Positions 1 to 64,000 of a stretch of 64,000 nucleotides of DNA are shown here, in pieces. A program made the position numbers and the translations under genes. Each line of letters starts with the position of its first letter. The first letter of the stretch is position 1. Source of the DNA: Collinsella aerofaciens (GTDB lineage: Bacteria; Actinomycetota; Coriobacteriia; Coriobacteriales; Coriobacteriaceae); NCBI GenBank assembly GCA_052344885.1, contig DAWDYI010000002.1:1546-65545 (forward strand), in the 5' to 3' direction. The notes under the pieces were generated by a model that was not told the origin of the DNA, did no database searches, and saw nothing but the letters and a program-made list of their open reading frames with translations.

Positions 1-1059
1 CCACTGCTCGCGAGATGCCTCAACCATATCGCCGGCACCGCACTCAATAAGCTGCACCTTCTCCACGCCAGTAGCCATTTCAAGAATATGTTCAAGCGTG
101 TCATCAATCTCTTGAACAGCGACCATTCCCTCAGAGTCACCACGAGTCAGACGATAAACACGAAGGGTCTCAAAAATACCGGGATAAACTGTGAACTTAT
201 CGAAATCCACCATGGTGCAAACGGTGTCAAGATGCATGTAAGCATAGCCGTTGGGGATTTTAATAGCGTAAACGGTATCGATCTCAGAATTCCCAGATCC
301 CCAGAACAAATTCTTTGCAAGCTCCTCAATCGCAGCCGCCTCAGTTCGCTGGCTAATTCCAATAGCCAAGGTATGAGCGTTAATGTTAAGCACATCACCG
401 CCCTCGATATGCCAGGGATTCTTATGGTCGTACCAAATCGGAGTCCCTACATAATCGGGATGGTATTTGAAAATCGCTTCATAGAAGGGCACTTCACGAT
501 CTCGCTGTTTCCAATACATATGGTGAAGCAGAACGCCTTTGCCCACGGAAGCAAGAGGATCGCGAGAGAAATACGAGCTCGGAAGAGGCTTCAACACCAA
601 ATCATCGGGCTTCGCATCCTCATTATCCATCATACTAAGCGTAGTCGAGACGCGAGGCAGCTCAAGGTCACGATAACGATACCCCCCCATAGCCTCAAGT
701 ACAAACTGATACGAATCTGAAATAGCGTCGAGCTTTTCACGAACAGCCTGCTCAAGCAGAGGATTGACAATCCCGCTCTCAGCCATAAATGTATCGGTAA
801 ACTCAGCGCGAGCCGAGGGGCATGCATCCAGCGCCTCAGCAACGAGTTTCTCCATATAGAGAACCTCAACACCTTCGCTCCTCAGAAGATCCGCAAAGGC
901 ATCATGCTCCTTTTGAGCCACATCAAGATAGAAACAGTCGTGAATCCAGACATCCTCGAACTCTTCCGCCTTTACGTTCACAAGGTCACGACCGGGGCGG
1001 TGAAGCACAACTTTCTTGAGCTTACCAATCTCGCTGTGTACATTCAGTCCTTTAGACAT
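1..1059 (-). CDS. arcA: Arginine deiminase, partial (C-terminus lies outside the window)
   Basis: Absent from the ORF track because the frame is open to the window edge. My translation from ATG (cat at 1057-1059) reads MSKGLNVHSEIGKLKKVVLHRPGRDLVNV... ADI signatures are present: YFSRDP, HIEGGD, MHLDTV. All 353 codons down to position 1 are open. Confidence 0.9.
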   Translation of the reverse strand, partial: MSKGLNVHSEIGKLKKVVLHRPGRDLVNVKAEEFEDVWIHDCFYLDVAQKEHDAFADLLRSEGVEVLYMEKLVAEALDACPSARAEFTDTFMAESGIVNPLLEQAVREKLDAISDSYQFVLEAMGGYRYRDLELPRVSTTLSMMDNEDAKPDDLVLKPLPSSYFSRDPLASVGKGVLLHHMYWKQRDREVPFYEAIFKYHPDYVGTPIWYDHKNPWHIEGGDVLNINAHTLAIGISQRTEAAAIEELAKNLFWGSGNSEIDTVYAIKIPNGYAYMHLDTVCTMVDFDKFTVYPGIFETLRVYRLTRGDSEGMVAVQEIDDTLEHILEMATGVEKVQLIECGAGDMVEASREQW

Positions 1060-1087
1060 TCCTGTTACTCCATTTCAGCCATGAAAC

Positions 1088-2530
1088 CTACAGGGCAATA
1101 AGTCCCGAGATTGCTACGAATACGATATTGATGAGCGACACGACCAAGAAGAATTTCCAAACGGTCTTCCACCACTGGCCAAGCTTGATCTTACACACGC
1201 CCAAACCCGCTACAAGAATGGCGCTAGTAGGACAGATCAAAGACATCGTCGCGCTACCCATGGAGAGAGCCCACACGGCAGCCTCGGGATTAAGGCCCAT
1301 GAGTTCGGTCAAAGGTCCAAAAATGGGAGCGGTCAGTGCTGCAAGGCCAGATGAGCTGGGAACCAGAATCGCCAGGAGGTTCTCAACCGCATAAAGAAGC
1401 GTAGTAAAGAGAACCGCCGGGATGCCGCCCAGACCAGTAGCGAGCGCATTGAGGATGGTATCAATGATCATGCCGTCAGAGGCAATGACAAGGATGCCAC
1501 GCGCAAGTCCAACGACAATTGCCGAGAAAGCAAAGTCAGCGATACCCGCAACAAATTCCTGAGCGATGACGTCCTGACTAAAGCCCGCAATAACACCAGC
1601 CAACAGGCCCATGGCCAAAAAGACCGCAGAAATCTCGTTCATATACCAGCCCTGGGTCACAAGTCCCCAGATGATAAGGCACATACCAGCGATAAATACC
1701 GCAAGCACGCCTTTTTGACGACCCGTAAATTCCGCGTCAAGGGCAGATTCATCGGCAGCGAACTCGACTTTCTTGGCGATATCATCCTCAAATGTGATCG
1801 ATGACTCAGGGTTCTTCTTTACCCTTCGTGCATGGAGGACAACCCAAGTAATTGCAACGGCGGTCAAAACAACCCAGGCAATCATACGCAGCCACAGCTG
1901 GGGGTTGCCCTGAATACCAAGAATACCTTGCGCAATGAGAACATTAAACGGATTAATCGTTGAGGCGATGTAACCCGTGCGCGCTCCAACGAACACGACC
2001 ATGAACGCCGTCATCGAGTCGAAGCCCATAGCCATCATAATTGGCATGAAGATCGCAAAGAACGGAAGAGTTTCTTCCGCCATGCCAAAGCTCGTTCCGC
2101 CCAATGCAAAGAGAACCATCGCAATAGGAATAATTAGAATGTCTTTGTTCTTAAAGCGGCGAACGACACGACCCATTCCGCTCGTGATAGCGCCCGTTTT
2201 AGTAATAACCTGAAACGAACCGCCCACAATCAAGATGAATGCAACGACCTCAATTGCCTCTTGTATACCGCGCGTTGGAGCCTGAAGAACATCGAAGACG
2301 CCTTGTCTGAGATCTACTTCATCCCCGGTTTCCTCGTCAATATATGTCTTTTCACTCTGCTCATACGTACCTGCGACAGTGACTTCACGACCGTTCACCT
2401 CCTGACGCTGATAGGACCCAGAGGGAACAATCCACGTGAGAACAGCGAAGATGACCATAAGTGCAAAGATGATCGCATATACGTGCGGGACCTTGAACTG
2501 CTTGATGCCTTTCGAACTTTCCGTTGCCAT
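1088..2530 (-). CDS. YfcC/DcuC-like anaerobic carrier; by context a putative arginine/ornithine exchanger
   Basis: 480-aa polytopic membrane protein with the YfcC-type N-terminus (KQFKVPHVYAIIFALMVIFAVLTWIVPSGSY). It sits 28 nt upstream of arcA on the same strand. Confidence 0.75.
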   Translation of the reverse strand: MATESSKGIKQFKVPHVYAIIFALMVIFAVLTWIVPSGSYQRQEVNGREVTVAGTYEQSEKTYIDEETGDEVDLRQGVFDVLQAPTRGIQEAIEVVAFILIVGGSFQVITKTGAITSGMGRVVRRFKNKDILIIPIAMVLFALGGTSFGMAEETLPFFAIFMPIMMAMGFDSMTAFMVVFVGARTGYIASTINPFNVLIAQGILGIQGNPQLWLRMIAWVVLTAVAITWVVLHARRVKKNPESSITFEDDIAKKVEFAADESALDAEFTGRQKGVLAVFIAGMCLIIWGLVTQGWYMNEISAVFLAMGLLAGVIAGFSQDVIAQEFVAGIADFAFSAIVVGLARGILVIASDGMIIDTILNALATGLGGIPAVLFTTLLYAVENLLAILVPSSSGLAALTAPIFGPLTELMGLNPEAAVWALSMGSATMSLICPTSAILVAGLGVCKIKLGQWWKTVWKFFLVVSLINIVFVAISGLIAL

Positions 2531-2656
2531 TTCTCCTCCTTCATTCCTTTTCCCATCTATCCAGCTGGCACCATAAATGTATGAGGTTGCTCAGCGTTGG
2601 TCGGCCAACCATCGCCATCGTGTCGCTTTTCACCTATGAACGGCAGCTAAAGTGAC

Positions 2657-2700
2657 GTTATTAATCAATCTGATTTTTAAAATTGATGTTATTTATCAAT
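2657..2700. promoter_or_regulatory. AT-rich direct and inverted repeats in the divergent arc promoter region (candidate operator)
   Basis: GTTATTAATCAAT (2657-2669) and GTTATTTATCAAT (2688-2700) are 31 bp apart. ATCAAT (2664-2669) and ATTGAT (2682-2687) form an inverted repeat between them. The site lies between the carrier gene (minus) and the second ADI (plus). Confidence 0.3.
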
Positions 2701-2783
2701 TACATACGTCTTTTAACTTTTCCGCAACACAACAAGGAACCTGCCTTAGCCTTATATAAAAACCAGCAGGACAGGAGACAGAC

Positions 2784-4034
2784 ATGCAAGGCGTACACAT
2801 AACAAATGAAATCGGTCATTTAAAAGCCGTACTTGTCCATCGACCTGGAGCTGAAACACAAAACTACCCTGATGCCGACTTCAGCCAAGTTTTCTCCCTG
2901 CGAAAATGGAGCGGTCGTTTTGACCTCGACAAAGCAATATATGAGCACGATTCCATGGTTCAATTGCTTAAGAAGCATGGCGTAGAAACCATTGAAATTA
3001 GGGACCTTCTCGAAGACTCACTTGAAACTGAGCCCCAATCACTTAAATATTTTATTGATGACTACCTCCGTTGCAGCGGAGCAACAGGCAGAGAGTTCCT
3101 CGAGACAATAACCCAGCTGTTTGAGAACGCTAAGAACACCCAGGAATTGGTGAATATAGTACTTAACGGCATTCGCTTTGGAGACACTGAGCTATGTTCA
3201 AACCAGTCGGAAACACTACGAGCGCTCGTGCACGAGCAATTTGACCCCGCCTCGCTCTTGGTCAATCCCCTCAACACGCTTTTTTTCACTCGTGATCCTG
3301 CTGTGGTAGTCGGAGACGGCATCATCCTAAATCATATGTATTGGCCTGAGCGTGATCGTGAGGTCGCCTTATACCGGCAGATATTCACCCACCACAAGAT
3401 CATGGGAGAAACCCCAGTATGTGATTTGAACAGGAGTAGTTACCATATCGAAGGCGGAGACATTCTTGTTATCAGTGCTAAGACAATTTTAGTTGGAATC
3501 TCTGACCGAACTGAACCCGCCGCCGTCGAGTCACTTGCAAAAGAGCTCCTGACCTCAAATAAATTCCAGACCACCGAGCTAATTGCGATTCGAGTCCCCT
3601 CTGACGGGCTGCGTATCCACCTCGATACGTTCATAAGTAGAATTGATCACGACGCGTTCCTCATCGATCGTGAGATATGCAATGCCGTTGATGCATACAG
3701 CATTCAACTAAAACGATCCGGAAAGGGCCTTACGATCACTCCTATCGATCGCACGATTCCGGAAATACTCTCTGCAGCCTGTTGCGAACCAATAAAAGTA
3801 ATTGACTGCGGAGGCGGGAATCAAACCGCCTACGAAAGAGAGCGCCGGAACAACGCAACGTCTATCCTTGCGCTCTCGCCAGGAAAACTATGCGTATATG
3901 AAGAAAACGTTTGGACCAACGAAGCGCTTGAGAAAGCAGGAATGGAATTATTCCCGTTATCCATTGACGAGCTCACCAAAGGCTATGGTGGCACAAACTG
4001 TCTATGCCTCCCCCTGTGGCGAGAGGATCTATAG
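2784..4034 (+). CDS. Arginine deiminase family protein (divergent second copy)
   Basis: 416 aa. EIGHLKAVLVHRPGAE N-terminus, FFTRDP, HIEGGD, IHLDTF and C-terminal GGTNCLCLPL (catalytic Cys context). More AT-rich than most of the window by eye. Confidence 0.8.
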   Translation: MQGVHITNEIGHLKAVLVHRPGAETQNYPDADFSQVFSLRKWSGRFDLDKAIYEHDSMVQLLKKHGVETIEIRDLLEDSLETEPQSLKYFIDDYLRCSGATGREFLETITQLFENAKNTQELVNIVLNGIRFGDTELCSNQSETLRALVHEQFDPASLLVNPLNTLFFTRDPAVVVGDGIILNHMYWPERDREVALYRQIFTHHKIMGETPVCDLNRSSYHIEGGDILVISAKTILVGISDRTEPAAVESLAKELLTSNKFQTTELIAIRVPSDGLRIHLDTFISRIDHDAFLIDREICNAVDAYSIQLKRSGKGLTITPIDRTIPEILSAACCEPIKVIDCGGGNQTAYERERRNNATSILALSPGKLCVYEENVWTNEALEKAGMELFPLSIDELTKGYGGTNCLCLPLWREDL

Positions 4035-4036
4035 CC

Positions 4037-4693
4037 ATGGGCTTCGGGGCAAATATTCGTAAACTCCGCACCATGGAGCATCTTGGTCAGGCGCAACTTG
4101 CAGAGATGTTGGGGGTATCTAAAGAGACCGTTTGTCGTTGGGAAAAAAGTCGGTATGCCCCCCGTGAGCGCCATATTGAAAAGTTACAAGCGCTCTTCGG
4201 TTGCACCCGCGATGAACTTGTTGGCGAGGAAAACGGTTTGGCCGTAAAGCTCGCAAATAAAAGAATCGTCACCGACGAAGACCCTGCTATCCACGAAATG
4301 GAGGGCGCATTTCCCGTCATCGATATCGAATCGCAAAAGCGCCGCATCACGCACAGCCAACAAAATGCTTGCGCGCCCGTAGACGTAGCCAAGCGTCACC
4401 CACATAGCGTTTTCGTTAAAATCAAAGGTGACGAAATGTCCCGCATTTACCCTCCCGGCAGCTTACTACTTGTCGATACCACCGCAAAGCCTTGGAACGG
4501 CTGTGCTGTATTGGCGCTCGCAGACGGTAAAACACCGGTAATTAGGCGATTTGCAGAAGGAAACGACATGATTGTGCTGTCGTCCCATTCATATGCAACA
4601 GCAAGTCCGGATCTGATGTTTAACAAACGGAGGATTAGAATCATAGGAGTCGTCGTTTGGTATCAAGCGAGCCACGATCACACGCTTAATTAA
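4037..4693 (+). CDS. XRE-family HTH regulator with a LexA/S24-peptidase-like C-terminal domain
   Basis: ATG at 4037 lies 2 nt after the ADI stop. HTH segment: IRKLRTMEHLGQAQLAEMLGVSKETVCRWEKS. The C-terminal half has the S24 fold pattern (VKIKGDEMSRIYPPGSLLLVD...VIRRF...IIGVVVW). Confidence 0.75.
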   Translation: MGFGANIRKLRTMEHLGQAQLAEMLGVSKETVCRWEKSRYAPRERHIEKLQALFGCTRDELVGEENGLAVKLANKRIVTDEDPAIHEMEGAFPVIDIESQKRRITHSQQNACAPVDVAKRHPHSVFVKIKGDEMSRIYPPGSLLLVDTTAKPWNGCAVLALADGKTPVIRRFAEGNDMIVLSSHSYATASPDLMFNKRRIRIIGVVVWYQASHDHTLN

Positions 4694-4753
4694 ATCGACT
4701 TTCCCAAAAACGACCGTACCGCACAGACAGCTCAAGGCCCCAGCCCAAATGAA

Positions 4754-5335
4754 CTACTTTTTGGCGGCTTTGCGCTCGTCGCGGATACGGGCGCGGTCCA
4801 TGGCCGCCTCGACAGCCGAGAAGCGGCAACCACAGTAGTTCTGCCGATACATGCCAAGCTCGCGCGAACGGCGTGTCGCCTCGGGGTAATACGGGCGAAA
4901 ATCGCGAATCACCGGGGTGAGACCGCGGGCGGCAGCCAGACGCTCCAACACATCATTGCAGGTTTCGAACAACTGGTACGGCGAGACGGCGAGCGTCGTG
5001 CCCACAAACTCAAACCCGCGCTCCTGGGCCACGCGGCACGCCTCGGCCAGACGCAGGGCATAGCACGCGCGACAGCGACGGGCTCGGTCGGCACCCAGCG
5101 GCGCCACGCCGGTCTCCCAGCGATCGCGGTCCTCCCCTGCCTCGATGAGCTCGATGTCGCCATCGGCACACCACCGGCGCAGCTCGTCCAAGCGGCGCTG
5201 CCATTCATCGCGCGGTTGAATATTGGGGTTGGTCCAGCAAATCGTGGGCTCAAACCCCTCCTCGCGCAGCAGGCGAACCGGCTCAAGCGAGCATGGTGCA
5301 CAGCACGCATGCAGCAACAACGACTTCATCGACAT
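4754..5335 (-). CDS. queH: Epoxyqueuosine reductase QueH (DUF208)
   Basis: MSMKSLLLHACCAPCS... with conserved Cys clusters (CRACY, YCGC). Start taken at the ATG at 5335; the longer track ORF (to 5506) is probably an upstream extension. Confidence 0.85.
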   Translation of the reverse strand: MSMKSLLLHACCAPCSLEPVRLLREEGFEPTICWTNPNIQPRDEWQRRLDELRRWCADGDIELIEAGEDRDRWETGVAPLGADRARRCRACYALRLAEACRVAQERGFEFVGTTLAVSPYQLFETCNDVLERLAAARGLTPVIRDFRPYYPEATRRSRELGMYRQNYCGCRFSAVEAAMDRARIRDERKAAKK

Positions 5336-5339
5336 CTCC

Positions 5340-5906
5340 TCACCCAAAAAAGCGCACGCCAAAGGACGTATCCTCGCAGGCGACAATGCGGCGGTCGCGC
5401 AAAATGGTCCGCACGTAATACCAATCGCCCACACAACCCGACAAATGCAAGCCGGCCGCCAGGTAGCACAGCAGCGGATAGCCCGAGAACGCAAATCCCA
5501 GGGCAAACGCCGCCGTCACAACAACCGTCGGCGCCAGGCAAACCGCCATGTACCGCCGGCGCGAATACACAACGCCCTCGGCGCAGGCATAGATCATCGC
5601 CGTCTCGCGATTCGCCCCAAAGGTCACCTTCGCGCCCGCAGGCGCCAGCAGCTTAAAAAACACACCGTGCACCAGCTCGTGCACGGCGAACGACGCCATT
5701 GAGATCGCAGCCAAGCCGACTATCCAGCCCACGACAGCCATCCAGCCGCCCGCGTCAGCCGCATCCAAGTCCGCAGGCCCACCCAGCAGCATAAACACCG
5801 GCACCAAGCACACGGCAAACACGCCGACTACGACCATCCCCCACACGAAGCAAGCGTGCAGAAAATCCTCGTCCTCAAACGCATGTATGTTGGAAATCTC
5901 ATTCAT
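5340..5906 (-). CDS. DUF3267-like membrane protein (putative zincin, HExxH)
   Basis: 188 aa with several TM helices and a HELVH motif. Its stop is 4 nt upstream of the queH start. Confidence 0.55.
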   Translation of the reverse strand: MNEISNIHAFEDEDFLHACFVWGMVVVGVFAVCLVPVFMLLGGPADLDAADAGGWMAVVGWIVGLAAISMASFAVHELVHGVFFKLLAPAGAKVTFGANRETAMIYACAEGVVYSRRRYMAVCLAPTVVVTAAFALGFAFSGYPLLCYLAAGLHLSGCVGDWYYVRTILRDRRIVACEDTSFGVRFFG

Positions 5907-6038
5907 AGCATCTTAGGATAGCGCCCCTGCCACGTACCCGTCCGCATGTGCGATAATGTCGAACGATATGCACGAATTGACCACCGCGTCGCCAAGCCTT
6001 GCGCCCGGCCGCGCTCTCACCATATGCGAAGGAGTCCC

Positions 6039-8189
6039 ATGGCATCAAAATACTCCATGAACGACCGTCCCAGCTGGCCTCGCCGCGCCATCGTTACCGC
6101 CGGCGAGCCCTACGGCAACAAGGGCCTTCACTTTGGCCACGTCGGCGGCGTCTTTGTCCCGGCCGACTTCTTCGCCCGCTTCCTGCGCGACCGTCTGGGC
6201 CGCGAGAACGTCATCTTCACCTCGGGCACCGACTGCTACGGCTCGCCCATCATGGAGAGCTACCGCAAGCTCAAGGAGAACGAGGGCTACGACAAGTCCA
6301 TTAACGAGTACGTCGAGTCCAATCACTCCCGCCAAGCAGCGACCCTCAACAACTACAACATCAGCTGCGATATCTACGGCGGCTCGGGCCTTGAGCCGGC
6401 TGCGCAGATTCACAACGAAGTGACCGCCGAGATTATCGAGCGCCTGCATGAGCAGGGCACCATCTCCAAGCGCTCCACGCTGCAGTTCTACGACGCCAAG
6501 GCCGACACGTTCCTCAACGGCCGCCAAGTGATCGGCCGCTGCCCCATCCAGGGCTGCAAGTCCGAGAAGGCCTATGCCGACGAGTGCGACCTGGGTCACC
6601 AGTTTGAGCCCGAGGAGCTCATCGCACCCAAGAGCCAGCTCACCGGCGAGGTGCCCGAGCTGCGCCCGGTCGACAACCTCTACTTCGACCTGCCGGCCTA
6701 CCTCGACTTTATGAAGACCTACACCGCCAAGCTCGCCCAGAACCCGCAGGTTCGTTCCGTGGTCTCCAAGACCATGGAGGAGTGGCTGCTGCCGGCCCAG
6801 CTCTATATCCAAAACAAGTTCCGCGAGGCCTTCGATGCCGTCGAGGACCAGCTGCCCGAGCACACCGTGCTGGAGCCCGAGGGAAACAAGAGCAGCTTTA
6901 CCGTCACCTTCCCCAGCTGGAAGGAGCGCGACGACGCCCATGCGGTGCTCGCCAACGGCGGCGTGCGCTTCCGCAGCGGCAAAGCGCTCGTGCCTTTCCG
7001 CATCACCGGCAACATCGACTGGGGCGTTCCGGTGCCCCAGGTCGACGGCGTTTCCGACGTCACCTGCTGGTGCTGGCCAGAGAGCCTGTGGGCGCCCATC
7101 AGCTATACGCGTACCGTGCTCGCGCGCGATGCCAAGGCCGCCGGCGTGACCGAGGGCGTCGCCGCCCAGGATGCCGCCCTCATGGGCGAGCCCGCTGCCG
7201 ACTCCACACAGGTGCCCGCGCCCACCTACCAGCACAGCTCGCTCGACTGGCGCGACTGGTGGTGCTCGGACGACGCACAGATCTACCAGTTTATCGGTCA
7301 GGACAACATCTACTTCTACTGCATCGCGCAGACCGCCATGTGGGAGGCCCTGGGCTGGGACCTCACGCAGAGCACCGTCAGCGCCTGCTACCACCTGCTC
7401 TACATGGGCAAAAAGGCCAGCTCGTCCTCGCAGACGCCTCCCCCGCCGGCAGACGACCTACTCAACCACTACACCTGCGAGCAGATGCGCGCGCACTGGC
7501 TGTCGCTCGGCCTGTCCGAAAAGCCGGTGAGCTTTAGCCCCAAGGCATACGACACGCGTGTGACCGGCAAGGACAAGGACGGCAACGAGGTGCGCGCCTG
7601 CGACGACAAGCGCGTTATCGATCCGGCCCTTAAGGAGAGCGCCCTTTTGACCGGCGTATTCAACCGTCTGGCCCGCAGCTGCTTCTACGGCGTCGCCGTC
7701 AAGGAAGGCGACGAGAGCCCCTATCGCAACGGCTGCATCCCCGCCGGTGCCGCCTCTGCCGCCGTGGTCGAGGCTGCCGAGCAGGCAGCTCTTGCCTTTG
7801 AGCAGGCCATGTACAAGTTCGAGACGCACCGCGCGCTTGCCGTGTGCGACGACTACCTGCGCGCCGCCAACAAGCGCTGGAGCGACGCCTCCAAGGCCGC
7901 CAACAAGCTCGAGGGCGACGAAGCAAACGCAGCGATGACGCAGGCCCTGGTTGATGCCTTTACCGAGCTGCGCGTGGCGACCGTCCTGATGCACGGTATC
8001 GTCCCGGCCGGCTGCGAACTCATCTGCGAGTACTTCGACGTCGATCCGGTCGCCTTCTTTAGCTGGGATAACATCTTTGCCTCCACGGACGAGTTCGTAG
8101 AGAGCCTGGGCGAGAAGCCCGGCGACCACCGCGTGAAGCCGCTGCCCCCGCGCTTCGACTTCTTCAGCAAGCACGAGAGCCAGTACTAA
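6039..8189 (+). CDS. metG: Class I aminoacyl-tRNA synthetase, methionyl-tRNA-synthetase-like
   Basis: ATG at 6039 follows GAAGGAG. Features: HIGH-type motif (GLHFGH), a MetRS-like zinc knuckle (CPIQGCKSEKAYADECDLGH), WAPISYT and FIGQDNIYFY segments. The KMSKS position reads KKASS (7410-7424). Confidence 0.65.
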   Translation: MASKYSMNDRPSWPRRAIVTAGEPYGNKGLHFGHVGGVFVPADFFARFLRDRLGRENVIFTSGTDCYGSPIMESYRKLKENEGYDKSINEYVESNHSRQAATLNNYNISCDIYGGSGLEPAAQIHNEVTAEIIERLHEQGTISKRSTLQFYDAKADTFLNGRQVIGRCPIQGCKSEKAYADECDLGHQFEPEELIAPKSQLTGEVPELRPVDNLYFDLPAYLDFMKTYTAKLAQNPQVRSVVSKTMEEWLLPAQLYIQNKFREAFDAVEDQLPEHTVLEPEGNKSSFTVTFPSWKERDDAHAVLANGGVRFRSGKALVPFRITGNIDWGVPVPQVDGVSDVTCWCWPESLWAPISYTRTVLARDAKAAGVTEGVAAQDAALMGEPAADSTQVPAPTYQHSSLDWRDWWCSDDAQIYQFIGQDNIYFYCIAQTAMWEALGWDLTQSTVSACYHLLYMGKKASSSSQTPPPPADDLLNHYTCEQMRAHWLSLGLSEKPVSFSPKAYDTRVTGKDKDGNEVRACDDKRVIDPALKESALLTGVFNRLARSCFYGVAVKEGDESPYRNGCIPAGAASAAVVEAAEQAALAFEQAMYKFETHRALAVCDDYLRAANKRWSDASKAANKLEGDEANAAMTQALVDAFTELRVATVLMHGIVPAGCELICEYFDVDPVAFFSWDNIFASTDEFVESLGEKPGDHRVKPLPPRFDFFSKHESQY

Positions 8190-8213
8190 AGCACGCTAGT
8201 AGCAACGCGCCCG

Positions 8214-8327
8214 GGAATGATTATTCTGGGACGGGGATTAAAAAATCATTCCCGGGCGCCACAGTACAGTCTTTTTGTGACGGGAGTCATGGAATGATTA
8301 TTTAATCCCCGTCCCAGAATAATCATT
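8214..8327. repeat. Two inverted copies of a 37-39 bp hairpin-forming unit (REP/BIME-like pair)
   Basis: Copy 1 is at 8214-8252 (GGAATGATTATTCTGGGACGGGGATTAAAAAATCATTCC). Copy 2 is at 8291-8327 in reverse orientation with one difference. 27-bp perfect arms lie at 8216-8242 and 8301-8327. A competing 16-bp perfect hairpin lies at 8207-8222 / 8244-8259. Confidence 0.8.
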
Positions 8328-8346
8328 TAGGTGGAAGGAAAGACGG

Positions 8347-9450
8347 ATGTCCAAGCAGCGTCGTCGTAAGCAGAAAAAGCAGGTTAAGCCCGAGCTCAAG
8401 CTCAGGCAGTTTGCCGCTACCGAGCTTTCCGACCAGCTTGCCGCCCTTCCCTGCGCCGCCGACCTGCCGCGCTTTATGGTCGACACGGTCGCCGGCGCCT
8501 ATGCGCCCGCCGATGCCGAGCTCATGATCGAGGGCTTCGGCGCCGCGGCCACACGCCCGGTCACGCTGCGCGCCAACACGCTCAAGGCGACCGCCGAGGA
8601 CATCGCTGCGGCGCTCGGTGCCGCCGGCATCGCCCACAACCCCGTCGCTTGGTATCCGGACGCCTTTATCCTGCCCGAGGCCCAGGTTTCCGACCTATGG
8701 GACCTCGACATCTACCGCGACGGCAAGATCTACCTACAGAGCCTGTCGTCCATGATGCCGCCTTTGGTGTTGGGCGCCCAGGCAGGCGAGGACATCCTGG
8801 ACATGTGCGCAGCCCCTGGCGGCAAGACGACGCAGATCGCCGCCCTCACCCAGGGCCAGGCACACCTCACGGCCTGCGAGATGAGCATTCCCCGCGCCGA
8901 AAAGCTTGAGTCCAACCTCCACCGCCAAGGTGCCAAAAACGTGCCCGTCATGCGCATCGACGCACGCGAGCTCGACGAGTTCTTCCGCTTTGACCGCATC
9001 CTGCTCGACGCTCCCTGCACCGGCACGGGCACCGTCATCAGTGGCAACGAGAAAAGCCTGCGCGGCCTCACCGAGCAGCTGCTCGTCAAGTGCGCCCGCT
9101 CGCAGCGCGCGCTTCTGGACCGCGCCATGGGAGCCCTCAAACCGGGCGGCACGCTCGTCTATTCCACCTGTTCGATCATGCCGCAGGAAAACGAGGACGC
9201 CCTGCAAGAGGCCCTCGACAAGCACATGGATTGCGAGCTTATCCCCCTCGACGGCACACCGAGCGAAAGTGAAGCGCGTCGCGCCCAGGATGCCGGCGAG
9301 GAGCCGCATATCGAGTGCAACGCCCTCACCGAGGCCATCGCCGCCGGCCATGTCTCGGCCATCGCCAACGGTATGCCCGGCACGCTGACCATTCCGCCTA
9401 GCCGCGATTTTGAGGGCTTCTACATTGCCCTGATCCGAAAACGCAGCTAG
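8347..9450 (+). CDS. NOP2/Sun (RsmB/RsmF-type) RNA cytosine-C5 methyltransferase
   Basis: SAM site DMCAAPGGKTTQIA. Catalytic motifs LLDAPCTGTGT and YSTCSIMPQENE. Confidence 0.85.
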   Translation: MSKQRRRKQKKQVKPELKLRQFAATELSDQLAALPCAADLPRFMVDTVAGAYAPADAELMIEGFGAAATRPVTLRANTLKATAEDIAAALGAAGIAHNPVAWYPDAFILPEAQVSDLWDLDIYRDGKIYLQSLSSMMPPLVLGAQAGEDILDMCAAPGGKTTQIAALTQGQAHLTACEMSIPRAEKLESNLHRQGAKNVPVMRIDARELDEFFRFDRILLDAPCTGTGTVISGNEKSLRGLTEQLLVKCARSQRALLDRAMGALKPGGTLVYSTCSIMPQENEDALQEALDKHMDCELIPLDGTPSESEARRAQDAGEEPHIECNALTEAIAAGHVSAIANGMPGTLTIPPSRDFEGFYIALIRKRS

Positions 9451-9474
9451 CGCACGGATCAAAAACTCAACAAG

Positions 9475-9645
9475 CTATCTCTGTGCGCGTTTGCCCTGCT
9501 GGTCGCGATGCTGTTTAAGCATCGCGCGCTCCTTGCGTTCGGCCCTTTTGCCCTTAATGGCCGTGACCACAAAGTAGATGACCGCGGCGGCAACGATTGC
9601 GCCCACGCACAGGCCAATCGAGCCAAACATTGCTGTCAATTCCAT
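9475..9645 (-). CDS. Small membrane protein (56 aa), hypothetical
   Basis: Below the 60-aa track cut-off. My translation: MELTAMFGSIGLCVGAIVAAAVIYFVVTAIKGKRAERKERAMLKQHRDQQGKRAQR. One TM helix plus a basic tail. GAGAGGTG lies about 7 nt upstream of the ATG. Confidence 0.4.
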   Translation of the reverse strand: MELTAMFGSIGLCVGAIVAAAVIYFVVTAIKGKRAERKERAMLKQHRDQQGKRAQR

Positions 9646-9836
9646 ACCGCGTCACCTCTCTTTTAAACGGGACTTTCAAGATAGCACCTCGATCCTCGCC
9701 ACCACAGCTCCTTCACGTTCTCCCGCCCTTCGGTCTAACGGATGGTGCGGCGGGGAAAAATCAACTCGTCAAACGATTTAGCATTCGCAATTCCGGCTGC
9801 ATCGCGCCGGCCACCATCGCATAGAATCGAGCCTCC

Positions 9837-10928
9837 ATGGATACCCTCAACGACCTAAACGAACGCGTCGACGCCTTTGTCGGCACCAGCTCCTTCGACA
9901 CGCCTGCCGCGGCAAACGACCAAGCTCCCATCGATGTACCCGCCGAGGTTCACGAGGACATCGTCGCCTCGGTCGATTTCTCCGAGGTCGAGCTCGCAGA
10001 CGAGTTCACCGAGCCCCAGGTAGCCGTGACCCCCAACGGACTGCTCTCCATGGAGCCCCTGCCCATCGACGGACGTCTGCGCAAGGCTGCTCTTCGCATG
10101 CCCGACGAGATCGAGGAGGCCAGCGGCTTCACGCTCTTCGGCCGCCGCATCAAGTCGCTCATTTACACCACCGATGTCGCGGTTATCCGCAACTCCAACG
10201 CCGATGCCGTTTTTGCGGTCTACCCTTTCACGCCGCAGCCCGCCATTACGCAAGCGCTGCTGACCGTCGCCGAGTGCCCGGTCTTTGTAGGCGTGGGCGG
10301 CGGAACTACGACCGGTAAGCGCTCCGTGCAGATGGCAGCCGTCTCCGAGATGCAGGGCGCGGCGGGCTGCGTGGTCAACTCCCCCGCCACTGCCGAGATG
10401 GTCGAGCACATCACCAACATCGCCGACATCCCCGTCATCGCCACGGTCGTTCGCTGCGACGACGATGCTCACGCCAAGGTGCGCGCCGGAGCCAAGATTC
10501 TCAACATCGCCGCCGGCAAGAACACGCCCCAGGTCCTACGCGAGCTGCGCGAGCACTATCCCAACCTGCCGCTCATCGCACCGGGCGGCAAGACGCCCGA
10601 GAGCATCCGTGAAACCATCGCCGCCGGAGCCAACGCCATCATCTGGACGCCGCCTTCGGCCCAGCAGCTACAGACCGACATGATGCAGCGTTATCGCAAG
10701 ATGAAGGAAGACGCCACACCTGTCATCTCGCGCGACGATGTGCCCATTATCGACCAGGTCGCCGCCGCCGAGGTCAGCCAAGTCGAGAACATGAATCCCG
10801 ACGTGCCGATTCCCGACGAAGTCATCGAGCGCGTCGCTTCGATCCACGAGCGCGTCGAGGAGCATCGCGCCAATCGCGGCCTCAAGCCATCACTGCACGG
10901 CTTCTTCTTCCGCGGAAAGAAACGCTAG
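9837..10928 (+). CDS. Hypothetical protein (acidic N-terminus plus a possible TIM-barrel-like core)
   Basis: 363 aa with high-GC codon usage. The central alternating beta/alpha pattern (VFVGVGGG..., IPVIATV..., LIAPGG...) suggests a barrel fold. I recognise no family. Confidence 0.55.
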   Translation: MDTLNDLNERVDAFVGTSSFDTPAAANDQAPIDVPAEVHEDIVASVDFSEVELADEFTEPQVAVTPNGLLSMEPLPIDGRLRKAALRMPDEIEEASGFTLFGRRIKSLIYTTDVAVIRNSNADAVFAVYPFTPQPAITQALLTVAECPVFVGVGGGTTTGKRSVQMAAVSEMQGAAGCVVNSPATAEMVEHITNIADIPVIATVVRCDDDAHAKVRAGAKILNIAAGKNTPQVLRELREHYPNLPLIAPGGKTPESIRETIAAGANAIIWTPPSAQQLQTDMMQRYRKMKEDATPVISRDDVPIIDQVAAAEVSQVENMNPDVPIPDEVIERVASIHERVEEHRANRGLKPSLHGFFFRGKKR

Positions 10929-10940
10929 CCGCAACAGCAA

Positions 10941-10976
10941 GGCCCGCCCCACAAACGTGAGGCGGGCCGTTTTCGC
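10941..10976 (+). terminator. Rho-independent terminator
   Basis: GGCCCGCC (10941-10948) pairs with GGCGGGCC (10961-10968), followed by GTTTTCGCTT. It lies between two convergent genes. Confidence 0.7.
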
Positions 10977-11009
10977 TTGAACAAACATGCAGCGACGTGA
11001 TGGGGCAAA

Positions 11010-11900
11010 TTAATCCACGCGCTTGTCGCCCATAAAGAAGAGCGCCACCGTACCAGGTCCGGTATGCGAGCCAATCAGAGTACCGATGTCATTGATCTCA
11101 ATCTTGCCTTTAAGCTGCGGAACCTGTTCCTCAATCAGCGCCGCAACTGCCTCGGCATCCTCGCGGCACGCCGAGTGCGACATGATGCACTTACCCGAAT
11201 AATCCGCACCGTCCTGCACGTGTGCCATCATGGTCTTAGCCATCTCGGAAATCGCGCGCTTCTTAGTGCGAATCTTCTCACGTGGCGACAGCTTGCCGTC
11301 GCAATCGACCGTCATAAGCGGGCAAATCTTAAGCGCCGTGCCGATGATCGCGCTCGCAGCCGAAATGCGACCGCCTCGTAGGTAGCTCGACAGATCGGTC
11401 GAGAAGAACCAGTGGTGCAGGTTGAGTTTGTGCTCCTCGATCCAGGCAGCCGTCTCGTCGAGTGAAGCCCCGCTATCGCGCACGTCGGCGGCATATTCCA
11501 GCAACAGGCCAAAGCCCGAAGACGCCGCCAGCGAATCGATGACGCGCACCTTGCCGCCCTCGGGATAGCGATCCGCAAGCATCTGCGCCGCGACGCAGGC
11601 CGATCCATACGTGCCCGAAATACCCGACGACAACGTCAGGTGCAGCACGTCTTTACCCTCGGCAACAAACGGCTCCCAAAACTCCTCGTACTCACCCACG
11701 CTCACCTGAGACGTCTTGGGCATGGCGCCCGCGGCAATCTGGGCAAAAAACTTGTCCGGCGTAATCGACTGATACAGATCGTCCGTATAGACAACATCGT
11801 CGATCTCGTAATGAAAATACGCGACAGGAATATTGCGCGAGTCAAAGAACTCCCGAGTTCGGTCGGCGGCAGATTCACAGGTCAGGACAAAATCACTCAT
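11010..11900 (-). CDS. DegV family fatty-acid-binding protein
   Basis: 296 aa. TCESAADRT..., LSSGISGTYGSA and IGSHTGPGTVALFF are typical DegV segments. Confidence 0.9.
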   Translation of the reverse strand: MSDFVLTCESAADRTREFFDSRNIPVAYFHYEIDDVVYTDDLYQSITPDKFFAQIAAGAMPKTSQVSVGEYEEFWEPFVAEGKDVLHLTLSSGISGTYGSACVAAQMLADRYPEGGKVRVIDSLAASSGFGLLLEYAADVRDSGASLDETAAWIEEHKLNLHHWFFSTDLSSYLRGGRISAASAIIGTALKICPLMTVDCDGKLSPREKIRTKKRAISEMAKTMMAHVQDGADYSGKCIMSHSACREDAEAVAALIEEQVPQLKGKIEINDIGTLIGSHTGPGTVALFFMGDKRVD

Positions 11901-12163
11901 ATGAGGCTCCTTACGTATTGCTGCGCAAATTATCGCACAGTGAGCCTACATACGGTACATATGTCCACTATTTACCAAATCGAACCAAAAATAGCGAACA
12001 TCTTTACCACCATCGTCTCCACCGACCCCACGCATAAATATCTGAGAAAACACCCTCTGTCGTCTCCACTCAACCGCCATATCTACCTCAACTAAATCGA
12101 TTTACCAAACCGTTCAGCCGACAATTCAGCCGCTGGCGCAAAATCGAAACAAAAGCGGCGCAT

Positions 12164-12193
12164 ACTGATAAACGTTTGACGCCGTTTATCAGT
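12164..12193. promoter_or_regulatory. Perfect 11-bp inverted repeat just upstream of fbp (operator or 5' UTR hairpin)
   Basis: ACTGATAAACG (12164-12174), an 8-nt spacer, then CGTTTATCAGT (12183-12193). It ends 27 nt before the fbp ATG. Confidence 0.35.
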
Positions 12194-12220
12194 TTTACCA
12201 GCCCCATCGGAAGGTGTTTC

Positions 12221-14137
12221 ATGGTCGCATTCGGTCGCAACCCGCAAGACTTCAAGTATCTGCGCCTGCTGTCGAGACAGTTCCCCACCGAACAATCCGC
12301 ATTTACCGAGATTATCAACCTCTCGGCCATCCTCAACCTACCCAAGGGCACCGAGCATTTTATGAGCGACGTGCACGGCGAGTACGAAGCCTTTATGCAC
12401 ATCCTCAACAACTGCTCGGGCGTCGTGCGCGAGCATGTCGACGAGATTTTTGGCGACACGCTCTCCTTTGACGAAAAGGGCGAGCTGTGCACGCTCATTT
12501 ACTACCCGCGCGAGAAGATTGAGCTGGTCCGCAGACAGCGCGAGGACTCGCCAACTTGGTACAAGACGATGCTTGACCAGCTCATCATGGTCGCTCGCTC
12601 GCTTTCAAGCCGCTACACGCGCTCCAAGGTGCGTAAGGCCATCCCGCGCGACTACGCCTATATCATCGACGAGTTGTTGCACACGCACCCGGACGAGAAC
12701 AACTATCGCGTGCGCTATCACGAGCGCATCGTGGAGTCCATCCTGGAGACCGCCAGCGCCGACGACTTTATCGAGTCGCTCGCTTCGCTCATCAAGCGCC
12801 TGGCCGTCGACCACCTGCACCTGGTGGGCGATATCTTCGACCGTGGCGGCGGCGCTGCCAAGATTATGGACCGCCTGCTCACCTATCATTCGCTCGACAT
12901 CCAGTGGGGCAACCACGACCTGCTGTGGATGGGCGCTGCGGCCGGTGAGCCTGCATGCATCGCCACGGTGCTGCGCAACAACCTGCGTTACGACAATTAC
13001 GAGATCCTCGAGAACGACTACGGCATCTCGCTGCGTGAGCTTGTCGCCTTCGCAGACGCCACCTATACCGCCGGTGAGTCCATCACCCCGCTGATCAAGG
13101 CCATCAACGTGCTGCTCTTTAAGCTTGAGGGCCAGATTATCCAGCGTCACCCCGAGTTCGACATGACCGACCGCCTGCTGCTCGACAAGATTGACCACGA
13201 CACCGGCACGGTCACGCTCGCCGACGGCAGCGTGTGGCCGCTCACGACCAACGACTTCCCTACCGTCGACCCGGCAGACCCCTATACGCTCACGCCCCAG
13301 GAGCAGCACATCATCGACAAGCTCGTGTCCGAGTTTGTCACCGCCGATCACCTGCATCGCCATATCGATTTCCTCTATTCCCACGGCTCGATGTACAAGG
13401 TCGCCAACGGCAACCTGCTCTTCCACGGCTGCGTTCCGCTCAACGAAGACGGCACCTTTAGCAGCATGAACTGTCTGGGCACCTGGCACGCCGGGCGCGA
13501 TTATCTCGATTTTTGCGACCACATCGCCCGCCGCGCCTGGCGCGTGGGCGACCGCGACGCCCTCGACTGGATGTGGTACCTGTGGATTGGCTTTAACTCA
13601 CCCGCCAGCGGACGCCTGGTGCGTACCTTTGAGCGCGCCTATATCGCCGATAAGAGCACCTGGGTCGAGCCGATGGACCCGTACTTTACGCTTACCAAGT
13701 CGCCCTCGGTCTGCGATGACATCATGCGCGAGTTTGGCGTCGCGGCCATGGCATGCTCGCCGACCGGCCACATCATCAACGGCCACACGCCCGTTAAAAC
13801 CACCAAGGGTGAGCAGCCCATCCGCGCCGAGGGCAAGCTACTGGTCATCGATGGCGGCTTCTGCCGCGCTTACCATCCCAAGACGGGTATCGCCGGCTAT
13901 ACGCTCATCTCGAGCTCGCGCGGCTGCCGCCTCAAGTCGCACCGGGCCTTTACGACGGTTGCCGAGGCACTCACGCGCAACGTGGACATCGAGAGCGAGA
14001 CCAACCGTTTTGACCAAGCAGACCGTCGCCGCATGGTGAGCGACACCGATACTGGCGCCAAGATTCGCAGCCAGATCCAGGACCTGCGCCAGCTGCTCGA
14101 TGCATATAGAAACGGTGCTATCGAGGAGCGCGCCTAG
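12221..14137 (+). CDS. fbp: Fructose-1,6-bisphosphatase, class 3
   Basis: YLRLLSRQFPTEQSAFTEIINLSAILNLPKGTEHFMSDVHGEYEAF is the hallmark class-3 FBPase N-terminus. ATG at 12221 follows GGAAGG. Confidence 0.9.
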   Translation: MVAFGRNPQDFKYLRLLSRQFPTEQSAFTEIINLSAILNLPKGTEHFMSDVHGEYEAFMHILNNCSGVVREHVDEIFGDTLSFDEKGELCTLIYYPREKIELVRRQREDSPTWYKTMLDQLIMVARSLSSRYTRSKVRKAIPRDYAYIIDELLHTHPDENNYRVRYHERIVESILETASADDFIESLASLIKRLAVDHLHLVGDIFDRGGGAAKIMDRLLTYHSLDIQWGNHDLLWMGAAAGEPACIATVLRNNLRYDNYEILENDYGISLRELVAFADATYTAGESITPLIKAINVLLFKLEGQIIQRHPEFDMTDRLLLDKIDHDTGTVTLADGSVWPLTTNDFPTVDPADPYTLTPQEQHIIDKLVSEFVTADHLHRHIDFLYSHGSMYKVANGNLLFHGCVPLNEDGTFSSMNCLGTWHAGRDYLDFCDHIARRAWRVGDRDALDWMWYLWIGFNSPASGRLVRTFERAYIADKSTWVEPMDPYFTLTKSPSVCDDIMREFGVAAMACSPTGHIINGHTPVKTTKGEQPIRAEGKLLVIDGGFCRAYHPKTGIAGYTLISSSRGCRLKSHRAFTTVAEALTRNVDIESETNRFDQADRRRMVSDTDTGAKIRSQIQDLRQLLDAYRNGAIEERA

Positions 14138-14215
14138 CACCACCCGCGGGGATTGGCTAAACTTGCTAAGTTTGTCATCCCCGCGGCGCTTCGGCGCCAG
14201 CTTAAGGCAGGTACC

Positions 14216-14611
14216 ATGCAAAAGCTCCTTGCGCAGATTATGAAATTTGGCGTCGTCGGTGTCATTGCCACGGTTATCGACTTTGGCATTATGAATCTGC
14301 TCCACTACGGTCTGGGCCTCAACATCCTAATCGCCAACACCAGCGGCTTTATCATCTCACTCATCTTTAACTACCTCGCAAGCATGAAATACGTGTTTGC
14401 GCACAAGGAAGGCATGAGCCGCCGCCGCGAGTTCATCATCTTTGTCGTGCTGTCCGTGATCGGTTTGGTGCTCAACGATGGCATCGTGCTGGCGCTCAAC
14501 GCCGGCCTGGGACTCGAGGCCAATATCGCCAAGATCTGTGCCACCGCGCTTGTCATGGTCTACAACTTTGTGACCCGAAAAATCTTCCTGGAGGGCGACG
14601 AGACAAAATAG
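14216..14611 (+). CDS. GtrA family membrane protein
   Basis: MQKLLAQIMKFGVVGVIATVIDFG... and NYLASMKYVF. The track ORF starts at a TTG at 14153; I prefer the ATG at 14216. Confidence 0.8.
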   Translation: MQKLLAQIMKFGVVGVIATVIDFGIMNLLHYGLGLNILIANTSGFIISLIFNYLASMKYVFAHKEGMSRRREFIIFVVLSVIGLVLNDGIVLALNAGLGLEANIAKICATALVMVYNFVTRKIFLEGDETK

Positions 14612-14830
14612 CTCGAAACCCCTGTAGCATTACGGCGCCCACGGACGACGCGCACTCAGCGCAGTATCGTCCGTGGGTGTCGCTCGTTTACGGGCAAATT
14701 TTCAACGTTTGCGGATTAGCTCTTGAAAATTTGGCGAGTTCATATAGTTCTTGGCAAAGACCTTACGTTTCCCTTGTAAAAGCTCTAAAGTATCCTCTGC
14801 TCGATTCATCAACGCATTGGATGTGATTAC

Positions 14831-15238
14831 GTGCGCAAGGCGCTGGCACAACCTCATACCAAGCAGTTCCTCAAGTTTGCCGTCGTGGGTCTTATCTCCT
14901 TTGGCATCGACTGGGGCATGCTCATTGCGCTCGTCGAGCTGTTCCACCTCGACTTTTTGATGAGCACCACGGTTTCGTTTATCACGTCCGTCGTGGTCAA
15001 CTACTGGCTCAGCATGAAGTACGTGTTCGACCACCGCGAAGGCATGAGCCGCAAGCGCGAGTTCACGATCTTCACCATCCTGTCGGTGATCGGCCTGGGC
15101 CTCAACGACCTGTACATGTTTGTGGGCGTCACGTTTTTGAGCATCGGCTACCAGGCCATGAAGGCCATCGCCACATTCCTCGTCACCTGGTACAACTACT
15201 TCAGCCGCCGCTTCTTCCTCGAGGGCGCACGGTCGTAG
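14831..15238 (+). CDS. GtrA family membrane protein (paralog)
   Basis: GTG start. FLKFAVVGLISFGIDWG... and NYWLSMKYVFDHREGMSRKREF, clearly a paralog of the preceding gene. Confidence 0.8.
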   Translation: MRKALAQPHTKQFLKFAVVGLISFGIDWGMLIALVELFHLDFLMSTTVSFITSVVVNYWLSMKYVFDHREGMSRKREFTIFTILSVIGLGLNDLYMFVGVTFLSIGYQAMKAIATFLVTWYNYFSRRFFLEGARS

Positions 15239-15264
15239 TCGATTCACTATTTGCTTGAATGTAT

Positions 15265-15299
15265 AACCGGTTGGAATTCCCGTTCCAACCGGTTTTTTT
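15265..15299 (+). terminator. Rho-independent terminator
   Basis: 12-bp perfect stem: AACCGGTTGGAA (15265-15276) with TTCCAACCGGTT (15283-15294), followed by a T7 run. Confidence 0.85.
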
Positions 15300-15337
15300 G
15301 TTTGCCGAGAGACCCGGCGATCCAGTCCCATTCGCAT

Positions 15338-15377
15338 GAAAAACGGGCGGCTCGGATGTTGGTCCGAACCGCCCGTC
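15338..15377 (-). terminator. Rho-independent terminator closing the DUF4430 operon
   Basis: 14-bp stem with one mismatch (15343-15356 with 15364-15377). On the minus strand it is followed by TTTTT (complement of 15338-15342). Confidence 0.75.
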
Positions 15378-15398
15378 TGGCGCGCTATGTCGAGGCCT

Positions 15399-16310
15399 CT
15401 AGTCTGTAACGTAATACCAGACTACGTTGTCGCCGTTTGAGAGAACGTAGTTACTACAGGCCGTCATGGGCGTTGTGCCGTTGACGGAATACATCCAGCC
15501 GCTCGTGCCGCCGTACTGTTTCTCGGCCAAACCACCAATCGCAGAAACATACGTGCCGTACGATGAGCCGTGTGCGTTGACAGAAAGGCCCAGCGCGCAC
15601 AGGGCATCGTAAACGGTAGCGCCTTCGTTAAAGGTAAAGGTGCCGCCAGAGGACACAGGATTGCCCACAGCGCTCGATGTGACCGAAACCGTCACCGTAA
15701 CGTAGCTGGACTCCTGTGAGCCGCCCTGTCCGCCCGAGGGAGCACTTCCGCCATAGGAGCTGGAGGCTCCATCAGACGACTGACCGCCTCCCGAAGAAGC
15801 ACCGCCAGACACATTGGAAGTATCACCGGCTCCCGTATTTTGGGCAGCGGATTTATCGCCAGACTTCTTGCCGCCCCGGTCCTCGGACTTCTTGCTATCC
15901 GAGTTTTTGTCCGATTCCTTGTTTGAAGACTCGGAATCGTCCTTGGCGTCGTTCGAACCCTTGGGCTCGTCTTTTGCATCATTCGAAGATTTGGAATCCT
16001 TGGAACTAGCCTCGCCCGAAGCGGCAGACGAGCCAGACCCCTTGGTGTCCTTGGCGACGACGCTCTCCCCCGTCACGGTCTGAACGATCCAGTCAATGGA
16101 CCAGGCGCCGCTCTCGGAAGGATGAACGAAGCCCAGCGAGACGACGATCAGAATGGTGCACGCGGCAGCAAGAACGCCAAGGAGCGCCTTGCGACGAGAG
16201 GCGGACGCCGCCAAAGCGGCGCCCTGTTGCTTTGCATCGTCGAACTGAATGAACGAGGAATCTGGTTGCTTGGGGTCAGCGTCCTTGGATTTATTGGACA
16301 CAACCCTCAC
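15399..16310 (-). CDS. Membrane-anchored DUF4430 (transcobalamin-like C-terminal domain) protein
   Basis: N-terminal TM helix (LLGVLAAACTILIVVSLGF), a Lys/Asp/Ser-rich spacer, then a canonical DUF4430 domain (ATVYDAL...SGWMYSVNG...NGDNVVWYYV). Its GTG start abuts the stop of the upstream gene. Confidence 0.8.
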   Translation of the reverse strand: MRVVSNKSKDADPKQPDSSFIQFDDAKQQGAALAASASRRKALLGVLAAACTILIVVSLGFVHPSESGAWSIDWIVQTVTGESVVAKDTKGSGSSAASGEASSKDSKSSNDAKDEPKGSNDAKDDSESSNKESDKNSDSKKSEDRGGKKSGDKSAAQNTGAGDTSNVSGGASSGGGQSSDGASSSYGGSAPSGGQGGSQESSYVTVTVSVTSSAVGNPVSSGGTFTFNEGATVYDALCALGLSVNAHGSSYGTYVSAIGGLAEKQYGGTSGWMYSVNGTTPMTACSNYVLSNGDNVVWYYVTD

Positions 16311-19300
16311 CTACCGACGTTTGGTGAACACGAACACGCCGACGATGGCGAGGCCAATCACGCCGGCGGCGATGCCAACGATGGCGAGCGGATTGGTGCC
16401 AGTCTCCTGCTCGGAAGCACTAGAGGACTTCTTAGCAGTGGTCGTGGAAACAGCACCCGTATCGGACTTGGAATCGGACTTCTTGTCGGACTTGCCGTCC
16501 TTCCTGTCAGACTTCTTGTCAGACTTCTTCTCGTCCTTCTTATCGGACTTATCGGAGTCCTTCTTGCTGGGCTTGTTGTCCTTGGTCTCGGTCTTGGTCG
16601 ACACCGTCGTCTTGGTCATCGGCTTATGACCCGGAGCGACAGCGCCGCCAGCCTGCTGGCCCTTCGTGCCGGAGCCGGAACCCGTGCCCGTGCCAGCGCC
16701 AGCACCGGAACCGTTGCCAGCGCCACCATTGCCGCCATTGGAGCCAGAACCGCCATTGCCGCCAGGGTTAACAGCATTCTTGGTCCACTTGGCATACGGC
16801 GTCAGATCGGCCGTCACCGGCGTACTGAAGTCATACGCCTGCGCGCAAGTCTCATCGGTATACCAACCGCCGAAAGTGTAGCCATCGCGCGTCGGATCGG
16901 CTGGCTTGACCAGCTTGCCATCGGCCGTAGCAACAAACTTAGTATTGCAAGCAGACCCGCCGTTGGAATTAAAGACAACCGTCCAAGACTCAACGGCCCC
17001 AAGCTTGAACAGCGTGCCCGAGTCATTGATGTAGTACAGGTTGCCAGATGCATCGGCAATGACCGGAGAGTCACAGTGCTGGTAATGGCCAGCCGCATCA
17101 TAAATCTGCGTCGCCTCTGCATCACCGAGCGTATAGCGATACACGCCACCACCAGCAGAGTAGTTGACGTAATCCTTGCTATCCGCGCTGTTAACGGTGA
17201 AGTACACATAGGTCTTGCCACCCTGAACACTCACCAGCGGAGTAGCAGCAATACCGTTAAATCCGGCCGGCAGTTCTTTACCGTCAGCAGCGGTGACCAT
17301 CGTGGTCTTACCGGTCTTCAGATTATAGAGAGCCAGAGCAGAGCCAGTAGCCGTCTGTCCGCCGACAATCAAGTTTTCGCCAGCCACCGCCGGTGCGCTC
17401 ATGTTATTAGTAAGACCCAGGTCGACCGTCTTCTGCTCGCTCAGTACGCCCTTCGCCGAAAGCGAAATCACATGGAGCTTTCCATCGTGCGTCATCTGAT
17501 AGAAGGTGGAACCATTGGACGGATCGGCGACACAGTCGGCGTTCGCGAGAGCGCCGAGCTTCATGGTCGAAACGACATCGCCCGTCGTCTTATCAATGCA
17601 CTTAAGCGTGCCCGCGCTCGTAGGAACGATGGCATACTTATCCGTCAAAGCCGCACCAGTCCAGTAATAACCCTCGGAAGCGTCAATGTTCTGCCAAGAA
17701 ACTTCGCCCGTGGCAATCTTAATGCGCATAAAGGAGCCGTTGCCGTAGGTCGCGTTGTAATTCTCGTCATACGAAATATCGACCGTACCAACATAGACGT
17801 ACTCGCCGTCCGAAACGACGGTGCAGGAGCTCTGCGTCAAGTCCGTCAAACCGGGCGTCAGCCACTTGCAGATCAGCTTGTCTGCAGTAATCGCCTGGAC
17901 CGCACCGCCGTTGAGCGGAACGATGATAAGGCCATTGGTGTAGATCGGACGAGAGGTATAACTCACCTTGGAGGCAAGCGGCGCAGAGGCAACCTTTTTG
18001 CCCGTGGACGAATCGATCTTAATGAGCTCGTTCTCGGTCGCGATGTACACAAAGCCGTTAGCGATGACAGGCTCGCTGCAGTTGGCATACTGCTGACCAG
18101 ACTCGGCCTTCCAATCGAAGGCCCACTTAAGACCGGCGGCCTGCGCAGGCGTCTTGGCATCCGTTACGGTCGAACCGTTGCCACTGTTGCCGTAGCCGGC
18201 CCACTCGGCATCCCAATCAGGAGTCGTCGCGCTCGGGTCCACGACAATCTTGTCGGGATCGGGCATGGCCGAATCGTCGGTGGTATAGGCAAGCGTAACC
18301 TTATCGCCGCTCTTGAGCGTAATCTGATTGGCGCAGAGTAAGGAGGGCTCTCCGTTGATATACAGGTGCCAATATTTATTGGTCGCAGCATCCCAGGCAT
18401 ACGGCTTGTGATCGAACGGCGAGTTGATGGAATTGAGGAACCAGTACTCACCACTCTGGGAGCCGTTGTACGTAACGCCCTTGGCCTTCAGGACCGTCTC
18501 AATAAGGTTCTGAGCCGTAGAGCCCTCGGGCAGGGAAACATTGCTTGCCGAGCCCCAGCGAGTATTGTTGCCGTTGACATCGGGACCGATAACATCGACA
18601 GACCCAAGAACCTGGCCAGGAAGGGCATCGGCGTCAGCACCATACATAAAGGTGACGGCATCGCCCTCTTGGAGCTCATAGGCACCGGCGCCAACGTCGG
18701 CGAACTTGCCATTTACATAGAAGCGCCAATAGCTATTAGTCGCAGCATCCCAGCCATAGGACTTACTATCGAACGGCGAAGTAATGCCGTTGAGGAACCA
18801 GCCCCAAGACGATTCGCCAGCATCGAGAGTAAGACCGGTCTGCTCAAGGAGATCCTTGGCAGTAGAGCCCGCCTTGAGACTCGTCTGGCCCGTCGAAGCC
18901 CAAACCTGCTGCTTGCCGTCCTTGTCCTTACCAAGGACCTGAACGGAAGCATGGACGGAATCGGACGGCAACTTATCGCCCCAGCCACCGTAGAACCACG
19001 TAACGGTATCGCCAGCATGAATGGTGACATTGTCTGCCGTGTAGTCGCTCGACTTGCCGTTGATGAACAGCTGCCAATAGGTCGAATAATCTTGGGGCGT
19101 ACCCAGCTCAACACCGTTGTACTTAAGGCTCAGAATGAAGGAGCCAGCAGCAACGGCGTCGATGTCATTCGCCTCAAGCGCGACCTTCGTAAGGTCAAGT
19201 GCGCTCGAACCGGACGTCACCACATACTGCGCGTTATCGACCCAAGTCTGAGTCTTGCCCTGGGCATCGCGACCAATGACGGTCACATTTGCGGCAACCT

Positions 19301-20105
19301 GGTCCTTAACGACAGGGGACGAGCTACCAGCCGTATAGGCAAACTCAACCTTCTGCCCCTGGGTGAGCTTAACGCTGCTCGCGCCAACCGAGGAAGACGC
19401 ACCGTCGACGAACAGCTGCCAGAAGGCATAAGTCGTCGGATCGAAGGCAAGCGTACGGCCATCGCTCGGGGATGTGATGCTTTTGAGGTAGAAACCGTAT
19501 GCCGTGTTCGGATCGTAGTCTGCCTTGAAGCCCGTCTTCTGCTGCAGCTTAACGAAGGCATCCGCAGCCGTCGCGCCCTCGTCGAGCTTGAGCTGCGTGG
19601 GTGCCACCCAGGTCTGAGCCTTGCCGTCGGCATCGGTGCCGATAATCGAGAACGAGACCTCGACTTGCTTCTTGGCGACATCGCCGGTTTCTGTCGGGTT
19701 CTCTGTCTGAACGGCAGCCGCGGCGGCAGATCCTGCTTGGCCAGCGGATGCCGCTGAAGACTGCTCGCTCGCGGCAGGGCTCTCCCCCGTCGCCGAGCCT
19801 TCGTCGCCAGTTGCTGCCTTTGATGCGGCGGCACTAGCTGCAGGCGCGCTCCCAGAATCCGAAACCTCGGCGCCGCTCTGCTCAGCGGCACCGCCCGCAA
19901 GCGCTGCGTCCTCGCCCGGCGTCGTAGCCTGAGCCACAGCCTCGGCAATGCCCTCGGCGCCCTCGGCCCACAGCTGAGCCGGCGTGGTGCTGAAGGCCAT
20001 CGCGAAGGCCAGGAATGCCACCAGGCAGCGCTTTGCCACGCCGCGCGCGATTACGCCACGGCGACGAAGCGAGGCACGCTGGCACTCGTCCTCAAACATA
20101 TCCAT
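16311..20105 (-). CDS. Giant surface protein: signal peptide, 4x DUF4430-like repeats, beta-propeller-like region, Flg_new repeat, low-complexity stalk, C-terminal TM anchor
   Basis: Start taken at the ATG at 20105 (AGGAGA 5 nt upstream; MDMFEDE...CLVAFLAFAMAFSTTPAQLWA). The repeats span nt 18282-19664 (YWQLFINGKSS..GDTVTWFYG and similar). A PQQ-like propeller pattern follows. Flg_new segment: WTVVFNSNGG...GYTFGGWYTD...YAKWT. The protein ends ...IAAGVIGLAIVGVFVFTKRR. Confidence 0.85.
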   Translation of the reverse strand: MDMFEDECQRASLRRRGVIARGVAKRCLVAFLAFAMAFSTTPAQLWAEGAEGIAEAVAQATTPGEDAALAGGAAEQSGAEVSDSGSAPAASAAASKAATGDEGSATGESPAASEQSSAASAGQAGSAAAAAVQTENPTETGDVAKKQVEVSFSIIGTDADGKAQTWVAPTQLKLDEGATAADAFVKLQQKTGFKADYDPNTAYGFYLKSITSPSDGRTLAFDPTTYAFWQLFVDGASSSVGASSVKLTQGQKVEFAYTAGSSSPVVKDQVAANVTVIGRDAQGKTQTWVDNAQYVVTSGSSALDLTKVALEANDIDAVAAGSFILSLKYNGVELGTPQDYSTYWQLFINGKSSDYTADNVTIHAGDTVTWFYGGWGDKLPSDSVHASVQVLGKDKDGKQQVWASTGQTSLKAGSTAKDLLEQTGLTLDAGESSWGWFLNGITSPFDSKSYGWDAATNSYWRFYVNGKFADVGAGAYELQEGDAVTFMYGADADALPGQVLGSVDVIGPDVNGNNTRWGSASNVSLPEGSTAQNLIETVLKAKGVTYNGSQSGEYWFLNSINSPFDHKPYAWDAATNKYWHLYINGEPSLLCANQITLKSGDKVTLAYTTDDSAMPDPDKIVVDPSATTPDWDAEWAGYGNSGNGSTVTDAKTPAQAAGLKWAFDWKAESGQQYANCSEPVIANGFVYIATENELIKIDSSTGKKVASAPLASKVSYTSRPIYTNGLIIVPLNGGAVQAITADKLICKWLTPGLTDLTQSSCTVVSDGEYVYVGTVDISYDENYNATYGNGSFMRIKIATGEVSWQNIDASEGYYWTGAALTDKYAIVPTSAGTLKCIDKTTGDVVSTMKLGALANADCVADPSNGSTFYQMTHDGKLHVISLSAKGVLSEQKTVDLGLTNNMSAPAVAGENLIVGGQTATGSALALYNLKTGKTTMVTAADGKELPAGFNGIAATPLVSVQGGKTYVYFTVNSADSKDYVNYSAGGGVYRYTLGDAEATQIYDAAGHYQHCDSPVIADASGNLYYINDSGTLFKLGAVESWTVVFNSNGGSACNTKFVATADGKLVKPADPTRDGYTFGGWYTDETCAQAYDFSTPVTADLTPYAKWTKNAVNPGGNGGSGSNGGNGGAGNGSGAGAGTGTGSGSGTKGQQAGGAVAPGHKPMTKTTVSTKTETKDNKPSKKDSDKSDKKDEKKSDKKSDRKDGKSDKKSDSKSDTGAVSTTTAKKSSSASEQETGTNPLAIVGIAAGVIGLAIVGVFVFTKRR

Positions 20106-20249
20106 TTGTCTCCTATTGTCTGTACTTGGAGCGTTGCCTTGAAGCTGCCCCACGTCATCGCGCATGTTGCGCCCGAGTTCCCCCATCGGGGTCCCCCTTC
20201 CCTCCAGAGCCCTATGCACACCGGCGGCATACGCCGCAGCCGCATGCAA

Positions 20250-20420
20250 GATGGGAGGCGATCCGACTTAACCTTAACGGCTCAGGCGCGCCGTCCGATC
20301 TGCGACGCGAACATCCCGAGCCAAGAGGAATTACGGTTACTGGTACAGCCGGGGACTTGCACCCCGATTCCCCCAAACGCGCAGGAAAACCGCGCATTCG
20401 TGCGTCTCCGCACCACCATC
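20250..20420 (-). promoter_or_regulatory. Cobalamin (B12) riboswitch aptamer (RF00174-like)
   Basis: Minus-strand RNA core: GGGGGAAUCGGGGUGCAAGUCCCCGGCUGUACCAGUAACCGUAA (plus coordinates 20331-20375). B12-box-like element AAGUCGGAUCGCCUCCC at 20253-20269. Candidate P1 is GAUGG (20416-20420) with CCAUC (20250-20254). It lies in the leader of the 16311-20105 gene. Boundaries are approximate. Confidence 0.8.
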
Positions 20421-20456
20421 TAGGCCATCGATTAAAACCGTCAATATGCTATCACG

Positions 20457-20485
20457 CAAAAGGGCCTCGCACGCAGGCGAAGCCC
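20457..20485 (-). terminator. Rho-independent terminator after the UbiB-family gene
   Basis: Minus-strand GGGCUUCGC-CUGCGU-GCGAGGCCC (one G-U pair) followed by UUUUG. Confidence 0.7.
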
Positions 20486-20536
20486 AAGGTAAAAGCTATT
20501 GTTTGCGAAAGGAAAATGCGGTGACGGTCGCAGCCT

Positions 20537-22300
20537 CTAGCGCTTGCCGCCGTGGCTGTTGAGCCAGATATTGCGGCCCAGCATAAGCGCCAGCACCAGC
20601 GCGCTCACGTAGCCCATAAAGCCAATGACCGGGATACCAAACACAACCGGCTCGATGCGCGCGTAGTACACCACCGACGAACCGATAAACAAGCCGGCGA
20701 TAACAATAGCCATCGACATGCGGTCGATAATTCCACCCAGCTGTCGCAGCGCCTTATCGCTGCTCATGATCTGCGTGTTCACCTTAAGCTGGCCGCGTGT
20801 GAGCATGCGCGAAGCCAAGCCCAGATACTCGGCCGCCTCGAGCGAGCCTTTTGCCGCGCGATAGCTGCTCGCGGCAAGATCGCGGCTCATCTCGCGCATG
20901 CGGGCGTAGGTGCTCTTCTCGTTTTTGATGTGCGTCTGGATGATCTGGATCATGTTGACGTTGGGCATGTACTCGGTCAGCAGACCCTCGAGCGTCACCA
21001 TGCCGCGCGCGAACATCGTCACCACGCTCGGCAGCTCAACGTCGTTTTTGCGCGCCAAGTTTAGCAGCGAGGTCAAAAACTCGCCGATATCCAGATCCTT
21101 CAGGTCAAGGCCCGCAAAGTCAGCCACGATAAAGTCAAGATCGGACAAAAAGGCCGAATGATCGAGCTCAGCCGAGTCGCCACGCGTCACGGCGAAGCGC
21201 ATGAGCGAATCCTTGAGCTTGGGCACGTCACCCTCGGCCACGGCGAAAATCATGTCCTTGACGATACCGCGATCGTGGCTCGACATGCGTCCGACCATGC
21301 CCAAGTCGATAAAGTAGACAATGCCGTCCTTGAGGATGATGTTTCCCGCATGCGGGTCAGCATGGAAAAAGCCGTCGTCGAGCACCTGCGTCGAGTAGTC
21401 CTCGACGATTGCAGCACCGATCTTTTCCAAGTCATAGCCCTCGGCCACCAAGTGTTCAGGATCGGCGATCGAAATGCCGTCGACGTAGTCCATAACCACC
21501 ACGTGCTCGGTGCACAGGTCCAGATAGGATTTAGGGCACGTCACGCCATGAACGCTCTTATGGAACTCGTAGAAGTCGTTGAGGTTTTTGGCCTCGGCCA
21601 AAAAGTTGGTCTCCTCGCGAAACGAGGTCCACAACTCCTCGACTACGCCGTGCAGGTCAACGAATTGATCGGTGTTGACGAACTTGGAAACAATGCGCAC
21701 CACCGAGCGGATGATATCGATGTCCTGCGCCATAACCTGCTGCGCACCGGGGCGCTGCACCTTGACGGCTACGTCCTCGCCCGTCACCAGACGAGCGCGG
21801 TGCACCTGCGCGAGCGATGCGCTACCAAGCGGATTGGGGTCGATCGCATCGAACATCTCCCCCAGGCGCAGGCCGTATTCCTCTTCCAAGCAGCGGAGCA
21901 CTACCTCGTACGGCACCGGCTCCACGTCGGAACGCAGACGGCGCAGCTCATCGCAAAAGCGCTGCGGCAGAATCTCGGACCGGTTGGCCAGAATCTGCCC
22001 CATCTTGACGAACATGGGGCCGAGCTCCTCGAGCAGGCGGCGCAAGCGAACCGGCGTGAGGTTATCCCACACACGGTACTTTTTGACCAAGCGAACAATC
22101 TGCCCGATGCGTTCGCGACGACCCGCCGGCGTGAGCTGGTATTCCTCGTCCGGCGCCATCGCGTCGGGCTCTTCGGGCACCATATCGACAGCGCGCGGCT
22201 TTTTGCGAGCGCCCGAGACGGCGGCATCGACCTCATCGACAACCGCCGCCTCGTCACCCAAAGGATCTAGATTGTTGTAATCGGTGGTGGAATCTGCCAT
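20537..22300 (-). CDS. ABC1/UbiB family atypical kinase
   Basis: 587 aa. FVKMGQILANRSEILP, GSASLAQVH, AVKVQRPG, HADPHAGN and IDLGMVG motifs, with C-terminal TM helices. Confidence 0.85.
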   Translation of the reverse strand: MADSTTDYNNLDPLGDEAAVVDEVDAAVSGARKKPRAVDMVPEEPDAMAPDEEYQLTPAGRRERIGQIVRLVKKYRVWDNLTPVRLRRLLEELGPMFVKMGQILANRSEILPQRFCDELRRLRSDVEPVPYEVVLRCLEEEYGLRLGEMFDAIDPNPLGSASLAQVHRARLVTGEDVAVKVQRPGAQQVMAQDIDIIRSVVRIVSKFVNTDQFVDLHGVVEELWTSFREETNFLAEAKNLNDFYEFHKSVHGVTCPKSYLDLCTEHVVVMDYVDGISIADPEHLVAEGYDLEKIGAAIVEDYSTQVLDDGFFHADPHAGNIILKDGIVYFIDLGMVGRMSSHDRGIVKDMIFAVAEGDVPKLKDSLMRFAVTRGDSAELDHSAFLSDLDFIVADFAGLDLKDLDIGEFLTSLLNLARKNDVELPSVVTMFARGMVTLEGLLTEYMPNVNMIQIIQTHIKNEKSTYARMREMSRDLAASSYRAAKGSLEAAEYLGLASRMLTRGQLKVNTQIMSSDKALRQLGGIIDRMSMAIVIAGLFIGSSVVYYARIEPVVFGIPVIGFMGYVSALVLALMLGRNIWLNSHGGKR

Positions 22301-22308
22301 CTGCGCTG

Positions 22309-22725
22309 CTACTCGGCCTCTTCGGTATCCTTCGCATCGTCGGGCTCAACGGACTCGACGGGCACCGAGGTCACGTTGTCCTCGACCGAATCGACGATGT
22401 CGCGCACATGGGCTAGGAAGGCCGTGCGCTCAGGGGCGGTCATAACGCGGACGCGGGCAAGGATGAGCTCGTCGAGCACGCGCTGGGCCGCAGTCTCGCC
22501 CTGTATGCCCAAGCGCTCGGTCAGATCGGAGATGGTGCCACCGGCCTGCTCGAACATGTCGGACACGCTGCGGGCGATATCGGGGGTGGCGGTGTCCTTG
22601 CGGACCTGCTCGCCTTTGGTGTTAAGGTCGTCGAGGACCTTCTTGCCGCCTTCGACAGCAACGGCGGCAGCGCCAAAGCCCACGTTAATGGCGCCGTTAA
22701 CAAGCTGATCGAGTTTCATAACCAT
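22309..22725 (-). CDS. Hypothetical helical protein (weakly phasin-like)
   Basis: ATG at 22725 follows GGAGA-caacc. About 138 aa with an acidic C-terminus. Its stop is 8 nt upstream of the UbiB-family start. Confidence 0.5.
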   Translation of the reverse strand: MVMKLDQLVNGAINVGFGAAAVAVEGGKKVLDDLNTKGEQVRKDTATPDIARSVSDMFEQAGGTISDLTERLGIQGETAAQRVLDELILARVRVMTAPERTAFLAHVRDIVDSVEDNVTSVPVESVEPDDAKDTEEAE

Positions 22726-22824
22726 GGTTGTCTCCAATCACAAACAACTGCATTGGCGTTCTTGTACCCAAGATTGAGCGAAAGCGACAAAGCGTTTTAG
22801 CGCTATTCGATCGACGGGAAATCC

Positions 22825-24348
22825 CTACCTCACGTTGTCATTCATCGCGAAAGAGTTCTTCATGGCGCAGCTCGTGGTGTAAAGCACCTTGCCCAGCAGG
22901 GCATCGGTCTCCACGCGAACACGCTCGGCAAAGGCCTCGTTGGCGCGTGCAAGCTCGGCAGGCACCTCGACCTCGGGCAGAGCGGCTACGGCAGCGTCGA
23001 CGTCATGGATCTGCTTGTGGCCCATGCCACCGATCTTCTCCTGATAATCCTCGACCGCGCGGCCGCACTCATGGAAGCGGACGTCAGCCAGCGCGCCGAT
23101 CAGGCGGTTGGCCCAGTAGAAGTTTTCGGACGTCACGCGAGCCTGCGTGTCGGCATAGTACTCGGGCATAGTCTCGACGTTGGCGTACAGCGGAACCAGC
23201 GCGTTAAACGAGTTGGAACCAAAGGCCATCCACTGCACGGCGCGGTAGGCCGGCTGCGCATAGGGGCGCAGCTGCAACACGGCAAGCTGGCTGTTGCGGT
23301 TGATGCCGATGGGGCGATAGGCACCACGCGTAGCGGGCGTGCCCCTGCTGCCGTAGCAGTCGTACTCCGTGCCCTGGTAGTGGCTCGAGAGCACGTACTT
23401 GATGTCCTCGATGGTCACCTTGCGCTCGGGCACGCGGCTCCAGGGGATATCGTCGCTCTCGGGCGTGTAGTCGGCGTCGGGGCCATCCCACACGTCGCTG
23501 GGGTTGAGGCAGCGCTGCATGTACCAGGCGCGCGGCGTGTTGTAGACATGGTCGCTGTCGCTGTGCGAGCCAAAGGCCTCGCGCGGGTTAAAGACGGCAG
23601 CCGGGCCGTCGCTCTCGACGCCCAGCGTCAGGTCCAGATGCCACTCGGCCATCCAGACGCGCAGGTCGGCGGAGCACATATGGTCGGCCTGGGCGCCCTC
23701 GGCGTCATCCAGGTCAAAGCTGTCGATGCCCAGCTGGTTGGGCATGGTCACATAGGCGTCGTCAGGCACGCGCTTGGCGATCCAGTGGTGACCGCCGATG
23801 GTCTCGAGCCACCAGATCTCGTCCACGTCGCTAAAGGCGATGCCGTTGTTCTCGTAAGTGCCGTAGCGCTCGAGCAGGTCGCCCAAGATACGCACGCCGT
23901 CGCGGGCGGACTTGGCATACGGCAGCACCAGGGTCACCATGTCCTCCTCGCCCAGGCCACCGGGCTGCGCCGGCACATAGCCGTCCTCACCCTCGTTGCC
24001 CTTGGCGGGCACGTAGTCCACGAGCGGATCGGCGCCGCGGACGCGCTCGTTGGTGGTAAGCGTCTCGGTTGCGGACATGCCAACATTGAGCTCGTTGAAA
24101 CCGGCCTCGGCCCAGATACCGTGGCCCGGAACAACATCGGGGACGCTCGTATAGCGCATGGGGTTATCGGGCAGCTCAACGGTCAGGTGGCTCAGGACGC
24201 TCGTGTAGACGCGCGGCTGCTCGTCGGGATGCACTACGCGCATGCGCTTGGGCTCAAATACCCCGTTGGACGAGTCCTCGTTACGCGCGACCAGGGTCGA
24301 CCCGTCGTAGCTTGCGTTTTTACCGACCAGAATCGTTGTGCACGGCAT
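22825..24348 (-). CDS. C69 family dipeptidase
   Basis: MPCTTILVGKNASYDGSTLVARNEDS is the typical C69 N-terminal nucleophile context. The start is at 24348 or 24354. Confidence 0.85.
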   Translation of the reverse strand: MPCTTILVGKNASYDGSTLVARNEDSSNGVFEPKRMRVVHPDEQPRVYTSVLSHLTVELPDNPMRYTSVPDVVPGHGIWAEAGFNELNVGMSATETLTTNERVRGADPLVDYVPAKGNEGEDGYVPAQPGGLGEEDMVTLVLPYAKSARDGVRILGDLLERYGTYENNGIAFSDVDEIWWLETIGGHHWIAKRVPDDAYVTMPNQLGIDSFDLDDAEGAQADHMCSADLRVWMAEWHLDLTLGVESDGPAAVFNPREAFGSHSDSDHVYNTPRAWYMQRCLNPSDVWDGPDADYTPESDDIPWSRVPERKVTIEDIKYVLSSHYQGTEYDCYGSRGTPATRGAYRPIGINRNSQLAVLQLRPYAQPAYRAVQWMAFGSNSFNALVPLYANVETMPEYYADTQARVTSENFYWANRLIGALADVRFHECGRAVEDYQEKIGGMGHKQIHDVDAAVAALPEVEVPAELARANEAFAERVRVETDALLGKVLYTTSCAMKNSFAMNDNVR

Positions 24349-24434
24349 GCGCATCCTCCTTGAGCGAAAAAATCAAACGGCAACAGTGTATCGCTTCGGC
24401 GCAGAAAGGGCGAAACCACGGCCTCGGCAGCCCC

Positions 24435-24667
24435 CGTGGTCAAAAAATGCCAAATATGAGTACTGTCACCAATTTAGTGGCAGCAAATTTCCCTGTAACG
24501 AGTGCCGAAAATCCCCATTTGCCCAAAAGCAAGACAACGTTATTCCCCATAAGTTCAATAAAATAGGCTTCCTAACGATAATGGATACCGTTAGGAAGCC
24601 AAAAAGACGTAAGACATATGTGACTATCTTGGCAACAGTACTCATATTTGGCATTGTTTGACCACGT
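24435..24667. repeat. 233-bp MITE-like element bounded by 32-bp inverted repeats
   Basis: CGTGGTCAAAAAATGCCAAATATGAGTACTGT (24435-24466) matches the reverse complement of 24636-24667 at 31 of 32 positions. The AT-rich interior has no credible ORF. It lies between the folD stop and the dipeptidase start. Confidence 0.7.
24556..24600 (-). terminator. Probable terminator of the fchA-folD operon (inside the IR element)
   Basis: 12-bp perfect stem: GGCTTCCTAACG (24566-24577) with CGTTAGGAAGCC (24589-24600). On the minus strand it is followed by UAUUUUAUU. Confidence 0.6.
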
Positions 24668-24703
24668 GGTATATAGCTAACCCCCTCAAACAGCCCAAAA
24701 CGC

Positions 24704-25558
24704 CTATTTCGATGCGCGCTCCGCCGCCTCAATCACGTGTTTGGCGAGAATCGCGGTGGTCACAGCTCCCACGCCGCCCGGCACAGGCGTGATGGTGTCA
24801 ACAACCGGCTCTGCAGCATCAAAATCAACGTCCCCGACCAACTTGCCAGCGGCCTCGTCCCAATTAATGCCAACATCGATGATTGTCTGGCCCTCGCGAA
24901 CCGCGTCCACACCAATCGTGTGCGCGCGCCCAACGGCCGCAACCACAATATCAGCCGCACGGCACTCGGCAGCAAGGTCGCGCGTATGCGTATGGCACGT
25001 CGTCACGGTGGCATTGCGCGCCGTAAGCATGGCGGCAACGGGACGCCCGATCACCAGCGAGCGCCCGACCACAGCAACCTTAGCTCCATCCAGCTCAACG
25101 CCGTAATGATCCAGCAAAGCAAGCACAGCTTCGGCTGTGCAGGGGGCAAAACCCTCGCCGCGCCCCGAAAGCGTGGTGAGCAGCGAAGCCGGCGTCATGG
25201 AGTCAACATCCTTGGCGGGATCGAGCGCTGCGGCGACGGCGTTCTCGTCAAGGCCGGCGGGCAGCGGGCGGAACATCAGACAGCCATGAACAGCCGAATC
25301 GGCATTGATGTCCTCGATAGCCGTCAACAGCTCGTCCTGCGAAACATCGGCAGAAAGCAAAACGCGACGAGCCTCAATCCCCACTTTTTCGCAGCGCTTG
25401 AGCGCACCGCGCTCGTAGGATAGGTCGTCCTCGCGTTCACCTACACGCACAATAGCCAACGTCGGAACAACGCCCCGCTCGCGCAGGGCTGCGCAGCGAG
25501 CAGCAAGTTCCTCAGTCAAAGCGCGAGCAACGGGAGCACCCTTCAGCAGTTCAGCCAT
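24704..25558 (-). CDS. folD: Bifunctional methylene-THF dehydrogenase / methenyl-THF cyclohydrolase
   Basis: MAELLKGAPVARALTEEL..., VVGRSLVIGRPVAAML and TPVPGGVGAVTTAIL. ATG at 25558. Confidence 0.9.
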   Translation of the reverse strand: MAELLKGAPVARALTEELAARCAALRERGVVPTLAIVRVGEREDDLSYERGALKRCEKVGIEARRVLLSADVSQDELLTAIEDINADSAVHGCLMFRPLPAGLDENAVAAALDPAKDVDSMTPASLLTTLSGRGEGFAPCTAEAVLALLDHYGVELDGAKVAVVGRSLVIGRPVAAMLTARNATVTTCHTHTRDLAAECRAADIVVAAVGRAHTIGVDAVREGQTIIDVGINWDEAAGKLVGDVDFDAAEPVVDTITPVPGGVGAVTTAILAKHVIEAAERASK

Positions 25559-25560
25559 GG

Positions 25561-26193
25561 CTATCCTCTCTTCCTTGCAGCGTCGGAGGCGCGGCGCGCC
25601 AGCGCCTCGGCGCGCGGCAACCATGTGTCGAGCAGCTCATCACACGCCGTCTCGAGCTCCTCGGCACGAACGCGATCCTTCATAGACGTGGTGTTCGCAA
25701 AGAGCGTCAAACTCGCGCCTTGCATAGCGGCACGGCAGAACACGGCGCCGCACGCCACATCGGACAGCAGCTGACGCGAACCCTTGTCGGCCATGTCCTC
25801 GAGCAGCGCCAGCGCACGCCCGCAGGCATCCATAATGCGATACGGCGGCAGAGCGGCCACATGCAGCGCATCCTGAATCGCGGTCGCTCGAGCCGGATCG
25901 TCACGCGGAATACCGTACGCCGCGGACACCTGCCCGTAGGCACGAACGTCCTCGGCAACCAGACCCACAAGTTCCTGCGCCAACTCATCCGCCTGGGCAA
26001 ACGCGCGCGTCAGATCGTCTGCGCGATCGGCAAGCGCGGGGTTTGTCGCCCCATAGCGGGCAACCATTCCGCAAAGCGAGGCGCCCAGCGCACCTACAAA
26101 GGCGCTCGCGCTGCCACCACCGGGAACCGGCTCGCGCGCGGCCAGCGCCTCGGCAAAACCGCGACAGGTTTTATCCATCATCTCTTGGCTCAT
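25561..26193 (-). CDS. Cyclodeaminase/cyclohydrolase family protein (FTCD C-terminal domain, FchA-like)
   Basis: FAEALAAREPVPGGGSASAFVGALGASLCGMV is the hallmark segment. Its stop is 2 nt before the folD start. Confidence 0.8.
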   Translation of the reverse strand: MSQEMMDKTCRGFAEALAAREPVPGGGSASAFVGALGASLCGMVARYGATNPALADRADDLTRAFAQADELAQELVGLVAEDVRAYGQVSAAYGIPRDDPARATAIQDALHVAALPPYRIMDACGRALALLEDMADKGSRQLLSDVACGAVFCRAAMQGASLTLFANTTSMKDRVRAEELETACDELLDTWLPRAEALARRASDAARKRG

Positions 26194-26356
26194 ACGCACA
26201 CGCACCTTCAAGTCATATATATCGGTCGGGCGGCCGACGCCGGCCGACCGCATCGATCACGTAATGGTGCTAAGTCTAGCCCATAAGTACGCGAGCGTCA
26301 GCGCACCTGGCCATCGCGGATTTCTATGGCACACGATAGGCCATGCCAACGCAAAC

Positions 26357-26375
26357 ATGGGACACATGGCCCACC
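26357..26375. promoter_or_regulatory. Conserved 19-nt motif ATGGGACACATGGCCCACC (copy 1)
   Basis: An identical 19-mer recurs at 27323-27341. Each copy lies upstream of one of the two paralogous lipoprotein genes. The motif is a partial palindrome (TGGGAC..GGCCCA). Confidence 0.4.
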
Positions 26376-26572
26376 TTTCGAGACTCCCGAGCAGCACAAG
26401 CTGGGGCATATCTATAAGTAAGGAACCCGTTGGGGAACGGCCGCGCAACGGCCACAAGCGATGAACGGAGGCATAAGTCGCACAGTACACAGAGACATCC
26501 GCCGCCAGCGCAATCAGTACCCCAACAGCATGCGGCGCCGTGATGTCATCAGCAGACAAGGAGGACGCCACC

Positions 26573-27172
26573 ATGATGAAAAAGACCCTATCAATCCTTT
26601 CCCTTTGCATCGCCCTCTTTGCCGCGCTCGCCCTTGTGGGCTGCGGCGGGAGCGCATCGGGCGGCGGCAGCGCCCCCAAGAGCGAGAGCAAGGAAAAGGC
26701 CCCCGTCGCCAAGAAGACCGACTACATCTGGTTTAAGGTCGAGATGCCCGAGGGCGTCGGCGTAAGCGACTCTGCCGGCAAGAATGCCGACAGGGTCCAG
26801 CTCACCTTCCCCGAAGACGAGAACGCCTCGGCCGATCGCTTTATCCCCGTTTGGAAAAAAGCGCTGACGGCCGAGGAATCCCACGCCGACCAGGCGGAAA
26901 AGAAGGGGGATACGTTCCAGTGGAAGGATGGCGGGTCCGTCGAGTATAACGGCAGGACGTGGCTCGTCGGAACATACGAGGACAACAGCGGCATCTCAAC
27001 CATGCTTTTTACCGATGTTGAGCCGGGAAGCGTCTACGTCCTCATCTCGAACTTCGACCAGCACAAGAAAGAAGCCGAGGCACTCCTCAACTCCATCGAG
27101 TTCCCCGATGACATGGAAGAGGCAGTTTCCGAGGCACGCGAAGTCGAGATTTCGAGCATCGAGATCAAGTAA
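26573..27172 (+). CDS. Lipoprotein, unknown function (paralog 1)
   Basis: AAGGAGGA then ATG at 26573. MMKKTLSILSLCIALFAALALVGCGG carries the lipobox L-V-G-C. Clearly homologous to the next gene by eye alignment. Confidence 0.8.
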   Translation: MMKKTLSILSLCIALFAALALVGCGGSASGGGSAPKSESKEKAPVAKKTDYIWFKVEMPEGVGVSDSAGKNADRVQLTFPEDENASADRFIPVWKKALTAEESHADQAEKKGDTFQWKDGGSVEYNGRTWLVGTYEDNSGISTMLFTDVEPGSVYVLISNFDQHKKEAEALLNSIEFPDDMEEAVSEAREVEISSIEIK

Positions 27173-27241
27173 CGGGACACCCGCACGCGCCTACGCGCAC
27201 CCGCGCACATGCGCCCCATTAAAACAACGGGCGCCCAACCC

Positions 27242-27276
27242 GGGGAGGGCCGACAGCACCGTCCCTCCCCTCTTTT
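27242..27276 (+). terminator. Rho-independent terminator
   Basis: GGGGAGGG (27242-27249) pairs with CCCTCCCC (27263-27270), followed by TCTTTT. Confidence 0.8.
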
Positions 27277-27322
27277 GGACCCGTGCATATTGCCACTTAA
27301 CGGCGCAAATCCGGCCCTCAGA

Positions 27323-27341
27323 ATGGGACACATGGCCCACC
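27323..27341. promoter_or_regulatory. Conserved 19-nt motif ATGGGACACATGGCCCACC (copy 2)
   Basis: Identical to 26357-26375. It lies 73 nt upstream of the paralog-2 ATG. Confidence 0.4.
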
Positions 27342-27413
27342 CTAGCGAGCCGTCCACGCGTACAGTAAAGGCAGGTAATCCATGGGCGGTTACAGATCGA
27401 GGAGGACACGACC

Positions 27414-28007
27414 ATGAAAAAGAAGGCCTTTGCGATTCTCACCCTCTGCATCAGTCTCTTTGCCGCGGTTGCCCTGGTGGGCTGCGGTGGCAGCGGCGGC
27501 GCTACCGGCAGTGGAGGTGGCGGCGGAGCAGAAAAGCCAGCCGTGGATATGAGGACCGACTTCATTTGGTTTAAGGTCGAGGTCCCCGAGGGCGTCGAGA
27601 TCACCGACGTCGCAGGCGACACCGCCGACAGGGCCCAGTTTAAGTTCACCGAGAGCGAGCACGCCAGCGATCGCTTCATCCCCGTCTTCGACTCTGACAA
27701 GAACGCCGATGAACTGTTCGACTACGAGGCAAAGTGGAATGCCAGCTTTGAGTGGACCGAGAATGACCCCGTCAAGTACAACGGCAAGACTTGGCGCAAC
27801 GCTTCCTATACACACTCGGGCGGCGTAACGACCGAATACTTCACCGACGTTGACGGCGGCAGTGTGTATGTGCGTATCGACAACGTCGAGGAGCACAAGG
27901 ACGCCGTCGAGACCATGATGAAGTCTCTGGAATTTGCCGACGACATCGCCGAGGCCAAGACCGAGGCCATGGACGTCAAGCTCGACGATATCGAGATCAA
28001 GCGCTAA
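27414..28007 (+). CDS. Lipoprotein, unknown function (paralog 2)
   Basis: MKKKAFAILTLCISLFAAVALVGCGG lipobox. Blocks shared with paralog 1: D(Y/F)IWFKVE(M/V)PEGV, SxDRFIPV, YNG(R/K)TW, GSVYV and IEIK at the C-terminus. Confidence 0.8.
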   Translation: MKKKAFAILTLCISLFAAVALVGCGGSGGATGSGGGGGAEKPAVDMRTDFIWFKVEVPEGVEITDVAGDTADRAQFKFTESEHASDRFIPVFDSDKNADELFDYEAKWNASFEWTENDPVKYNGKTWRNASYTHSGGVTTEYFTDVDGGSVYVRIDNVEEHKDAVETMMKSLEFADDIAEAKTEAMDVKLDDIEIKR

Positions 28008-28078
28008 GCGACTGGCGAGCGCAACGGGAAACACGGTCGCAGTGCAAACAAGCGACGGTACCCCAGCGCTTCGTACCC

Positions 28079-28111
28079 AGGGAGGGCCGGTAAACCGACC
28101 CTCCCTTTCTT
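28079..28111 (+). terminator. Rho-independent terminator (paralogous to 27242-27276)
   Basis: AGGGAGGG (28079-28086) pairs with CCCTCCCT (28099-28106), followed by TTCTT. Confidence 0.75.
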
Positions 28112-28312
28112 ATGCCTGTAGCCGACGAACGCGAGGATGCCGGACGCCGGAACCGCCCCAAATGTGGCAACAGTACGAAAACGACAAACACCCCAACACG
28201 TCCGCCCACCGATTTATTGCGCCGCGCAGACAATTAAACCAGCATCTTTAAACATCTGGGCAGTATAGTGACCAAAACTATCGCATAACCGCACTCTGCG
28301 AATGGAGAAGTT

Positions 28313-30801
28313 ATGACCGAACACCATGCCATCAGCCGCCGAGCGTTTACGCTGGGCCTAGGGCTTGCGGCGTTGTCACCACTTGCAAGCCTGCCCGAAA
28401 CCGCAGCGCCGGGCATTCCCCTGCGAGCGGCATTTGCAGACAACACACCCGCACCGTCGGACAGCCTCCACAATTTCGTCATTCGCCTTCGCCCCGCGGG
28501 CTATTTTCGCACCGCGAGCGTCAACCAAGACGGCAACGTTCGCGGCAACGTCTGTCACCTGTTTAACGACGGCACGTCCAGCAAGCTCATCCTTGAGAAC
28601 GTAACGACCAAGAATGACGATACAAACTGGTACGCCATCCGCACCTTGCTCAATTTCGAAGAGCATAAAAGACGGGCTACAGCATTTGGTCGGTCGACGA
28701 CGACTCGGACAAAGATGGAAAGGTCATCCACGTATGGGGCGGCGAGTATGACAACAAGCCCAGCCGCGCTTTTGCGTTCGAGCGTCAATCAAACGGAACC
28801 TACATCATCCGAGACCGCACGGTCGAGAAAGAAACCGAGAAAAAAGACATTAAGTACCTGGCAATAGAATCGAACGGCAAAGACCAGGACAACAATAAGA
28901 TCTGCCATAAGAGTAAGAGCATTCCGTGGGAGCTCGAACTTATCGGTTACGACATGAAAAAGAACGATGCCACGGTTAGCAGCCTCGACTGGATCACGTA
29001 CAGCAGCTACGTCGACGGACCATGTTGGATGAAATACGTCGACGACAACAAGTTCCTCGACGAGCTGAGCATCCCGGGTACGCACGATTCGGGCACCTGC
29101 AGCGTGGACAACGACACTGAGCCCCAATCCTCGCAAGTAAAATGCCAGCAGGATTACATTCCCACGCAGTTGCTCGAAGGCATTCGCTATTTCGATATCC
29201 GGCTCGGAAAGGGCGATGACCCCGGCATCGACCACGGGATTTTCTACCTACTCAAAAAAGACGGGAACTATCTGCATCTCTCCGATGTCATAGGCTACTT
29301 CAAAACGTTTTTGAACGAAAACCCGACAGAAGCGCTCATCATGCTTGTATCACGAGGCAACGACGAGGCTACCGACGAAAGTGTTACGACGGCTTTCGCC
29401 AAGGTTTTGGACGACAACCCCAAACTGTTCTATACGTCGAGCCGCGTTCCCACACTGGGCGAGGTGCGCGGAAAGATCGTCCTGCTACGTCGATTTGGAC
29501 TCGACGGCGACAGCGTAAGCGGCCACACGTGGGGACTCGACCTCACCGAATGGGATAACAAAATCGCAGTGCACACCGACAGCAGTTCCATGTGTCTCGT
29601 CCAAGACGCGCGGGGCTTTGAAGCCGCGGGGGAAACAGGCGACAAAGAGCCCTATTGCACCAAGGTATACGCCCAGGACAAGTACAAACTCACGGGAACC
29701 GACAAGCTCAGCTGGGTCGATAATGCGCTGAAGGAAACGACCGGGCGCACGCGCAACGAGGTAGATGTCGAGGACGATAACGGGGCCAAGGAGAAAGTCC
29801 TGGAGCGTTGCTGGTCTATCAACTACACCAGCTGCACGGGCTTGTCGCACGGAGGCAATCCTTTTACCTCGGCACGAGTAGTCAACGAGCATCTGTATAA
29901 GAGCCCGTACATCAATCCCAGCGGCATCGAGGATACAAAGTCAGATTACCTCAAGCACATTGGCATCATCGCATCCGACTTTGTTGATGCGGCGCTGGCC
30001 CGGAGCATCTACCAGCGCAATTACAATTACGATACGAAGCACACGCAGTCGGCTTCGTGCTGCCTCCCGACCCGCATGCGCATGACGTACGGCGACTCGC
30101 TGAGCGATGCCTCGCTCCAGGATGGCAAGACCGTTGGCGAGGGCCATTTCCGCCTTGTCGACAGCAGCAACGTACTCAACGTGGCGGCTTCGGGCCATGC
30201 GTTTACCATCGAATACGTGGATGTCGACGCCTTGGGCAACGAGACCGTTACGGGGCTGCAGGGATCCGTGCCCATCGATATCGATCCGCGCGCACTGACA
30301 CCCCACTTTGAGGGGCTCGAAGGCCTTAAGGCCGGCGAGGATGTGCGCACAAAGGTCGCGGCGCTGCTCGAGGGCAAACTCGAAAACGATGCCTGCACGG
30401 CTCAGCTCGAGTTTGTGCACGACGCGGACGGCGCTCCGGGCACGGCAATGGTCGAGGGCGAGGCATTTACCGCGGGAACGTACTGGGTGCGCGCGAACGG
30501 TCTTTTGGGCGACGCGGCGCAAAACTACAAGCTTGCTAATGACGGAGCCGCGAGCTTTACCGTAGCGGCCTCGAGCAGTGCAGGCGGCACCGGCACCGAC
30601 GGTGGCACGGGTTCCAACGCAGGCAGCGCTGATAAGAACGGTAAGGGCAACAAGGGCAAGAACTCGGGCGGAAAACTCGCCGACACGGGCGACGGCTCCG
30701 GCATTGCCGCCGGGCTCGCTGCCGCCGCCGTAGCGACAACGGTCGCCGGCGCGGCAATGCTTGCCAACGACCGCGAAAACGCTGGGGACGGTAGCGAATA
30801 G
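28313..30801 (+). pseudogene. Frameshift-interrupted secreted PI-specific phospholipase C: TAT signal, lectin-like domain, PI-PLC X domain, LAxTG-type sorting signal
   Basis: Frame A (from 28313) has a twin-arginine signal (SRRAFTLGLGLAAL). It loses protein-like sequence after ...NFEEHK at the A4 run at 28667-28670. Frame B is open from 28669 (in-frame TAA at 28666-28668). Frame B continues KTGYSIWSVDDDSDKDGKVIHVWGG... into IPGTHDSGT and RYFDIR...IDHG (PI-PLC catalytic His contexts). It ends with LADTG (from 30676), a hydrophobic stretch and a tail. Confidence 0.6.
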
Positions 30802-30895
30802 GCAAGCCGGCCTTTTAGACACATCGACTCAATGGGGGGCGCAGGACACCGTTCTGTGCCCCCGATTTTTACCTTGGCCCAAACGCCGCCATAGG

Positions 30896-31165
30896 CTACA
30901 TCACCATGTTCAGCGCGTTAACAAACTCCTGGGCCTTCGCACGGCTGCTCAGGCTAAAAACACAAGCAGTCAACAGCCTGTTACGCAGAAAAACATCGCG
31001 GCCCTTGATCCTGTTGACCCCCGTAATGTCCTTAAGATAGACAATCTCGGTGTGCTTGCCACCAAAAGTGCCCTTCTTGAGCACCTCAATACGGTTGGGG
31101 TAGATCTTGACGTCTTTATACCTACCCGAACCTTTGTCCTGGAATAGCAGCGTGTTATTGTCCAT
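30896..31165 (-). CDS. Small hypothetical protein (89 aa, possibly bacterial PH-domain-like)
   Basis: ATG at 31165 follows GGGAG. MDNNTLLFQDKGSGRYKDVKIYPNRIEVLKKGTFGGKHTEIVYLKDITGV... AT-richer than the flanking DNA. Confidence 0.5.
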   Translation of the reverse strand: MDNNTLLFQDKGSGRYKDVKIYPNRIEVLKKGTFGGKHTEIVYLKDITGVNRIKGRDVFLRNRLLTACVFSLSSRAKAQEFVNALNMVM

Positions 31166-31332
31166 ACGCGTCACTCCCGTGGGATTCGCTAAAACTGCCT
31201 CTATGGTCACATTTTAGTCACCGCAAGGCCCCATGCGAAGATGTCAGACAGCACAGCAATTCGTGTCCGCGCGAGGCTTTAAACTAAATGCGATAAAGAC
31301 GCATTCCACAAAAGGAAAGTGGGGCGACAGTG

Positions 31333-32382
31333 ATGGGCGAACTGGTAAACCGTGGAGAATCGGCAATCGTGCCCGAAGGTTTTTACAAGCAGGTCTCCTC
31401 GATTCTCAACGCCGCTCGCGACAAGGCCTATACCGCCGTTAACTTTGCGATGGTTGAGGCATATTGGGAGATCGGCAAGAGTATTGTTGATGAACAGGGC
31501 GGAGAGGGGCGCGCCAAGTATGGCGATGCACTGATCGACGAACTTGCCGTTAGATTGACTAAGGATTTTGGCAGAGGCTTCAACGCCAGAAGCTTAAGAT
31601 ACATGCGTCAGTTTTATCTTGCGTTCCCAATCCGGAACGCGCTGCGTTCCGAATTGAATTGGACACATTACCGCAGGTTATCGCGTATAACCGACCCTGA
31701 TGCTCGAACATGGTACATGAACGAATGCGCCGATTCTCGTTGGAGCACGCGTCAGCTCGAACGCCAGATCAACACCATGTTCCGCGAGCGCCTACTTGCC
31801 AGCAAGGACAAGGAGGCCGTCACCCAGGAAATCCAAAAGAGCGCCCCGGCTCGTCGCCCCGAGGATATCATCCGCGACCCATATGTACTGGAGTTTTTAG
31901 GTTTCTCGGACGATACTGCGTTTCGCGAGAGCGATCTAGAGCAGGCGCTCATCACGCATCTTCAGAAGTTCCTGCTGGAGCTTGGCCGTGGTTTCGCTTT
32001 CGAGGCGCGCCAAAAGCGCATCACCTTTGATGGGCGCCATTTCTATATTGACCTTGTTTTTTACAACTATCTGATGCGCTGCTTCGTGCTCATCGACCTT
32101 AAGACGGACGACCTTACGCATCAGGACCTGGGCCAGATGCAAATGTATGTGAACTACTACACGCGCGAGCTCATGAACGAAGGCGACAATCCGCCCATAG
32201 GCATCGTGCTCTGCGCGGACAAAAGCGATTCGATTGTCGAGTACACGCTGCCCGAAGACAACGACCAAGTGTTTACCGCCAAATACCTGCCGTATCTTCC
32301 AAGCAAGGAAGAGCTGGCGCGCGAGCTGAGTGCCGAGTACCGCGCCATCAACGAAGCGACTAATGGCGAAACGCAAGGGTAG
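31333..32382 (+). CDS. YhcG-like PDDEXK nuclease domain protein (DUF1016)
   Basis: VNFAMVEAYWEIGKSIV..., NWTHYRRL and the nuclease core FYIDLVFYNYLMRCFVLIDLKTDDLTHQDLGQMQMYVNYY. Confidence 0.85.
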   Translation: MGELVNRGESAIVPEGFYKQVSSILNAARDKAYTAVNFAMVEAYWEIGKSIVDEQGGEGRAKYGDALIDELAVRLTKDFGRGFNARSLRYMRQFYLAFPIRNALRSELNWTHYRRLSRITDPDARTWYMNECADSRWSTRQLERQINTMFRERLLASKDKEAVTQEIQKSAPARRPEDIIRDPYVLEFLGFSDDTAFRESDLEQALITHLQKFLLELGRGFAFEARQKRITFDGRHFYIDLVFYNYLMRCFVLIDLKTDDLTHQDLGQMQMYVNYYTRELMNEGDNPPIGIVLCADKSDSIVEYTLPEDNDQVFTAKYLPYLPSKEELARELSAEYRAINEATNGETQG

Positions 32383-32561
32383 CAGCACGTTGCGACCGAA
32401 GCCACCGCAGCCGTCGCAGGCGCACTCGCGGTTGCGACGCACGCTACGAAACAATACCGGTCATGGACGCCGGCAACGACATTCTAGCCGTGGCTGGCGA
32501 GCGTGACCTGACAGGCAAAGACGCGGCCTTCGTCTGATGTGGGTCCATTGGCTGCCACAGA

Positions 32562-32587
32562 AAAGGGCCGGTTGCAGCCGGCCCTTT
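32562..32587. terminator. Bidirectional hairpin terminator
   Basis: 10-bp perfect stem: AAAGGGCCGG (32562-32571) with CCGGCCCTTT (32578-32587), 6-nt loop. Confidence 0.6.
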
Positions 32588-32807
32588 AGACGATAATACC
32601 TGCGTTGCCCGCGCTTCCGAAGTGTGACTAGCTGAGGAGCGGGTTCCGCGGCACAACCTGATTTTACCCAGTGAGGAGGCTCTTTTGCAGCCGCTCCACT
32701 GTTTATTTACATCTGGCACCCTCAAACAATCAGACGGCAGCCCGCACTCCTGAGAGCTGCCCCGCACCCCCGGCCATCACCTTACGGCAACAACCGGTGC
32801 TACTCCC

Positions 32808-34145
32808 CTACTTCCCAAATAGCGCACCCAGCAGACCGCGGCGTTTGGGCTTCTCCTCTCGGTAGGAACCCTCGACGGCGGCTGCAACCTGGCGCGGTTG
32901 CTCGCCGCCTCCACGGCGCACGATCTGGTACAGGAAGGGCGATTTAACGTATTTGACCTCGAAGGGCGTGGCGTGCACGGTGCTCTCACCGGACAGATGC
33001 AGGCTCGGGCTGAGCGGCGCCACGATATGCGTTTCGCGCTTGTCGCTAAACACCACCGCGGCCGCGCGGCCCGTCTGGCCGTTTACGGCAATGCGCACCT
33101 GCTCGCCATCGCGGCCGTCTGTCGCCGGACGATCGACAAAGTAGACCGGCACCATCACCAGGCCGTCCTTATGTTTGCGGGCCTTGCGCGCCCACATGCG
33201 AATGCTCTTTTTATTGAGCCCCAGTACAGCCTCGGCGTCGTTGCCCGCAACGTCGAGCGCCAACTTATCAATGACCACCTGGTCCTTGGTAGACGCATCG
33301 ACTGAGACAACGCGAAAGTCACCTTCCTGCATGGCGGGATCGAACGGACCGACCTTGGCAAAGTCCCACGGCTCCAAAATGCCCATGAGGCGAACGTCCA
33401 GGTAGTTTGCCCTGGGGTATGCCCAGTCGAGCACCTCGTAGTACACCAAGGCCTCCTTGCTCAGGCCCTTGCCCGGGAAGCTCGCCATCATGCGCAAGTC
33501 CGCCAGCGCCATGGGGAAATAGAAGAGCATCATGTCGTTTTGGATCGCGTCTTCCACGTCGTGCCCGGCAAAGGCATCCGGATACTGGCGCACCAGCTGC
33601 AGCGCGTTGGCACGTGCCTGCTGCGGCGAGATTTCGCAGGGAATACCCTGCTCGGGCACATACTCCGCACCAACGCCCATGGTCAGGCGCTTGCTAAACG
33701 TCCCCGGCTTGAGCAGGTCCGCAATGCCGATCTTATTGCCGCAGGACGGGCACTCAAACACACGCTGCGTTGACTCGCCCTCAAAGGACGCTCCGCAGAA
33801 GGGGCAAGGAATGCTCACATGCGTGGCCTCTTGGAACTCCTGCGCCGTGCCGCGATCCTCCCACAGCAGATGTTCCAGGACCGACTGATTGCGCCAGTGC
33901 GCATTGAAGAAATACCAGTCCGGGTCCTGCGGGCGCTCGAGTTGCGACACATGCGTGAGTTTGAGCAGTCCATCCACCACCGTCAACGGCGTATGGCGAA
34001 TACCCAAAGCGCTCTTGGGCTCTCCGGCGTCCGCCTGCCACGGAACCACCGTGCCGCAATAGGCGCACTCAAAGCTGCGCTTAGCCTGGTGCGAGTACAT
34101 AGGGCCGCCGCAGTTTTGACATTTTATGGCAAACATCTCGTCCAT
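32808..34145 (-). CDS. Hypothetical protein with two zinc-ribbon motifs
   Basis: AGGAGG then ATG at 34145. Ribbon 1: CQNCGG...CAYCG. Ribbon 2: CPFCGA...CPSCGN. The roughly 300-aa C-terminal region is unrecognised (contains IAVNGQTGRAAAV). Confidence 0.7.
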   Translation of the reverse strand: MDEMFAIKCQNCGGPMYSHQAKRSFECAYCGTVVPWQADAGEPKSALGIRHTPLTVVDGLLKLTHVSQLERPQDPDWYFFNAHWRNQSVLEHLLWEDRGTAQEFQEATHVSIPCPFCGASFEGESTQRVFECPSCGNKIGIADLLKPGTFSKRLTMGVGAEYVPEQGIPCEISPQQARANALQLVRQYPDAFAGHDVEDAIQNDMMLFYFPMALADLRMMASFPGKGLSKEALVYYEVLDWAYPRANYLDVRLMGILEPWDFAKVGPFDPAMQEGDFRVVSVDASTKDQVVIDKLALDVAGNDAEAVLGLNKKSIRMWARKARKHKDGLVMVPVYFVDRPATDGRDGEQVRIAVNGQTGRAAAVVFSDKRETHIVAPLSPSLHLSGESTVHATPFEVKYVKSPFLYQIVRRGGGEQPRQVAAAVEGSYREEKPKRRGLLGALFGK

Positions 34146-34363
34146 GGAAACGTCCTCCTTTGCACAGGGGCTGTCGACATTAAGTATGTCGAGCAAGCAG
34201 GCACATGCCCATACCCATGTGGCCCAAAATGGACCACCCAGGCAGACGAGAAGGCTCGCTCGTTAGCACCGGCAGACTATTGCTGCATTTTCTGAGCATC
34301 GGTGCACGGCGCCCCCGCGCGAGCTACACTATCCCCTTAAACATGATTGTGAGGACGACCGCT

Positions 34364-35545
34364 ATGCTATTTGTAAATCGGCTGGTACATACGCTTGTTC
34401 CCGGCAGCGAGAGCGAGCCGGTCGATGCATCTTGCCGCACCAACGCGGGCTTTTCCGCAAGCCTCGTCTGCATTGGCCTCAACATCACCCTGTGCCTGGC
34501 CAAGGGCATCGCGGGTCTGCTCGCCGGCTCCGTCTCCCTCATCGCCGACGCTTTCAACAACCTCTCCGATGCCTCGAGCAACATTGTGAGCCTGCTCGGT
34601 TTCCGCCTTGCCAGCCGCCCGGCAGACGAAGGCCACCCCTATGGTCACGGCCGCTACGAGTACCTAGCCGGCCTGTTCGTCGCCGTCCTGGTTTGCGCCG
34701 TCGGCATCAACCTGATTCTCGAGTCGGTCACCAAGATCATCAAGCCCTCGCCCACCGCTTACACGTTTATTTCCCTTGCGGCACTGGCTACGTCCATGCT
34801 CGTTAAGCTCTGGATGGCAGCGTTCAACCGCACGCTGGGCAACCGCATCGATTCCGAGACACTCATCGCCACGGCGCAGGACTCCAAAAACGACGTCATC
34901 ACCTCGGGCTCGGTCTTAGCGGCGGCGCTTATTTCGCAAGCGACAGGCTTTGACCTCGACGGCTGGGCGGGCCTGGGCGTGGGCATCTTCATTTGCATCA
35001 GCGGCATGGGCCTGGTGCGCGACGCCATCAGCCCGTTGCTGGGGCAAGCGCCCGACCCCAAGCTCGTCCAGGCAATCCGCGACAAGATCATGTCCTATCC
35101 GCAGGTCCTGGGCACACACGACCTCATGGTGCACGACTACGGCCCCGGCCGTCAGTTTGCCAGCGCACACGTGGAAATGCCCGGCGAGGGCGATGCCTTT
35201 GAGCACCACGAGATTCTGGACACCATCGAACACGATATCAAGCATCAGATGGGCATCGGTATCACGCTACACTGCGACCCCATCGCCACCACCGGCGACG
35301 ACCTGCGCGGCTGGGTCAAGCGCGGCATCATGCAGATCGATCCTGCGCTCTCCATCCACGACCTGCACGAGCACGATGGCTTTGTGTCATTTGACCTTGT
35401 GCGTCCCGACGGCTTTGACATATCCGACGAGGAGCTGCTGGGGCTCGTCACGCGCATCGTGCACGAGCGCCGACCCGATGCCTCATGCGTCGTTACGTTT
35501 GACTCGGGCTTTAGCTCGCCCGACCGTCCGGCCGAGCAGCTGTAG
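34364..35545 (+). CDS. Cation diffusion facilitator family transporter
   Basis: SLIADAFNNLSDASSNIVSLLGFRLASRPADEGHPYGHGRYEYLAGL plus a C-terminal cytoplasmic domain. ATG at 34364 follows GAGGAC. Confidence 0.85.
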   Translation: MLFVNRLVHTLVPGSESEPVDASCRTNAGFSASLVCIGLNITLCLAKGIAGLLAGSVSLIADAFNNLSDASSNIVSLLGFRLASRPADEGHPYGHGRYEYLAGLFVAVLVCAVGINLILESVTKIIKPSPTAYTFISLAALATSMLVKLWMAAFNRTLGNRIDSETLIATAQDSKNDVITSGSVLAAALISQATGFDLDGWAGLGVGIFICISGMGLVRDAISPLLGQAPDPKLVQAIRDKIMSYPQVLGTHDLMVHDYGPGRQFASAHVEMPGEGDAFEHHEILDTIEHDIKHQMGIGITLHCDPIATTGDDLRGWVKRGIMQIDPALSIHDLHEHDGFVSFDLVRPDGFDISDEELLGLVTRIVHERRPDASCVVTFDSGFSSPDRPAEQL

Positions 35546-35557
35546 CCCACTTAACAG

Positions 35558-36547
35558 CTAGTTTCCCTGCGCGCCCGAGATGCCGTTTTGTAGGGCGTTC
35601 CAGGCATCCGTCGCCATGTCGCCCAAGTTCTGCGCGGTATCGCCCAGATTTTGTGCCGTATCGCCCAGCTCTTGCGCCTTGTCTCCCAACTCCTGCGCCT
35701 TGTTGCTCAAGTCCTCCAGCGTATTGGAGCTCGAGCTGTCGGTACCGCTTTGGCCGTCGGACGAGTTGCCCGAACTGTTCTTGTGCGTGAGTTGAATTTC
35801 GAGGTTGCCGTTGTCGTTATAGTAGGCAGAAGTAACGACCCAGTTGGCATCGACGACGGGCGTTGAGCCATCATCAGTCAGGACCACGGCATTCGAAAGA
35901 TCGGCGCCGCGCGACTTGAGGATCTTCTTGGCGTTGGACCAGTACTGCCCCGGGATATCACTCAGATCGACGGTGCTAGACGAGGCGGACTCGGTTTGCT
36001 CGGCAGCGGTATCGGCCGTTGAACTCCCTCGCTTGTTGAGCATGCCCGACACGATGGCAAACACAACCGACAGCGCAAAGAAGATCGCCAGCACGATGAG
36101 GATCTTCTTAATCACGCTCGACGAACGCGACGGCGTCTCTTCCTCGTCCTCGCCATATTGCGGAATCGACTTGGGGTACTCGCGATACGGCTCGCGCGAC
36201 TCGTAGCGAGGCTGCGCCGTGCGAGGCATATACGTCGTCTGCTGAGGCTGCGGAATGGGATTCTGCGGCAGGTCATCATAGGGATTCGGCGTCGAGGCGG
36301 CATAAGAATCCTGCGGCGCGTAATCAAACGGGTCTGCCGCCGCGTTGCCATAGGGGCTTTGCAAAGATGCAGCGTAAGGGTCCTGCGCCGCGTCGCCATA
36401 GCCCATAACTCGTGTGGGCTCGGCAGAAGGCTGCGTCGCGGCGGGGTCGACATAACCGGGGTTGGGAACAACGCGGGTCGCATCGGCGCTATCGCCAGCC
36501 TGCGCGGAACCGCAGCCGCCCATCACGGTTGTCTTGTCCTGATCCAT
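35558..36547 (-). CDS. Single-pass membrane protein: Pro/Tyr/Gln-rich N-terminus, PASTA-like ectodomain, C-terminal 7-aa repeats
   Basis: TM helix IKKILIVLAIFFALSVVFAIVSGML. Ectodomain DIPGQYWSNAKKILKSRGADLSNAVVLTDDG. Tail AQELGDK/AQELGDT/AQNLGDT/AQNLGDM. Confidence 0.7.
   Translation of the reverse strand: MDQDKTTVMGGCGSAQAGDSADATRVVPNPGYVDPAATQPSAEPTRVMGYGDAAQDPYAASLQSPYGNAAADPFDYAPQDSYAASTPNPYDDLPQNPIPQPQQTTYMPRTAQPRYESREPYREYPKSIPQYGEDEEETPSRSSSVIKKILIVLAIFFALSVVFAIVSGMLNKRGSSTADTAAEQTESASSSTVDLSDIPGQYWSNAKKILKSRGADLSNAVVLTDDGSTPVVDANWVVTSAYYNDNGNLEIQLTHKNSSGNSSDGQSGTDSSSSNTLEDLSNKAQELGDKAQELGDTAQNLGDTAQNLGDMATDAWNALQNGISGAQGN
35618..35701. repeat. 4 x 21-bp in-frame tandem repeat inside the CDS
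   Basis: Units at 35618-35638, 35639-35659, 35660-35680 and 35681-35701 (consensus RTCGCCCARNTYYTGYGCSKT). Confidence 0.9.
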
Positions 36548-36665
36548 GCAACGATTCCTTTCCGTCGCCTGTAAGCATCAAGTTATCCATGCATTCTACC
36601 AGCGCAAAAGCCTATGATGGGCAGAGTCCGTCGGTATCTACAAGACATGCGCGGGCCTAAGGATC

Positions 36666-36702
36666 AAAAAGCCCCGCCGGGCCTTGGTAGGCGCGACGGG
36701 GC
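36666..36702 (-). terminator. Rho-independent terminator after fhs
   Basis: Minus-strand GCCCCGUCG...CGGCGGGGC (one G-U pair) followed by UUUUU. Confidence 0.7.
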
Positions 36703-36727
36703 GGGCAAGCGGCTATGAGCAGCGAGC

Positions 36728-38395
36728 TTAGAACAGGCCGGTGATGTTGCCGTCGTTGTCGACGTCGATGTTCTCGGCCGCAGGGACCTTGGGCAGGCCC
36801 GGCATGGTCAGAACACTGCCAGTCAGTGCGACCACAAAGTGGGCGCCGGCGGAAACCTTGAGCTCACGCACCGTGATGCGGAAGTTCTCGGGAGCGCCCA
36901 GGGCCTTGGCGTTGTCGCTAAAGCTGTACTGCGTCTTGGCCACGCATACCGGCAGGTTGCCAAAGCCGTTCTCGCGCAGCTCGGCAAGCTGACGCTTGGC
37001 GGCCGGCGTAAAGTCAACGCCGTCGGCGCGGTAAACCTTGGTGGCAACAGCATCGAGGGCGTCGGCCACATCGGCGCCGTCCTCATAGGCAAACTTGAGC
37101 TCGCTCGGCTGCTCAATCAGACGCATGACCTCATCGGCCAGCTCGAGCGCGCCCTCGCCGCCCTTGGCCCAGACCTCGGAAAGCTTAACGTTGACGCCGA
37201 GCTTCTGGCACTCGGACTCGATGAGCGCAAGCTCGGCCTCGGTGTCCGTCGGGAAGCGGTTGATGGCGACCACGCAGGGCAGACCATAAACGTTCTGGAT
37301 GTTGTCGACGTGACGCAGCAGGTTGGGCATGCCAGCCTTGAGTGCCTCGAGGTTCTCCTCGTTGAGGTCGGCCTTGGCGACGCCACCGTTGTACTTCAGC
37401 GCACGAGCGGTCGCAACGACCACGACGGCGCTGGGGCGAACGCCCGTCATGCGGCACTTAATGTCGAGGAACTTTTCGGCGCCCAGATCGGCGCCGAAGC
37501 CGGCCTCGGTAATGGCGACATCGCCAAAACGCATGGCCATGCGCGTAGCCATGATGGAGTTGCAGCCGTGGGCAATGTTGGCGAAGGGACCGCCGTGGAC
37601 AAACGCGGGCGTGCCCTCGAGCGTTTGCACCAGGTTGGGCTTGAGCGCGTCCTTAAGCAACGCGGCCATGGCACCCTGGGCCTTAAGGTCGCGGGCACGG
37701 ACGGGCTCGCCGGCAAAGCTATAGCCGACGACAATCTCGCCCAGGCGCTCCTTGAGATCGCTGATGCTCGTAGACAGGCACAGGATTGCCATGACCTCGG
37801 AGGCGACGGTGATATCGAAGCCGTCCTCGCGCGGCACGCCCTGAGCCTTACCGCCAATGCCGTCGATGACGTGGCGCAGCTGACGGTCGTTCATATCGAC
37901 GACGCGCTTCCAAGTGATGCGCTTAACGTCAATACCGAGCTGGTTGCCCTGCTGGATGTGGTTATCGAGCATGGCGGCCAGCAGGTTGTTGGCAGCACCG
38001 ATGGCATGGAAGTCGCCGGTAAAGTGCAGGTTGATGTCCTCCATGGGAATGACCTGGGCCCAACCGCCGCCAGCGGCACCGCCCTTGACGCCAAAGACGG
38101 GACCGAGCGAAGGCTCACGCAGGGCCACGGCGCTCTTGATACCGCGACGACGCAGGCCATCGGCCAGACCGATGGTCGTGGTGGTCTTGCCCTCGCCCGC
38201 GGGCGTTGGGTTGATAGCGGTCACGAGGACGAGCTTGGCCTGGTGATCAGTCGGCTCGTTGAGCAGTGAATAGTCGACCTTAGCCTTGTCGAAGCCGTAC
38301 GGAATAAGGTGCTTAACGTCGACGCCGGCGTTCTTGGCCACCTCGGTAATAGGCAGCGGCGTGACAGAACGTGCGATTTCGATGTCAGTAGGCAT
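36728..38395 (-). CDS. fhs: Formate--tetrahydrofolate ligase
   Basis: [11 protein letters not shown]..., [14 protein letters not shown], and the end-to-end FTHFS pattern. Confidence 0.95.
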
Positions 38396-38539
38396 GGGCG
38401 GTCCTTTCGTTACCGAATGAGAAAAAGACCAATTCAGCATAGCACGGGCGCGCAACAGTAAAACGCCCATAACCGATGAACGGCGATATGTTTACCCGAT
38501 GCCCAGCGATAGTCCAACAGCCCGCCAAAACAAAACGCC

Positions 38540-39607
38540 CTAAACGGTAGGTTCAATCCCCAGGTGCTCAAAGGTGCGGAGGGTTGCCTGACGGCCCTGC
38601 GGCGTACGAATCATCAATCCGCACTGCAGCAAATAGGGCTCATAGACATCCTCGAGCGTGCCTGGGTCCTCGCCCACCGCGCTGGCAAGGGTCGTAAGTC
38701 CCACGGCGCGACCGGAGAACGTCTTGGCGAGCGTCTCCAAAATGCGAATATCCATCCAGTCCAGACCGAGCTCGTCGATCTCGAAGAACTCGAGCGCCTG
38801 GCGACAGATATCGAGCTCGATGGGGCCGTTGCCGCGCACCTGTGCGTAATCGCGCACGCGCTTGAGCAGACGGTTGGCAAGACGTGGCGTGCCGCGCGAA
38901 CGCGAGCCGATCTCGAGTGCACTGGGATGGTCGATCGTCACGCCCAGGATAGTCGCCGAGCGCGTCACAATCTGCGCGAGCTCCTCGACCGTGTAGTAAT
39001 CCAGGCGATATGAAATGCCAAAGCGGTCGCGCAACGGGCCGGTCAACATGCCTGAGCGGGTCGTTGCCGCCACCAGCGTAAACTTGGGGATATCCAGGCG
39101 AATCGAGCGCGCCGCCGGACCCTTGCCAATCACGATATCGAGGGCAAAGTCCTCCATCGCGGGGTACAGGACCTCCTCGACCGAACGGTTGAGGCGGTGG
39201 ATCTCGTCGATAAACAGCACATCGCCCGGCTGCAAGTTAGTAAGGATGGCCGCCAGGTCGCCCGTGCGCGCGATGGCAGGGCCACTCGTGGTCTTGATCT
39301 GAGCGCCCAGCTCGTTGGCGATAACGGTGGCCAGCGTGGTCTTGCCCAGGCCCGGAGGACCCGAGAAGATCACGTGGTCGAGCGTCTCGCCACGGCTCTG
39401 CGCCGCTTCGATCAACACGCGCAGGCTCTGCTTGATGTGCTCCTGGCCGCAGTAATCGTCCAGGCGCTGAGGGCGCAAAGTGCGGTCGACATCGAGATCC
39501 TCGGCCGTCAGCTCCGAGCCCACCATGCGCTCGCCGTGCGCCATGGATGCCGCCGGCGAGTTACCGGGCGTCGCCCACAAGTCCTGAGAGTCATCGGCTT
39601 CCCACAT
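38540..39607 (-). CDS. ruvB: Holliday junction branch-migration helicase RuvB
   Basis: [27 protein letters not shown] and LFIDEIHRL. The ATG at 39607 overlaps the ruvA stop; a GTG at 39610 is an alternative. Confidence 0.95.
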
Positions 39608-40227
39608 CACGCATCCATTCCGAGTCGCTTAAGCGCCGCGCCGAGCAGATCCTCGACACGCATATTCTGCCCATCATACCCGCTCAGGGCAACATCGGTC
39701 TCCTGCGGGCTAAAGCCCATGGAAAGGAGCGCCGCACGGGCATCATCGATCACCGAGGGAGCGGCAGCGGGCACGGGCATCGCAACCTGTCCGGAAATCA
39801 CGTCGACCGGCACAAAGCCCTTATCCTTGGCAAAGGTGCTCTTGAGTTCCAGGATCAGGCGCTGAGCTGTCTTTTTGCCCACACCGGGTACCTTGGCCAT
39901 GCCCTTGTCGTCCTCGGCCATCACCAGCGAATACAGCTGCCCCACGGTATAGGTGGAAAGCACGGCGAGCGCCAGGCGCGGGCCAACGCCCGAAACGGAC
40001 ACGAGCCGGTCGAACATCGTGCGCTCATCCTTTGAGGAAAAACCGAAAAGTGTCATGGCGTCCTCGCGCACCTGCATACGCGTGTAGAGGCGGACCTCGC
40101 CGCCGGGCGTCGGCAACGTGGCCGCAGTGCTGCCCGAGATGCCGAGCTCAAAGCCAACGCCCGACACATCGACGACAGCCGAGCTCATCGTGGCCTCGAC
40201 AAGCGTTCCGTGGAGCTGGGAGATCAT
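39607..40227 (-). CDS. ruvA: Holliday junction DNA-binding protein RuvA
   Basis: [11 protein letters not shown]..., [14 protein letters not shown] and [17 protein letters not shown]. The ATG at 40227 overlaps the ruvC stop by 1 nt. Confidence 0.9.
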
Positions 40228-40748
40228 CAGTATCCGGTTCCTCTCTGTTGATAGAACTCGCCACCGGTGAGGGCGCGGGTGCGGCTGAGGTTTACGTGGC
40301 AGATGGCGCAGGCCAGGGCATCGGCGGCATGGTCGGGATGCGGGTCGTGGTCGAGCTGTGTTAGAGTGCGTACCATGTAGGCGACCTGCCGCTTGTCCGC
40401 GGCGCCGGTGCCCACCACAGCCTGTTTGATCTGCATGGGCGTGTACTCGCCAATCTCGAGCGCGCATTCCGAAAGCGCTACGAGTGCAGCACCGCGGGCA
40501 TGCGCCGTGGGGATGGCCGAACGAACGTTGGCGCCAAAGTAGATACTCTCGACAGCAGCCGTGTCGGGTCGATAACGCTCGACGACATCCTTAAGGTCAC
40601 GGGCGATATGCGACAGGCGCACCGCGAGCGGACTTCCGGCACTGGTCTCGATGCAGCCATAGGCACGGCAGCGAACCTCGCCGCGCCGCTCCTCGATAAT
40701 CCCCCAACCCGTATGGGCCAAACCGGGGTCGATGCCCAAGATAACCAA
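40227..40748 (-). CDS. ruvC: Crossover junction endodeoxyribonuclease RuvC
   Basis: (M)VILGIDPGLAHTGWGII... and DAADALACAICH. TTG at 40748 follows GGGGAGG; the track ORF extends to 40769. Confidence 0.9.
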   Translation of the reverse strand: MVILGIDPGLAHTGWGIIEERRGEVRCRAYGCIETSAGSPLAVRLSHIARDLKDVVERYRPDTAAVESIYFGANVRSAIPTAHARGAALVALSECALEIGEYTPMQIKQAVVGTGAADKRQVAYMVRTLTQLDHDPHPDHAADALACAICHVNLSRTRALTGGEFYQQRGTGY

Positions 40749-40803
40749 GCCAACCTCCCCTCGCCACAAGCACAGCGCAAGACAAGGCCCCGCGCATCAT
40801 TCA

Positions 40804-40817
40804 CGAACGTCTGTTCT
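40804..40817. promoter_or_regulatory. LexA/SOS (Cheo-type) box upstream of ruvC
   Basis: CGAACGTCTGTTCT matches GAAC-N4-GTTC. It lies about 56-69 nt upstream of the ruvC start. Confidence 0.55.
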
Positions 40818-40884
40818 AGAATAACACAACGCTAGCCCTATAAGTCAGCCGAGATCGAATTGTAGGTTGAGTATACGCAAGCGA

Positions 40885-40982
40885 GCGCCCGCCAGAGCGA
40901 GCAAGGTGCCTTGAAAGAGGAGGGCATTGACCTGGCGGTCATGTCCGACGATTGAAAGGCAGATTGCCGCTCTGGCGGGCGC
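40885..40982. repeat. 98-nt long hairpin (15-bp perfect outer inverted repeat plus inner pairings)
   Basis: GCGCCCGCCAGAGCG (40885-40899) pairs with CGCTCTGGCGGGCGC (40968-40982). Inner pairs are GCAA/TTGC and TGCCTT (40907-40912) with AAGGCA (40956-40961). It lies between the nadE-like stop and the ruvC promoter. Confidence 0.6.
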
Positions 40983-40990
40983 GCAGCGAC

Positions 40991-42976
40991 CTAGTTCTGA
41001 GAGAAGAACGGAAATTGTCGGGGATCAACCGGCGGATGCGGCATCGGGCCACCCTGGGGCCCACCCTGCGGGCCACCCTGGCCGCCCATCATCTTATCGA
41101 TGGCGTCCTGAACCTCGCCCTCGAACTTTTTCATTCCCTCGTGTAAACGACGCTGACCGTCCTCAGAGCGCAGCTCCTCCATTTGCTCGGGCGAAATACC
41201 CAGTAGCTCGCCCAGCACGCCCATCATCTCGTTTCGCACGCGCTCGCTCGTATCCTCGTCAGCAAAACGGCGCACCTCGGCGCGCGCCAGCGAATCGACC
41301 GTCATACGCTCCTTGCCGTTAAGCCCCAGGTCGGACCACGCGAGCATATACGGCCAGGCACGCTCGGCAAACGAACGGGCCGAGACGATCGGCGTCATCG
41401 GCAACATGCGGCGGGCAGCCTCACCCTGTCGAACGAGCATCAGCAGCAGCGAGCAGGCCTCAGGCTTGCCAGCGGCCATCGGGATGTCGTCGAAAGATCG
41501 ATTGCGGTCCACGTGCGCCTCGAGCGCGCCATCGACCTCACCCGGCTCAAGCCCGCCGAGCAGCTGTGCCGCACGGTCGAGCATATCGACCGGACCGTCG
41601 AGCGTCGAGAGCGCCTGCGCCAGCACGCGCTCCATACAATCTTCCACTGCGTTGAGCGTCACGAGCTCTTGGGGCACCACGGCAGACGTGCGGTTGCGCA
41701 CACGCGCCACAAACTCAAGCGTCGACAGGTACACATCGCCAAAGGGCGCAAAGTCGCCCTGGTAGCCGCCGCAAAGCGCCGGCGCCGCCAGCGCGTACTC
41801 AGTTTTGGACAGCGGGCTCAGCGCCATCGCACCCAGCTCGAGCGCCGTATCCTCCAGCATCAGGCCCAGCGTGCGCGAGCGCAGGCGCTCGGCATCGCCC
41901 GCCGACACGTCGCGATCGAGCACGCGCGCCGCATCCGGTGCATCGCGCTCGACGGTGCGAATGTGCAGACGCTCGGCGATGGCGCGGACGGCGACACAGC
42001 GGGCAGCCTCGGCTTCTTCCTGCGCCGGCGTAAAGATACGGTTGCGCCCCAGCACCAGGCCAATCACATTGCGCGGGCCCAGAGCGTCGACGGCCAGCGC
42101 CGCCAGCAGGGACGACGGCAAGTCACCCTCGAGTGCCACCACAGCACGCGACGCACCGTGGGCTCGGGCGTTGTCGCGCACGGCGAGCACCAGCGCCTGC
42201 CACAGCCACTCCTCGGAACGGAACTCGGGCAGTTCGTGATCCTCCAGGGCATCGAGCATCACGCCGCGCTGAATCTCCTGAACCATCAGGCTCTCCTCAA
42301 AGCACGGCGCCTGGGCCACCACGCGACCGCAGTCGTCGAGCACAAACGAACCGCCGGTATACACCGACTCGTCATAGGCACCGACCGGCGCCATGCAGGC
42401 AAACCACACGCTGCGCTTGGATGCGATCTTGCGGTAGGCGCCGCTGCGAACGGCAGCAATGGCGGCAGTCTCGCGGTCGGTCATGTCAAACGCGTTGAAT
42501 TGGAAATACGCAATGAGGTCAACACCGGTCGGCAGCATCTCGAGTTCGCGGTCCAAGTCAAAAATCACGGCGATGCGCACGCCGTCCACGTCGAACACCG
42601 GCGGCGCCCAACGTGTGTCGTTGTTCTCGCCACGCTGCAGGGCAATGCTCGAACGCGCCGGCACCACATGACCGTCCTTGAGCATCATGTAGTCGAGCAG
42701 CGGCTGGCCCTCAAACGAAACCGCCGCGGGCACGATGCAGATCATGTCAAGCTCCTGGATACGCTCGGCGACACCAGTCAAACCGGCAAGCACGTCGTGC
42801 TCAAAGTCGGCAGCGCCCACCAGGCCACCGGGCATGGCGCCCATAAAGAGCGGAGCCGGAACGCACAGCACGCGCGCTCCGCGCACGTGGGCCAGACGAG
42901 CCTGGTCCTCGATGCGGCCGCAAATGCCCTCAATATCACCCAGGCGCATATCGATCTGTGCAAGCGCGAGCTTCAT
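40991..42976 (-). CDS. Glutamine-dependent NAD+ synthetase (NadE)-like protein with degenerate catalytic motifs
   Basis: 661 aa with a two-domain layout (CN-hydrolase-like N-terminus MKLALAQIDMRLGD..., then a NAD-synthase-like domain). PAPLF stands where P-E-L is expected, IFDLD where I-C-E-D is expected, and EGDLPS where SGGxDS is expected. The C-terminal tail contains GGPQGGPQGGP. Confidence 0.75.
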   Translation of the reverse strand: MKLALAQIDMRLGDIEGICGRIEDQARLAHVRGARVLCVPAPLFMGAMPGGLVGAADFEHDVLAGLTGVAERIQELDMICIVPAAVSFEGQPLLDYMMLKDGHVVPARSSIALQRGENNDTRWAPPVFDVDGVRIAVIFDLDRELEMLPTGVDLIAYFQFNAFDMTDRETAAIAAVRSGAYRKIASKRSVWFACMAPVGAYDESVYTGGSFVLDDCGRVVAQAPCFEESLMVQEIQRGVMLDALEDHELPEFRSEEWLWQALVLAVRDNARAHGASRAVVALEGDLPSSLLAALAVDALGPRNVIGLVLGRNRIFTPAQEEAEAARCVAVRAIAERLHIRTVERDAPDAARVLDRDVSAGDAERLRSRTLGLMLEDTALELGAMALSPLSKTEYALAAPALCGGYQGDFAPFGDVYLSTLEFVARVRNRTSAVVPQELVTLNAVEDCMERVLAQALSTLDGPVDMLDRAAQLLGGLEPGEVDGALEAHVDRNRSFDDIPMAAGKPEACSLLLMLVRQGEAARRMLPMTPIVSARSFAERAWPYMLAWSDLGLNGKERMTVDSLARAEVRRFADEDTSERVRNEMMGVLGELLGISPEQMEELRSEDGQRRLHEGMKKFEGEVQDAIDKMMGGQGGPQGGPQGGPMPHPPVDPRQFPFFSQN

Positions 42977-43093
42977 GGCTCAGCCCTTTCCGTCGTAAAC
43001 CATCGAAATCGTAGTAAGAGCGCCGGCCGCATAATGCAGTCGGCGCTTACATGTGCATATGCTAGCTATGATACCCCGAGCGGGGGCGCGCTC

Positions 43094-43456
43094 CTAGAAT
43101 GTCGCGGACCACAGCCCGTGCAAGTTGCAGTAGGCATAGACGGTACCGGTCTTGGAGCCGCCCGCGAAAAACGTCGCGGGTTTCATGCCGGGCTCAAGGT
43201 AATGGACCTCCAAGCGGCCCTCGGCCTCAAGGGCGATCCACTCAATGTAGTGCTCGGGCAGGCTGGGGTGCTCGACCGAGCCAACGCGTGCGCGAATCAC
43301 GTGACCGTCACGCTCGGTCTCGACAACAGGCACGTGCTTCTCGTGCGCCGCGTCCTCAGTGTTTGCAGTCAGTTCCGTGCAACCGGCAGGGGTCGCAACG
43401 TCGTCGCCAAGGGCGGCGATGAGCTTGCCGTCGGGGTCCTTAAAGAATTTCGCCAT
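43094..43456 (-). CDS. Superoxide reductase (desulfoferrodoxin ferrous-iron-binding domain family)
   Basis: 120 aa from the ATG at 43456. EKHVPVV..., HPSLPEHYIEWIAL and YAYCNLHGLW (His/Cys ligand contexts). Confidence 0.85.
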   Translation of the reverse strand: MAKFFKDPDGKLIAALGDDVATPAGCTELTANTEDAAHEKHVPVVETERDGHVIRARVGSVEHPSLPEHYIEWIALEAEGRLEVHYLEPGMKPATFFAGGSKTGTVYAYCNLHGLWSATF

Positions 43457-43607
43457 GATGTTCTCCTTTGCTGATGTGCCAATGTTCTTGATGGTTCTTA
43501 TGCCCAAAGGCAGACAAACCATCCACGGCATTGCAAATGAACACATAACGGGCGGGGACGATGGGACAGCGTGTGCCATCCGCCCTGACGGCCCCACCCG
43601 CGCGCGG

Positions 43608-46600
43608 CTAGCGCCCGTCGCCGCCGAGCAGCGCCAGGACATCCTCGCGCGTGAACAGTGCCGACGAGATGCCGTCGCCGCCGAGCACGCTGTTGACCAG
43701 ATCGCGCTTGGACTCCTGCATCTGCATAATGCGCTCCTCGATCGTGTCCTTGGCGATGAGCTTGTACACGGTCACGGTATGTTGCTGGCCAATACGGTGT
43801 GCACGGTCAGTCGCTTGGTCCTGCGCCGCCACGTTCCACCACGGGTCGTAGTGGATGACCACGTCGGCAGCCGTCAGGTTAAGGCCCACGCCGCCCGCCT
43901 TAAGCGAAATCAAAAAGACCGGAACCTCGCCCGCTTGGAACTGCGCGACCATCTTGGCGCGGCTCTCCTTAGACGAAGCGCCCGTGAGCTTAAGGAAGAC
44001 GATGTCCTCCTTGGCCAAGCGCTTACCGATGATATCGAGCATACCCGTAAACTGGCTGAACAACAGGATGCGATGTCCGCCGTCGTGGGCGCCGTGCACG
44101 AGCTCCATGCACGTATCGAGTTTGGCGCTCCCCGCCTTGTAATCCTCGTAGTGTAGACGCGGGTCGCAGCAGATCTGGCGCAGCTTGGTGAGCTCGGCGA
44201 GCACCTTGAGCTTGTCTTTCTTAAACTCGGATGACTCGCGGTGCTGCACCTGTTGGGCGATACGGTCCTGGTTGGCCAGGTAGAGCTTGCGCTGCTCGCC
44301 GGTGAGCTGCGCCATGACCGTATCCTCGATCTTCTCGGGCAGGTCGGCCACCACGTCTTCCTTGACACGGCGCAGCACAAACGGCGACACGAGCGCTTGC
44401 AGGCGAGCGGCACTGTCGCCCTCGGCATGCTCGACCGGGCTTTCGAAGCGCTTTGCAAACGATTCACGCGTGCCGAGCAGGCCCGGCATTAAAAAGTCGA
44501 AGATGCTCCAGAGCTCGGATAGGCGGTTTTCGATGGGCGTGCCCGTCAGGGCAAAGCGCACGCCGGCAGGCAAGCGCTTTGCGGCGCGCGCCACCTGGGT
44601 GAGCGGGTTTTTAATGTACTGGGCCTCATCGAGCACCGCACGGGCAAAGTCCTGCTCGGCGTACTCGTCGATATCGCGCCGCATAAGGTCATACGACGTC
44701 ACGACCACGTTATGCTCGGCCACGCCGGCAATCTGTACGCGACGCTGCGCCTTGGCGCCCACGATGGCGCACACATCGAGCGAGGGCGCAAAGCGCTCCA
44801 GCTCGGCAGTCCAGTTGTACACGAGTGAGGCCGGGCATACCACGAGCGTGGGCTTGGTGTCCCCCGCCTCCACGCGCGCCAGGATATGCGCGATCATCTG
44901 GAGCGTTTTGCCCAGGCCCATGTCGTCGGCCAGGATGCCGCCAAGGCCCAGGTGTTCGAGCGAGCCGAGCCACTGGTAGCCGTCGACCTGATAGCCGCGC
45001 AGTGTGGCCTTGAGCGAGACCGGCACCGTAAAGTCCATCTTGCCGAGCGTGTCCAGACGCTCGACGGTACGGCGGAACGCAGCGTCGCGATCGGCCTCAA
45101 GCGCCGGCGTGCGCGCAAGCATGCTATCGACGAACAGGGTACTCGACGCGGGGAGCGACACGCCGTCGAGCAGGTCGACAGCATCGACACCCAGGTCCTC
45201 GGCAAGGCCAAACGCGGCGCGGGCGCCCTCGTCCAGGCGAATGATGTCGCCGGACGTAAGGCGCGCAAACGTCTGGTGGCGCTTGTACGAGTCCAGATAG
45301 ATGGCAAGGTCGGCCGCCGAAAGACCGCTCGCGCCCAATTCAACATCGAGCAGGTTGCTCTTGACGGTCGCACGCACCGAAAGCTTGGGCGCGGGACGGA
45401 CCGAAATCTGGCGCAGACGGTCGCTGAGCATAACCTCACCCAACTCGGACAGGGCAGACAGGCCCTCGGTCAGCAGGCAGAACAAGCTCTCGTCATCGCG
45501 TTCCTCAAACGCCAGACCGCCCTCGTAAAAGTCGAAATACAGGGCCGCCGTATCCATAACGCGAAACTCTGCCACCTCGTCGCGGGGCGGCACGCCCGGG
45601 CGCTGCTCTTCGAAGGGGCTGCCCGGAGCGCCCAGACTAAAGAGGTCTGCCGACCAGTCGCCGTAGGTAACCGTAATTTTGCAGGTCACGAGCCCATCGT
45701 CGACGCCGATTGCCATAGCAAAGCTCGGCTCGGGCGCCACGGTATCGAGCGCAGCGGGCGCGGTAAGGTCGGTATAGTCGCGCAAAATGGGCAGAGCCAT
45801 ACGACAGAACTCCCCCACCTGGTCGGCAGCGATATGGACTGGCGTGCGACAGGGCAGCAAGCGCGATAGGAACGGCGCCGCATGCTGGGCAAACGCCACA
45901 TCGGTGCGGCGCGCACGGCGGGTGTCGACCAGATAAGCTACGTCGCCCGAAGCAAAGCAGTATGCATCGACCGGCAGGCGCAGATCGTAGCTACCACCAG
46001 CCGCCGGCGCGATTTTGGCGGCAAGGAGCGGTGGGCGCTTAGCGGACGCCTCGTCCTCCCCTTGCGGAGACAGCTCAACCGCCACGTCATAGGTGCGATG
46101 CGTCGTCGTCCCCCGCGACCAGGCGGGCTCAAAAGAGATGGTCTGGCCGCGCAGCAGGTCCAGCACATATACGATGCTATGCTCGGACAGCGGCAACTGA
46201 CGCTCGGCGACAAAACCGCTGCGGGCAAAGTCGTACGACGCCGAACGCGAGCTTGTGATGTCATCGAGATAGGCAACTGTCGTCAAGACAAGGCTGAGCA
46301 GCTTTGTCGACACATCTTCGAAGGCTTCGGGCGTATGGACAAACGTGAGCTTCTTGCCGTACGAGAAGGTGCCGCCGCGCACGTAGGCATCGGCCATGCC
46401 GTCGATATCCTTGACCACGTAGGACACCGAACCGCAGCGAATGCGGAACTCGAGCGCCCAGCTAAAGCGGTCGGCGAACAGCGGATTGTAGTACGGCACC
46501 AACGAGGGCTCCAACGCCGCTTTGGGGGCGTCGGGACCAACGGCACCGGCAAGCTTGCGGCGCATGCTCGCCAGCTCATCCATGCGCGCGTTCGAAAGAT

Positions 46601-47072
46601 CGGAGAGCGCCGCCATGAGGCTGGGACTCGTGGGAACTGGCGCCGGGAAGGGAAAGTTAGGGTTGACCGCCGGTGCGGCGGACGCGGGACGCACGGCTTG
46701 CTTGGGCGCCGCCGTAAACGTGCGAACCGGCGTGCGCAGCCCCTCAACGGGCTCAATGCCGCTGGCGTCCAGGTACGCCAGCGCCGTGGCGATGGCGTGC
46801 TTGCACATGCCGGGGTAGCGATAGGCAGCGGGGCAATCGCAGCCGTAGTCGATCACCTCGCGCTCGTCCATGTCGAGCGCCACGTGCGTCTTGTACAGGT
46901 CACCGCGCGAGCCGCGCACTGAGCCCTCAACCGTCACGTTTTTGGAGAAGCGCGAGCCGCTGTCTTCGATCGACAGCACGGCGCCGTTGAGCATGAGCGA
47001 GCGGCCCTTCATAAAGGTGCCGCTCAGCGCCGCCTCTTTCCGGAGCGCCTGCACAAACGTCCCCTGTGCCAT
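43608..47072 (-). CDS. SWIM zinc-finger / SNF2-family helicase
   Basis: GGAGGA then ATG at 47072. SWIM motif: CDCPAAYRYPGMCKH. SNF2 motifs: ILADDMGLGKT and DEAQYIKN. Helicase C segments: GGVGLNLTAADVVIHYDPWWN and QATDRAHRIGQ. Confidence 0.9.
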   Translation of the reverse strand: MAQGTFVQALRKEAALSGTFMKGRSLMLNGAVLSIEDSGSRFSKNVTVEGSVRGSRGDLYKTHVALDMDEREVIDYGCDCPAAYRYPGMCKHAIATALAYLDASGIEPVEGLRTPVRTFTAAPKQAVRPASAAPAVNPNFPFPAPVPTSPSLMAALSDLSNARMDELASMRRKLAGAVGPDAPKAALEPSLVPYYNPLFADRFSWALEFRIRCGSVSYVVKDIDGMADAYVRGGTFSYGKKLTFVHTPEAFEDVSTKLLSLVLTTVAYLDDITSSRSASYDFARSGFVAERQLPLSEHSIVYVLDLLRGQTISFEPAWSRGTTTHRTYDVAVELSPQGEDEASAKRPPLLAAKIAPAAGGSYDLRLPVDAYCFASGDVAYLVDTRRARRTDVAFAQHAAPFLSRLLPCRTPVHIAADQVGEFCRMALPILRDYTDLTAPAALDTVAPEPSFAMAIGVDDGLVTCKITVTYGDWSADLFSLGAPGSPFEEQRPGVPPRDEVAEFRVMDTAALYFDFYEGGLAFEERDDESLFCLLTEGLSALSELGEVMLSDRLRQISVRPAPKLSVRATVKSNLLDVELGASGLSAADLAIYLDSYKRHQTFARLTSGDIIRLDEGARAAFGLAEDLGVDAVDLLDGVSLPASSTLFVDSMLARTPALEADRDAAFRRTVERLDTLGKMDFTVPVSLKATLRGYQVDGYQWLGSLEHLGLGGILADDMGLGKTLQMIAHILARVEAGDTKPTLVVCPASLVYNWTAELERFAPSLDVCAIVGAKAQRRVQIAGVAEHNVVVTSYDLMRRDIDEYAEQDFARAVLDEAQYIKNPLTQVARAAKRLPAGVRFALTGTPIENRLSELWSIFDFLMPGLLGTRESFAKRFESPVEHAEGDSAARLQALVSPFVLRRVKEDVVADLPEKIEDTVMAQLTGEQRKLYLANQDRIAQQVQHRESSEFKKDKLKVLAELTKLRQICCDPRLHYEDYKAGSAKLDTCMELVHGAHDGGHRILLFSQFTGMLDIIGKRLAKEDIVFLKLTGASSKESRAKMVAQFQAGEVPVFLISLKAGGVGLNLTAADVVIHYDPWWNVAAQDQATDRAHRIGQQHTVTVYKLIAKDTIEERIMQMQESKRDLVNSVLGGDGISSALFTREDVLALLGGDGR

Positions 47073-47110
47073 CACTTCCTCCAATCTCGCGCAGACCTGC
47101 AACGCCGTCC

Positions 47111-50100
47111 CTAGATCACCGTCACGCGACCCTGGTTACCCACAATTGCCTTGGCCTCGGCCAGCAGCGGAATCGAGCGCGCGTTGACCTTGGCAGGCAC
47201 CTCGGCGCGCAGCACGCGTCCGTCCACCTGCTCGATAAAGATCTCCACACGGTCGCCGCCCGGGTTAGCGGTGAGCACCGTGGCAAGACGCGCCATGTTG
47301 CCCTGGCTAAAGCGGCTGTTGGGCACCATGACCTCAAACACCTTGGGCTTGTTGTTCTCCTCGTTGAGCTCCAGCGGCACGATCTCCTGCGCGATGATCT
47401 GGTCGCCGCGGTCCGAGCGCTCGAGCTTGCCCTTAATGCGCACAAACGCATCGGACAGCTGCGCGCCGGTCTCGGGATCGACCTCGCCGTACAGGTACCC
47501 CTCGGCCTCCTTGTAGGTCTTGGGGAACACGACGACGGTGGCCTCGCCTTCCATGTCCTCGAGCTGCACGATGCCCATGGGGTCGCCGTTTTTGGTCACG
47601 CGCTTGGACACGCTCGAGACCATGCCGGCCCACCACAGCGCTTTGCCCTCGGGAATCTCCTGGTTGATGGTGCCGCCCGTAGGATTCTGAACTTCGTAGC
47701 CGGTGTCGATCTGCGAGAACGAGAAGTCGCGCGCTTTGCTGAGCGCATACTCAAACGGGCGCAGTGGGTGGTCCGAGACATAGATGCCCAGAACCTCTTT
47801 CTCCTGGCTCAGCTTAAGGTGGCGGTCCCATTCCTGGCCGTCCGGATCGGGCACGCTGACCTCGAAACCCGAGCCCTCAACATCACCAAACATGTCGAAG
47901 AACGAGGTCTGGCCGCTCGCGCGGTCCTTCTGGCGCTTTATCGCGGCGTCGATGATGTTCTCGGGGTTGTTCTTGTCCACAAAGTGCATCATCTGGCGGC
48001 GCGGATAGCCCGTGGAGTCGAAGGCACCTGCCTTGATCAGCGATTCGATCACGCGGCGGTTGGCCTGGCTCGAGTCCACGCGCTCGACAAAGTCGTGCAG
48101 CGTCTTAAACGGGCCGCCCGCCTCGCGCTCGGCGATAATCGCCTGCGCCACGCCGGTGCCCACGCCGCGGATGCCGGCCAGACCAAAGCGCACGCCTTCC
48201 TTGGTAGCCGTGAACTCGGTGCCGGACTCGTTGACATCTGGCGAAAGCACGGGGATGCCGTCGTGACGGCATGCCGAGACGTAGTGCACGATCTTGTCGG
48301 TCTTGCCCGTGTAGGACGTCAGAACGGCCGCCATGTACTCGTGCGGATAGTGCGCCTTGAGCCACGCCGTCTGCATAACCAGGATGGCGTAGCCGGCGGA
48401 GTGCGACTTGTTGAAGGCGTAGGACGCGAACTCGAGAACATCGTCCCAAATCTTCTGGGCGACCTCGCGCGTGTAGTTGTTCTTGATAGCGCCGTTCATC
48501 CAGTGGTCGTAGGTGGTCTCGTCCGAGCCATCCTCCCAGTGGAGCACCGTCGACGTGAGCAGCTTAATCTTTTTCTTAGCCACGGGCTTACGGATACGCG
48601 AGTCCGATTCGCCCTTGGAGAAGCCGCACATCTCGACGGAGATGAGCATAACCTGCTCCTGGTAGACCATGGTGCCGTAGGTTTCACCCAGGATGTCGTC
48701 CAGACGGTCGTCGTAGGAGACGGCCGGCTCCTTGCCGTTCATACGGTTGATGTAGGACGAGACCATGCCGGCGCCCAGCGGGCCCGGGCGGTACAGGGCG
48801 ATCAATGCCACGACGTGCTTGTACTCGGTGGGCTTCATGTTCTTGATCGTGGCCGTCATGCCGGCGGACTCGACCTGGAAGACGCCGGCGGTATGACCGG
48901 AGCCCATGAGCTTAAAGATCTCGGGATCGTCAAAGGGGATCTCTTCCTCTTTGATGTCGATGCCGAAGTTCTTTTTGATGTTTGCCTTGGCCTTGGAGAT
49001 AACCGTCAGCGTGCGCAGGCCCAAGAAGTCCATCTTGAGCAAGCCCATGTCGGCAACGGTATGGCCCTCGTACTGGGTAATCTCGACGCCGCCCTTGGTG
49101 TCGAGCTTGGTGGGCACGTGTTCGTTGACGGGGTCACGGCAGATCAGAACGGCGCACGCGTGCACGCCCTCGCCACGGGTGAGGCCCTCGATCGAGAGCG
49201 CCGTGTCGATGATGCGGCGAGCGTCGTCGTCCTTTTTATAGGCCTCGGCAAAATCGGGGTTAAACAGATCTTCTTTGCCGGGTTGTTTGTCGAGCACCTG
49301 CTTGAGCTTGACCTTGGGGTCGCTCGAGACCATCTTGGACAGGCGCTGGCCCATGTAGACCGGGTAGTCCAGGACGCGCGCGGCATCATTGATGGCCTGC
49401 TTGGCCTTGATGGTCGAGTAGGTGATGACGTGGGTGACCTTCTCGGGGCCGTAGAGCTGGCGAACGTGCTCCACGACCTCGAGGCGCCGCTCATCGTCGA
49501 AGTCCATATCGATATCGGGCATCTCGGTACGCTGCGGGGAGAGGAACCTCTCAAACATCAGGCCGTTCTCGAGCGGGTCGAACGCGGTGATGTTCATGGC
49601 GTAGGCGACGATAGCGCCGGCGGCAGAACCACGGCCGGGGCCGACGCCGATGCCGTTGTCCTTGGCCCATTGCACGTACTCGGCAACGATGAGGAAGTAG
49701 GCGGCAAAGCCCTTGTCGCAGATGACCTTGTATTCGTACTCAAAGCGCTCTTTGATGTTGACTCCGCCGATCTCGCGCGTGGCCCAGTCGTCACCGTAGT
49801 GCTGGCGCAGGCCCTTCTCGCACTCGCGGCGGAACTGGCTCTCGTGCGTCTCGCCGGGATCGAGCAACGGGAAGCGCGGCAGGATGATGGAGTCCCAGTC
49901 GAGCTCCACGTAGCACTTGTCGGCGATCTCGAGCGTGTTGTCGCAGGCCTCGGGGCAATACGGGAACATTGCCCGCATCTCCTCCTCGGTCTTCATGTAA
50001 AACTCCGAGCCGGTCATGCGCATGCGGTTGGGGTCGTCGACTTTGGCGTTCATGCCAATGCACATGATGACGTCCTGCACGGGCGCGTCCTCGCGGCGCA

Positions 50101-50914
50101 GGTAGTGGAAGTCGTTGGTGGCGATGACCTTAACGCCCACCTGTTTGGCGATGTCGATGAGCGTGCGGTCCATCTGCTCGTCGGTCAGGCCGTTATCGGT
50201 GGTAATGCCGTGTTCCTGGATCTCGATATAAAAGTCGCCGGGGTCGAAGGTGTCGCGGAAGGTCTCGGCCCATTTGATGGCACCCTCCATGTCACCGCGG
50301 TCGATGTACTTGGGGATGATGCCCGCGATACAGGCACTGGTGCAGATCATGCCCTTGGCGTGGCGGCGCAGGTTGTCGAGCGTCACGCGGGGCTTATAGT
50401 AAAAGCCCTGCACGGCGGCCTCGGAAACCGTCTGCATCAGGTTGACGTAGCCCTCCTGGTCCTTGGCCAGAAGGATCATGTGGTAGAGCTCGGGCTTGTG
50501 GTCGCGGGCGAGCGTCTCGTCCGGCGTAAAGTAGACCTCGCAGCCAAAGATGGGTTTGATGACCAGGGGCGGCTTGAGCTCGTCGATGTTGCCCTTCTCG
50601 TCCCACATGGCCATGTCCTTCACATACTGGGCATGCTCGCGCGGGTTTTCCTCGGGATCGGGCTCCACCAGCTCGTCGCGGCGGTCCTTTTCCAAGAAGG
50701 CCTTGTCGTGGCTCCAGGTTTTGTACTCGGGCGTGTTGTGGTTGACGGCGTCGCAGGCCAGCGCCAGGTCGGGCACGCCGTACATGTAGCCGTGGTCGGT
50801 GATGGCCACGGCGGGCATGCCCAGCTCAACGGCACGGTTGACCATATCCTGGATACGGGTTGCGCCGTCGAGCATGGAGAAAACAGTGTGATTGTGCAGA
50901 TGGACGAATGCCAT
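47111..50914 (-). CDS. dnaE: DNA polymerase III alpha subunit
   Basis: PHP N-terminus MAFVHLHNHTVFSMLDGA. GRGSAAGAIVAY, PDIDMDF and FNKSHSAGYA. 1267 aa. Confidence 0.95.
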   Translation of the reverse strand: MAFVHLHNHTVFSMLDGATRIQDMVNRAVELGMPAVAITDHGYMYGVPDLALACDAVNHNTPEYKTWSHDKAFLEKDRRDELVEPDPEENPREHAQYVKDMAMWDEKGNIDELKPPLVIKPIFGCEVYFTPDETLARDHKPELYHMILLAKDQEGYVNLMQTVSEAAVQGFYYKPRVTLDNLRRHAKGMICTSACIAGIIPKYIDRGDMEGAIKWAETFRDTFDPGDFYIEIQEHGITTDNGLTDEQMDRTLIDIAKQVGVKVIATNDFHYLRREDAPVQDVIMCIGMNAKVDDPNRMRMTGSEFYMKTEEEMRAMFPYCPEACDNTLEIADKCYVELDWDSIILPRFPLLDPGETHESQFRRECEKGLRQHYGDDWATREIGGVNIKERFEYEYKVICDKGFAAYFLIVAEYVQWAKDNGIGVGPGRGSAAGAIVAYAMNITAFDPLENGLMFERFLSPQRTEMPDIDMDFDDERRLEVVEHVRQLYGPEKVTHVITYSTIKAKQAINDAARVLDYPVYMGQRLSKMVSSDPKVKLKQVLDKQPGKEDLFNPDFAEAYKKDDDARRIIDTALSIEGLTRGEGVHACAVLICRDPVNEHVPTKLDTKGGVEITQYEGHTVADMGLLKMDFLGLRTLTVISKAKANIKKNFGIDIKEEEIPFDDPEIFKLMGSGHTAGVFQVESAGMTATIKNMKPTEYKHVVALIALYRPGPLGAGMVSSYINRMNGKEPAVSYDDRLDDILGETYGTMVYQEQVMLISVEMCGFSKGESDSRIRKPVAKKKIKLLTSTVLHWEDGSDETTYDHWMNGAIKNNYTREVAQKIWDDVLEFASYAFNKSHSAGYAILVMQTAWLKAHYPHEYMAAVLTSYTGKTDKIVHYVSACRHDGIPVLSPDVNESGTEFTATKEGVRFGLAGIRGVGTGVAQAIIAEREAGGPFKTLHDFVERVDSSQANRRVIESLIKAGAFDSTGYPRRQMMHFVDKNNPENIIDAAIKRQKDRASGQTSFFDMFGDVEGSGFEVSVPDPDGQEWDRHLKLSQEKEVLGIYVSDHPLRPFEYALSKARDFSFSQIDTGYEVQNPTGGTINQEIPEGKALWWAGMVSSVSKRVTKNGDPMGIVQLEDMEGEATVVVFPKTYKEAEGYLYGEVDPETGAQLSDAFVRIKGKLERSDRGDQIIAQEIVPLELNEENNKPKVFEVMVPNSRFSQGNMARLATVLTANPGGDRVEIFIEQVDGRVLRAEVPAKVNARSIPLLAEAKAIVGNQGRVTVI

Positions 50915-51015
50915 GTGATGAGCTCCGATGCGGGTTCGTGTTCTGACTGAACGATTTTACCCCACGGCACGGACAGCACCCGAACCTAGCCAAACCCACA
51001 CGGCTCCTCTTGCAG

Positions 51016-51078
51016 TTGCGGTGAAATAGTTCCCGCTTGGGCCATCTGGGCCGCAATACAGGAACTATTCCACCGCAA
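51016..51078. repeat. Long hairpin between addA and dnaE (18-bp arms, 27-nt loop)
   Basis: TTGCGGTGAAATAGTTCC (51016-51033) matches the reverse complement of 51061-51078 at 17 of 18 positions. No U-tract on either strand. Confidence 0.6.
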
Positions 51079-51090
51079 GTTATCTGAGGG

Positions 51091-54000
51091 CTAGAGATTG
51101 TAGGTGACCACTTGAGGTTCGGCGGGTTCGACGAAGAGAGTCGGATCGGCCTGTTCCACGCGGACGAACTTGACGGTCACGGCCTCAAAGCCCGCCTTGT
51201 GCAGAACATCAGCGTAGACGCGCGCCTGCAGGGCGTGCTTCTCCTGCAGCTGTTCCGGCGTCTCGTCCGGCGTGCCGCCCGTCTTGTAGTCGATGACCAG
51301 TGCCCGCGACGGATCGGCCGGGTTCGTCGCCAAAGCGTCGATGGCGCCCTCGGCATATGCACCGTAGCGAGCGATGTCCTCGTCCTCGCAGCCCAGCGAA
51401 AAGAACGGCACCTCGGCGCGAACACACGGCCACGCGAGCAGGTCGGCACGAACAGCCGACTTGAGCCAGCGGTCCAGGGCAACGTCGAAGCGTTCGCGCT
51501 GCTCCGGCGTCAGGCGCCACAGGCGCGCCAGCGCATCGGCACGCGCGGCGGGCAGCGCATCGGCACCCATCTCGATGAGCCACTGGCAGGCAGCGTGGAA
51601 GGCCGAGCCCAGCGCCATGGGGTTGCCGGCGGGCTCAACGGCGGCCACGTCTGCATCCGTCATCTCCGAGCCATCCGACTCTGCATCATCGCCGGACTCG
51701 TCCATGGGCACGCGCGCCTCGGCAGCACGGTCCTCGGACTCGGCATGTAGCGCCGCGGCAATTGACGAGTAGCTGTACGAATCGCGCTCCGGATACGGGC
51801 AGGTGCCCATGCGCACGCCCGCCGCCTGGGGATACACGAGCTCAAACGCATCGGGATCGGGGTCGGCAGGACCGGGGACGATTGTACTGGCCGAATCGTC
51901 GGCAGTATCTGTATCGACATCGCCGCGAACAAGCCTGCCCTCGGCATCCAGCGAAGCGTTGGCCTCAAACGCCTGCTCGCCAAAGATAAAGTTCGCAAGC
52001 GAAATGAGCTCGTAGTCGCCCGGCCGGGAGTTGTCGAACACCAGGCGGTCGGCATCGAGCTGCGGCATGTCCAGAGCGTCGGTCGGCAAAATACGGCGCA
52101 GCACGTCATAGGTCAGATCGGTCTCGACGTCGAAGGTCGGCGCCGTCACCTTGCCACGGCTCACGCCGGCATCCATCGCCAAGATCACCAGCTCGCGCGC
52201 ACGCGTCATGGCGACATAGAGCAAACGAGCCCGCTCTTCGAGCGAAAGCTGCAGGTCGTCGTTGCGCAGGCGAGCAAATGCCTCGGCGGGAGAACCCGTC
52301 GCGCAGACGTCCTCCATGAGCTCCGGCGGCAGCCACAGCGACGTGCCCTTGCCCTTAAACGCATGCTCAAACTGCTTTTTAACGTCGTCGCCCTTCACAA
52401 AGGTTCCGTCGGCGAGCTTAACGCCGTCGAAGCGTGCCGGCAGCGCCACGACCTGCGCTCCGCCCTCGACGCGACCCATCTGTGCCGCACCCGAGGACTT
52501 ACGCACGCCAAAGCACTCGGCGACCGCCACGACCGGATATTCCAGACCCTTGGAGGCATGCACCGTCATGATGCGCACCGCGCCGTCGCCCTCCTCGTTG
52601 AGGGCACCCGGGGCTTCCTTGCCCGCTAGGAAGCGATCGAAGGCAAGCGCGATGGAACGCGGCGAGTTGCCGAACTCGGCCTCCGCCTCGGCCACAGCGT
52701 CGAGCGCCTTGAGCACGTTGGCGGCAATGGCCTTGCCCTCGGGGCCACGCTGCGCCAGACGCACGAACCAGCCCGAAGCGTTGACCACGTCGCGTGCGAT
52801 GGCGGCGAACGAATCGCGGCCCACGCGACGAAGCGCATACCGCAGCACCTCGCGGGCGCGCGTCACGAGCGGCAAGTCTTGCAAACCCGGCACATCGGAA
52901 TCGCTCATGATGCCCACGTCGATATTCCGGCGCGAGGTCTCCCCCGTCTCGCTATCGAGCTTGGTCGCCAGCGCCAAAAACTCCTGGGCGCCCAGCGCAA
53001 ACATCGGCGAGGCGAGCAGCGGCATAAGGCCCTGCGCCGTATCGGCCGGATTGGCGAGCGCACAAACCAGGGCGCGCACCGTCTGCACCTCGGCAGCCTG
53101 CGCAAAGACCGAGCCGCCTGCGATAACACAGTCGAGCCCCTGGTCGCGGAAGGCCTGTGCGTAGACGTCTGCGTTGGTCATGCGGCCCAGCAGCAGCACC
53201 ATGCCGCCCTGGGGCTGGCCGGCATCGGCAAGCGCGCGGAATCGCTCGGCGATCGCACGGGCCTTGGCCTGTGTGCGCTCCTGCGTGCTGCCGCCGGCAA
53301 CAAAGAGGGCCTGGCGACGCGAGGCGTCTGCCACCAGCGTGTCCTTGCGGCCGTCGCTCGCCTCAAGGTCCAAAAAGCCCTGCATCAGGCCGCCGTCATC
53401 GCCGTCGAAGACGCGTGCCACGTAACGCAACACCTCGTCATGGCTGCGGAAGTTGCGCACGAGCTTGACGAGCTCGCCGGCGGGGGCGTCAGTCACGGCA
53501 GTCGCCTCGGGCGCGGCAGACGAGCCCACCTTGCGCTCCTGGCGACGGAACACCTCGACCTCAGCGCCGCGGAAGCGATAGATCGACTGCTGCGCATCGC
53601 CCACGGTACACAGCGCACGCTCCCCCGCGCCGGTCAGGTAACGGATCAGGTCGACCTGCATCTGGTCGGTATCCTGGAACTCGTCGATCATGACCATCTT
53701 AAAGCGGCCCTCGTATGCCGCTCGGATGGCTGGGTAATCGCGCAGGGCCTCGTAGGCCATACGCAGCAAGTCGTTGTTGTCGAGGGCGGACTGGGCAGCC
53801 TTCAGTACGCGATACTCGGCCTCTACAGAGCGGGCCAAGCCCACCAGTGCATCGAGCGCGGGACCACCGCAGGCCAGCACGATATTGATAAATGCATCGG
53901 CGGCCTCGGCCTTGAGCAGCTCGACCTGCTCCTTAGGGAATGCCTTGCTCGCGCGCGGCATGGTGCACGACATCATGAGTCGCGCCGCATCGGCCATGGT

Positions 54001-54723
54001 CTTGCCGCTGGCCTCGAATGCATCGATGGCATCGAGCGCCATCTGTGCCTTCTCGGTCGCGGCCTTGCTTACGCCCAGCGCCGCGCGATAGGCATCGGCA
54101 AGTGCCGAGGTATCGGCCTGGCCGCGCGCCACGCGCACGTCGTCCATACCGCCCGGCAGCTGGCTCGAGAGCTCCAGCAGCTCGCGCACCAGGCCCTTGA
54201 TGGTGGTGCCGGCGCCAAAGGGGCCGCCCTCGCCCGCCATGGGATACCAGGCGTAGAGGGCCTTGAGCGATGCCGCGAGCTCGGGGGCGGCATCGGGCGC
54301 CGTCGCGCGGGCCAGCACATGCTCAACAGCCTGGTCCATAAGCTCGTCGGTATCGGTGAGCACCGTGAACTCGGGGTCGATGCCCAGCTCCAGCGCATGC
54401 GCGCGCAGGATGCGCGAACACATGCCGTGAATGGTCGAGATCCACGCATCGTCGACGGTCAGAGCCTCCTCGTCCATGCCCTCGTCGATGAGCGCGCGGC
54501 GCACGCGGTCACGGATCTCGGCCGCAGCATCTTTGGTAAAGGTAATGGCGAGCACCTGGTCCAGATGCTCAACGAACGGACCAGACTCGGGCGAGAGCGC
54601 GTAGACGATGCGGCGCGTAAGGGTAAAGGTCTTGCCCGAACCGGCGCCCGCCGAGACAAACAGCGGACGGTCGAGCGTTTTGACGATCCGCAGCTGTTGC
54701 GGCATCAAAGTCGAAAGATCCAT
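51091..54723 (-). CDS. addA: UvrD-family helicase / PD-(D/E)XK nuclease, AddA-type
   Basis: LFVSAGAGSGKTFTL (Walker A), MIDEFQDTD, TVHASKGLEYP, and a C-terminal nuclease IDYKTG. Confidence 0.85.
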   Translation of the reverse strand: MDLSTLMPQQLRIVKTLDRPLFVSAGAGSGKTFTLTRRIVYALSPESGPFVEHLDQVLAITFTKDAAAEIRDRVRRALIDEGMDEEALTVDDAWISTIHGMCSRILRAHALELGIDPEFTVLTDTDELMDQAVEHVLARATAPDAAPELAASLKALYAWYPMAGEGGPFGAGTTIKGLVRELLELSSQLPGGMDDVRVARGQADTSALADAYRAALGVSKAATEKAQMALDAIDAFEASGKTMADAARLMMSCTMPRASKAFPKEQVELLKAEAADAFINIVLACGGPALDALVGLARSVEAEYRVLKAAQSALDNNDLLRMAYEALRDYPAIRAAYEGRFKMVMIDEFQDTDQMQVDLIRYLTGAGERALCTVGDAQQSIYRFRGAEVEVFRRQERKVGSSAAPEATAVTDAPAGELVKLVRNFRSHDEVLRYVARVFDGDDGGLMQGFLDLEASDGRKDTLVADASRRQALFVAGGSTQERTQAKARAIAERFRALADAGQPQGGMVLLLGRMTNADVYAQAFRDQGLDCVIAGGSVFAQAAEVQTVRALVCALANPADTAQGLMPLLASPMFALGAQEFLALATKLDSETGETSRRNIDVGIMSDSDVPGLQDLPLVTRAREVLRYALRRVGRDSFAAIARDVVNASGWFVRLAQRGPEGKAIAANVLKALDAVAEAEAEFGNSPRSIALAFDRFLAGKEAPGALNEEGDGAVRIMTVHASKGLEYPVVAVAECFGVRKSSGAAQMGRVEGGAQVVALPARFDGVKLADGTFVKGDDVKKQFEHAFKGKGTSLWLPPELMEDVCATGSPAEAFARLRNDDLQLSLEERARLLYVAMTRARELVILAMDAGVSRGKVTAPTFDVETDLTYDVLRRILPTDALDMPQLDADRLVFDNSRPGDYELISLANFIFGEQAFEANASLDAEGRLVRGDVDTDTADDSASTIVPGPADPDPDAFELVYPQAAGVRMGTCPYPERDSYSYSSIAAALHAESEDRAAEARVPMDESGDDAESDGSEMTDADVAAVEPAGNPMALGSAFHAACQWLIEMGADALPAARADALARLWRLTPEQRERFDVALDRWLKSAVRADLLAWPCVRAEVPFFSLGCEDEDIARYGAYAEGAIDALATNPADPSRALVIDYKTGGTPDETPEQLQEKHALQARVYADVLHKAGFEAVTVKFVRVEQADPTLFVEPAEPQVVTYNL

Positions 54724-54726
54724 GGT

Positions 54727-57700
54727 CTACACGTCCCTCCTTACAAACGTTCCTTCGTGGTTATACGAGCAGCGCGCATGCGCGGCCTGAGCCGACATCG
54801 GGTCGACGGCGGCAACGTTGCCCGCCTCGAGCTCGCGCAGGCGCTCGGCGATGCCGGCCTCCACACGATCGAGCAGGGCGTCGAAGTCCATGCTGCCGCC
54901 CTCGCCCGGAAAGCCCTTCTTGAGGCCCGGGATGCGACCGTCGCCGCGCTCTTCCTCGAGCAGCTCGGCACTCGCGGCGCCTCGCAGCGCCGGCTTGCCG
55001 CCCTTGGTCGAAAAGTAGAGCGCCGCGCGGGTGTCCAAATCCAGCGCCCGGCGCATGGCCTGCGCGTAGATGAGCGTTTGGGTATGGGGCGGCAACCAGC
55101 GCGGATCGTCGATGGGCGCCGTACCCGATTCCTCGTCGCGCACCGTGGGGTCGGCGAGCTTAAACTCCTCAACGCCCGTGCGATGCTTGTAGTCGATCAC
55201 CACGGCACGATTCTCGGCGTCCACGTCCACGCGGTCGATGCGCCCGCCAAGCGGCCAACCGGCATACTCGACCTTGAGCTCGTTGAAGGCGAACTCCAGG
55301 TAGCGCGGGGCAAAGGGGGCAAGTGCCTCGGACTCGTAGGCAAGCACGCCCTCCAGCTGCGGCAAAATCTCGGCCACCTGGCGCTCCTCCACCGCAGAAA
55401 GCGGCACCAGCGGGCCCTCCGTGCCTCGCTTGCCGGCGTGCTCGGCCAACGTCTCGTCAAAGACCTCGCGCAGCAGCTCCTGAGCGCGCGGCAGATTCTC
55501 GGGCGTCACGCGTTCCATGCCCTCCTGGGGCAGGCGGGCATGCAGGTGCTCCAGCACGTCGTGGACAAAGTTGCCCTTCTCCATGTTGCCAAAGCCCGCG
55601 TCGATGGACTGGGGCTTCACGCGATACGACACGAACCAGCACAGCGGGCATGTCGAGTACGCCTCAATCTGCGAGGCGGACGTCAGGCGCGGCACGAGCG
55701 GCGCGTTCTCGTCCTCGCCATCGCGGCGGCGCAGGACCAGGTACGGCACAGCCGCCTCACTCAAATGCTGAGGAGCCTCGCACGCGACGCGCTTACACTC
55801 GATGCCCTCGCCGGCCGCTGGATCAAAATCGGCGACGATACCGCCCTCGCCCACGCATGTCACCTGGGCGGCGCCGGCAGCCTCGGCGTGCGCCCGCAGC
55901 TCGGTCCACACGGCAGCCGGGTAGCACTCGCGTGCCTGGCGATCGTGCGTCACGCGGGCAAGCGCAACCGGACCGCGCGCGGCCTGCATCGCGCGGCCAA
56001 AGCGCACACGCAGCAGGGCCGCGGGCTCAAGCGTCACGCCGCTGCGCCCCAGCTCTGCCGTCAGCGTGGCCAGCGGGCCCTCCTCATGTGAGAGCGGATA
56101 ACTGTCCAGGTCGACGTCGGCAAACAGCACGGCATCGTAGCTGGCGGGGCGCAGGGCTGCCGCATCGGCAAGCGACGCAAAGCGCACCTGGGCGCGCGGC
56201 GTGCGGTCGACCTCGTAGGTCTCGTAATCGTATGCGGCGCTGCGCTTGTCCACCTTGGTACGAACGCCGTCGAGCACGGGCACGGTCGCGGCCTGCGACA
56301 CGTCGAGCGCGCGGGCGTCGTTCATAAGGATGTCGATGGCATGTCGCAGTAGGGCGGTCTCCGCCTGGCGACGAGCCTGACCGTCAAAGCCTCCAAGGGC
56401 GCGATCGGGCAACGCCTCGGCGACGGCGAGCATTGCCTTGAGCGCCGTCACGGGTTTGTCGCGCCACAGCGCTTGGAACACGTCCGAGACCACGCACGGC
56501 ACGTTCTTAAACCAGTTGTCATCACTGGCAGCCTTGCGCGTGCCCCTGACCTGGCCCTGCACGCTCTGCAGCAGGCTCTTGGCGGCCTTGGTGGTCTTGC
56601 CGCGCGACAGGCGCATGTTCTTGTCGAAGGTGCGCGCGCTGGCGGCATCGGCACCCGAAAGCGGACTGTAAATCCAGTCGGTAAGCTCCGGCGCGGGCCA
56701 CCACTCGGTCTTGGAGGCGGTGCCCTCGTCGGCGGCCTTCATGCGCTCGATCAGATTGGCGAGCGCCGCGAACTGCCTGCCCGCGATGGATTGGGAAAAC
56801 GCCGTGAACTCGGTTGTCTCGGCCGCAATATGACGTGCCGCCAAACGGGCAGCGAGTTCACCGAACAGCTGAGGAGCCCGGGCAGACACCACGAGCACGC
56901 GCACGGGGTCCGCGGACGCCGTGATACCGCCGTCGACCGCGGCGTCCTCACACGTTTTTACCAGCTCATCGATTGCATCCACATAGGCGTGGGCGCGGGC
57001 GTGAGGGCCGGCAACCTCTACAAAGGTAGGCTGAGCGGCGGACTTGGAGGCAGTCTGGGGCGCGGCGGCACCCTCCCCCAGCGGCGCGACCTCAAACAGC
57101 ACGCCGCGGGCATCAAATGCCGCGGCAAGCTCCTCGCGCATCGCCGCCTGCTCGCGGGCAAGCAGCACAACGACCTCTCCCCCATTGTTCGCCACCGCCG
57201 ACAGCAGCTCGAGCAAGCCGTGCGTAAACGACGTGATACCGCGCACACATACCGCGCGGGCGCACGCCGGAAGGTTGTCGGCCAGCACCTCGGCCATAAG
57301 GTCAGCCGCCTCGCAGGGCTCGACCATGTCTCGACGGTCCAAGCCGCTCGCATAGGCACTCAACAGCTCGAACACGCGAGCCTCGGCGTCGCTCTTGGGA
57401 TCGGGCTGGCAAACGTCGCCGCGGCAGCGCTCGGCACCCGTTCCCGCTACGCCCGGCAGCACATCGCGGGCCATGCGCGCGAGCATGCGCACCGTGCCCT
57501 GACTGCGCGAAAGCGGCTGCAGGTCGGCATCGTCACGACGGGCGATCATGTCCGAGAACAGCATCTGGCGCTGCATGTTGTCGACGAAGCTGCGGCCATC
57601 GCCCATAAGCTCCCACAGCGAACGAAGCCACGACGCGGGCGTCTTGTAGTCGATACCCAGCGAGGCGCCAGCAACCGCGGCATCGTGACGGCACAGGTCA

Positions 57701-57825
57701 AGCTCGGCAAACGAGGGCGCCAGCAAAACGGCACGCCCGTGGCGGGCAACCAGGTCGGCGAGCAGCGCCGCCTCGGCATCGCTCAAGTCCGTACCGGTAT
57801 TGGTGGTATAGATTCGAACAGGCAT
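54727..57825 (-). CDS. addB: AddB-type helicase-nuclease subunit (PD-(D/E)XK nuclease with Cys cluster)
   Basis: 1032 aa, 3 nt upstream of addA. VIDYKH nuclease motif. Cysteines at CPLCWF and ...ARCSYNHEG fit the AddB Fe-S pattern. Confidence 0.8.
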   Translation of the reverse strand: MPVRIYTTNTGTDLSDAEAALLADLVARHGRAVLLAPSFAELDLCRHDAAVAGASLGIDYKTPASWLRSLWELMGDGRSFVDNMQRQMLFSDMIARRDDADLQPLSRSQGTVRMLARMARDVLPGVAGTGAERCRGDVCQPDPKSDAEARVFELLSAYASGLDRRDMVEPCEAADLMAEVLADNLPACARAVCVRGITSFTHGLLELLSAVANNGGEVVVLLAREQAAMREELAAAFDARGVLFEVAPLGEGAAAPQTASKSAAQPTFVEVAGPHARAHAYVDAIDELVKTCEDAAVDGGITASADPVRVLVVSARAPQLFGELAARLAARHIAAETTEFTAFSQSIAGRQFAALANLIERMKAADEGTASKTEWWPAPELTDWIYSPLSGADAASARTFDKNMRLSRGKTTKAAKSLLQSVQGQVRGTRKAASDDNWFKNVPCVVSDVFQALWRDKPVTALKAMLAVAEALPDRALGGFDGQARRQAETALLRHAIDILMNDARALDVSQAATVPVLDGVRTKVDKRSAAYDYETYEVDRTPRAQVRFASLADAAALRPASYDAVLFADVDLDSYPLSHEEGPLATLTAELGRSGVTLEPAALLRVRFGRAMQAARGPVALARVTHDRQARECYPAAVWTELRAHAEAAGAAQVTCVGEGGIVADFDPAAGEGIECKRVACEAPQHLSEAAVPYLVLRRRDGEDENAPLVPRLTSASQIEAYSTCPLCWFVSYRVKPQSIDAGFGNMEKGNFVHDVLEHLHARLPQEGMERVTPENLPRAQELLREVFDETLAEHAGKRGTEGPLVPLSAVEERQVAEILPQLEGVLAYESEALAPFAPRYLEFAFNELKVEYAGWPLGGRIDRVDVDAENRAVVIDYKHRTGVEEFKLADPTVRDEESGTAPIDDPRWLPPHTQTLIYAQAMRRALDLDTRAALYFSTKGGKPALRGAASAELLEEERGDGRIPGLKKGFPGEGGSMDFDALLDRVEAGIAERLRELEAGNVAAVDPMSAQAAHARCSYNHEGTFVRRDV

Positions 57826-57907
57826 GGTCCTCCACTCAAACCGTTCGCAATAATCAATGCATCCATCCTACCCGCCCACGCGGACAGATTTGCCCCACGC
57901 CAACAGA

Positions 57908-57996
57908 TTTGATCCCTTGGGGACGGAGGAAAACGGATTACCGAAGGGGTCAGTCTAACCCGGTGATCCGTTGTCCTCCGTCCCCAAGGGATCAAA
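57908..57996. repeat. 89-bp palindromic element (31-bp arms, 27-nt loop)
   Basis: TTTGATCCCTTGGGGACGGAGGAAAACGGAT (57908-57938) matches the reverse complement of 57966-57996 at 30 of 31 positions. It lies between the yerC terminator and the addB start. Confidence 0.7.
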
Positions 57997-58017
57997 AAAC
58001 CGCCCCCGAAGGGACGG
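57994..58017 (-). terminator. Rho-independent terminator after yerC
   Basis: Minus-strand CCGUCCC-UUCG-GGGGCGG (one G-U pair, UUCG tetraloop) followed by U6. Confidence 0.8.
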
Positions 58018-58045
58018 TTCTGCGCAATTTATTTTTGCCGCTGGC

Positions 58046-58345
58046 CTACTCGCCATCCTCCAGTTTGATGAGGATCTTGCGGTAGCCACCGTACTCGCCG
58101 TTGAGCGCCTTGGACACGCGGCTCACCGTGGTGGACGAAGCGCCGGTGCGGGCCTGAACCTCAACATAGGGCTCGCCCTCATCCAGATAGCGCGCGACCT
58201 GCAGGCGCTGAGAAAGATCGCAAATCTCGCGCGGCGTGCAGATATCGGTTAAAAACGCCTGGATATCGTTCTCGTCATCCAAAAGGCTAAATGCGTGGAC
58301 CAGCTGCTTGACATCAGGCTTGTCAAACATGTTCTCGATATTCAT
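58046..58345 (-). CDS. YerC/YecD family TrpR-related protein
   Basis: 99 aa. FLTDICTPREICDLSQRLQVARYL...TGASSTTVSRVSKALNGEYGGY. Confidence 0.85.
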   Translation of the reverse strand: MNIENMFDKPDVKQLVHAFSLLDDENDIQAFLTDICTPREICDLSQRLQVARYLDEGEPYVEVQARTGASSTTVSRVSKALNGEYGGYRKILIKLEDGE

Positions 58346-58669
58346 CGATCACCGCCAAACCCGCCATAAGGCATCGAAGTTGATACTGACATCGGGCATC
58401 GTTCGCCCGTAATATGCAATAAAACTATGCATGGGCTATTTGCCCGTAGCAGTGTAGCACACCACCAAACTAAAGCGACAAGACTCTCTGCCAGCGGCAC
58501 GTTTTTCAGGACGAACGCCGTTTAGAAACCGAATGCGCACGTAAGCTCCACGAATATTTGAGACAATGGGCGCCCAAACACCGCGGCGCGCCCGCGCAAC
58601 CATCCAAGTCGCCGCCGCAAGCCGCTTCACGCGACGCCAGCAACCCCGGCGCAAGAAAGGATTCACGCC

Positions 58670-59035
58670 ATGCGCTTTATGCTTAACTGGCTCTTCACCT
58701 CGATCGCCATCGCGATCGCCACGTTCCTCGTCCCCGGTATCCAACCCTTCGGCTTTGCCGAGGCCTGGGTCTGCTTTGCCTTTGTGGGACTGTTCCTCAA
58801 CATCGTAGATTCGTTCGTCAAACCGTTCCTCACGGTCATCTCGCTGCCGCTCACGATCATTACGCTCGGCATTTTCCAGCTCGTGCTCAACAGCTTTATG
58901 CTGGAGCTCGCCAGCTACCTGTCGGTCAACCTGTTGGGCGTCGGTATCTCCATCGCCGGCTTTGGCTCGGCCTTTATGGGCAGCATCCTAGTGTCCATCA
59001 TGCGCAGCATCCTCGATAGTATTGCCGAAGAGTAG
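58670..59035 (+). CDS. Phage-holin-family-IV-like (YvlD-type) 4-TM membrane protein
   Basis: 121 aa. MRFMLNWLFTSIAIAIATFLVPGI... with four hydrophobic helices. No other phage genes are nearby. Confidence 0.65.
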   Translation: MRFMLNWLFTSIAIAIATFLVPGIQPFGFAEAWVCFAFVGLFLNIVDSFVKPFLTVISLPLTIITLGIFQLVLNSFMLELASYLSVNLLGVGISIAGFGSAFMGSILVSIMRSILDSIAEE

Positions 59036-59071
59036 AACGCCCCCGACACGCAAACGCATCGGACCAAATCA

Positions 59072-59110
59072 AAGGCCGCCCATCGCAAAAATGGGCGGCC
59101 TTCTTATTTG
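59072..59110 (+). terminator. Rho-independent terminator (probably bidirectional)
   Basis: 12-bp perfect stem: AAGGCCGCCCAT (59072-59083) with ATGGGCGGCCTT (59091-59102), followed by CTTATTTG. Confidence 0.75.
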
Positions 59111-59172
59111 CCAAGTCTCAGAGGGCAAGAAAATCTACCATTTCCACCCCGTCCCCACATGGCAGGCGTGGG

Positions 59173-59601
59173 TTAGATGACATAGTCGTAGCCATGGTTG
59201 GGAGCGACAAGTTGATCGAGCGTCACGCCGTCGAGGTAATCGTTGATGAGCTTGTCCAGGTTCTTCCACACGTCGAGCGTGGGGCACTCATCAGATCGCG
59301 AGCAGCCCTTGCAGTCGCCATCCAGGCAGGCGACCGGCGCCAGACTACCCTCGGTCAGGCGCAGGATCTCGCCCACCGTGTACTGCTCGGGCGGACGCGT
59401 GAGCACATAGCCGCCGCCCTTGCCACGCATGCCCGAAAGCATGTTGGCGCGCACGAGCGTAGCCAAGATGTTCTCGAGATATTTCTCGGAAATCCCCTGT
59501 CGCGCCGCGATCTCTTTGAGCGGGATGCGACCGGCCGCCTGGTGCTCGGCCAGATCGACCATAACGCGCAGGGCGTACCTGCCCTTAGTAGAAACCAACA
59601 T
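59173..59601 (-). CDS. Rrf2 family transcriptional regulator (CymR/IscR-like)
   Basis: MLVSTKGRYALRVMVDLAEH... and a Cys cluster CLDGDCKGCSRSDEC. Divergent from cysK. Confidence 0.9.
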   Translation of the reverse strand: MLVSTKGRYALRVMVDLAEHQAAGRIPLKEIAARQGISEKYLENILATLVRANMLSGMRGKGGGYVLTRPPEQYTVGEILRLTEGSLAPVACLDGDCKGCSRSDECPTLDVWKNLDKLINDYLDGVTLDQLVAPNHGYDYVI

Positions 59602-59854
59602 ATATATTGCTGCCTTTCGGTCTTTTAGTCCGTTGAAATTCTATCCGAAAAAATGGGTTTGAAAATACCCGTTCCGGTCAAGATGGTTAATCGACTCGTA
59701 ATAATCTTCTATTTCCTATTGCATTACTAGGCTTTAGTGTCTACTATGCTTGCCAACAGCTAAACGAACAACCTATAAGGTTTATGGGTTTGGCTGCTAG
59801 ACACGCCGTAAAACCATACGGCAACCAGCAACTTGAACACTTTGGAGGTTCACC

Positions 59855-60793
59855 ATGAGCAAGGTTTACACGTCCATCGATCAGCTTATCGGCCACACCC
59901 CGCTTCTGGAGCTCACCCACTTTGAGGCCGACGAGGACCTCAAGGCTCGCGTGCTCGTCAAACTGGAATACTTCAACCCCGCCGGATCCGTTAAAGACCG
60001 CGTCGCCAAGAACATGATTGACGAGGCCGAGAAGGCCGGCAAGCTCGTGCGCGGCGGCGACTACACCATCATCGAGCCCACGAGCGGCAACACCGGCGTC
60101 GGCATCGCCTCGGTGGCGGCCGCCCGCGGCTACAAGGTGATCATCACCATGCCCGAGACCATGTCCGTCGAGCGCCGCAAGCTGATGCAAGCATACGGTG
60201 CGCAGCTCGTGCTCACCGACGGCTCCAAGGGCATGAAGGGCGCTATCGCCAAGGCCGAGGAGCTGCAGAAGGAGACTCCCAACAGCATCATCGCCGGCCA
60301 GTTTGTGAACCCCGCCAACCCGGCCATTCACAAGGCCACGACCGGCCCCGAGATCTGGGACGACACCGACGGCCAGGTCGACATTTTCGTCGCCGGCGTT
60401 GGCACCGGCGGTACCGTGACCGGCGTGGGCGAATTCCTCAAGGAGCAGAACCCCGAGATTCAGGTCGTCGCCGTTGAGCCCGCCACCTCACCGGTGCTCT
60501 CTAAGGGCCAGGCCGGCCCGCACAAGATCCAGGGCATCGGTGCCGGCTTTGTGCCCGACGTCCTCGACACCCAGGTCTACGACGAGATCATCCCCGTCGA
60601 GAACGACGACGCCTTTGCCACCGGCCGCGCCGTGGGCCACAAGGAGGGCGTGCTCGTGGGCATTTCGTCCGGTGCCGCCGTGTGGGCCGCACTGCAACTG
60701 GCCAAGCGCCCCGAGAACGAGGGCAAGACCATCGTGGCCCTGCTTGCCGACACCGGCGAGCGCTACCTGTCCACGGCGCTCTTCCAGGACTAA
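59855..60793 (+). CDS. cysK: Cysteine synthase A (O-acetylserine sulfhydrylase)
   Basis: [30 protein letters not shown] and [17 protein letters not shown] then ATG at 59855. Confidence 0.95.
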
Positions 60794-60974
60794 GGGCCCG
60801 TCACTTGTCGATAGGCCCAAGGCACGCCGGTCTACCCTCTCTTCTGGCCGCCTGAGCCCATCTCGTTAGGGTGTCCCACACGACGCCCGAACTTGCTACA
60901 ATGTCTGCGGCGCGGAACCAGCCTCCCGCGCCGCTTTTCTTTTTTGGCCACATGCCACCAAGGAGAACCTCCCC

Positions 60975-62075
60975 ATGCACAACAAGCGCGTGCTCGTCGC
61001 CATGAGCGGCGGCGTCGATTCCAGCGTGACCGCGTACCTGCTCAAAAGCCAGGGCTACGAATGCGTCGGTGCCACCATGCGCCTCACCTGCCCCGCACCC
61101 GACCCCGCCACGGGCATGAGTAAGGTCGGCCGCGACATCGCCGATGCAAAGGCCGTCGCCGAGCGTCTGGGGATCCCCCATCATGTGCTCGACCTGCAGC
61201 AGACCTTCGACCGCAACGTTATCGAGCGCTTTGTGAACGCCTACCAGGAGGGGCTGACGCCCAATCCGTGCATTATCTGCAACCGCCACATTAAGTTTGG
61301 CGCGCTGCTCGATGCGGCGATGGATATGGGCTGCGACTACATCGCAACGGGACATTACGCCAAAACAAGCCAGGCGGCAGACGGCACCTGGCAGCTACAT
61401 CGCGGCGAAGACCCCAAAAAGGACCAAAGCTACTTTTTGTATTCACTTACGCAGGAGCGCCTGGCGCACACGATCTTTCCGCTGGCAGGCCTAGACAAAG
61501 AGCGCGACGTGCGCCGCATAGCCGCCGAGCAGGGCTTTACCAACGCCCAGAAGGCCGAAAGCGAGGACATCTGCTTTATCGCGGACGGTGACTACGCGGG
61601 CTATATCGAGCGCCGCTGCGGACATGCCGCTGCACCGGGCGACATTGTGTGGCGCGACGGCAGCGTGGTCGGGCACCACAACGGCGCGCTGCGCTACACC
61701 ATCGGCCAGCGCAAGGGCCTGGGCGTCGCGATGGCGCATCCCGTGTATGTGACGGGCGTCGACGCCGCCAACAACACCGTGCATCTGGGTGAGGCCGAGG
61801 ACCTGACCGCCGCTGCCCTCACGGCCGATGAGTGGATCTGGAGCGCGCCGGACGCACGCATGGAGGCGGAGCTCGACGCCGGCGGCATTCGCGTAGGTGC
61901 CAAGTACCGCTACCGTCAAAAGGACCAGGCAGCGACCCTTACGCGTGACGCCGACGGACAAATGCTGCTAACTTTTGACGAGCCGCAACGAGCCATCGCC
62001 CCCGGCCAAGCCGTCGTCGTCTATCGCGGCGACATCGTCCTGGGTGGCGGTACGGTGACCGGCGCACTTAAGTAG
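60975..62075 (+). CDS. mnmA: tRNA 2-thiouridine(34) synthase
   Basis: [13 protein letters not shown] (PP-loop), [20 protein letters not shown] and a GQAVVVY C-terminal domain. Confidence 0.95.
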
Positions 62076-62083
62076 CCGCAGGT

Positions 62084-63457
62084 TTATCGCTGCACGTGTC
62101 GAAGCACCTCAACAGCGGCACTAACCTCGATTACGCGACGCTCGAGGCCGCGGCAAATGGCCTCGAGTCGACCCTCCGCCGTCGCCCATTCGCTCTGCGA
62201 AAGAATCTCGATCGCCTCATCAACAAATCCGTTGAGCCGCGATGGATCGAACCAATCGACCGAGTCCGCAAGCGCCAGCTGGACGGAAGGGTCGGGCCCA
62301 AACGGCTTAGCGGAAAACCCAAACTCCCCAGCTGCGAGCACGGCAGTTGATACGTTGTACCACAGGCAGTTGCCGCTATCGAACAGCGGGGCAGGCCTTA
62401 TCTCCAGGGTGTCGACATTGCGGATGATGCCGAAGTTTCGCCAATGGCGGTCGCTGTTGGCCAAAAGGGCATCGCAGACAATCATCTGCGACATAGACCT
62501 TCTCACGGCAGCCTCGTCTGCTCCATGCTTACCAAGGAAGCGGCAGTACCGGTCGTACGTCGAGTTTCCCCGCTGGCTACCAAGTGCGCCCTTAACGGAA
62601 ACAGCCGGAACGTATTCCTCGCGGCCGTCAAGAAAGTCGTCGCACAGACACACAGGGCCATCGAACATCCGCTCAACCGTATAAGGAACAAACTCGCCCT
62701 CCGACAGCAAGCGACGATGCAGGGCCGTTGCAACCGCCTCGTTAAAGGGCCGTTGGTCGTCCATGCCGCACCCCTTGACCAGAACGCGAACACCGTTGCG
62801 AATCATCCACGATTTAGGAAGCTCGCCCTCGGATGTGTTGTCGGGATTTTTAAGACCGATGCCTTCCAGCCAACCCGAACGCTCTTCGGACGCCGATCGC
62901 TCAAAATCGTTCTCGAAGTAATTGAGGTTTCGCCATTCGAACCCGTCGCATTCTGCCGGCCGCAGCCAATAACAATCCGAAAGTGATAGGCCCAGGCACT
63001 GAACCGGCACCTCAACGCCGTTAGCAATCCCCAGCTCGCGGTAGCGCGAAATAAGCCCAGGGCGGACGTCAGGCACCGACCGATGGCTCCACCACACGTT
63101 GAGCTCCCGTTTATTCACCGTAGGAGAAGAGCTCGAGCACGTGCCAAACGGCATTCGTTGCGCATCGAGGACCTCGGCGATTTCGAAGGGAAACTCACGC
63201 GTCGGATCAAATGAGACACGAGCGACCTCGTAATCGGCGGACATCAGCGTAAACTTGCGCCCCACATCGGCCGCAGGACGACGTCCACGTTTGCGGACCT
63301 TTTGATAAGCGACCGCGGAATTGTACTCGACCATCTTCCGTCCGCCCACAATATCGCACGCGAGCGTTCCCGATGAGGCAAGTTGAGATATGCGGGCTTT
63401 CGTAACGCCCAGCAGGCGGGCAGCATCACCCATAGACAAGTACTCAGACGTATCCAT
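62084..63457 (-). CDS. HipA-family Ser/Thr kinase with a fused N-terminal HTH (YjjJ/HipH-like)
   Basis: HTH: YLSMGDAARLLGVTKARISQLASSG. Kinase core: GELPK, LLANSDRHWRNFGII and PAPLFDSGN. ATG at 63457 follows GAGGTG; the track ORF starts at 63469. AT-richer than the neighbouring genes. Confidence 0.8.
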   Translation of the reverse strand: MDTSEYLSMGDAARLLGVTKARISQLASSGTLACDIVGGRKMVEYNSAVAYQKVRKRGRRPAADVGRKFTLMSADYEVARVSFDPTREFPFEIAEVLDAQRMPFGTCSSSSPTVNKRELNVWWSHRSVPDVRPGLISRYRELGIANGVEVPVQCLGLSLSDCYWLRPAECDGFEWRNLNYFENDFERSASEERSGWLEGIGLKNPDNTSEGELPKSWMIRNGVRVLVKGCGMDDQRPFNEAVATALHRRLLSEGEFVPYTVERMFDGPVCLCDDFLDGREEYVPAVSVKGALGSQRGNSTYDRYCRFLGKHGADEAAVRRSMSQMIVCDALLANSDRHWRNFGIIRNVDTLEIRPAPLFDSGNCLWYNVSTAVLAAGEFGFSAKPFGPDPSVQLALADSVDWFDPSRLNGFVDEAIEILSQSEWATAEGRLEAICRGLERRVIEVSAAVEVLRHVQR

Positions 63458-63483
63458 ACACCGCATCACCTCGTTAAGTAATT

Positions 63484-63493
63484 TAAACGTTTA
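63484..63493. promoter_or_regulatory. Perfect 10-bp palindrome TAAACGTTTA in the AT-rich hipA-like promoter region
   Basis: Lies 27-36 nt upstream of the ATG at 63457. Candidate autoregulatory operator for the fused HTH. Confidence 0.3.
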
Positions 63494-63532
63494 GTTAATA
63501 GATTACATACATCATAATACTAAACAACCCAA

Positions 63533-63562
63533 AACGAAAAAAGGCCCGAGAAATCGGGCCTT
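63533..63562 (-). terminator. Rho-independent terminator after the M42 peptidase gene
   Basis: Minus-strand AAGGCCCGA-UUUC-UCGGGCCUU followed by UUUUUCGUUUU. Confidence 0.8.
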
Positions 63563-63595
63563 AGCGATCGGTCAGCCGAGTCGCAAGCTACTCCC

Positions 63596-64000
63596 CTAGC
63601 GCTGAACGTAGGCGCGAACCAGCTCGTAGGTATTGCGCACGCCGTCGATGTGGCTGCGCTCGTAGTTGTGGCTCGCGTACACGCCGGGGCCGATCAGACC
63701 ATGGCGAATGTCGTAGCCGGCCGAGAGCGTGGCCTCGACGTCGGAGCCATAGTGCGGGTACACATCGATGGCGTAATCGAGCTCCAGCTCGCGCGCGATG
63801 TTGGACAACGTGGTTACCAGGTCGTAGTTGTACGGACCGCCCGAATCCTTGGCGCAGATCGAAACCATGCGCTCGGTGCAGCCCAGGTCGTCGCCCACGC
63901 AGCCCATGTCCACGCTGATCATCTCGCGCGTGTCGGCCGGCACAAAGGCACCGCCGTGGCCGACCTCCTCGTACACCGTAAAGAGCAGCGATACCTTGCG
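63596..64000 (-). CDS. M42-family metallo-aminopeptidase, partial (N-terminus lies outside the window)
   Basis: The frame is open to the window edge (...RKVSLLFTVYEEVGHGGA...). EEVGxxGA and the C-terminal H..E.. pattern fit M42. The track start at 63976 is an internal GTG. Confidence 0.7.
   Translation of the reverse strand, partial: RKVSLLFTVYEEVGHGGAFVPADTREMISVDMGCVGDDLGCTERMVSICAKDSGGPYNYDLVTTLSNIARELELDYAIDVYPHYGSDVEATLSAGYDIRHGLIGPGVYASHNYERSHIDGVRNTYELVRAYVQR

Follow-up and report, generated by a model that had tools for sequence, protein, structure and literature searches.

A two-gene unit is located on the minus strand of the analysed Collinsella aerofaciens DNA (the whole stretch of 64 kb, referred to here as the window) and is arranged in the order riboswitch leader, gene 1, gene 2 and terminator. 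The six points that the initial annotation read from the sequence are all confirmed. Together the two genes encode five copies of DUF4430, four in gene 1 and one in gene 2. The unit is flanked by genes for UbiB-like, phasin-like, two GtrA-like and class 3 FBPase proteins, names that were taken from the syntenic locus L087 and partly from NCBIfam. The UbiB-like gene upstream has a terminator-like hairpin at 20462-20485 (-), and the putative promoter region of the unit is assigned by position only to 20422..20485 (-), where a scan of the minus strand for sigma-70-type promoters reported no match. The strong intrinsic terminator recognised in the initial annotation does close the unit (15337..15378, minus strand), with a 16-bp stem at 15341-15378 followed by UUUUU; it folds with a dG of -35.2 kcal/mol and a z of -5.55.

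Gene 1 (16311..20105, minus strand) encodes a surface protein of 1264 amino acids. The Shine-Dalgarno sequence AGGAG at 20110-20114 lies 5 nt upstream of its ATG at 20105, while a start at ATG 20186 would give a product of 1291 amino acids. The N-terminus (aa 1-47, 19965..20105, minus strand) reads as a signal peptide, with a basic n-region and the hydrophobic core CLVAFLAFAMAF; judged by eye, cleavage is likely after LWA, and an Ala/Ser/Glu linker follows. Four tandem modules of DUF4430, the transcobalamin-like beta-grasp domain, occupy 18273..19670 (-), limits that replace the 18282-19664 given originally. They are matched by PF14478 in four stretches (155 bits summed, cutoff 23.8) and were delimited by repeat alignment on the minus strand as R1 (aa 146-258, 19332-19670), R2 (aa 268-375, 18981-19304), R3 (aa 383-493, 18627-18959) and R4 (aa 499-611, 18273-18611). 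The C-terminal half is composed of a beta-propeller of about 425 amino acids, rather than the approximately 380 first estimated, a Flg_new or Listeria-Bacteroides repeat (aa 1042-1106, 16788..16982, minus strand; PF09479, 71 bits; TIGR02543) that matches the internalin B repeat at E 2.5e-4, and a stalk and anchor at 16314..16787 (-). In translation the last region shows Gly/Ser and then Lys/Asp/Ser low complexity and a C-terminal transmembrane (TM) helix (16326-16391, minus strand) with a TKRR tail; no LPXTG motif was seen on inspection of the translated C-terminal region. The C-termini of homologues likewise consist of this TM helix and basic tail, in many cases with an NP(L/W)A or P(I/V)WP motif ahead of them. 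Gene 1 has over 2800 relatives in the database; for the top 120, identity is 90% or higher along the whole protein and the Pfam content is equal.

A structure model of R4 (pLDDT 94) retrieved 19 PDB matches at E <= 0.001, all of them beta domains of transcobalamin (TC), haptocorrin and intrinsic factor (IF) together with the bacterial structure 3U7Z, after which the E-value leaps 40-fold. Superposition on the TC, haptocorrin and IF domains gave TMq values of 0.66-0.72 and an rmsd of 2.6-3.6 A over about 114 columns at 13-19% identity. The repeat profile also matches the haptocorrin beta domain (E 0.013), with which the repeats have the motifs GxY(L/I)xSI and YWxL..G...GAGSY in common; the motifs common to repeats and mammalian carriers sit in the cofactor-facing strands and hairpin. 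As modelled, the fold of the repeats is that of the transcobalamin beta domain, in agreement with the original proposal. In the mammalian proteins half of the cobalamin-binding site is supplied by the alpha domain, and a Pfam domain search finds this domain in neither Collinsella protein.

The propeller (aa 616-1040, 16986..18260, minus strand) was modelled by AF2 with a pLDDT of 92.2 and a pTM of 0.92. Its top PDB matches are BamB, tetrathionate hydrolase, PQQ dehydrogenases and the designed Cake8 (TMt 0.82), and the domain is probably eight-bladed and BamB/PQQ-like. The parallel with the Bacteroides protein BtuG drawn in the initial annotation would be no more than an analogy; the seven-bladed BtuG is not among the best 50 structural matches listed for the model. 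The propeller is present in 66 of the best 150 representative proteins and is the domain that defines the family.

Gene 2 (15399..16310, minus strand) encodes a type II membrane-anchored protein of 303 amino acids and conforms to its first description. It starts with GTG at 16310, immediately after the stop of gene 1; a second possible GTG start, at 16301, is preceded by GGTGAGGG. A basic N-terminus and a TM helix (16125-16190, minus strand) are followed by a Ser/Lys/Asp/Gly stalk and a single C-terminal DUF4430 domain (15402-15701, minus strand; aa 230-301 by PF14478, 68.4 bits).

The leader carries a cobalamin riboswitch aptamer at about 20250..20421 (-), delimited by its match to AdoCbl-II, conservation and covariation. 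The conserved core GGGAAUCGGGGUGCAAGUCCCCGGCUGUACCAGUAACCGUAA and the B12-box-like element AAGUCGGAUCGCC are present where they had been placed (20420-20250), and P1 (AGAUGG/CCAUCU), a GGU..GCC pairing, a GNRA-capped P2, P3 and a two-hairpin peripheral extension can be recognised. AdoCbl-II (RF01689, cobalamin clan CL00101) matches 20285-20373 (-) with 32.9 bits (E 7.5e-6 in a search of 651 nt). Since the gathering score of this model is 36.5 bits, the match is missing from the whole-window Rfam scan at gathering scores, in which no family reaches its cutoff; the above-threshold match on which the initial annotation had staked the riboswitch was thus not obtained, and the test formally went against it. 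The assignment therefore rests on comparative evidence instead of the Rfam score. The element occurs in 72 of 72 leaders of the C. aerofaciens complex (only loci whose sequence reaches the leader being counted), and it recurs upstream of homologous genes in four diverged lineages, where the 5' leaders give sub-threshold AdoCbl-II scores on the coding strand (L083, 34.5; L092, 30.6; L087, 30.2; L090, 25.9 bits). Compensatory double changes are found at 17 of 53 consensus pairs, 98.5% of consensus-pair cells are paired compared with about 40% when the alignment is slid, and none of 500 shuffles came up to the observed values. Read from these alignments, the comparison shows the leader RNA to be a cobalamin riboswitch. 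The match scores exclude chance as a source of the protein domains, and recurrence and covariation exclude it for the RNA element.

The putative expression platform extends from the aptamer to the start codon (20106..20249, minus strand) and includes a GC hairpin. It looks translational, because the terminator scan found no terminator-like site in this region. A G-rich Shine-Dalgarno-like motif, GGAGGGAAGGGGG, is located at 20193-20205 (-) with the in-frame ATG at 20186, and in L083 and L090 the same motif and then an ATG stand immediately 3' of the aptamer. Members of the cobalamin riboswitch family usually behave as OFF switches.

In each of the nine related loci examined, the propeller gene is succeeded by a DUF4430-type gene. 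The propeller gene and the anchored DUF4430 gene are a conserved pair, which is a new finding of this analysis. In L081, L083, L085, L089 and L093 the pair opens a five-gene operon of the order propeller, DUF4430, EcfT, EcfAA' and EcfS, with a fused EcfA-A', and the gene 2 protein is 56-61% identical to the DUF4430 proteins of these ECF-linked operons. Their S component matches ECF-CbrT (PDB 6FNP chain A) over its full length at E 2e-6. A riboswitch of the same type leads the entire ECF operon of L083, and the operon of L089 stands back-to-back with a corrinoid methyltransferase operon that is itself riboswitch-led; no riboswitch was detected at L081, L085 and L093. The lack of a transporter noted in the initial annotation holds for the unit, and no homologue of the ECF T, A and S proteins was found in the 64-kb window, but in relatives the same pair adjoins an ECF importer. 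Collinsella is not represented among the top 120 relatives found for the CbrT-like S component. Compared with ECF-linked relatives, Collinsella has no adjacent transporter and extra tandem DUF4430 modules. The absent transporter is a peculiarity of the Collinsella lineage, the gene pair being elsewhere an accessory of an ECF importer, and the Collinsella apparatus would be expected to rely on a transporter gene at another site in the genome.

The unit is most probably (about 0.7) a vitamin-B12-regulated cell-surface corrinoid-capture apparatus of C. aerofaciens. This prediction, made in the initial annotation, is supported by the riboswitch, the fold of the repeats, the export and anchor signals and the CbrT-like ECF operons; extracellular capture of B12-type cofactors is the likeliest role because relatives hold the same pair beside a B12 importer. 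It also agrees with the reported dependence of C. aerofaciens growth on B12 (PMC6593275) and with the B12 scavenging that Burroughs et al. suggested for this clade in 2007. At high intracellular cobalamin the leader would bind it and lower expression, to judge from the OFF behaviour of the family, and when B12 is scarce both proteins would be made and exported. The gene 1 protein would be held by its C-terminal membrane helix and long stalk, with the four DUF4430 modules and propeller beyond the wall, and the gene 2 protein, held by its N-terminal helix and stalk, would present the fifth module. The modules may bind corrinoids through the beta-grasp face and hairpin insert, as transcobalamin does. 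The propeller, always accompanied by a DUF4430 partner, would most likely act as a second binding surface or as a docking or hand-off partner. The membrane-proximal gene 2 protein would probably hand the cofactor to an importer, which in relatives would be the dedicated ECF transporter encoded immediately downstream, whose S component is CbrT-like, and in Collinsella one encoded elsewhere. Set against corrinoid capture are the sub-threshold Rfam score, the riboswitch-free loci L081, L085 and L093, the missing transporter, the missing alpha domain and the heme proposal for Lactobacillus sakei.

An extracellular reservoir or competitive sequestration, in which five modules hoard cobamides with no dedicated hand-off and thereby deprive competitors or buffer supply, is unlikely but the best placed of the alternatives. 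The adjacent ECF genes have been lost and the modules multiplied in the Collinsella lineage (four in gene 1, and a version of 3212 amino acids in L087), and such a role has been proposed for the Bacteroides surface B12 binder BtuJ1 (bioRxiv 2025.07.01.662609). Gene 2 orthologues are, however, integral to ECF import operons, and the repression by B12 that we infer fits acquisition. Reservoir and uptake roles are compatible with each other.

It appears improbable that the proteins bind, instead of complete cobamides, some other tetrapyrrole such as heme or a precursor or degradation product of corrins. Heme uptake has been linked to an ECF operon of L. sakei in which transcobalamin alpha-like and beta-like parts are encoded as separate proteins, 'B12 or its precursors' were left as ligands by Burroughs et al. 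2007 (PMC1796856), and C. aerofaciens, for which B12 is reported necessary for growth, needs it despite possessing B12 synthesis genes and is possibly a precursor auxotroph (PMC6593275). The regulatory element at the head of the unit is nevertheless a cobalamin riboswitch rather than one responding to heme or iron, the S component of the linked operons is similar to CbrT, a transporter of cobalamin and cobinamide, and the fold matches are cobalamin carriers only.

More doubtful again is a surface protein that serves adhesion or is a structural part associated with the wall, in which glycans or host molecules would be bound by the DUF4430, propeller and Flg_new domains and the RNA element would be fortuitous or have some other regulatory purpose. 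Adhesins commonly contain Flg_new repeats and propellers, many gene 1 relatives are giant multi-repeat surface proteins, and tethering to polysaccharide by fused domains was suggested by Burroughs et al. (PMC1796856); this reading does not account for the conserved association with a DUF4430 gene, for the operons with CbrT-like ECF genes or for the riboswitch in five lineages. A functionless remnant of a decaying ECF uptake operon, to which the missing ECF genes, the frames broken inside the repeat region in 7 of about 75 related loci and the many truncated protein clusters among relatives could be ascribed, is hardly credible given the 68 loci in which the frame is intact over more than 1250 codons, the top 120 database relatives with their full-length identity of at least 90%, the conserved riboswitch and terminator, and a gene that has been expanded, not eroded, in the Collinsella lineage.

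Corrinoid capture by such surface proteins has precedents of several kinds. Burroughs, Balaji, Iyer and Aravind predicted in 2007 that surface transcobalamin-like SLBB (DUF4430, PF14478) proteins scavenge B12, and described a propeller fusion from Clostridium, operons that encode a further, paralogous SLBB protein, and linkage to CbiO/CbiQ-type (ECF) genes (PMC1796856). Those proteins resemble the present ones in being secreted or anchored, in the transcobalamin C-terminal beta-grasp, in the propeller fusion and in the paralogue pair. Their study was computational only and did not mention riboswitch control, and it concerned low-GC Gram-positives, whereas here an actinobacterium (Coriobacteriia) has four tandem modules fused to a propeller at a locus without ECF genes. 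Mammalian transcobalamin, haptocorrin and intrinsic factor share the beta-domain fold and sequence motifs of each repeat, but are soluble two-domain carriers with an alpha6/alpha6 toroid, in contrast to the tandem, membrane-tethered, toroid-free Collinsella modules. ECF-CbrT of Lactobacillus delbrueckii is a proven B12 importer that carries cobalamin and cobinamide (PMC5997447); in five related loci its counterpart, a CbrT-like S component with EcfT and fused EcfA-A', lies downstream of the pair. The work on ECF-CbrT itself included no extracellular accessory proteins, and ECF genes are entirely absent from the window.

BtuG, BtuH and BtuJ1 of Bacteroides are likewise surface-exposed, encoded in B12 loci of gut bacteria and effect capture ahead of a transporter, which for Collinsella is predicted. 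BtuG binds corrinoids on its propeller face (PMC10404256), is seven-bladed and of other fold and ancestry than the propeller resembling eight-bladed BamB/PQQ proteins, so the likeness would be one of analogy only; BtuH uses DUF4465 and not DUF4430, and the Collinsella unit has no lipoprotein signal, outer membrane or BtuB. Lsa1839 and Lsa1840 of L. sakei, transcobalamin beta-like and alpha-like proteins of an ECF operon for which heme was proposed (bioRxiv 864751), similarly combine an extracellular DUF4430-type protein with a secreted partner and a dedicated ECF transporter, but there an alpha/alpha toroid takes the place of the propeller as partner, and no riboswitch was described. The novelty claimed for the architecture was overstated in view of the 2007 predictions and of P0167, a protein just 39% identical to gene 1 with the same layout of four DUF4430 modules, propeller and Flg_new. 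The Collinsella unit is a variant of a kind that was already predicted in 2007 but is uncharacterised.

The two genes lie together on the minus strand, bounded on one side by the terminator of a UbiB-like gene (20462-20485) and on the other by a strong intrinsic terminator after gene 2 (15341-15378, minus strand), which has a 16-bp stem followed by UUUUU (dG -35 kcal/mol, z -5.6). The leader, about 315 nt on the same strand, lies 5' of gene 1. Gene 1 (16311-20105, minus strand) encodes 1264 amino acids and has AGGAG 5 nt ahead of its ATG, and gene 2 (15399-16310, minus strand; 303 amino acids) begins with a GTG immediately after the gene 1 stop codon. The neighbour genes, whose names derive from L087, a syntenic locus, and in part from NCBIfam, encode UbiB-like, phasin-like, two GtrA-like and class 3 FBPase proteins, and no transporter is found among them. 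The initial annotation had described the unit as being without a transporter, which agrees with the terminator after gene 2 and with tblastn, by which no homologue of an ECF T, A or S component was found in the 64-kb window. A perfect 13-bp palindromic hairpin with A and T runs on either side (window 15265-15294, both strands) separates the terminator of the unit from the GtrA-like gene that converges on it (14831-15238); the hairpin probably terminates the latter gene and looks bidirectional. NZ_SPFY01000031 contains the propeller segment at 100% identity, and all 80 related genome loci obtained by a contig search with the propeller profile come from the C. aerofaciens complex.

A cobalamin riboswitch had been proposed for the part of the leader at 20250-20421 (minus strand). 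At the Rfam gathering threshold, a scan of the whole window did not find one, and the sole match was the Collinsella-1 sRNA (RF01700; 32565-32761, minus strand; full-length, 221.9 bits). A permissive scan of the leader gave AdoCbl-II (RF01689) at 20285-20373 with 32.9 bits against a gathering score of 36.5 (E 7.5e-6 in the 651-nt search, about 7e-4 when scaled to the whole window). This match is local, covering model positions 17-72 of 81, and a lower-scoring member of clan CL00101 was suppressed. Because the Rfam threshold was missed, the element was tested by comparison. Every one of the 72 C. aerofaciens-complex loci with a contig long enough to include the leader carries it on the coding strand. 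Since the contig search with the propeller profile gave only loci of this complex, whose 96-100% identity is of no use for deep covariation, diverged loci were taken via contigs encoding homologous proteins. Sub-threshold AdoCbl-II matches occur on the sense strand directly upstream of the homologous genes in L087 (30.2 bits), L092 (30.6 bits), L083 (34.5 bits, a full-length model match) and L090 (25.9 bits), and no riboswitch was detected in L081, L085 and L093.

The RNAalifold consensus of 32 distinct sequences has the classical cobalamin layout: P1, a GGU/GCC pairing, a GNRA-capped P2, P3, a core hairpin, a CCG/CGG pairing that joins the core to the B12 box, and a peripheral extension of two hairpins. 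Little or no variation is seen in the core and in AAGUCGGAUCGCC, and the core/B12-box pairs (alignment columns 129-131 with 201-203) are kept in all 32 sequences. Compensatory double changes are found in 17 of 53 pairs; paired cells amount to 98.5%, against 36-44% with the partners slid, and none of 500 shuffles reached the observed values. Most of the aligned sequences belong to close relatives, which leaves a few diverged ones (L083, L089, L090, L087, L092 and L076) as the main source of the double changes. For example, P1 reads AGAUGG/CCAUCU in the window and GGUGGA/UCUACC in L090, and a G-C pair of the extension helix in the window is A-U in L087. On these comparative grounds we conclude that the leader carries a true cobalamin riboswitch whose subtype the Rfam models score poorly; the original proposal thus stands through comparison and not through the Rfam score. 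There is no terminator-like site between the aptamer and the start codon, and for the leader in its entirety the minimum free energy structure is unremarkable (z -1.35) and gave no clear expression platform.

The start codon of gene 1 has a competitor. An SD-like G-rich motif, GGAGGGAAGGGGG, with an in-frame ATG at 20186 (window 20184-20205, minus strand) lies 27 codons upstream of ATG 20105, and in L083 and L090 the same motif is followed, directly after the aptamer, by the ATG that is the start codon there. ATG 20186 was considered for this strong motif and is judged less likely, because the 27 extra codons change mostly non-synonymously among the Collinsella relatives (by our own count) and most of the listed orthologue lengths (1233-1302 amino acids) cluster near the 1264 amino acids given by ATG 20105. 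The upstream ATG may be a second start or a piece of the expression platform, the latter role being suggested by the partial complementarity of GGAGGGAAGGGGG to CCUCC in the 3' strand of P1.

The predicted protein of gene 1 begins with a signal peptide of about 47 amino acids, read from the sequence, without a lipobox cysteine near the cleavage site. This is followed by an Ala/Ser/Glu linker up to the first of the four tandem DUF4430 repeats (R1-R4, amino acids 146-611), by the propeller domain (425 amino acids, 616-1040) and by an Flg_new repeat (1042-1106). The translation continues with Gly/Ser and then Lys/Asp/Ser stalks, a C-terminal transmembrane (TM) helix and a TKRR end. Pfam recognises four stretches of DUF4430 (PF14478; 155 bits, cutoff 23.8) and one Flg_new (71 bits) in this protein, with a weak propeller signal, and one DUF4430 in the product of gene 2 (68.4 bits, cutoff 23.8), which confirms the DUF4430 modules first noticed in both proteins. 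In the gene 2 product a basic N-terminus and a TM helix precede a long Ser/Lys/Asp/Gly stalk, and the DUF4430 domain is C-terminal; this type II anchor layout would place the domain outside the cell. The cleavage site, membrane topology and blade number are those predicted from sequence and model. An LPXTG sortase anchor was considered for gene 1 and rejected, as its C-terminal segment reads ..SEQETGTNPLAIVG.. and contains no LPXTG; this motif is also missing from the 42 homologue tails examined, which end as gene 1 does. The propeller protein of L083 ends in an LPSTG sortase signal (8700-8893, plus strand). Surface attachment, by LPSTG in L083 and by a plain TM anchor in the Collinsella-type proteins, therefore appears to differ between lineages.

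The reading frame is broken by an in-frame stop inside the DUF4430 repeat region in seven of about 75 C. aerofaciens-complex loci (among them L001, L010, L027, L032 and L054; protein clusters P0296, P0308 and P0328). Many database entries are products of 590-636 amino acids that contain only the propeller and Flg_new, one of them present on 33 contigs. The interrupted frames may be real, reflecting disruption in some strains or a repeat array that varies, or may stem from indels and collapsed tandem repeats in the assemblies.

The transcobalamin-like character of the repeats, suggested initially from short motifs, is borne out by two comparisons. The AlphaFold2 model of R4 (pLDDT 94, pTM 0.86) has 19 PDB matches at E <= 0.001, and all are beta domains of transcobalamin (TC), haptocorrin (HC) and intrinsic factor (IF), plus 3U7Z. 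It matches the carrier beta domains with TMq 0.66-0.72 and rmsd 2.6-3.6 A, and the next matches are generic ubiquitin-like folds with E-values 40-fold worse. By sequence, the two best PDB entries for the repeat profile are the beta domains of HC (E 0.013) and TC, and the motifs GxY(L/I)xSI and YWxL..G....GAGSY are common to the repeats and the aligned carrier domains. In sequence searches it took the repeat profile to arrive at these carriers: with full-length gene 1 as query, phmmer hit nothing among the PDB sequences except the Flg_new repeat of internalin. As modelled for R4, the DUF4430 module has a beta-grasp fold with a clade-specific hairpin insert and can be superposed on the TC beta domain. 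The only solved bacterial structure among the fold matches is 3U7Z, the uncharacterised Ruminococcus gnavus protein RUMGNA_00854. Its PDB entry describes it as a 'putative metal binding protein'; it may be a corrinoid-binding domain that has not been recognised as such.

For the propeller model (pLDDT 92, pTM 0.92), the nearest structures are BamB, tetrathionate hydrolase, PQQ dehydrogenases and a protein designed with eight blades (TMt 0.82), and its best 50 PDB matches also include eight- to ten-blade designs. Foldseek matches to BamB and PQQ enzymes reach E-values down to 4e-15 with TM 0.6-0.8. By sequence, the PF13570 score of 30.4 bits is well below the cutoff (133), and PF13360 does not match the window protein, although it is reached by homologues. 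The model thus shows a predicted fold class in common with PQQ/BamB-like proteins, as the initial annotation had suggested. Its comparison with BtuG fares differently: a BtuG-like propeller is rejected, since no BtuG is present among the best 50 PDB matches, and any likeness to BtuG would be one of functional analogy only.

A search of 1.8 billion representative proteins indicates that two DUF4430 domains and a propeller, with or without Flg_new, constitute a widespread conserved module. Its relatives are proteins of 650-3200 amino acids with 35-52% identity in single aligned stretches, and the propeller is present in 66 of the best 150 representative proteins. One protein (P0167, 39% identical) repeats the layout of gene 1, with a signal peptide, four stretches that Pfam assigns to DUF4430, the propeller, Flg_new and a TM anchor. 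In all nine related loci fetched, as in the window, the propeller gene is immediately followed by a gene for a TM-anchored DUF4430 protein, and the gene 2 domain is 56-61% identical to these DUF4430 partners. In five of the loci (L081, L083, L085, L089 and L093) the pair makes up the first two genes of a five-gene operon, the others being those for EcfT (CbiQ-like), a fused EcfA-A' ATPase and an ECF S component, in this order. The match of this S component to chain A of PDB 6FNP is full-length (E 2e-6), and 6FNP is ECF-CbrT, an experimentally proven vitamin B12 ECF importer (PMC5997447). In L083 the riboswitch heads the entire five-gene operon. In L089 (8417-9711, minus strand, and 10001-15642, plus strand) the ECF operon, with the propeller and DUF4430 genes, stands back-to-back with a riboswitch-led operon for URO-D/MtaA-like methyltransferases, CobW, a B12-binding corrinoid protein and RACo; its AdoCbl-II element (40.3 bits) is above the Rfam gathering score, and no riboswitch was detected for the ECF operon itself.

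In the syntenic loci L087, L091 and L092, UbiB lies upstream where the contig reaches that far and the GtrA-like and FBPase genes lie downstream; ECF genes are missing from all three, as in the window. The best 120 relatives of the CbrT-like S component in a profile search belong to Eggerthellaceae and other Coriobacteriia and include none from Collinsella, which does not imply absence from whole Collinsella genomes. Behind the same riboswitch and in the same synteny, L087, from a related Collinsella-like MAG, has an ORF of 3212 amino acids (2392-12154, plus strand) with three Flg_new stretches, aBig_2, three DUF4430 stretches and propeller matches in Pfam. Only its last 717 amino acids were recorded by gene callers, so the size range of the family is under-reported in databases.

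We interpret the two genes as an accessory pair that serves a CbrT-type B12 uptake system from outside the cell. On this interpretation, the pair has been detached from the transporter genes in the Collinsella lineage, and gene 1 has gained tandem N-terminal DUF4430 modules; the window version has four of them, and L087 has a much larger multi-domain form. The best-supported mechanism is a B12-repressed display, on long stalks, of five transcobalamin-like putative binding modules and the propeller. The displayed modules would capture corrinoids outside the wall, and the gene 2 protein, which is short and close to the membrane, would pass them on to an importer whose genes lie elsewhere. That propeller and DUF4430 invariably occur as partners suggests a role for the propeller either in completing the binding site or in hand-off; in the former case it would mirror the TC toroid, or the toroid that L. 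sakei encodes as a separate protein in its ECF operon. C. aerofaciens is reported to need B12 for growth though carrying biosynthesis genes (PMC6593275), which makes a scavenging system physiologically sensible. The proteins might instead hold corrinoids as a reservoir or sequester them, bind another tetrapyrrole or act as an adhesin, and the locus might even be a decaying remnant, but B12 capture accounts better than any of these for the combination of riboswitch, fold and ECF-CbrT linkage. A bolder extension of B12 capture, which we consider rather doubtful, is that an eight-bladed propeller and DUF4430 form a bipartite corrinoid clamp, in which the propeller replaces the alpha6/alpha6 toroid, as a third independently evolved solution beside transcobalamin and BtuG. 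Collinsella would then have multiplied the clamp to give a multivalent surface 'B12 sponge', repressed through the riboswitch, that feeds a transporter encoded elsewhere or serves as a competitive reservoir.

Competition for B12 and other cobamides shapes gut communities, and Collinsella is among the most prevalent human gut actinobacteria. To our knowledge, Bacteroides is the only group whose extracellular capture machinery (BtuG, BtuH and BtuJ) has been described in molecular detail, and we know of no characterised component in Gram-positive bacteria other than the membrane importer (ECF-CbrT, BtuFCD). The locus and the ECF-linked operons provide a concrete and abundant test system for Gram-positive extracellular B12 capture, with thousands of database relatives of the gene and a riboswitch in 72 of the 72 C. 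aerofaciens-complex leaders examinable, and with hypotheses as to which parts bind, which hands off and how expression switches. If the bacterial domains bind B12, this would support the proposal that animals acquired the TC beta domain from Gram-positive bacteria.

The kind of system to which the Collinsella unit belongs has already been predicted computationally. Burroughs, Balaji, Iyer and Aravind (2007, PMC1796856) defined the SLBB superfamily and described a Gram-positive transcobalamin-like clade with signal peptides, surface anchors and domain fusions, one of them to a beta-propeller, with operons that encode a second SLBB paralogue, with a link to CbiO/CbiQ genes and with a predicted role in B12 scavenging. 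A literature search found no experiments on B12 binding by any bacterial DUF4430 protein. The present analysis adds riboswitch control, the propeller and anchored-DUF4430 pair tied to a CbrT-like ECF in Coriobacteriia, and the transporter-less, module-expanded Collinsella variant. BtuH was considered as the closest known relative and rejected, since it is a DUF4465 protein. Full-length TC, IF and HC have an alpha6/alpha6 toroid, whereas in gene 1 Pfam identifies only DUF4430, Flg_new and a weak propeller, and the match of the repeat profile and the R4 model to these carriers in the PDB is confined to the beta domain. The BtuG2 propeller is seven-bladed (PMC10404256), whereas that of gene 1 is nearest to BamB/PQQ proteins and eight- to ten-blade designs. 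Finally, BtuG of Bacteroidota is a lipoprotein with BtuB as its partner, in contrast to the gene 1 product, which has no lipobox cysteine and belongs to a Gram-positive organism.
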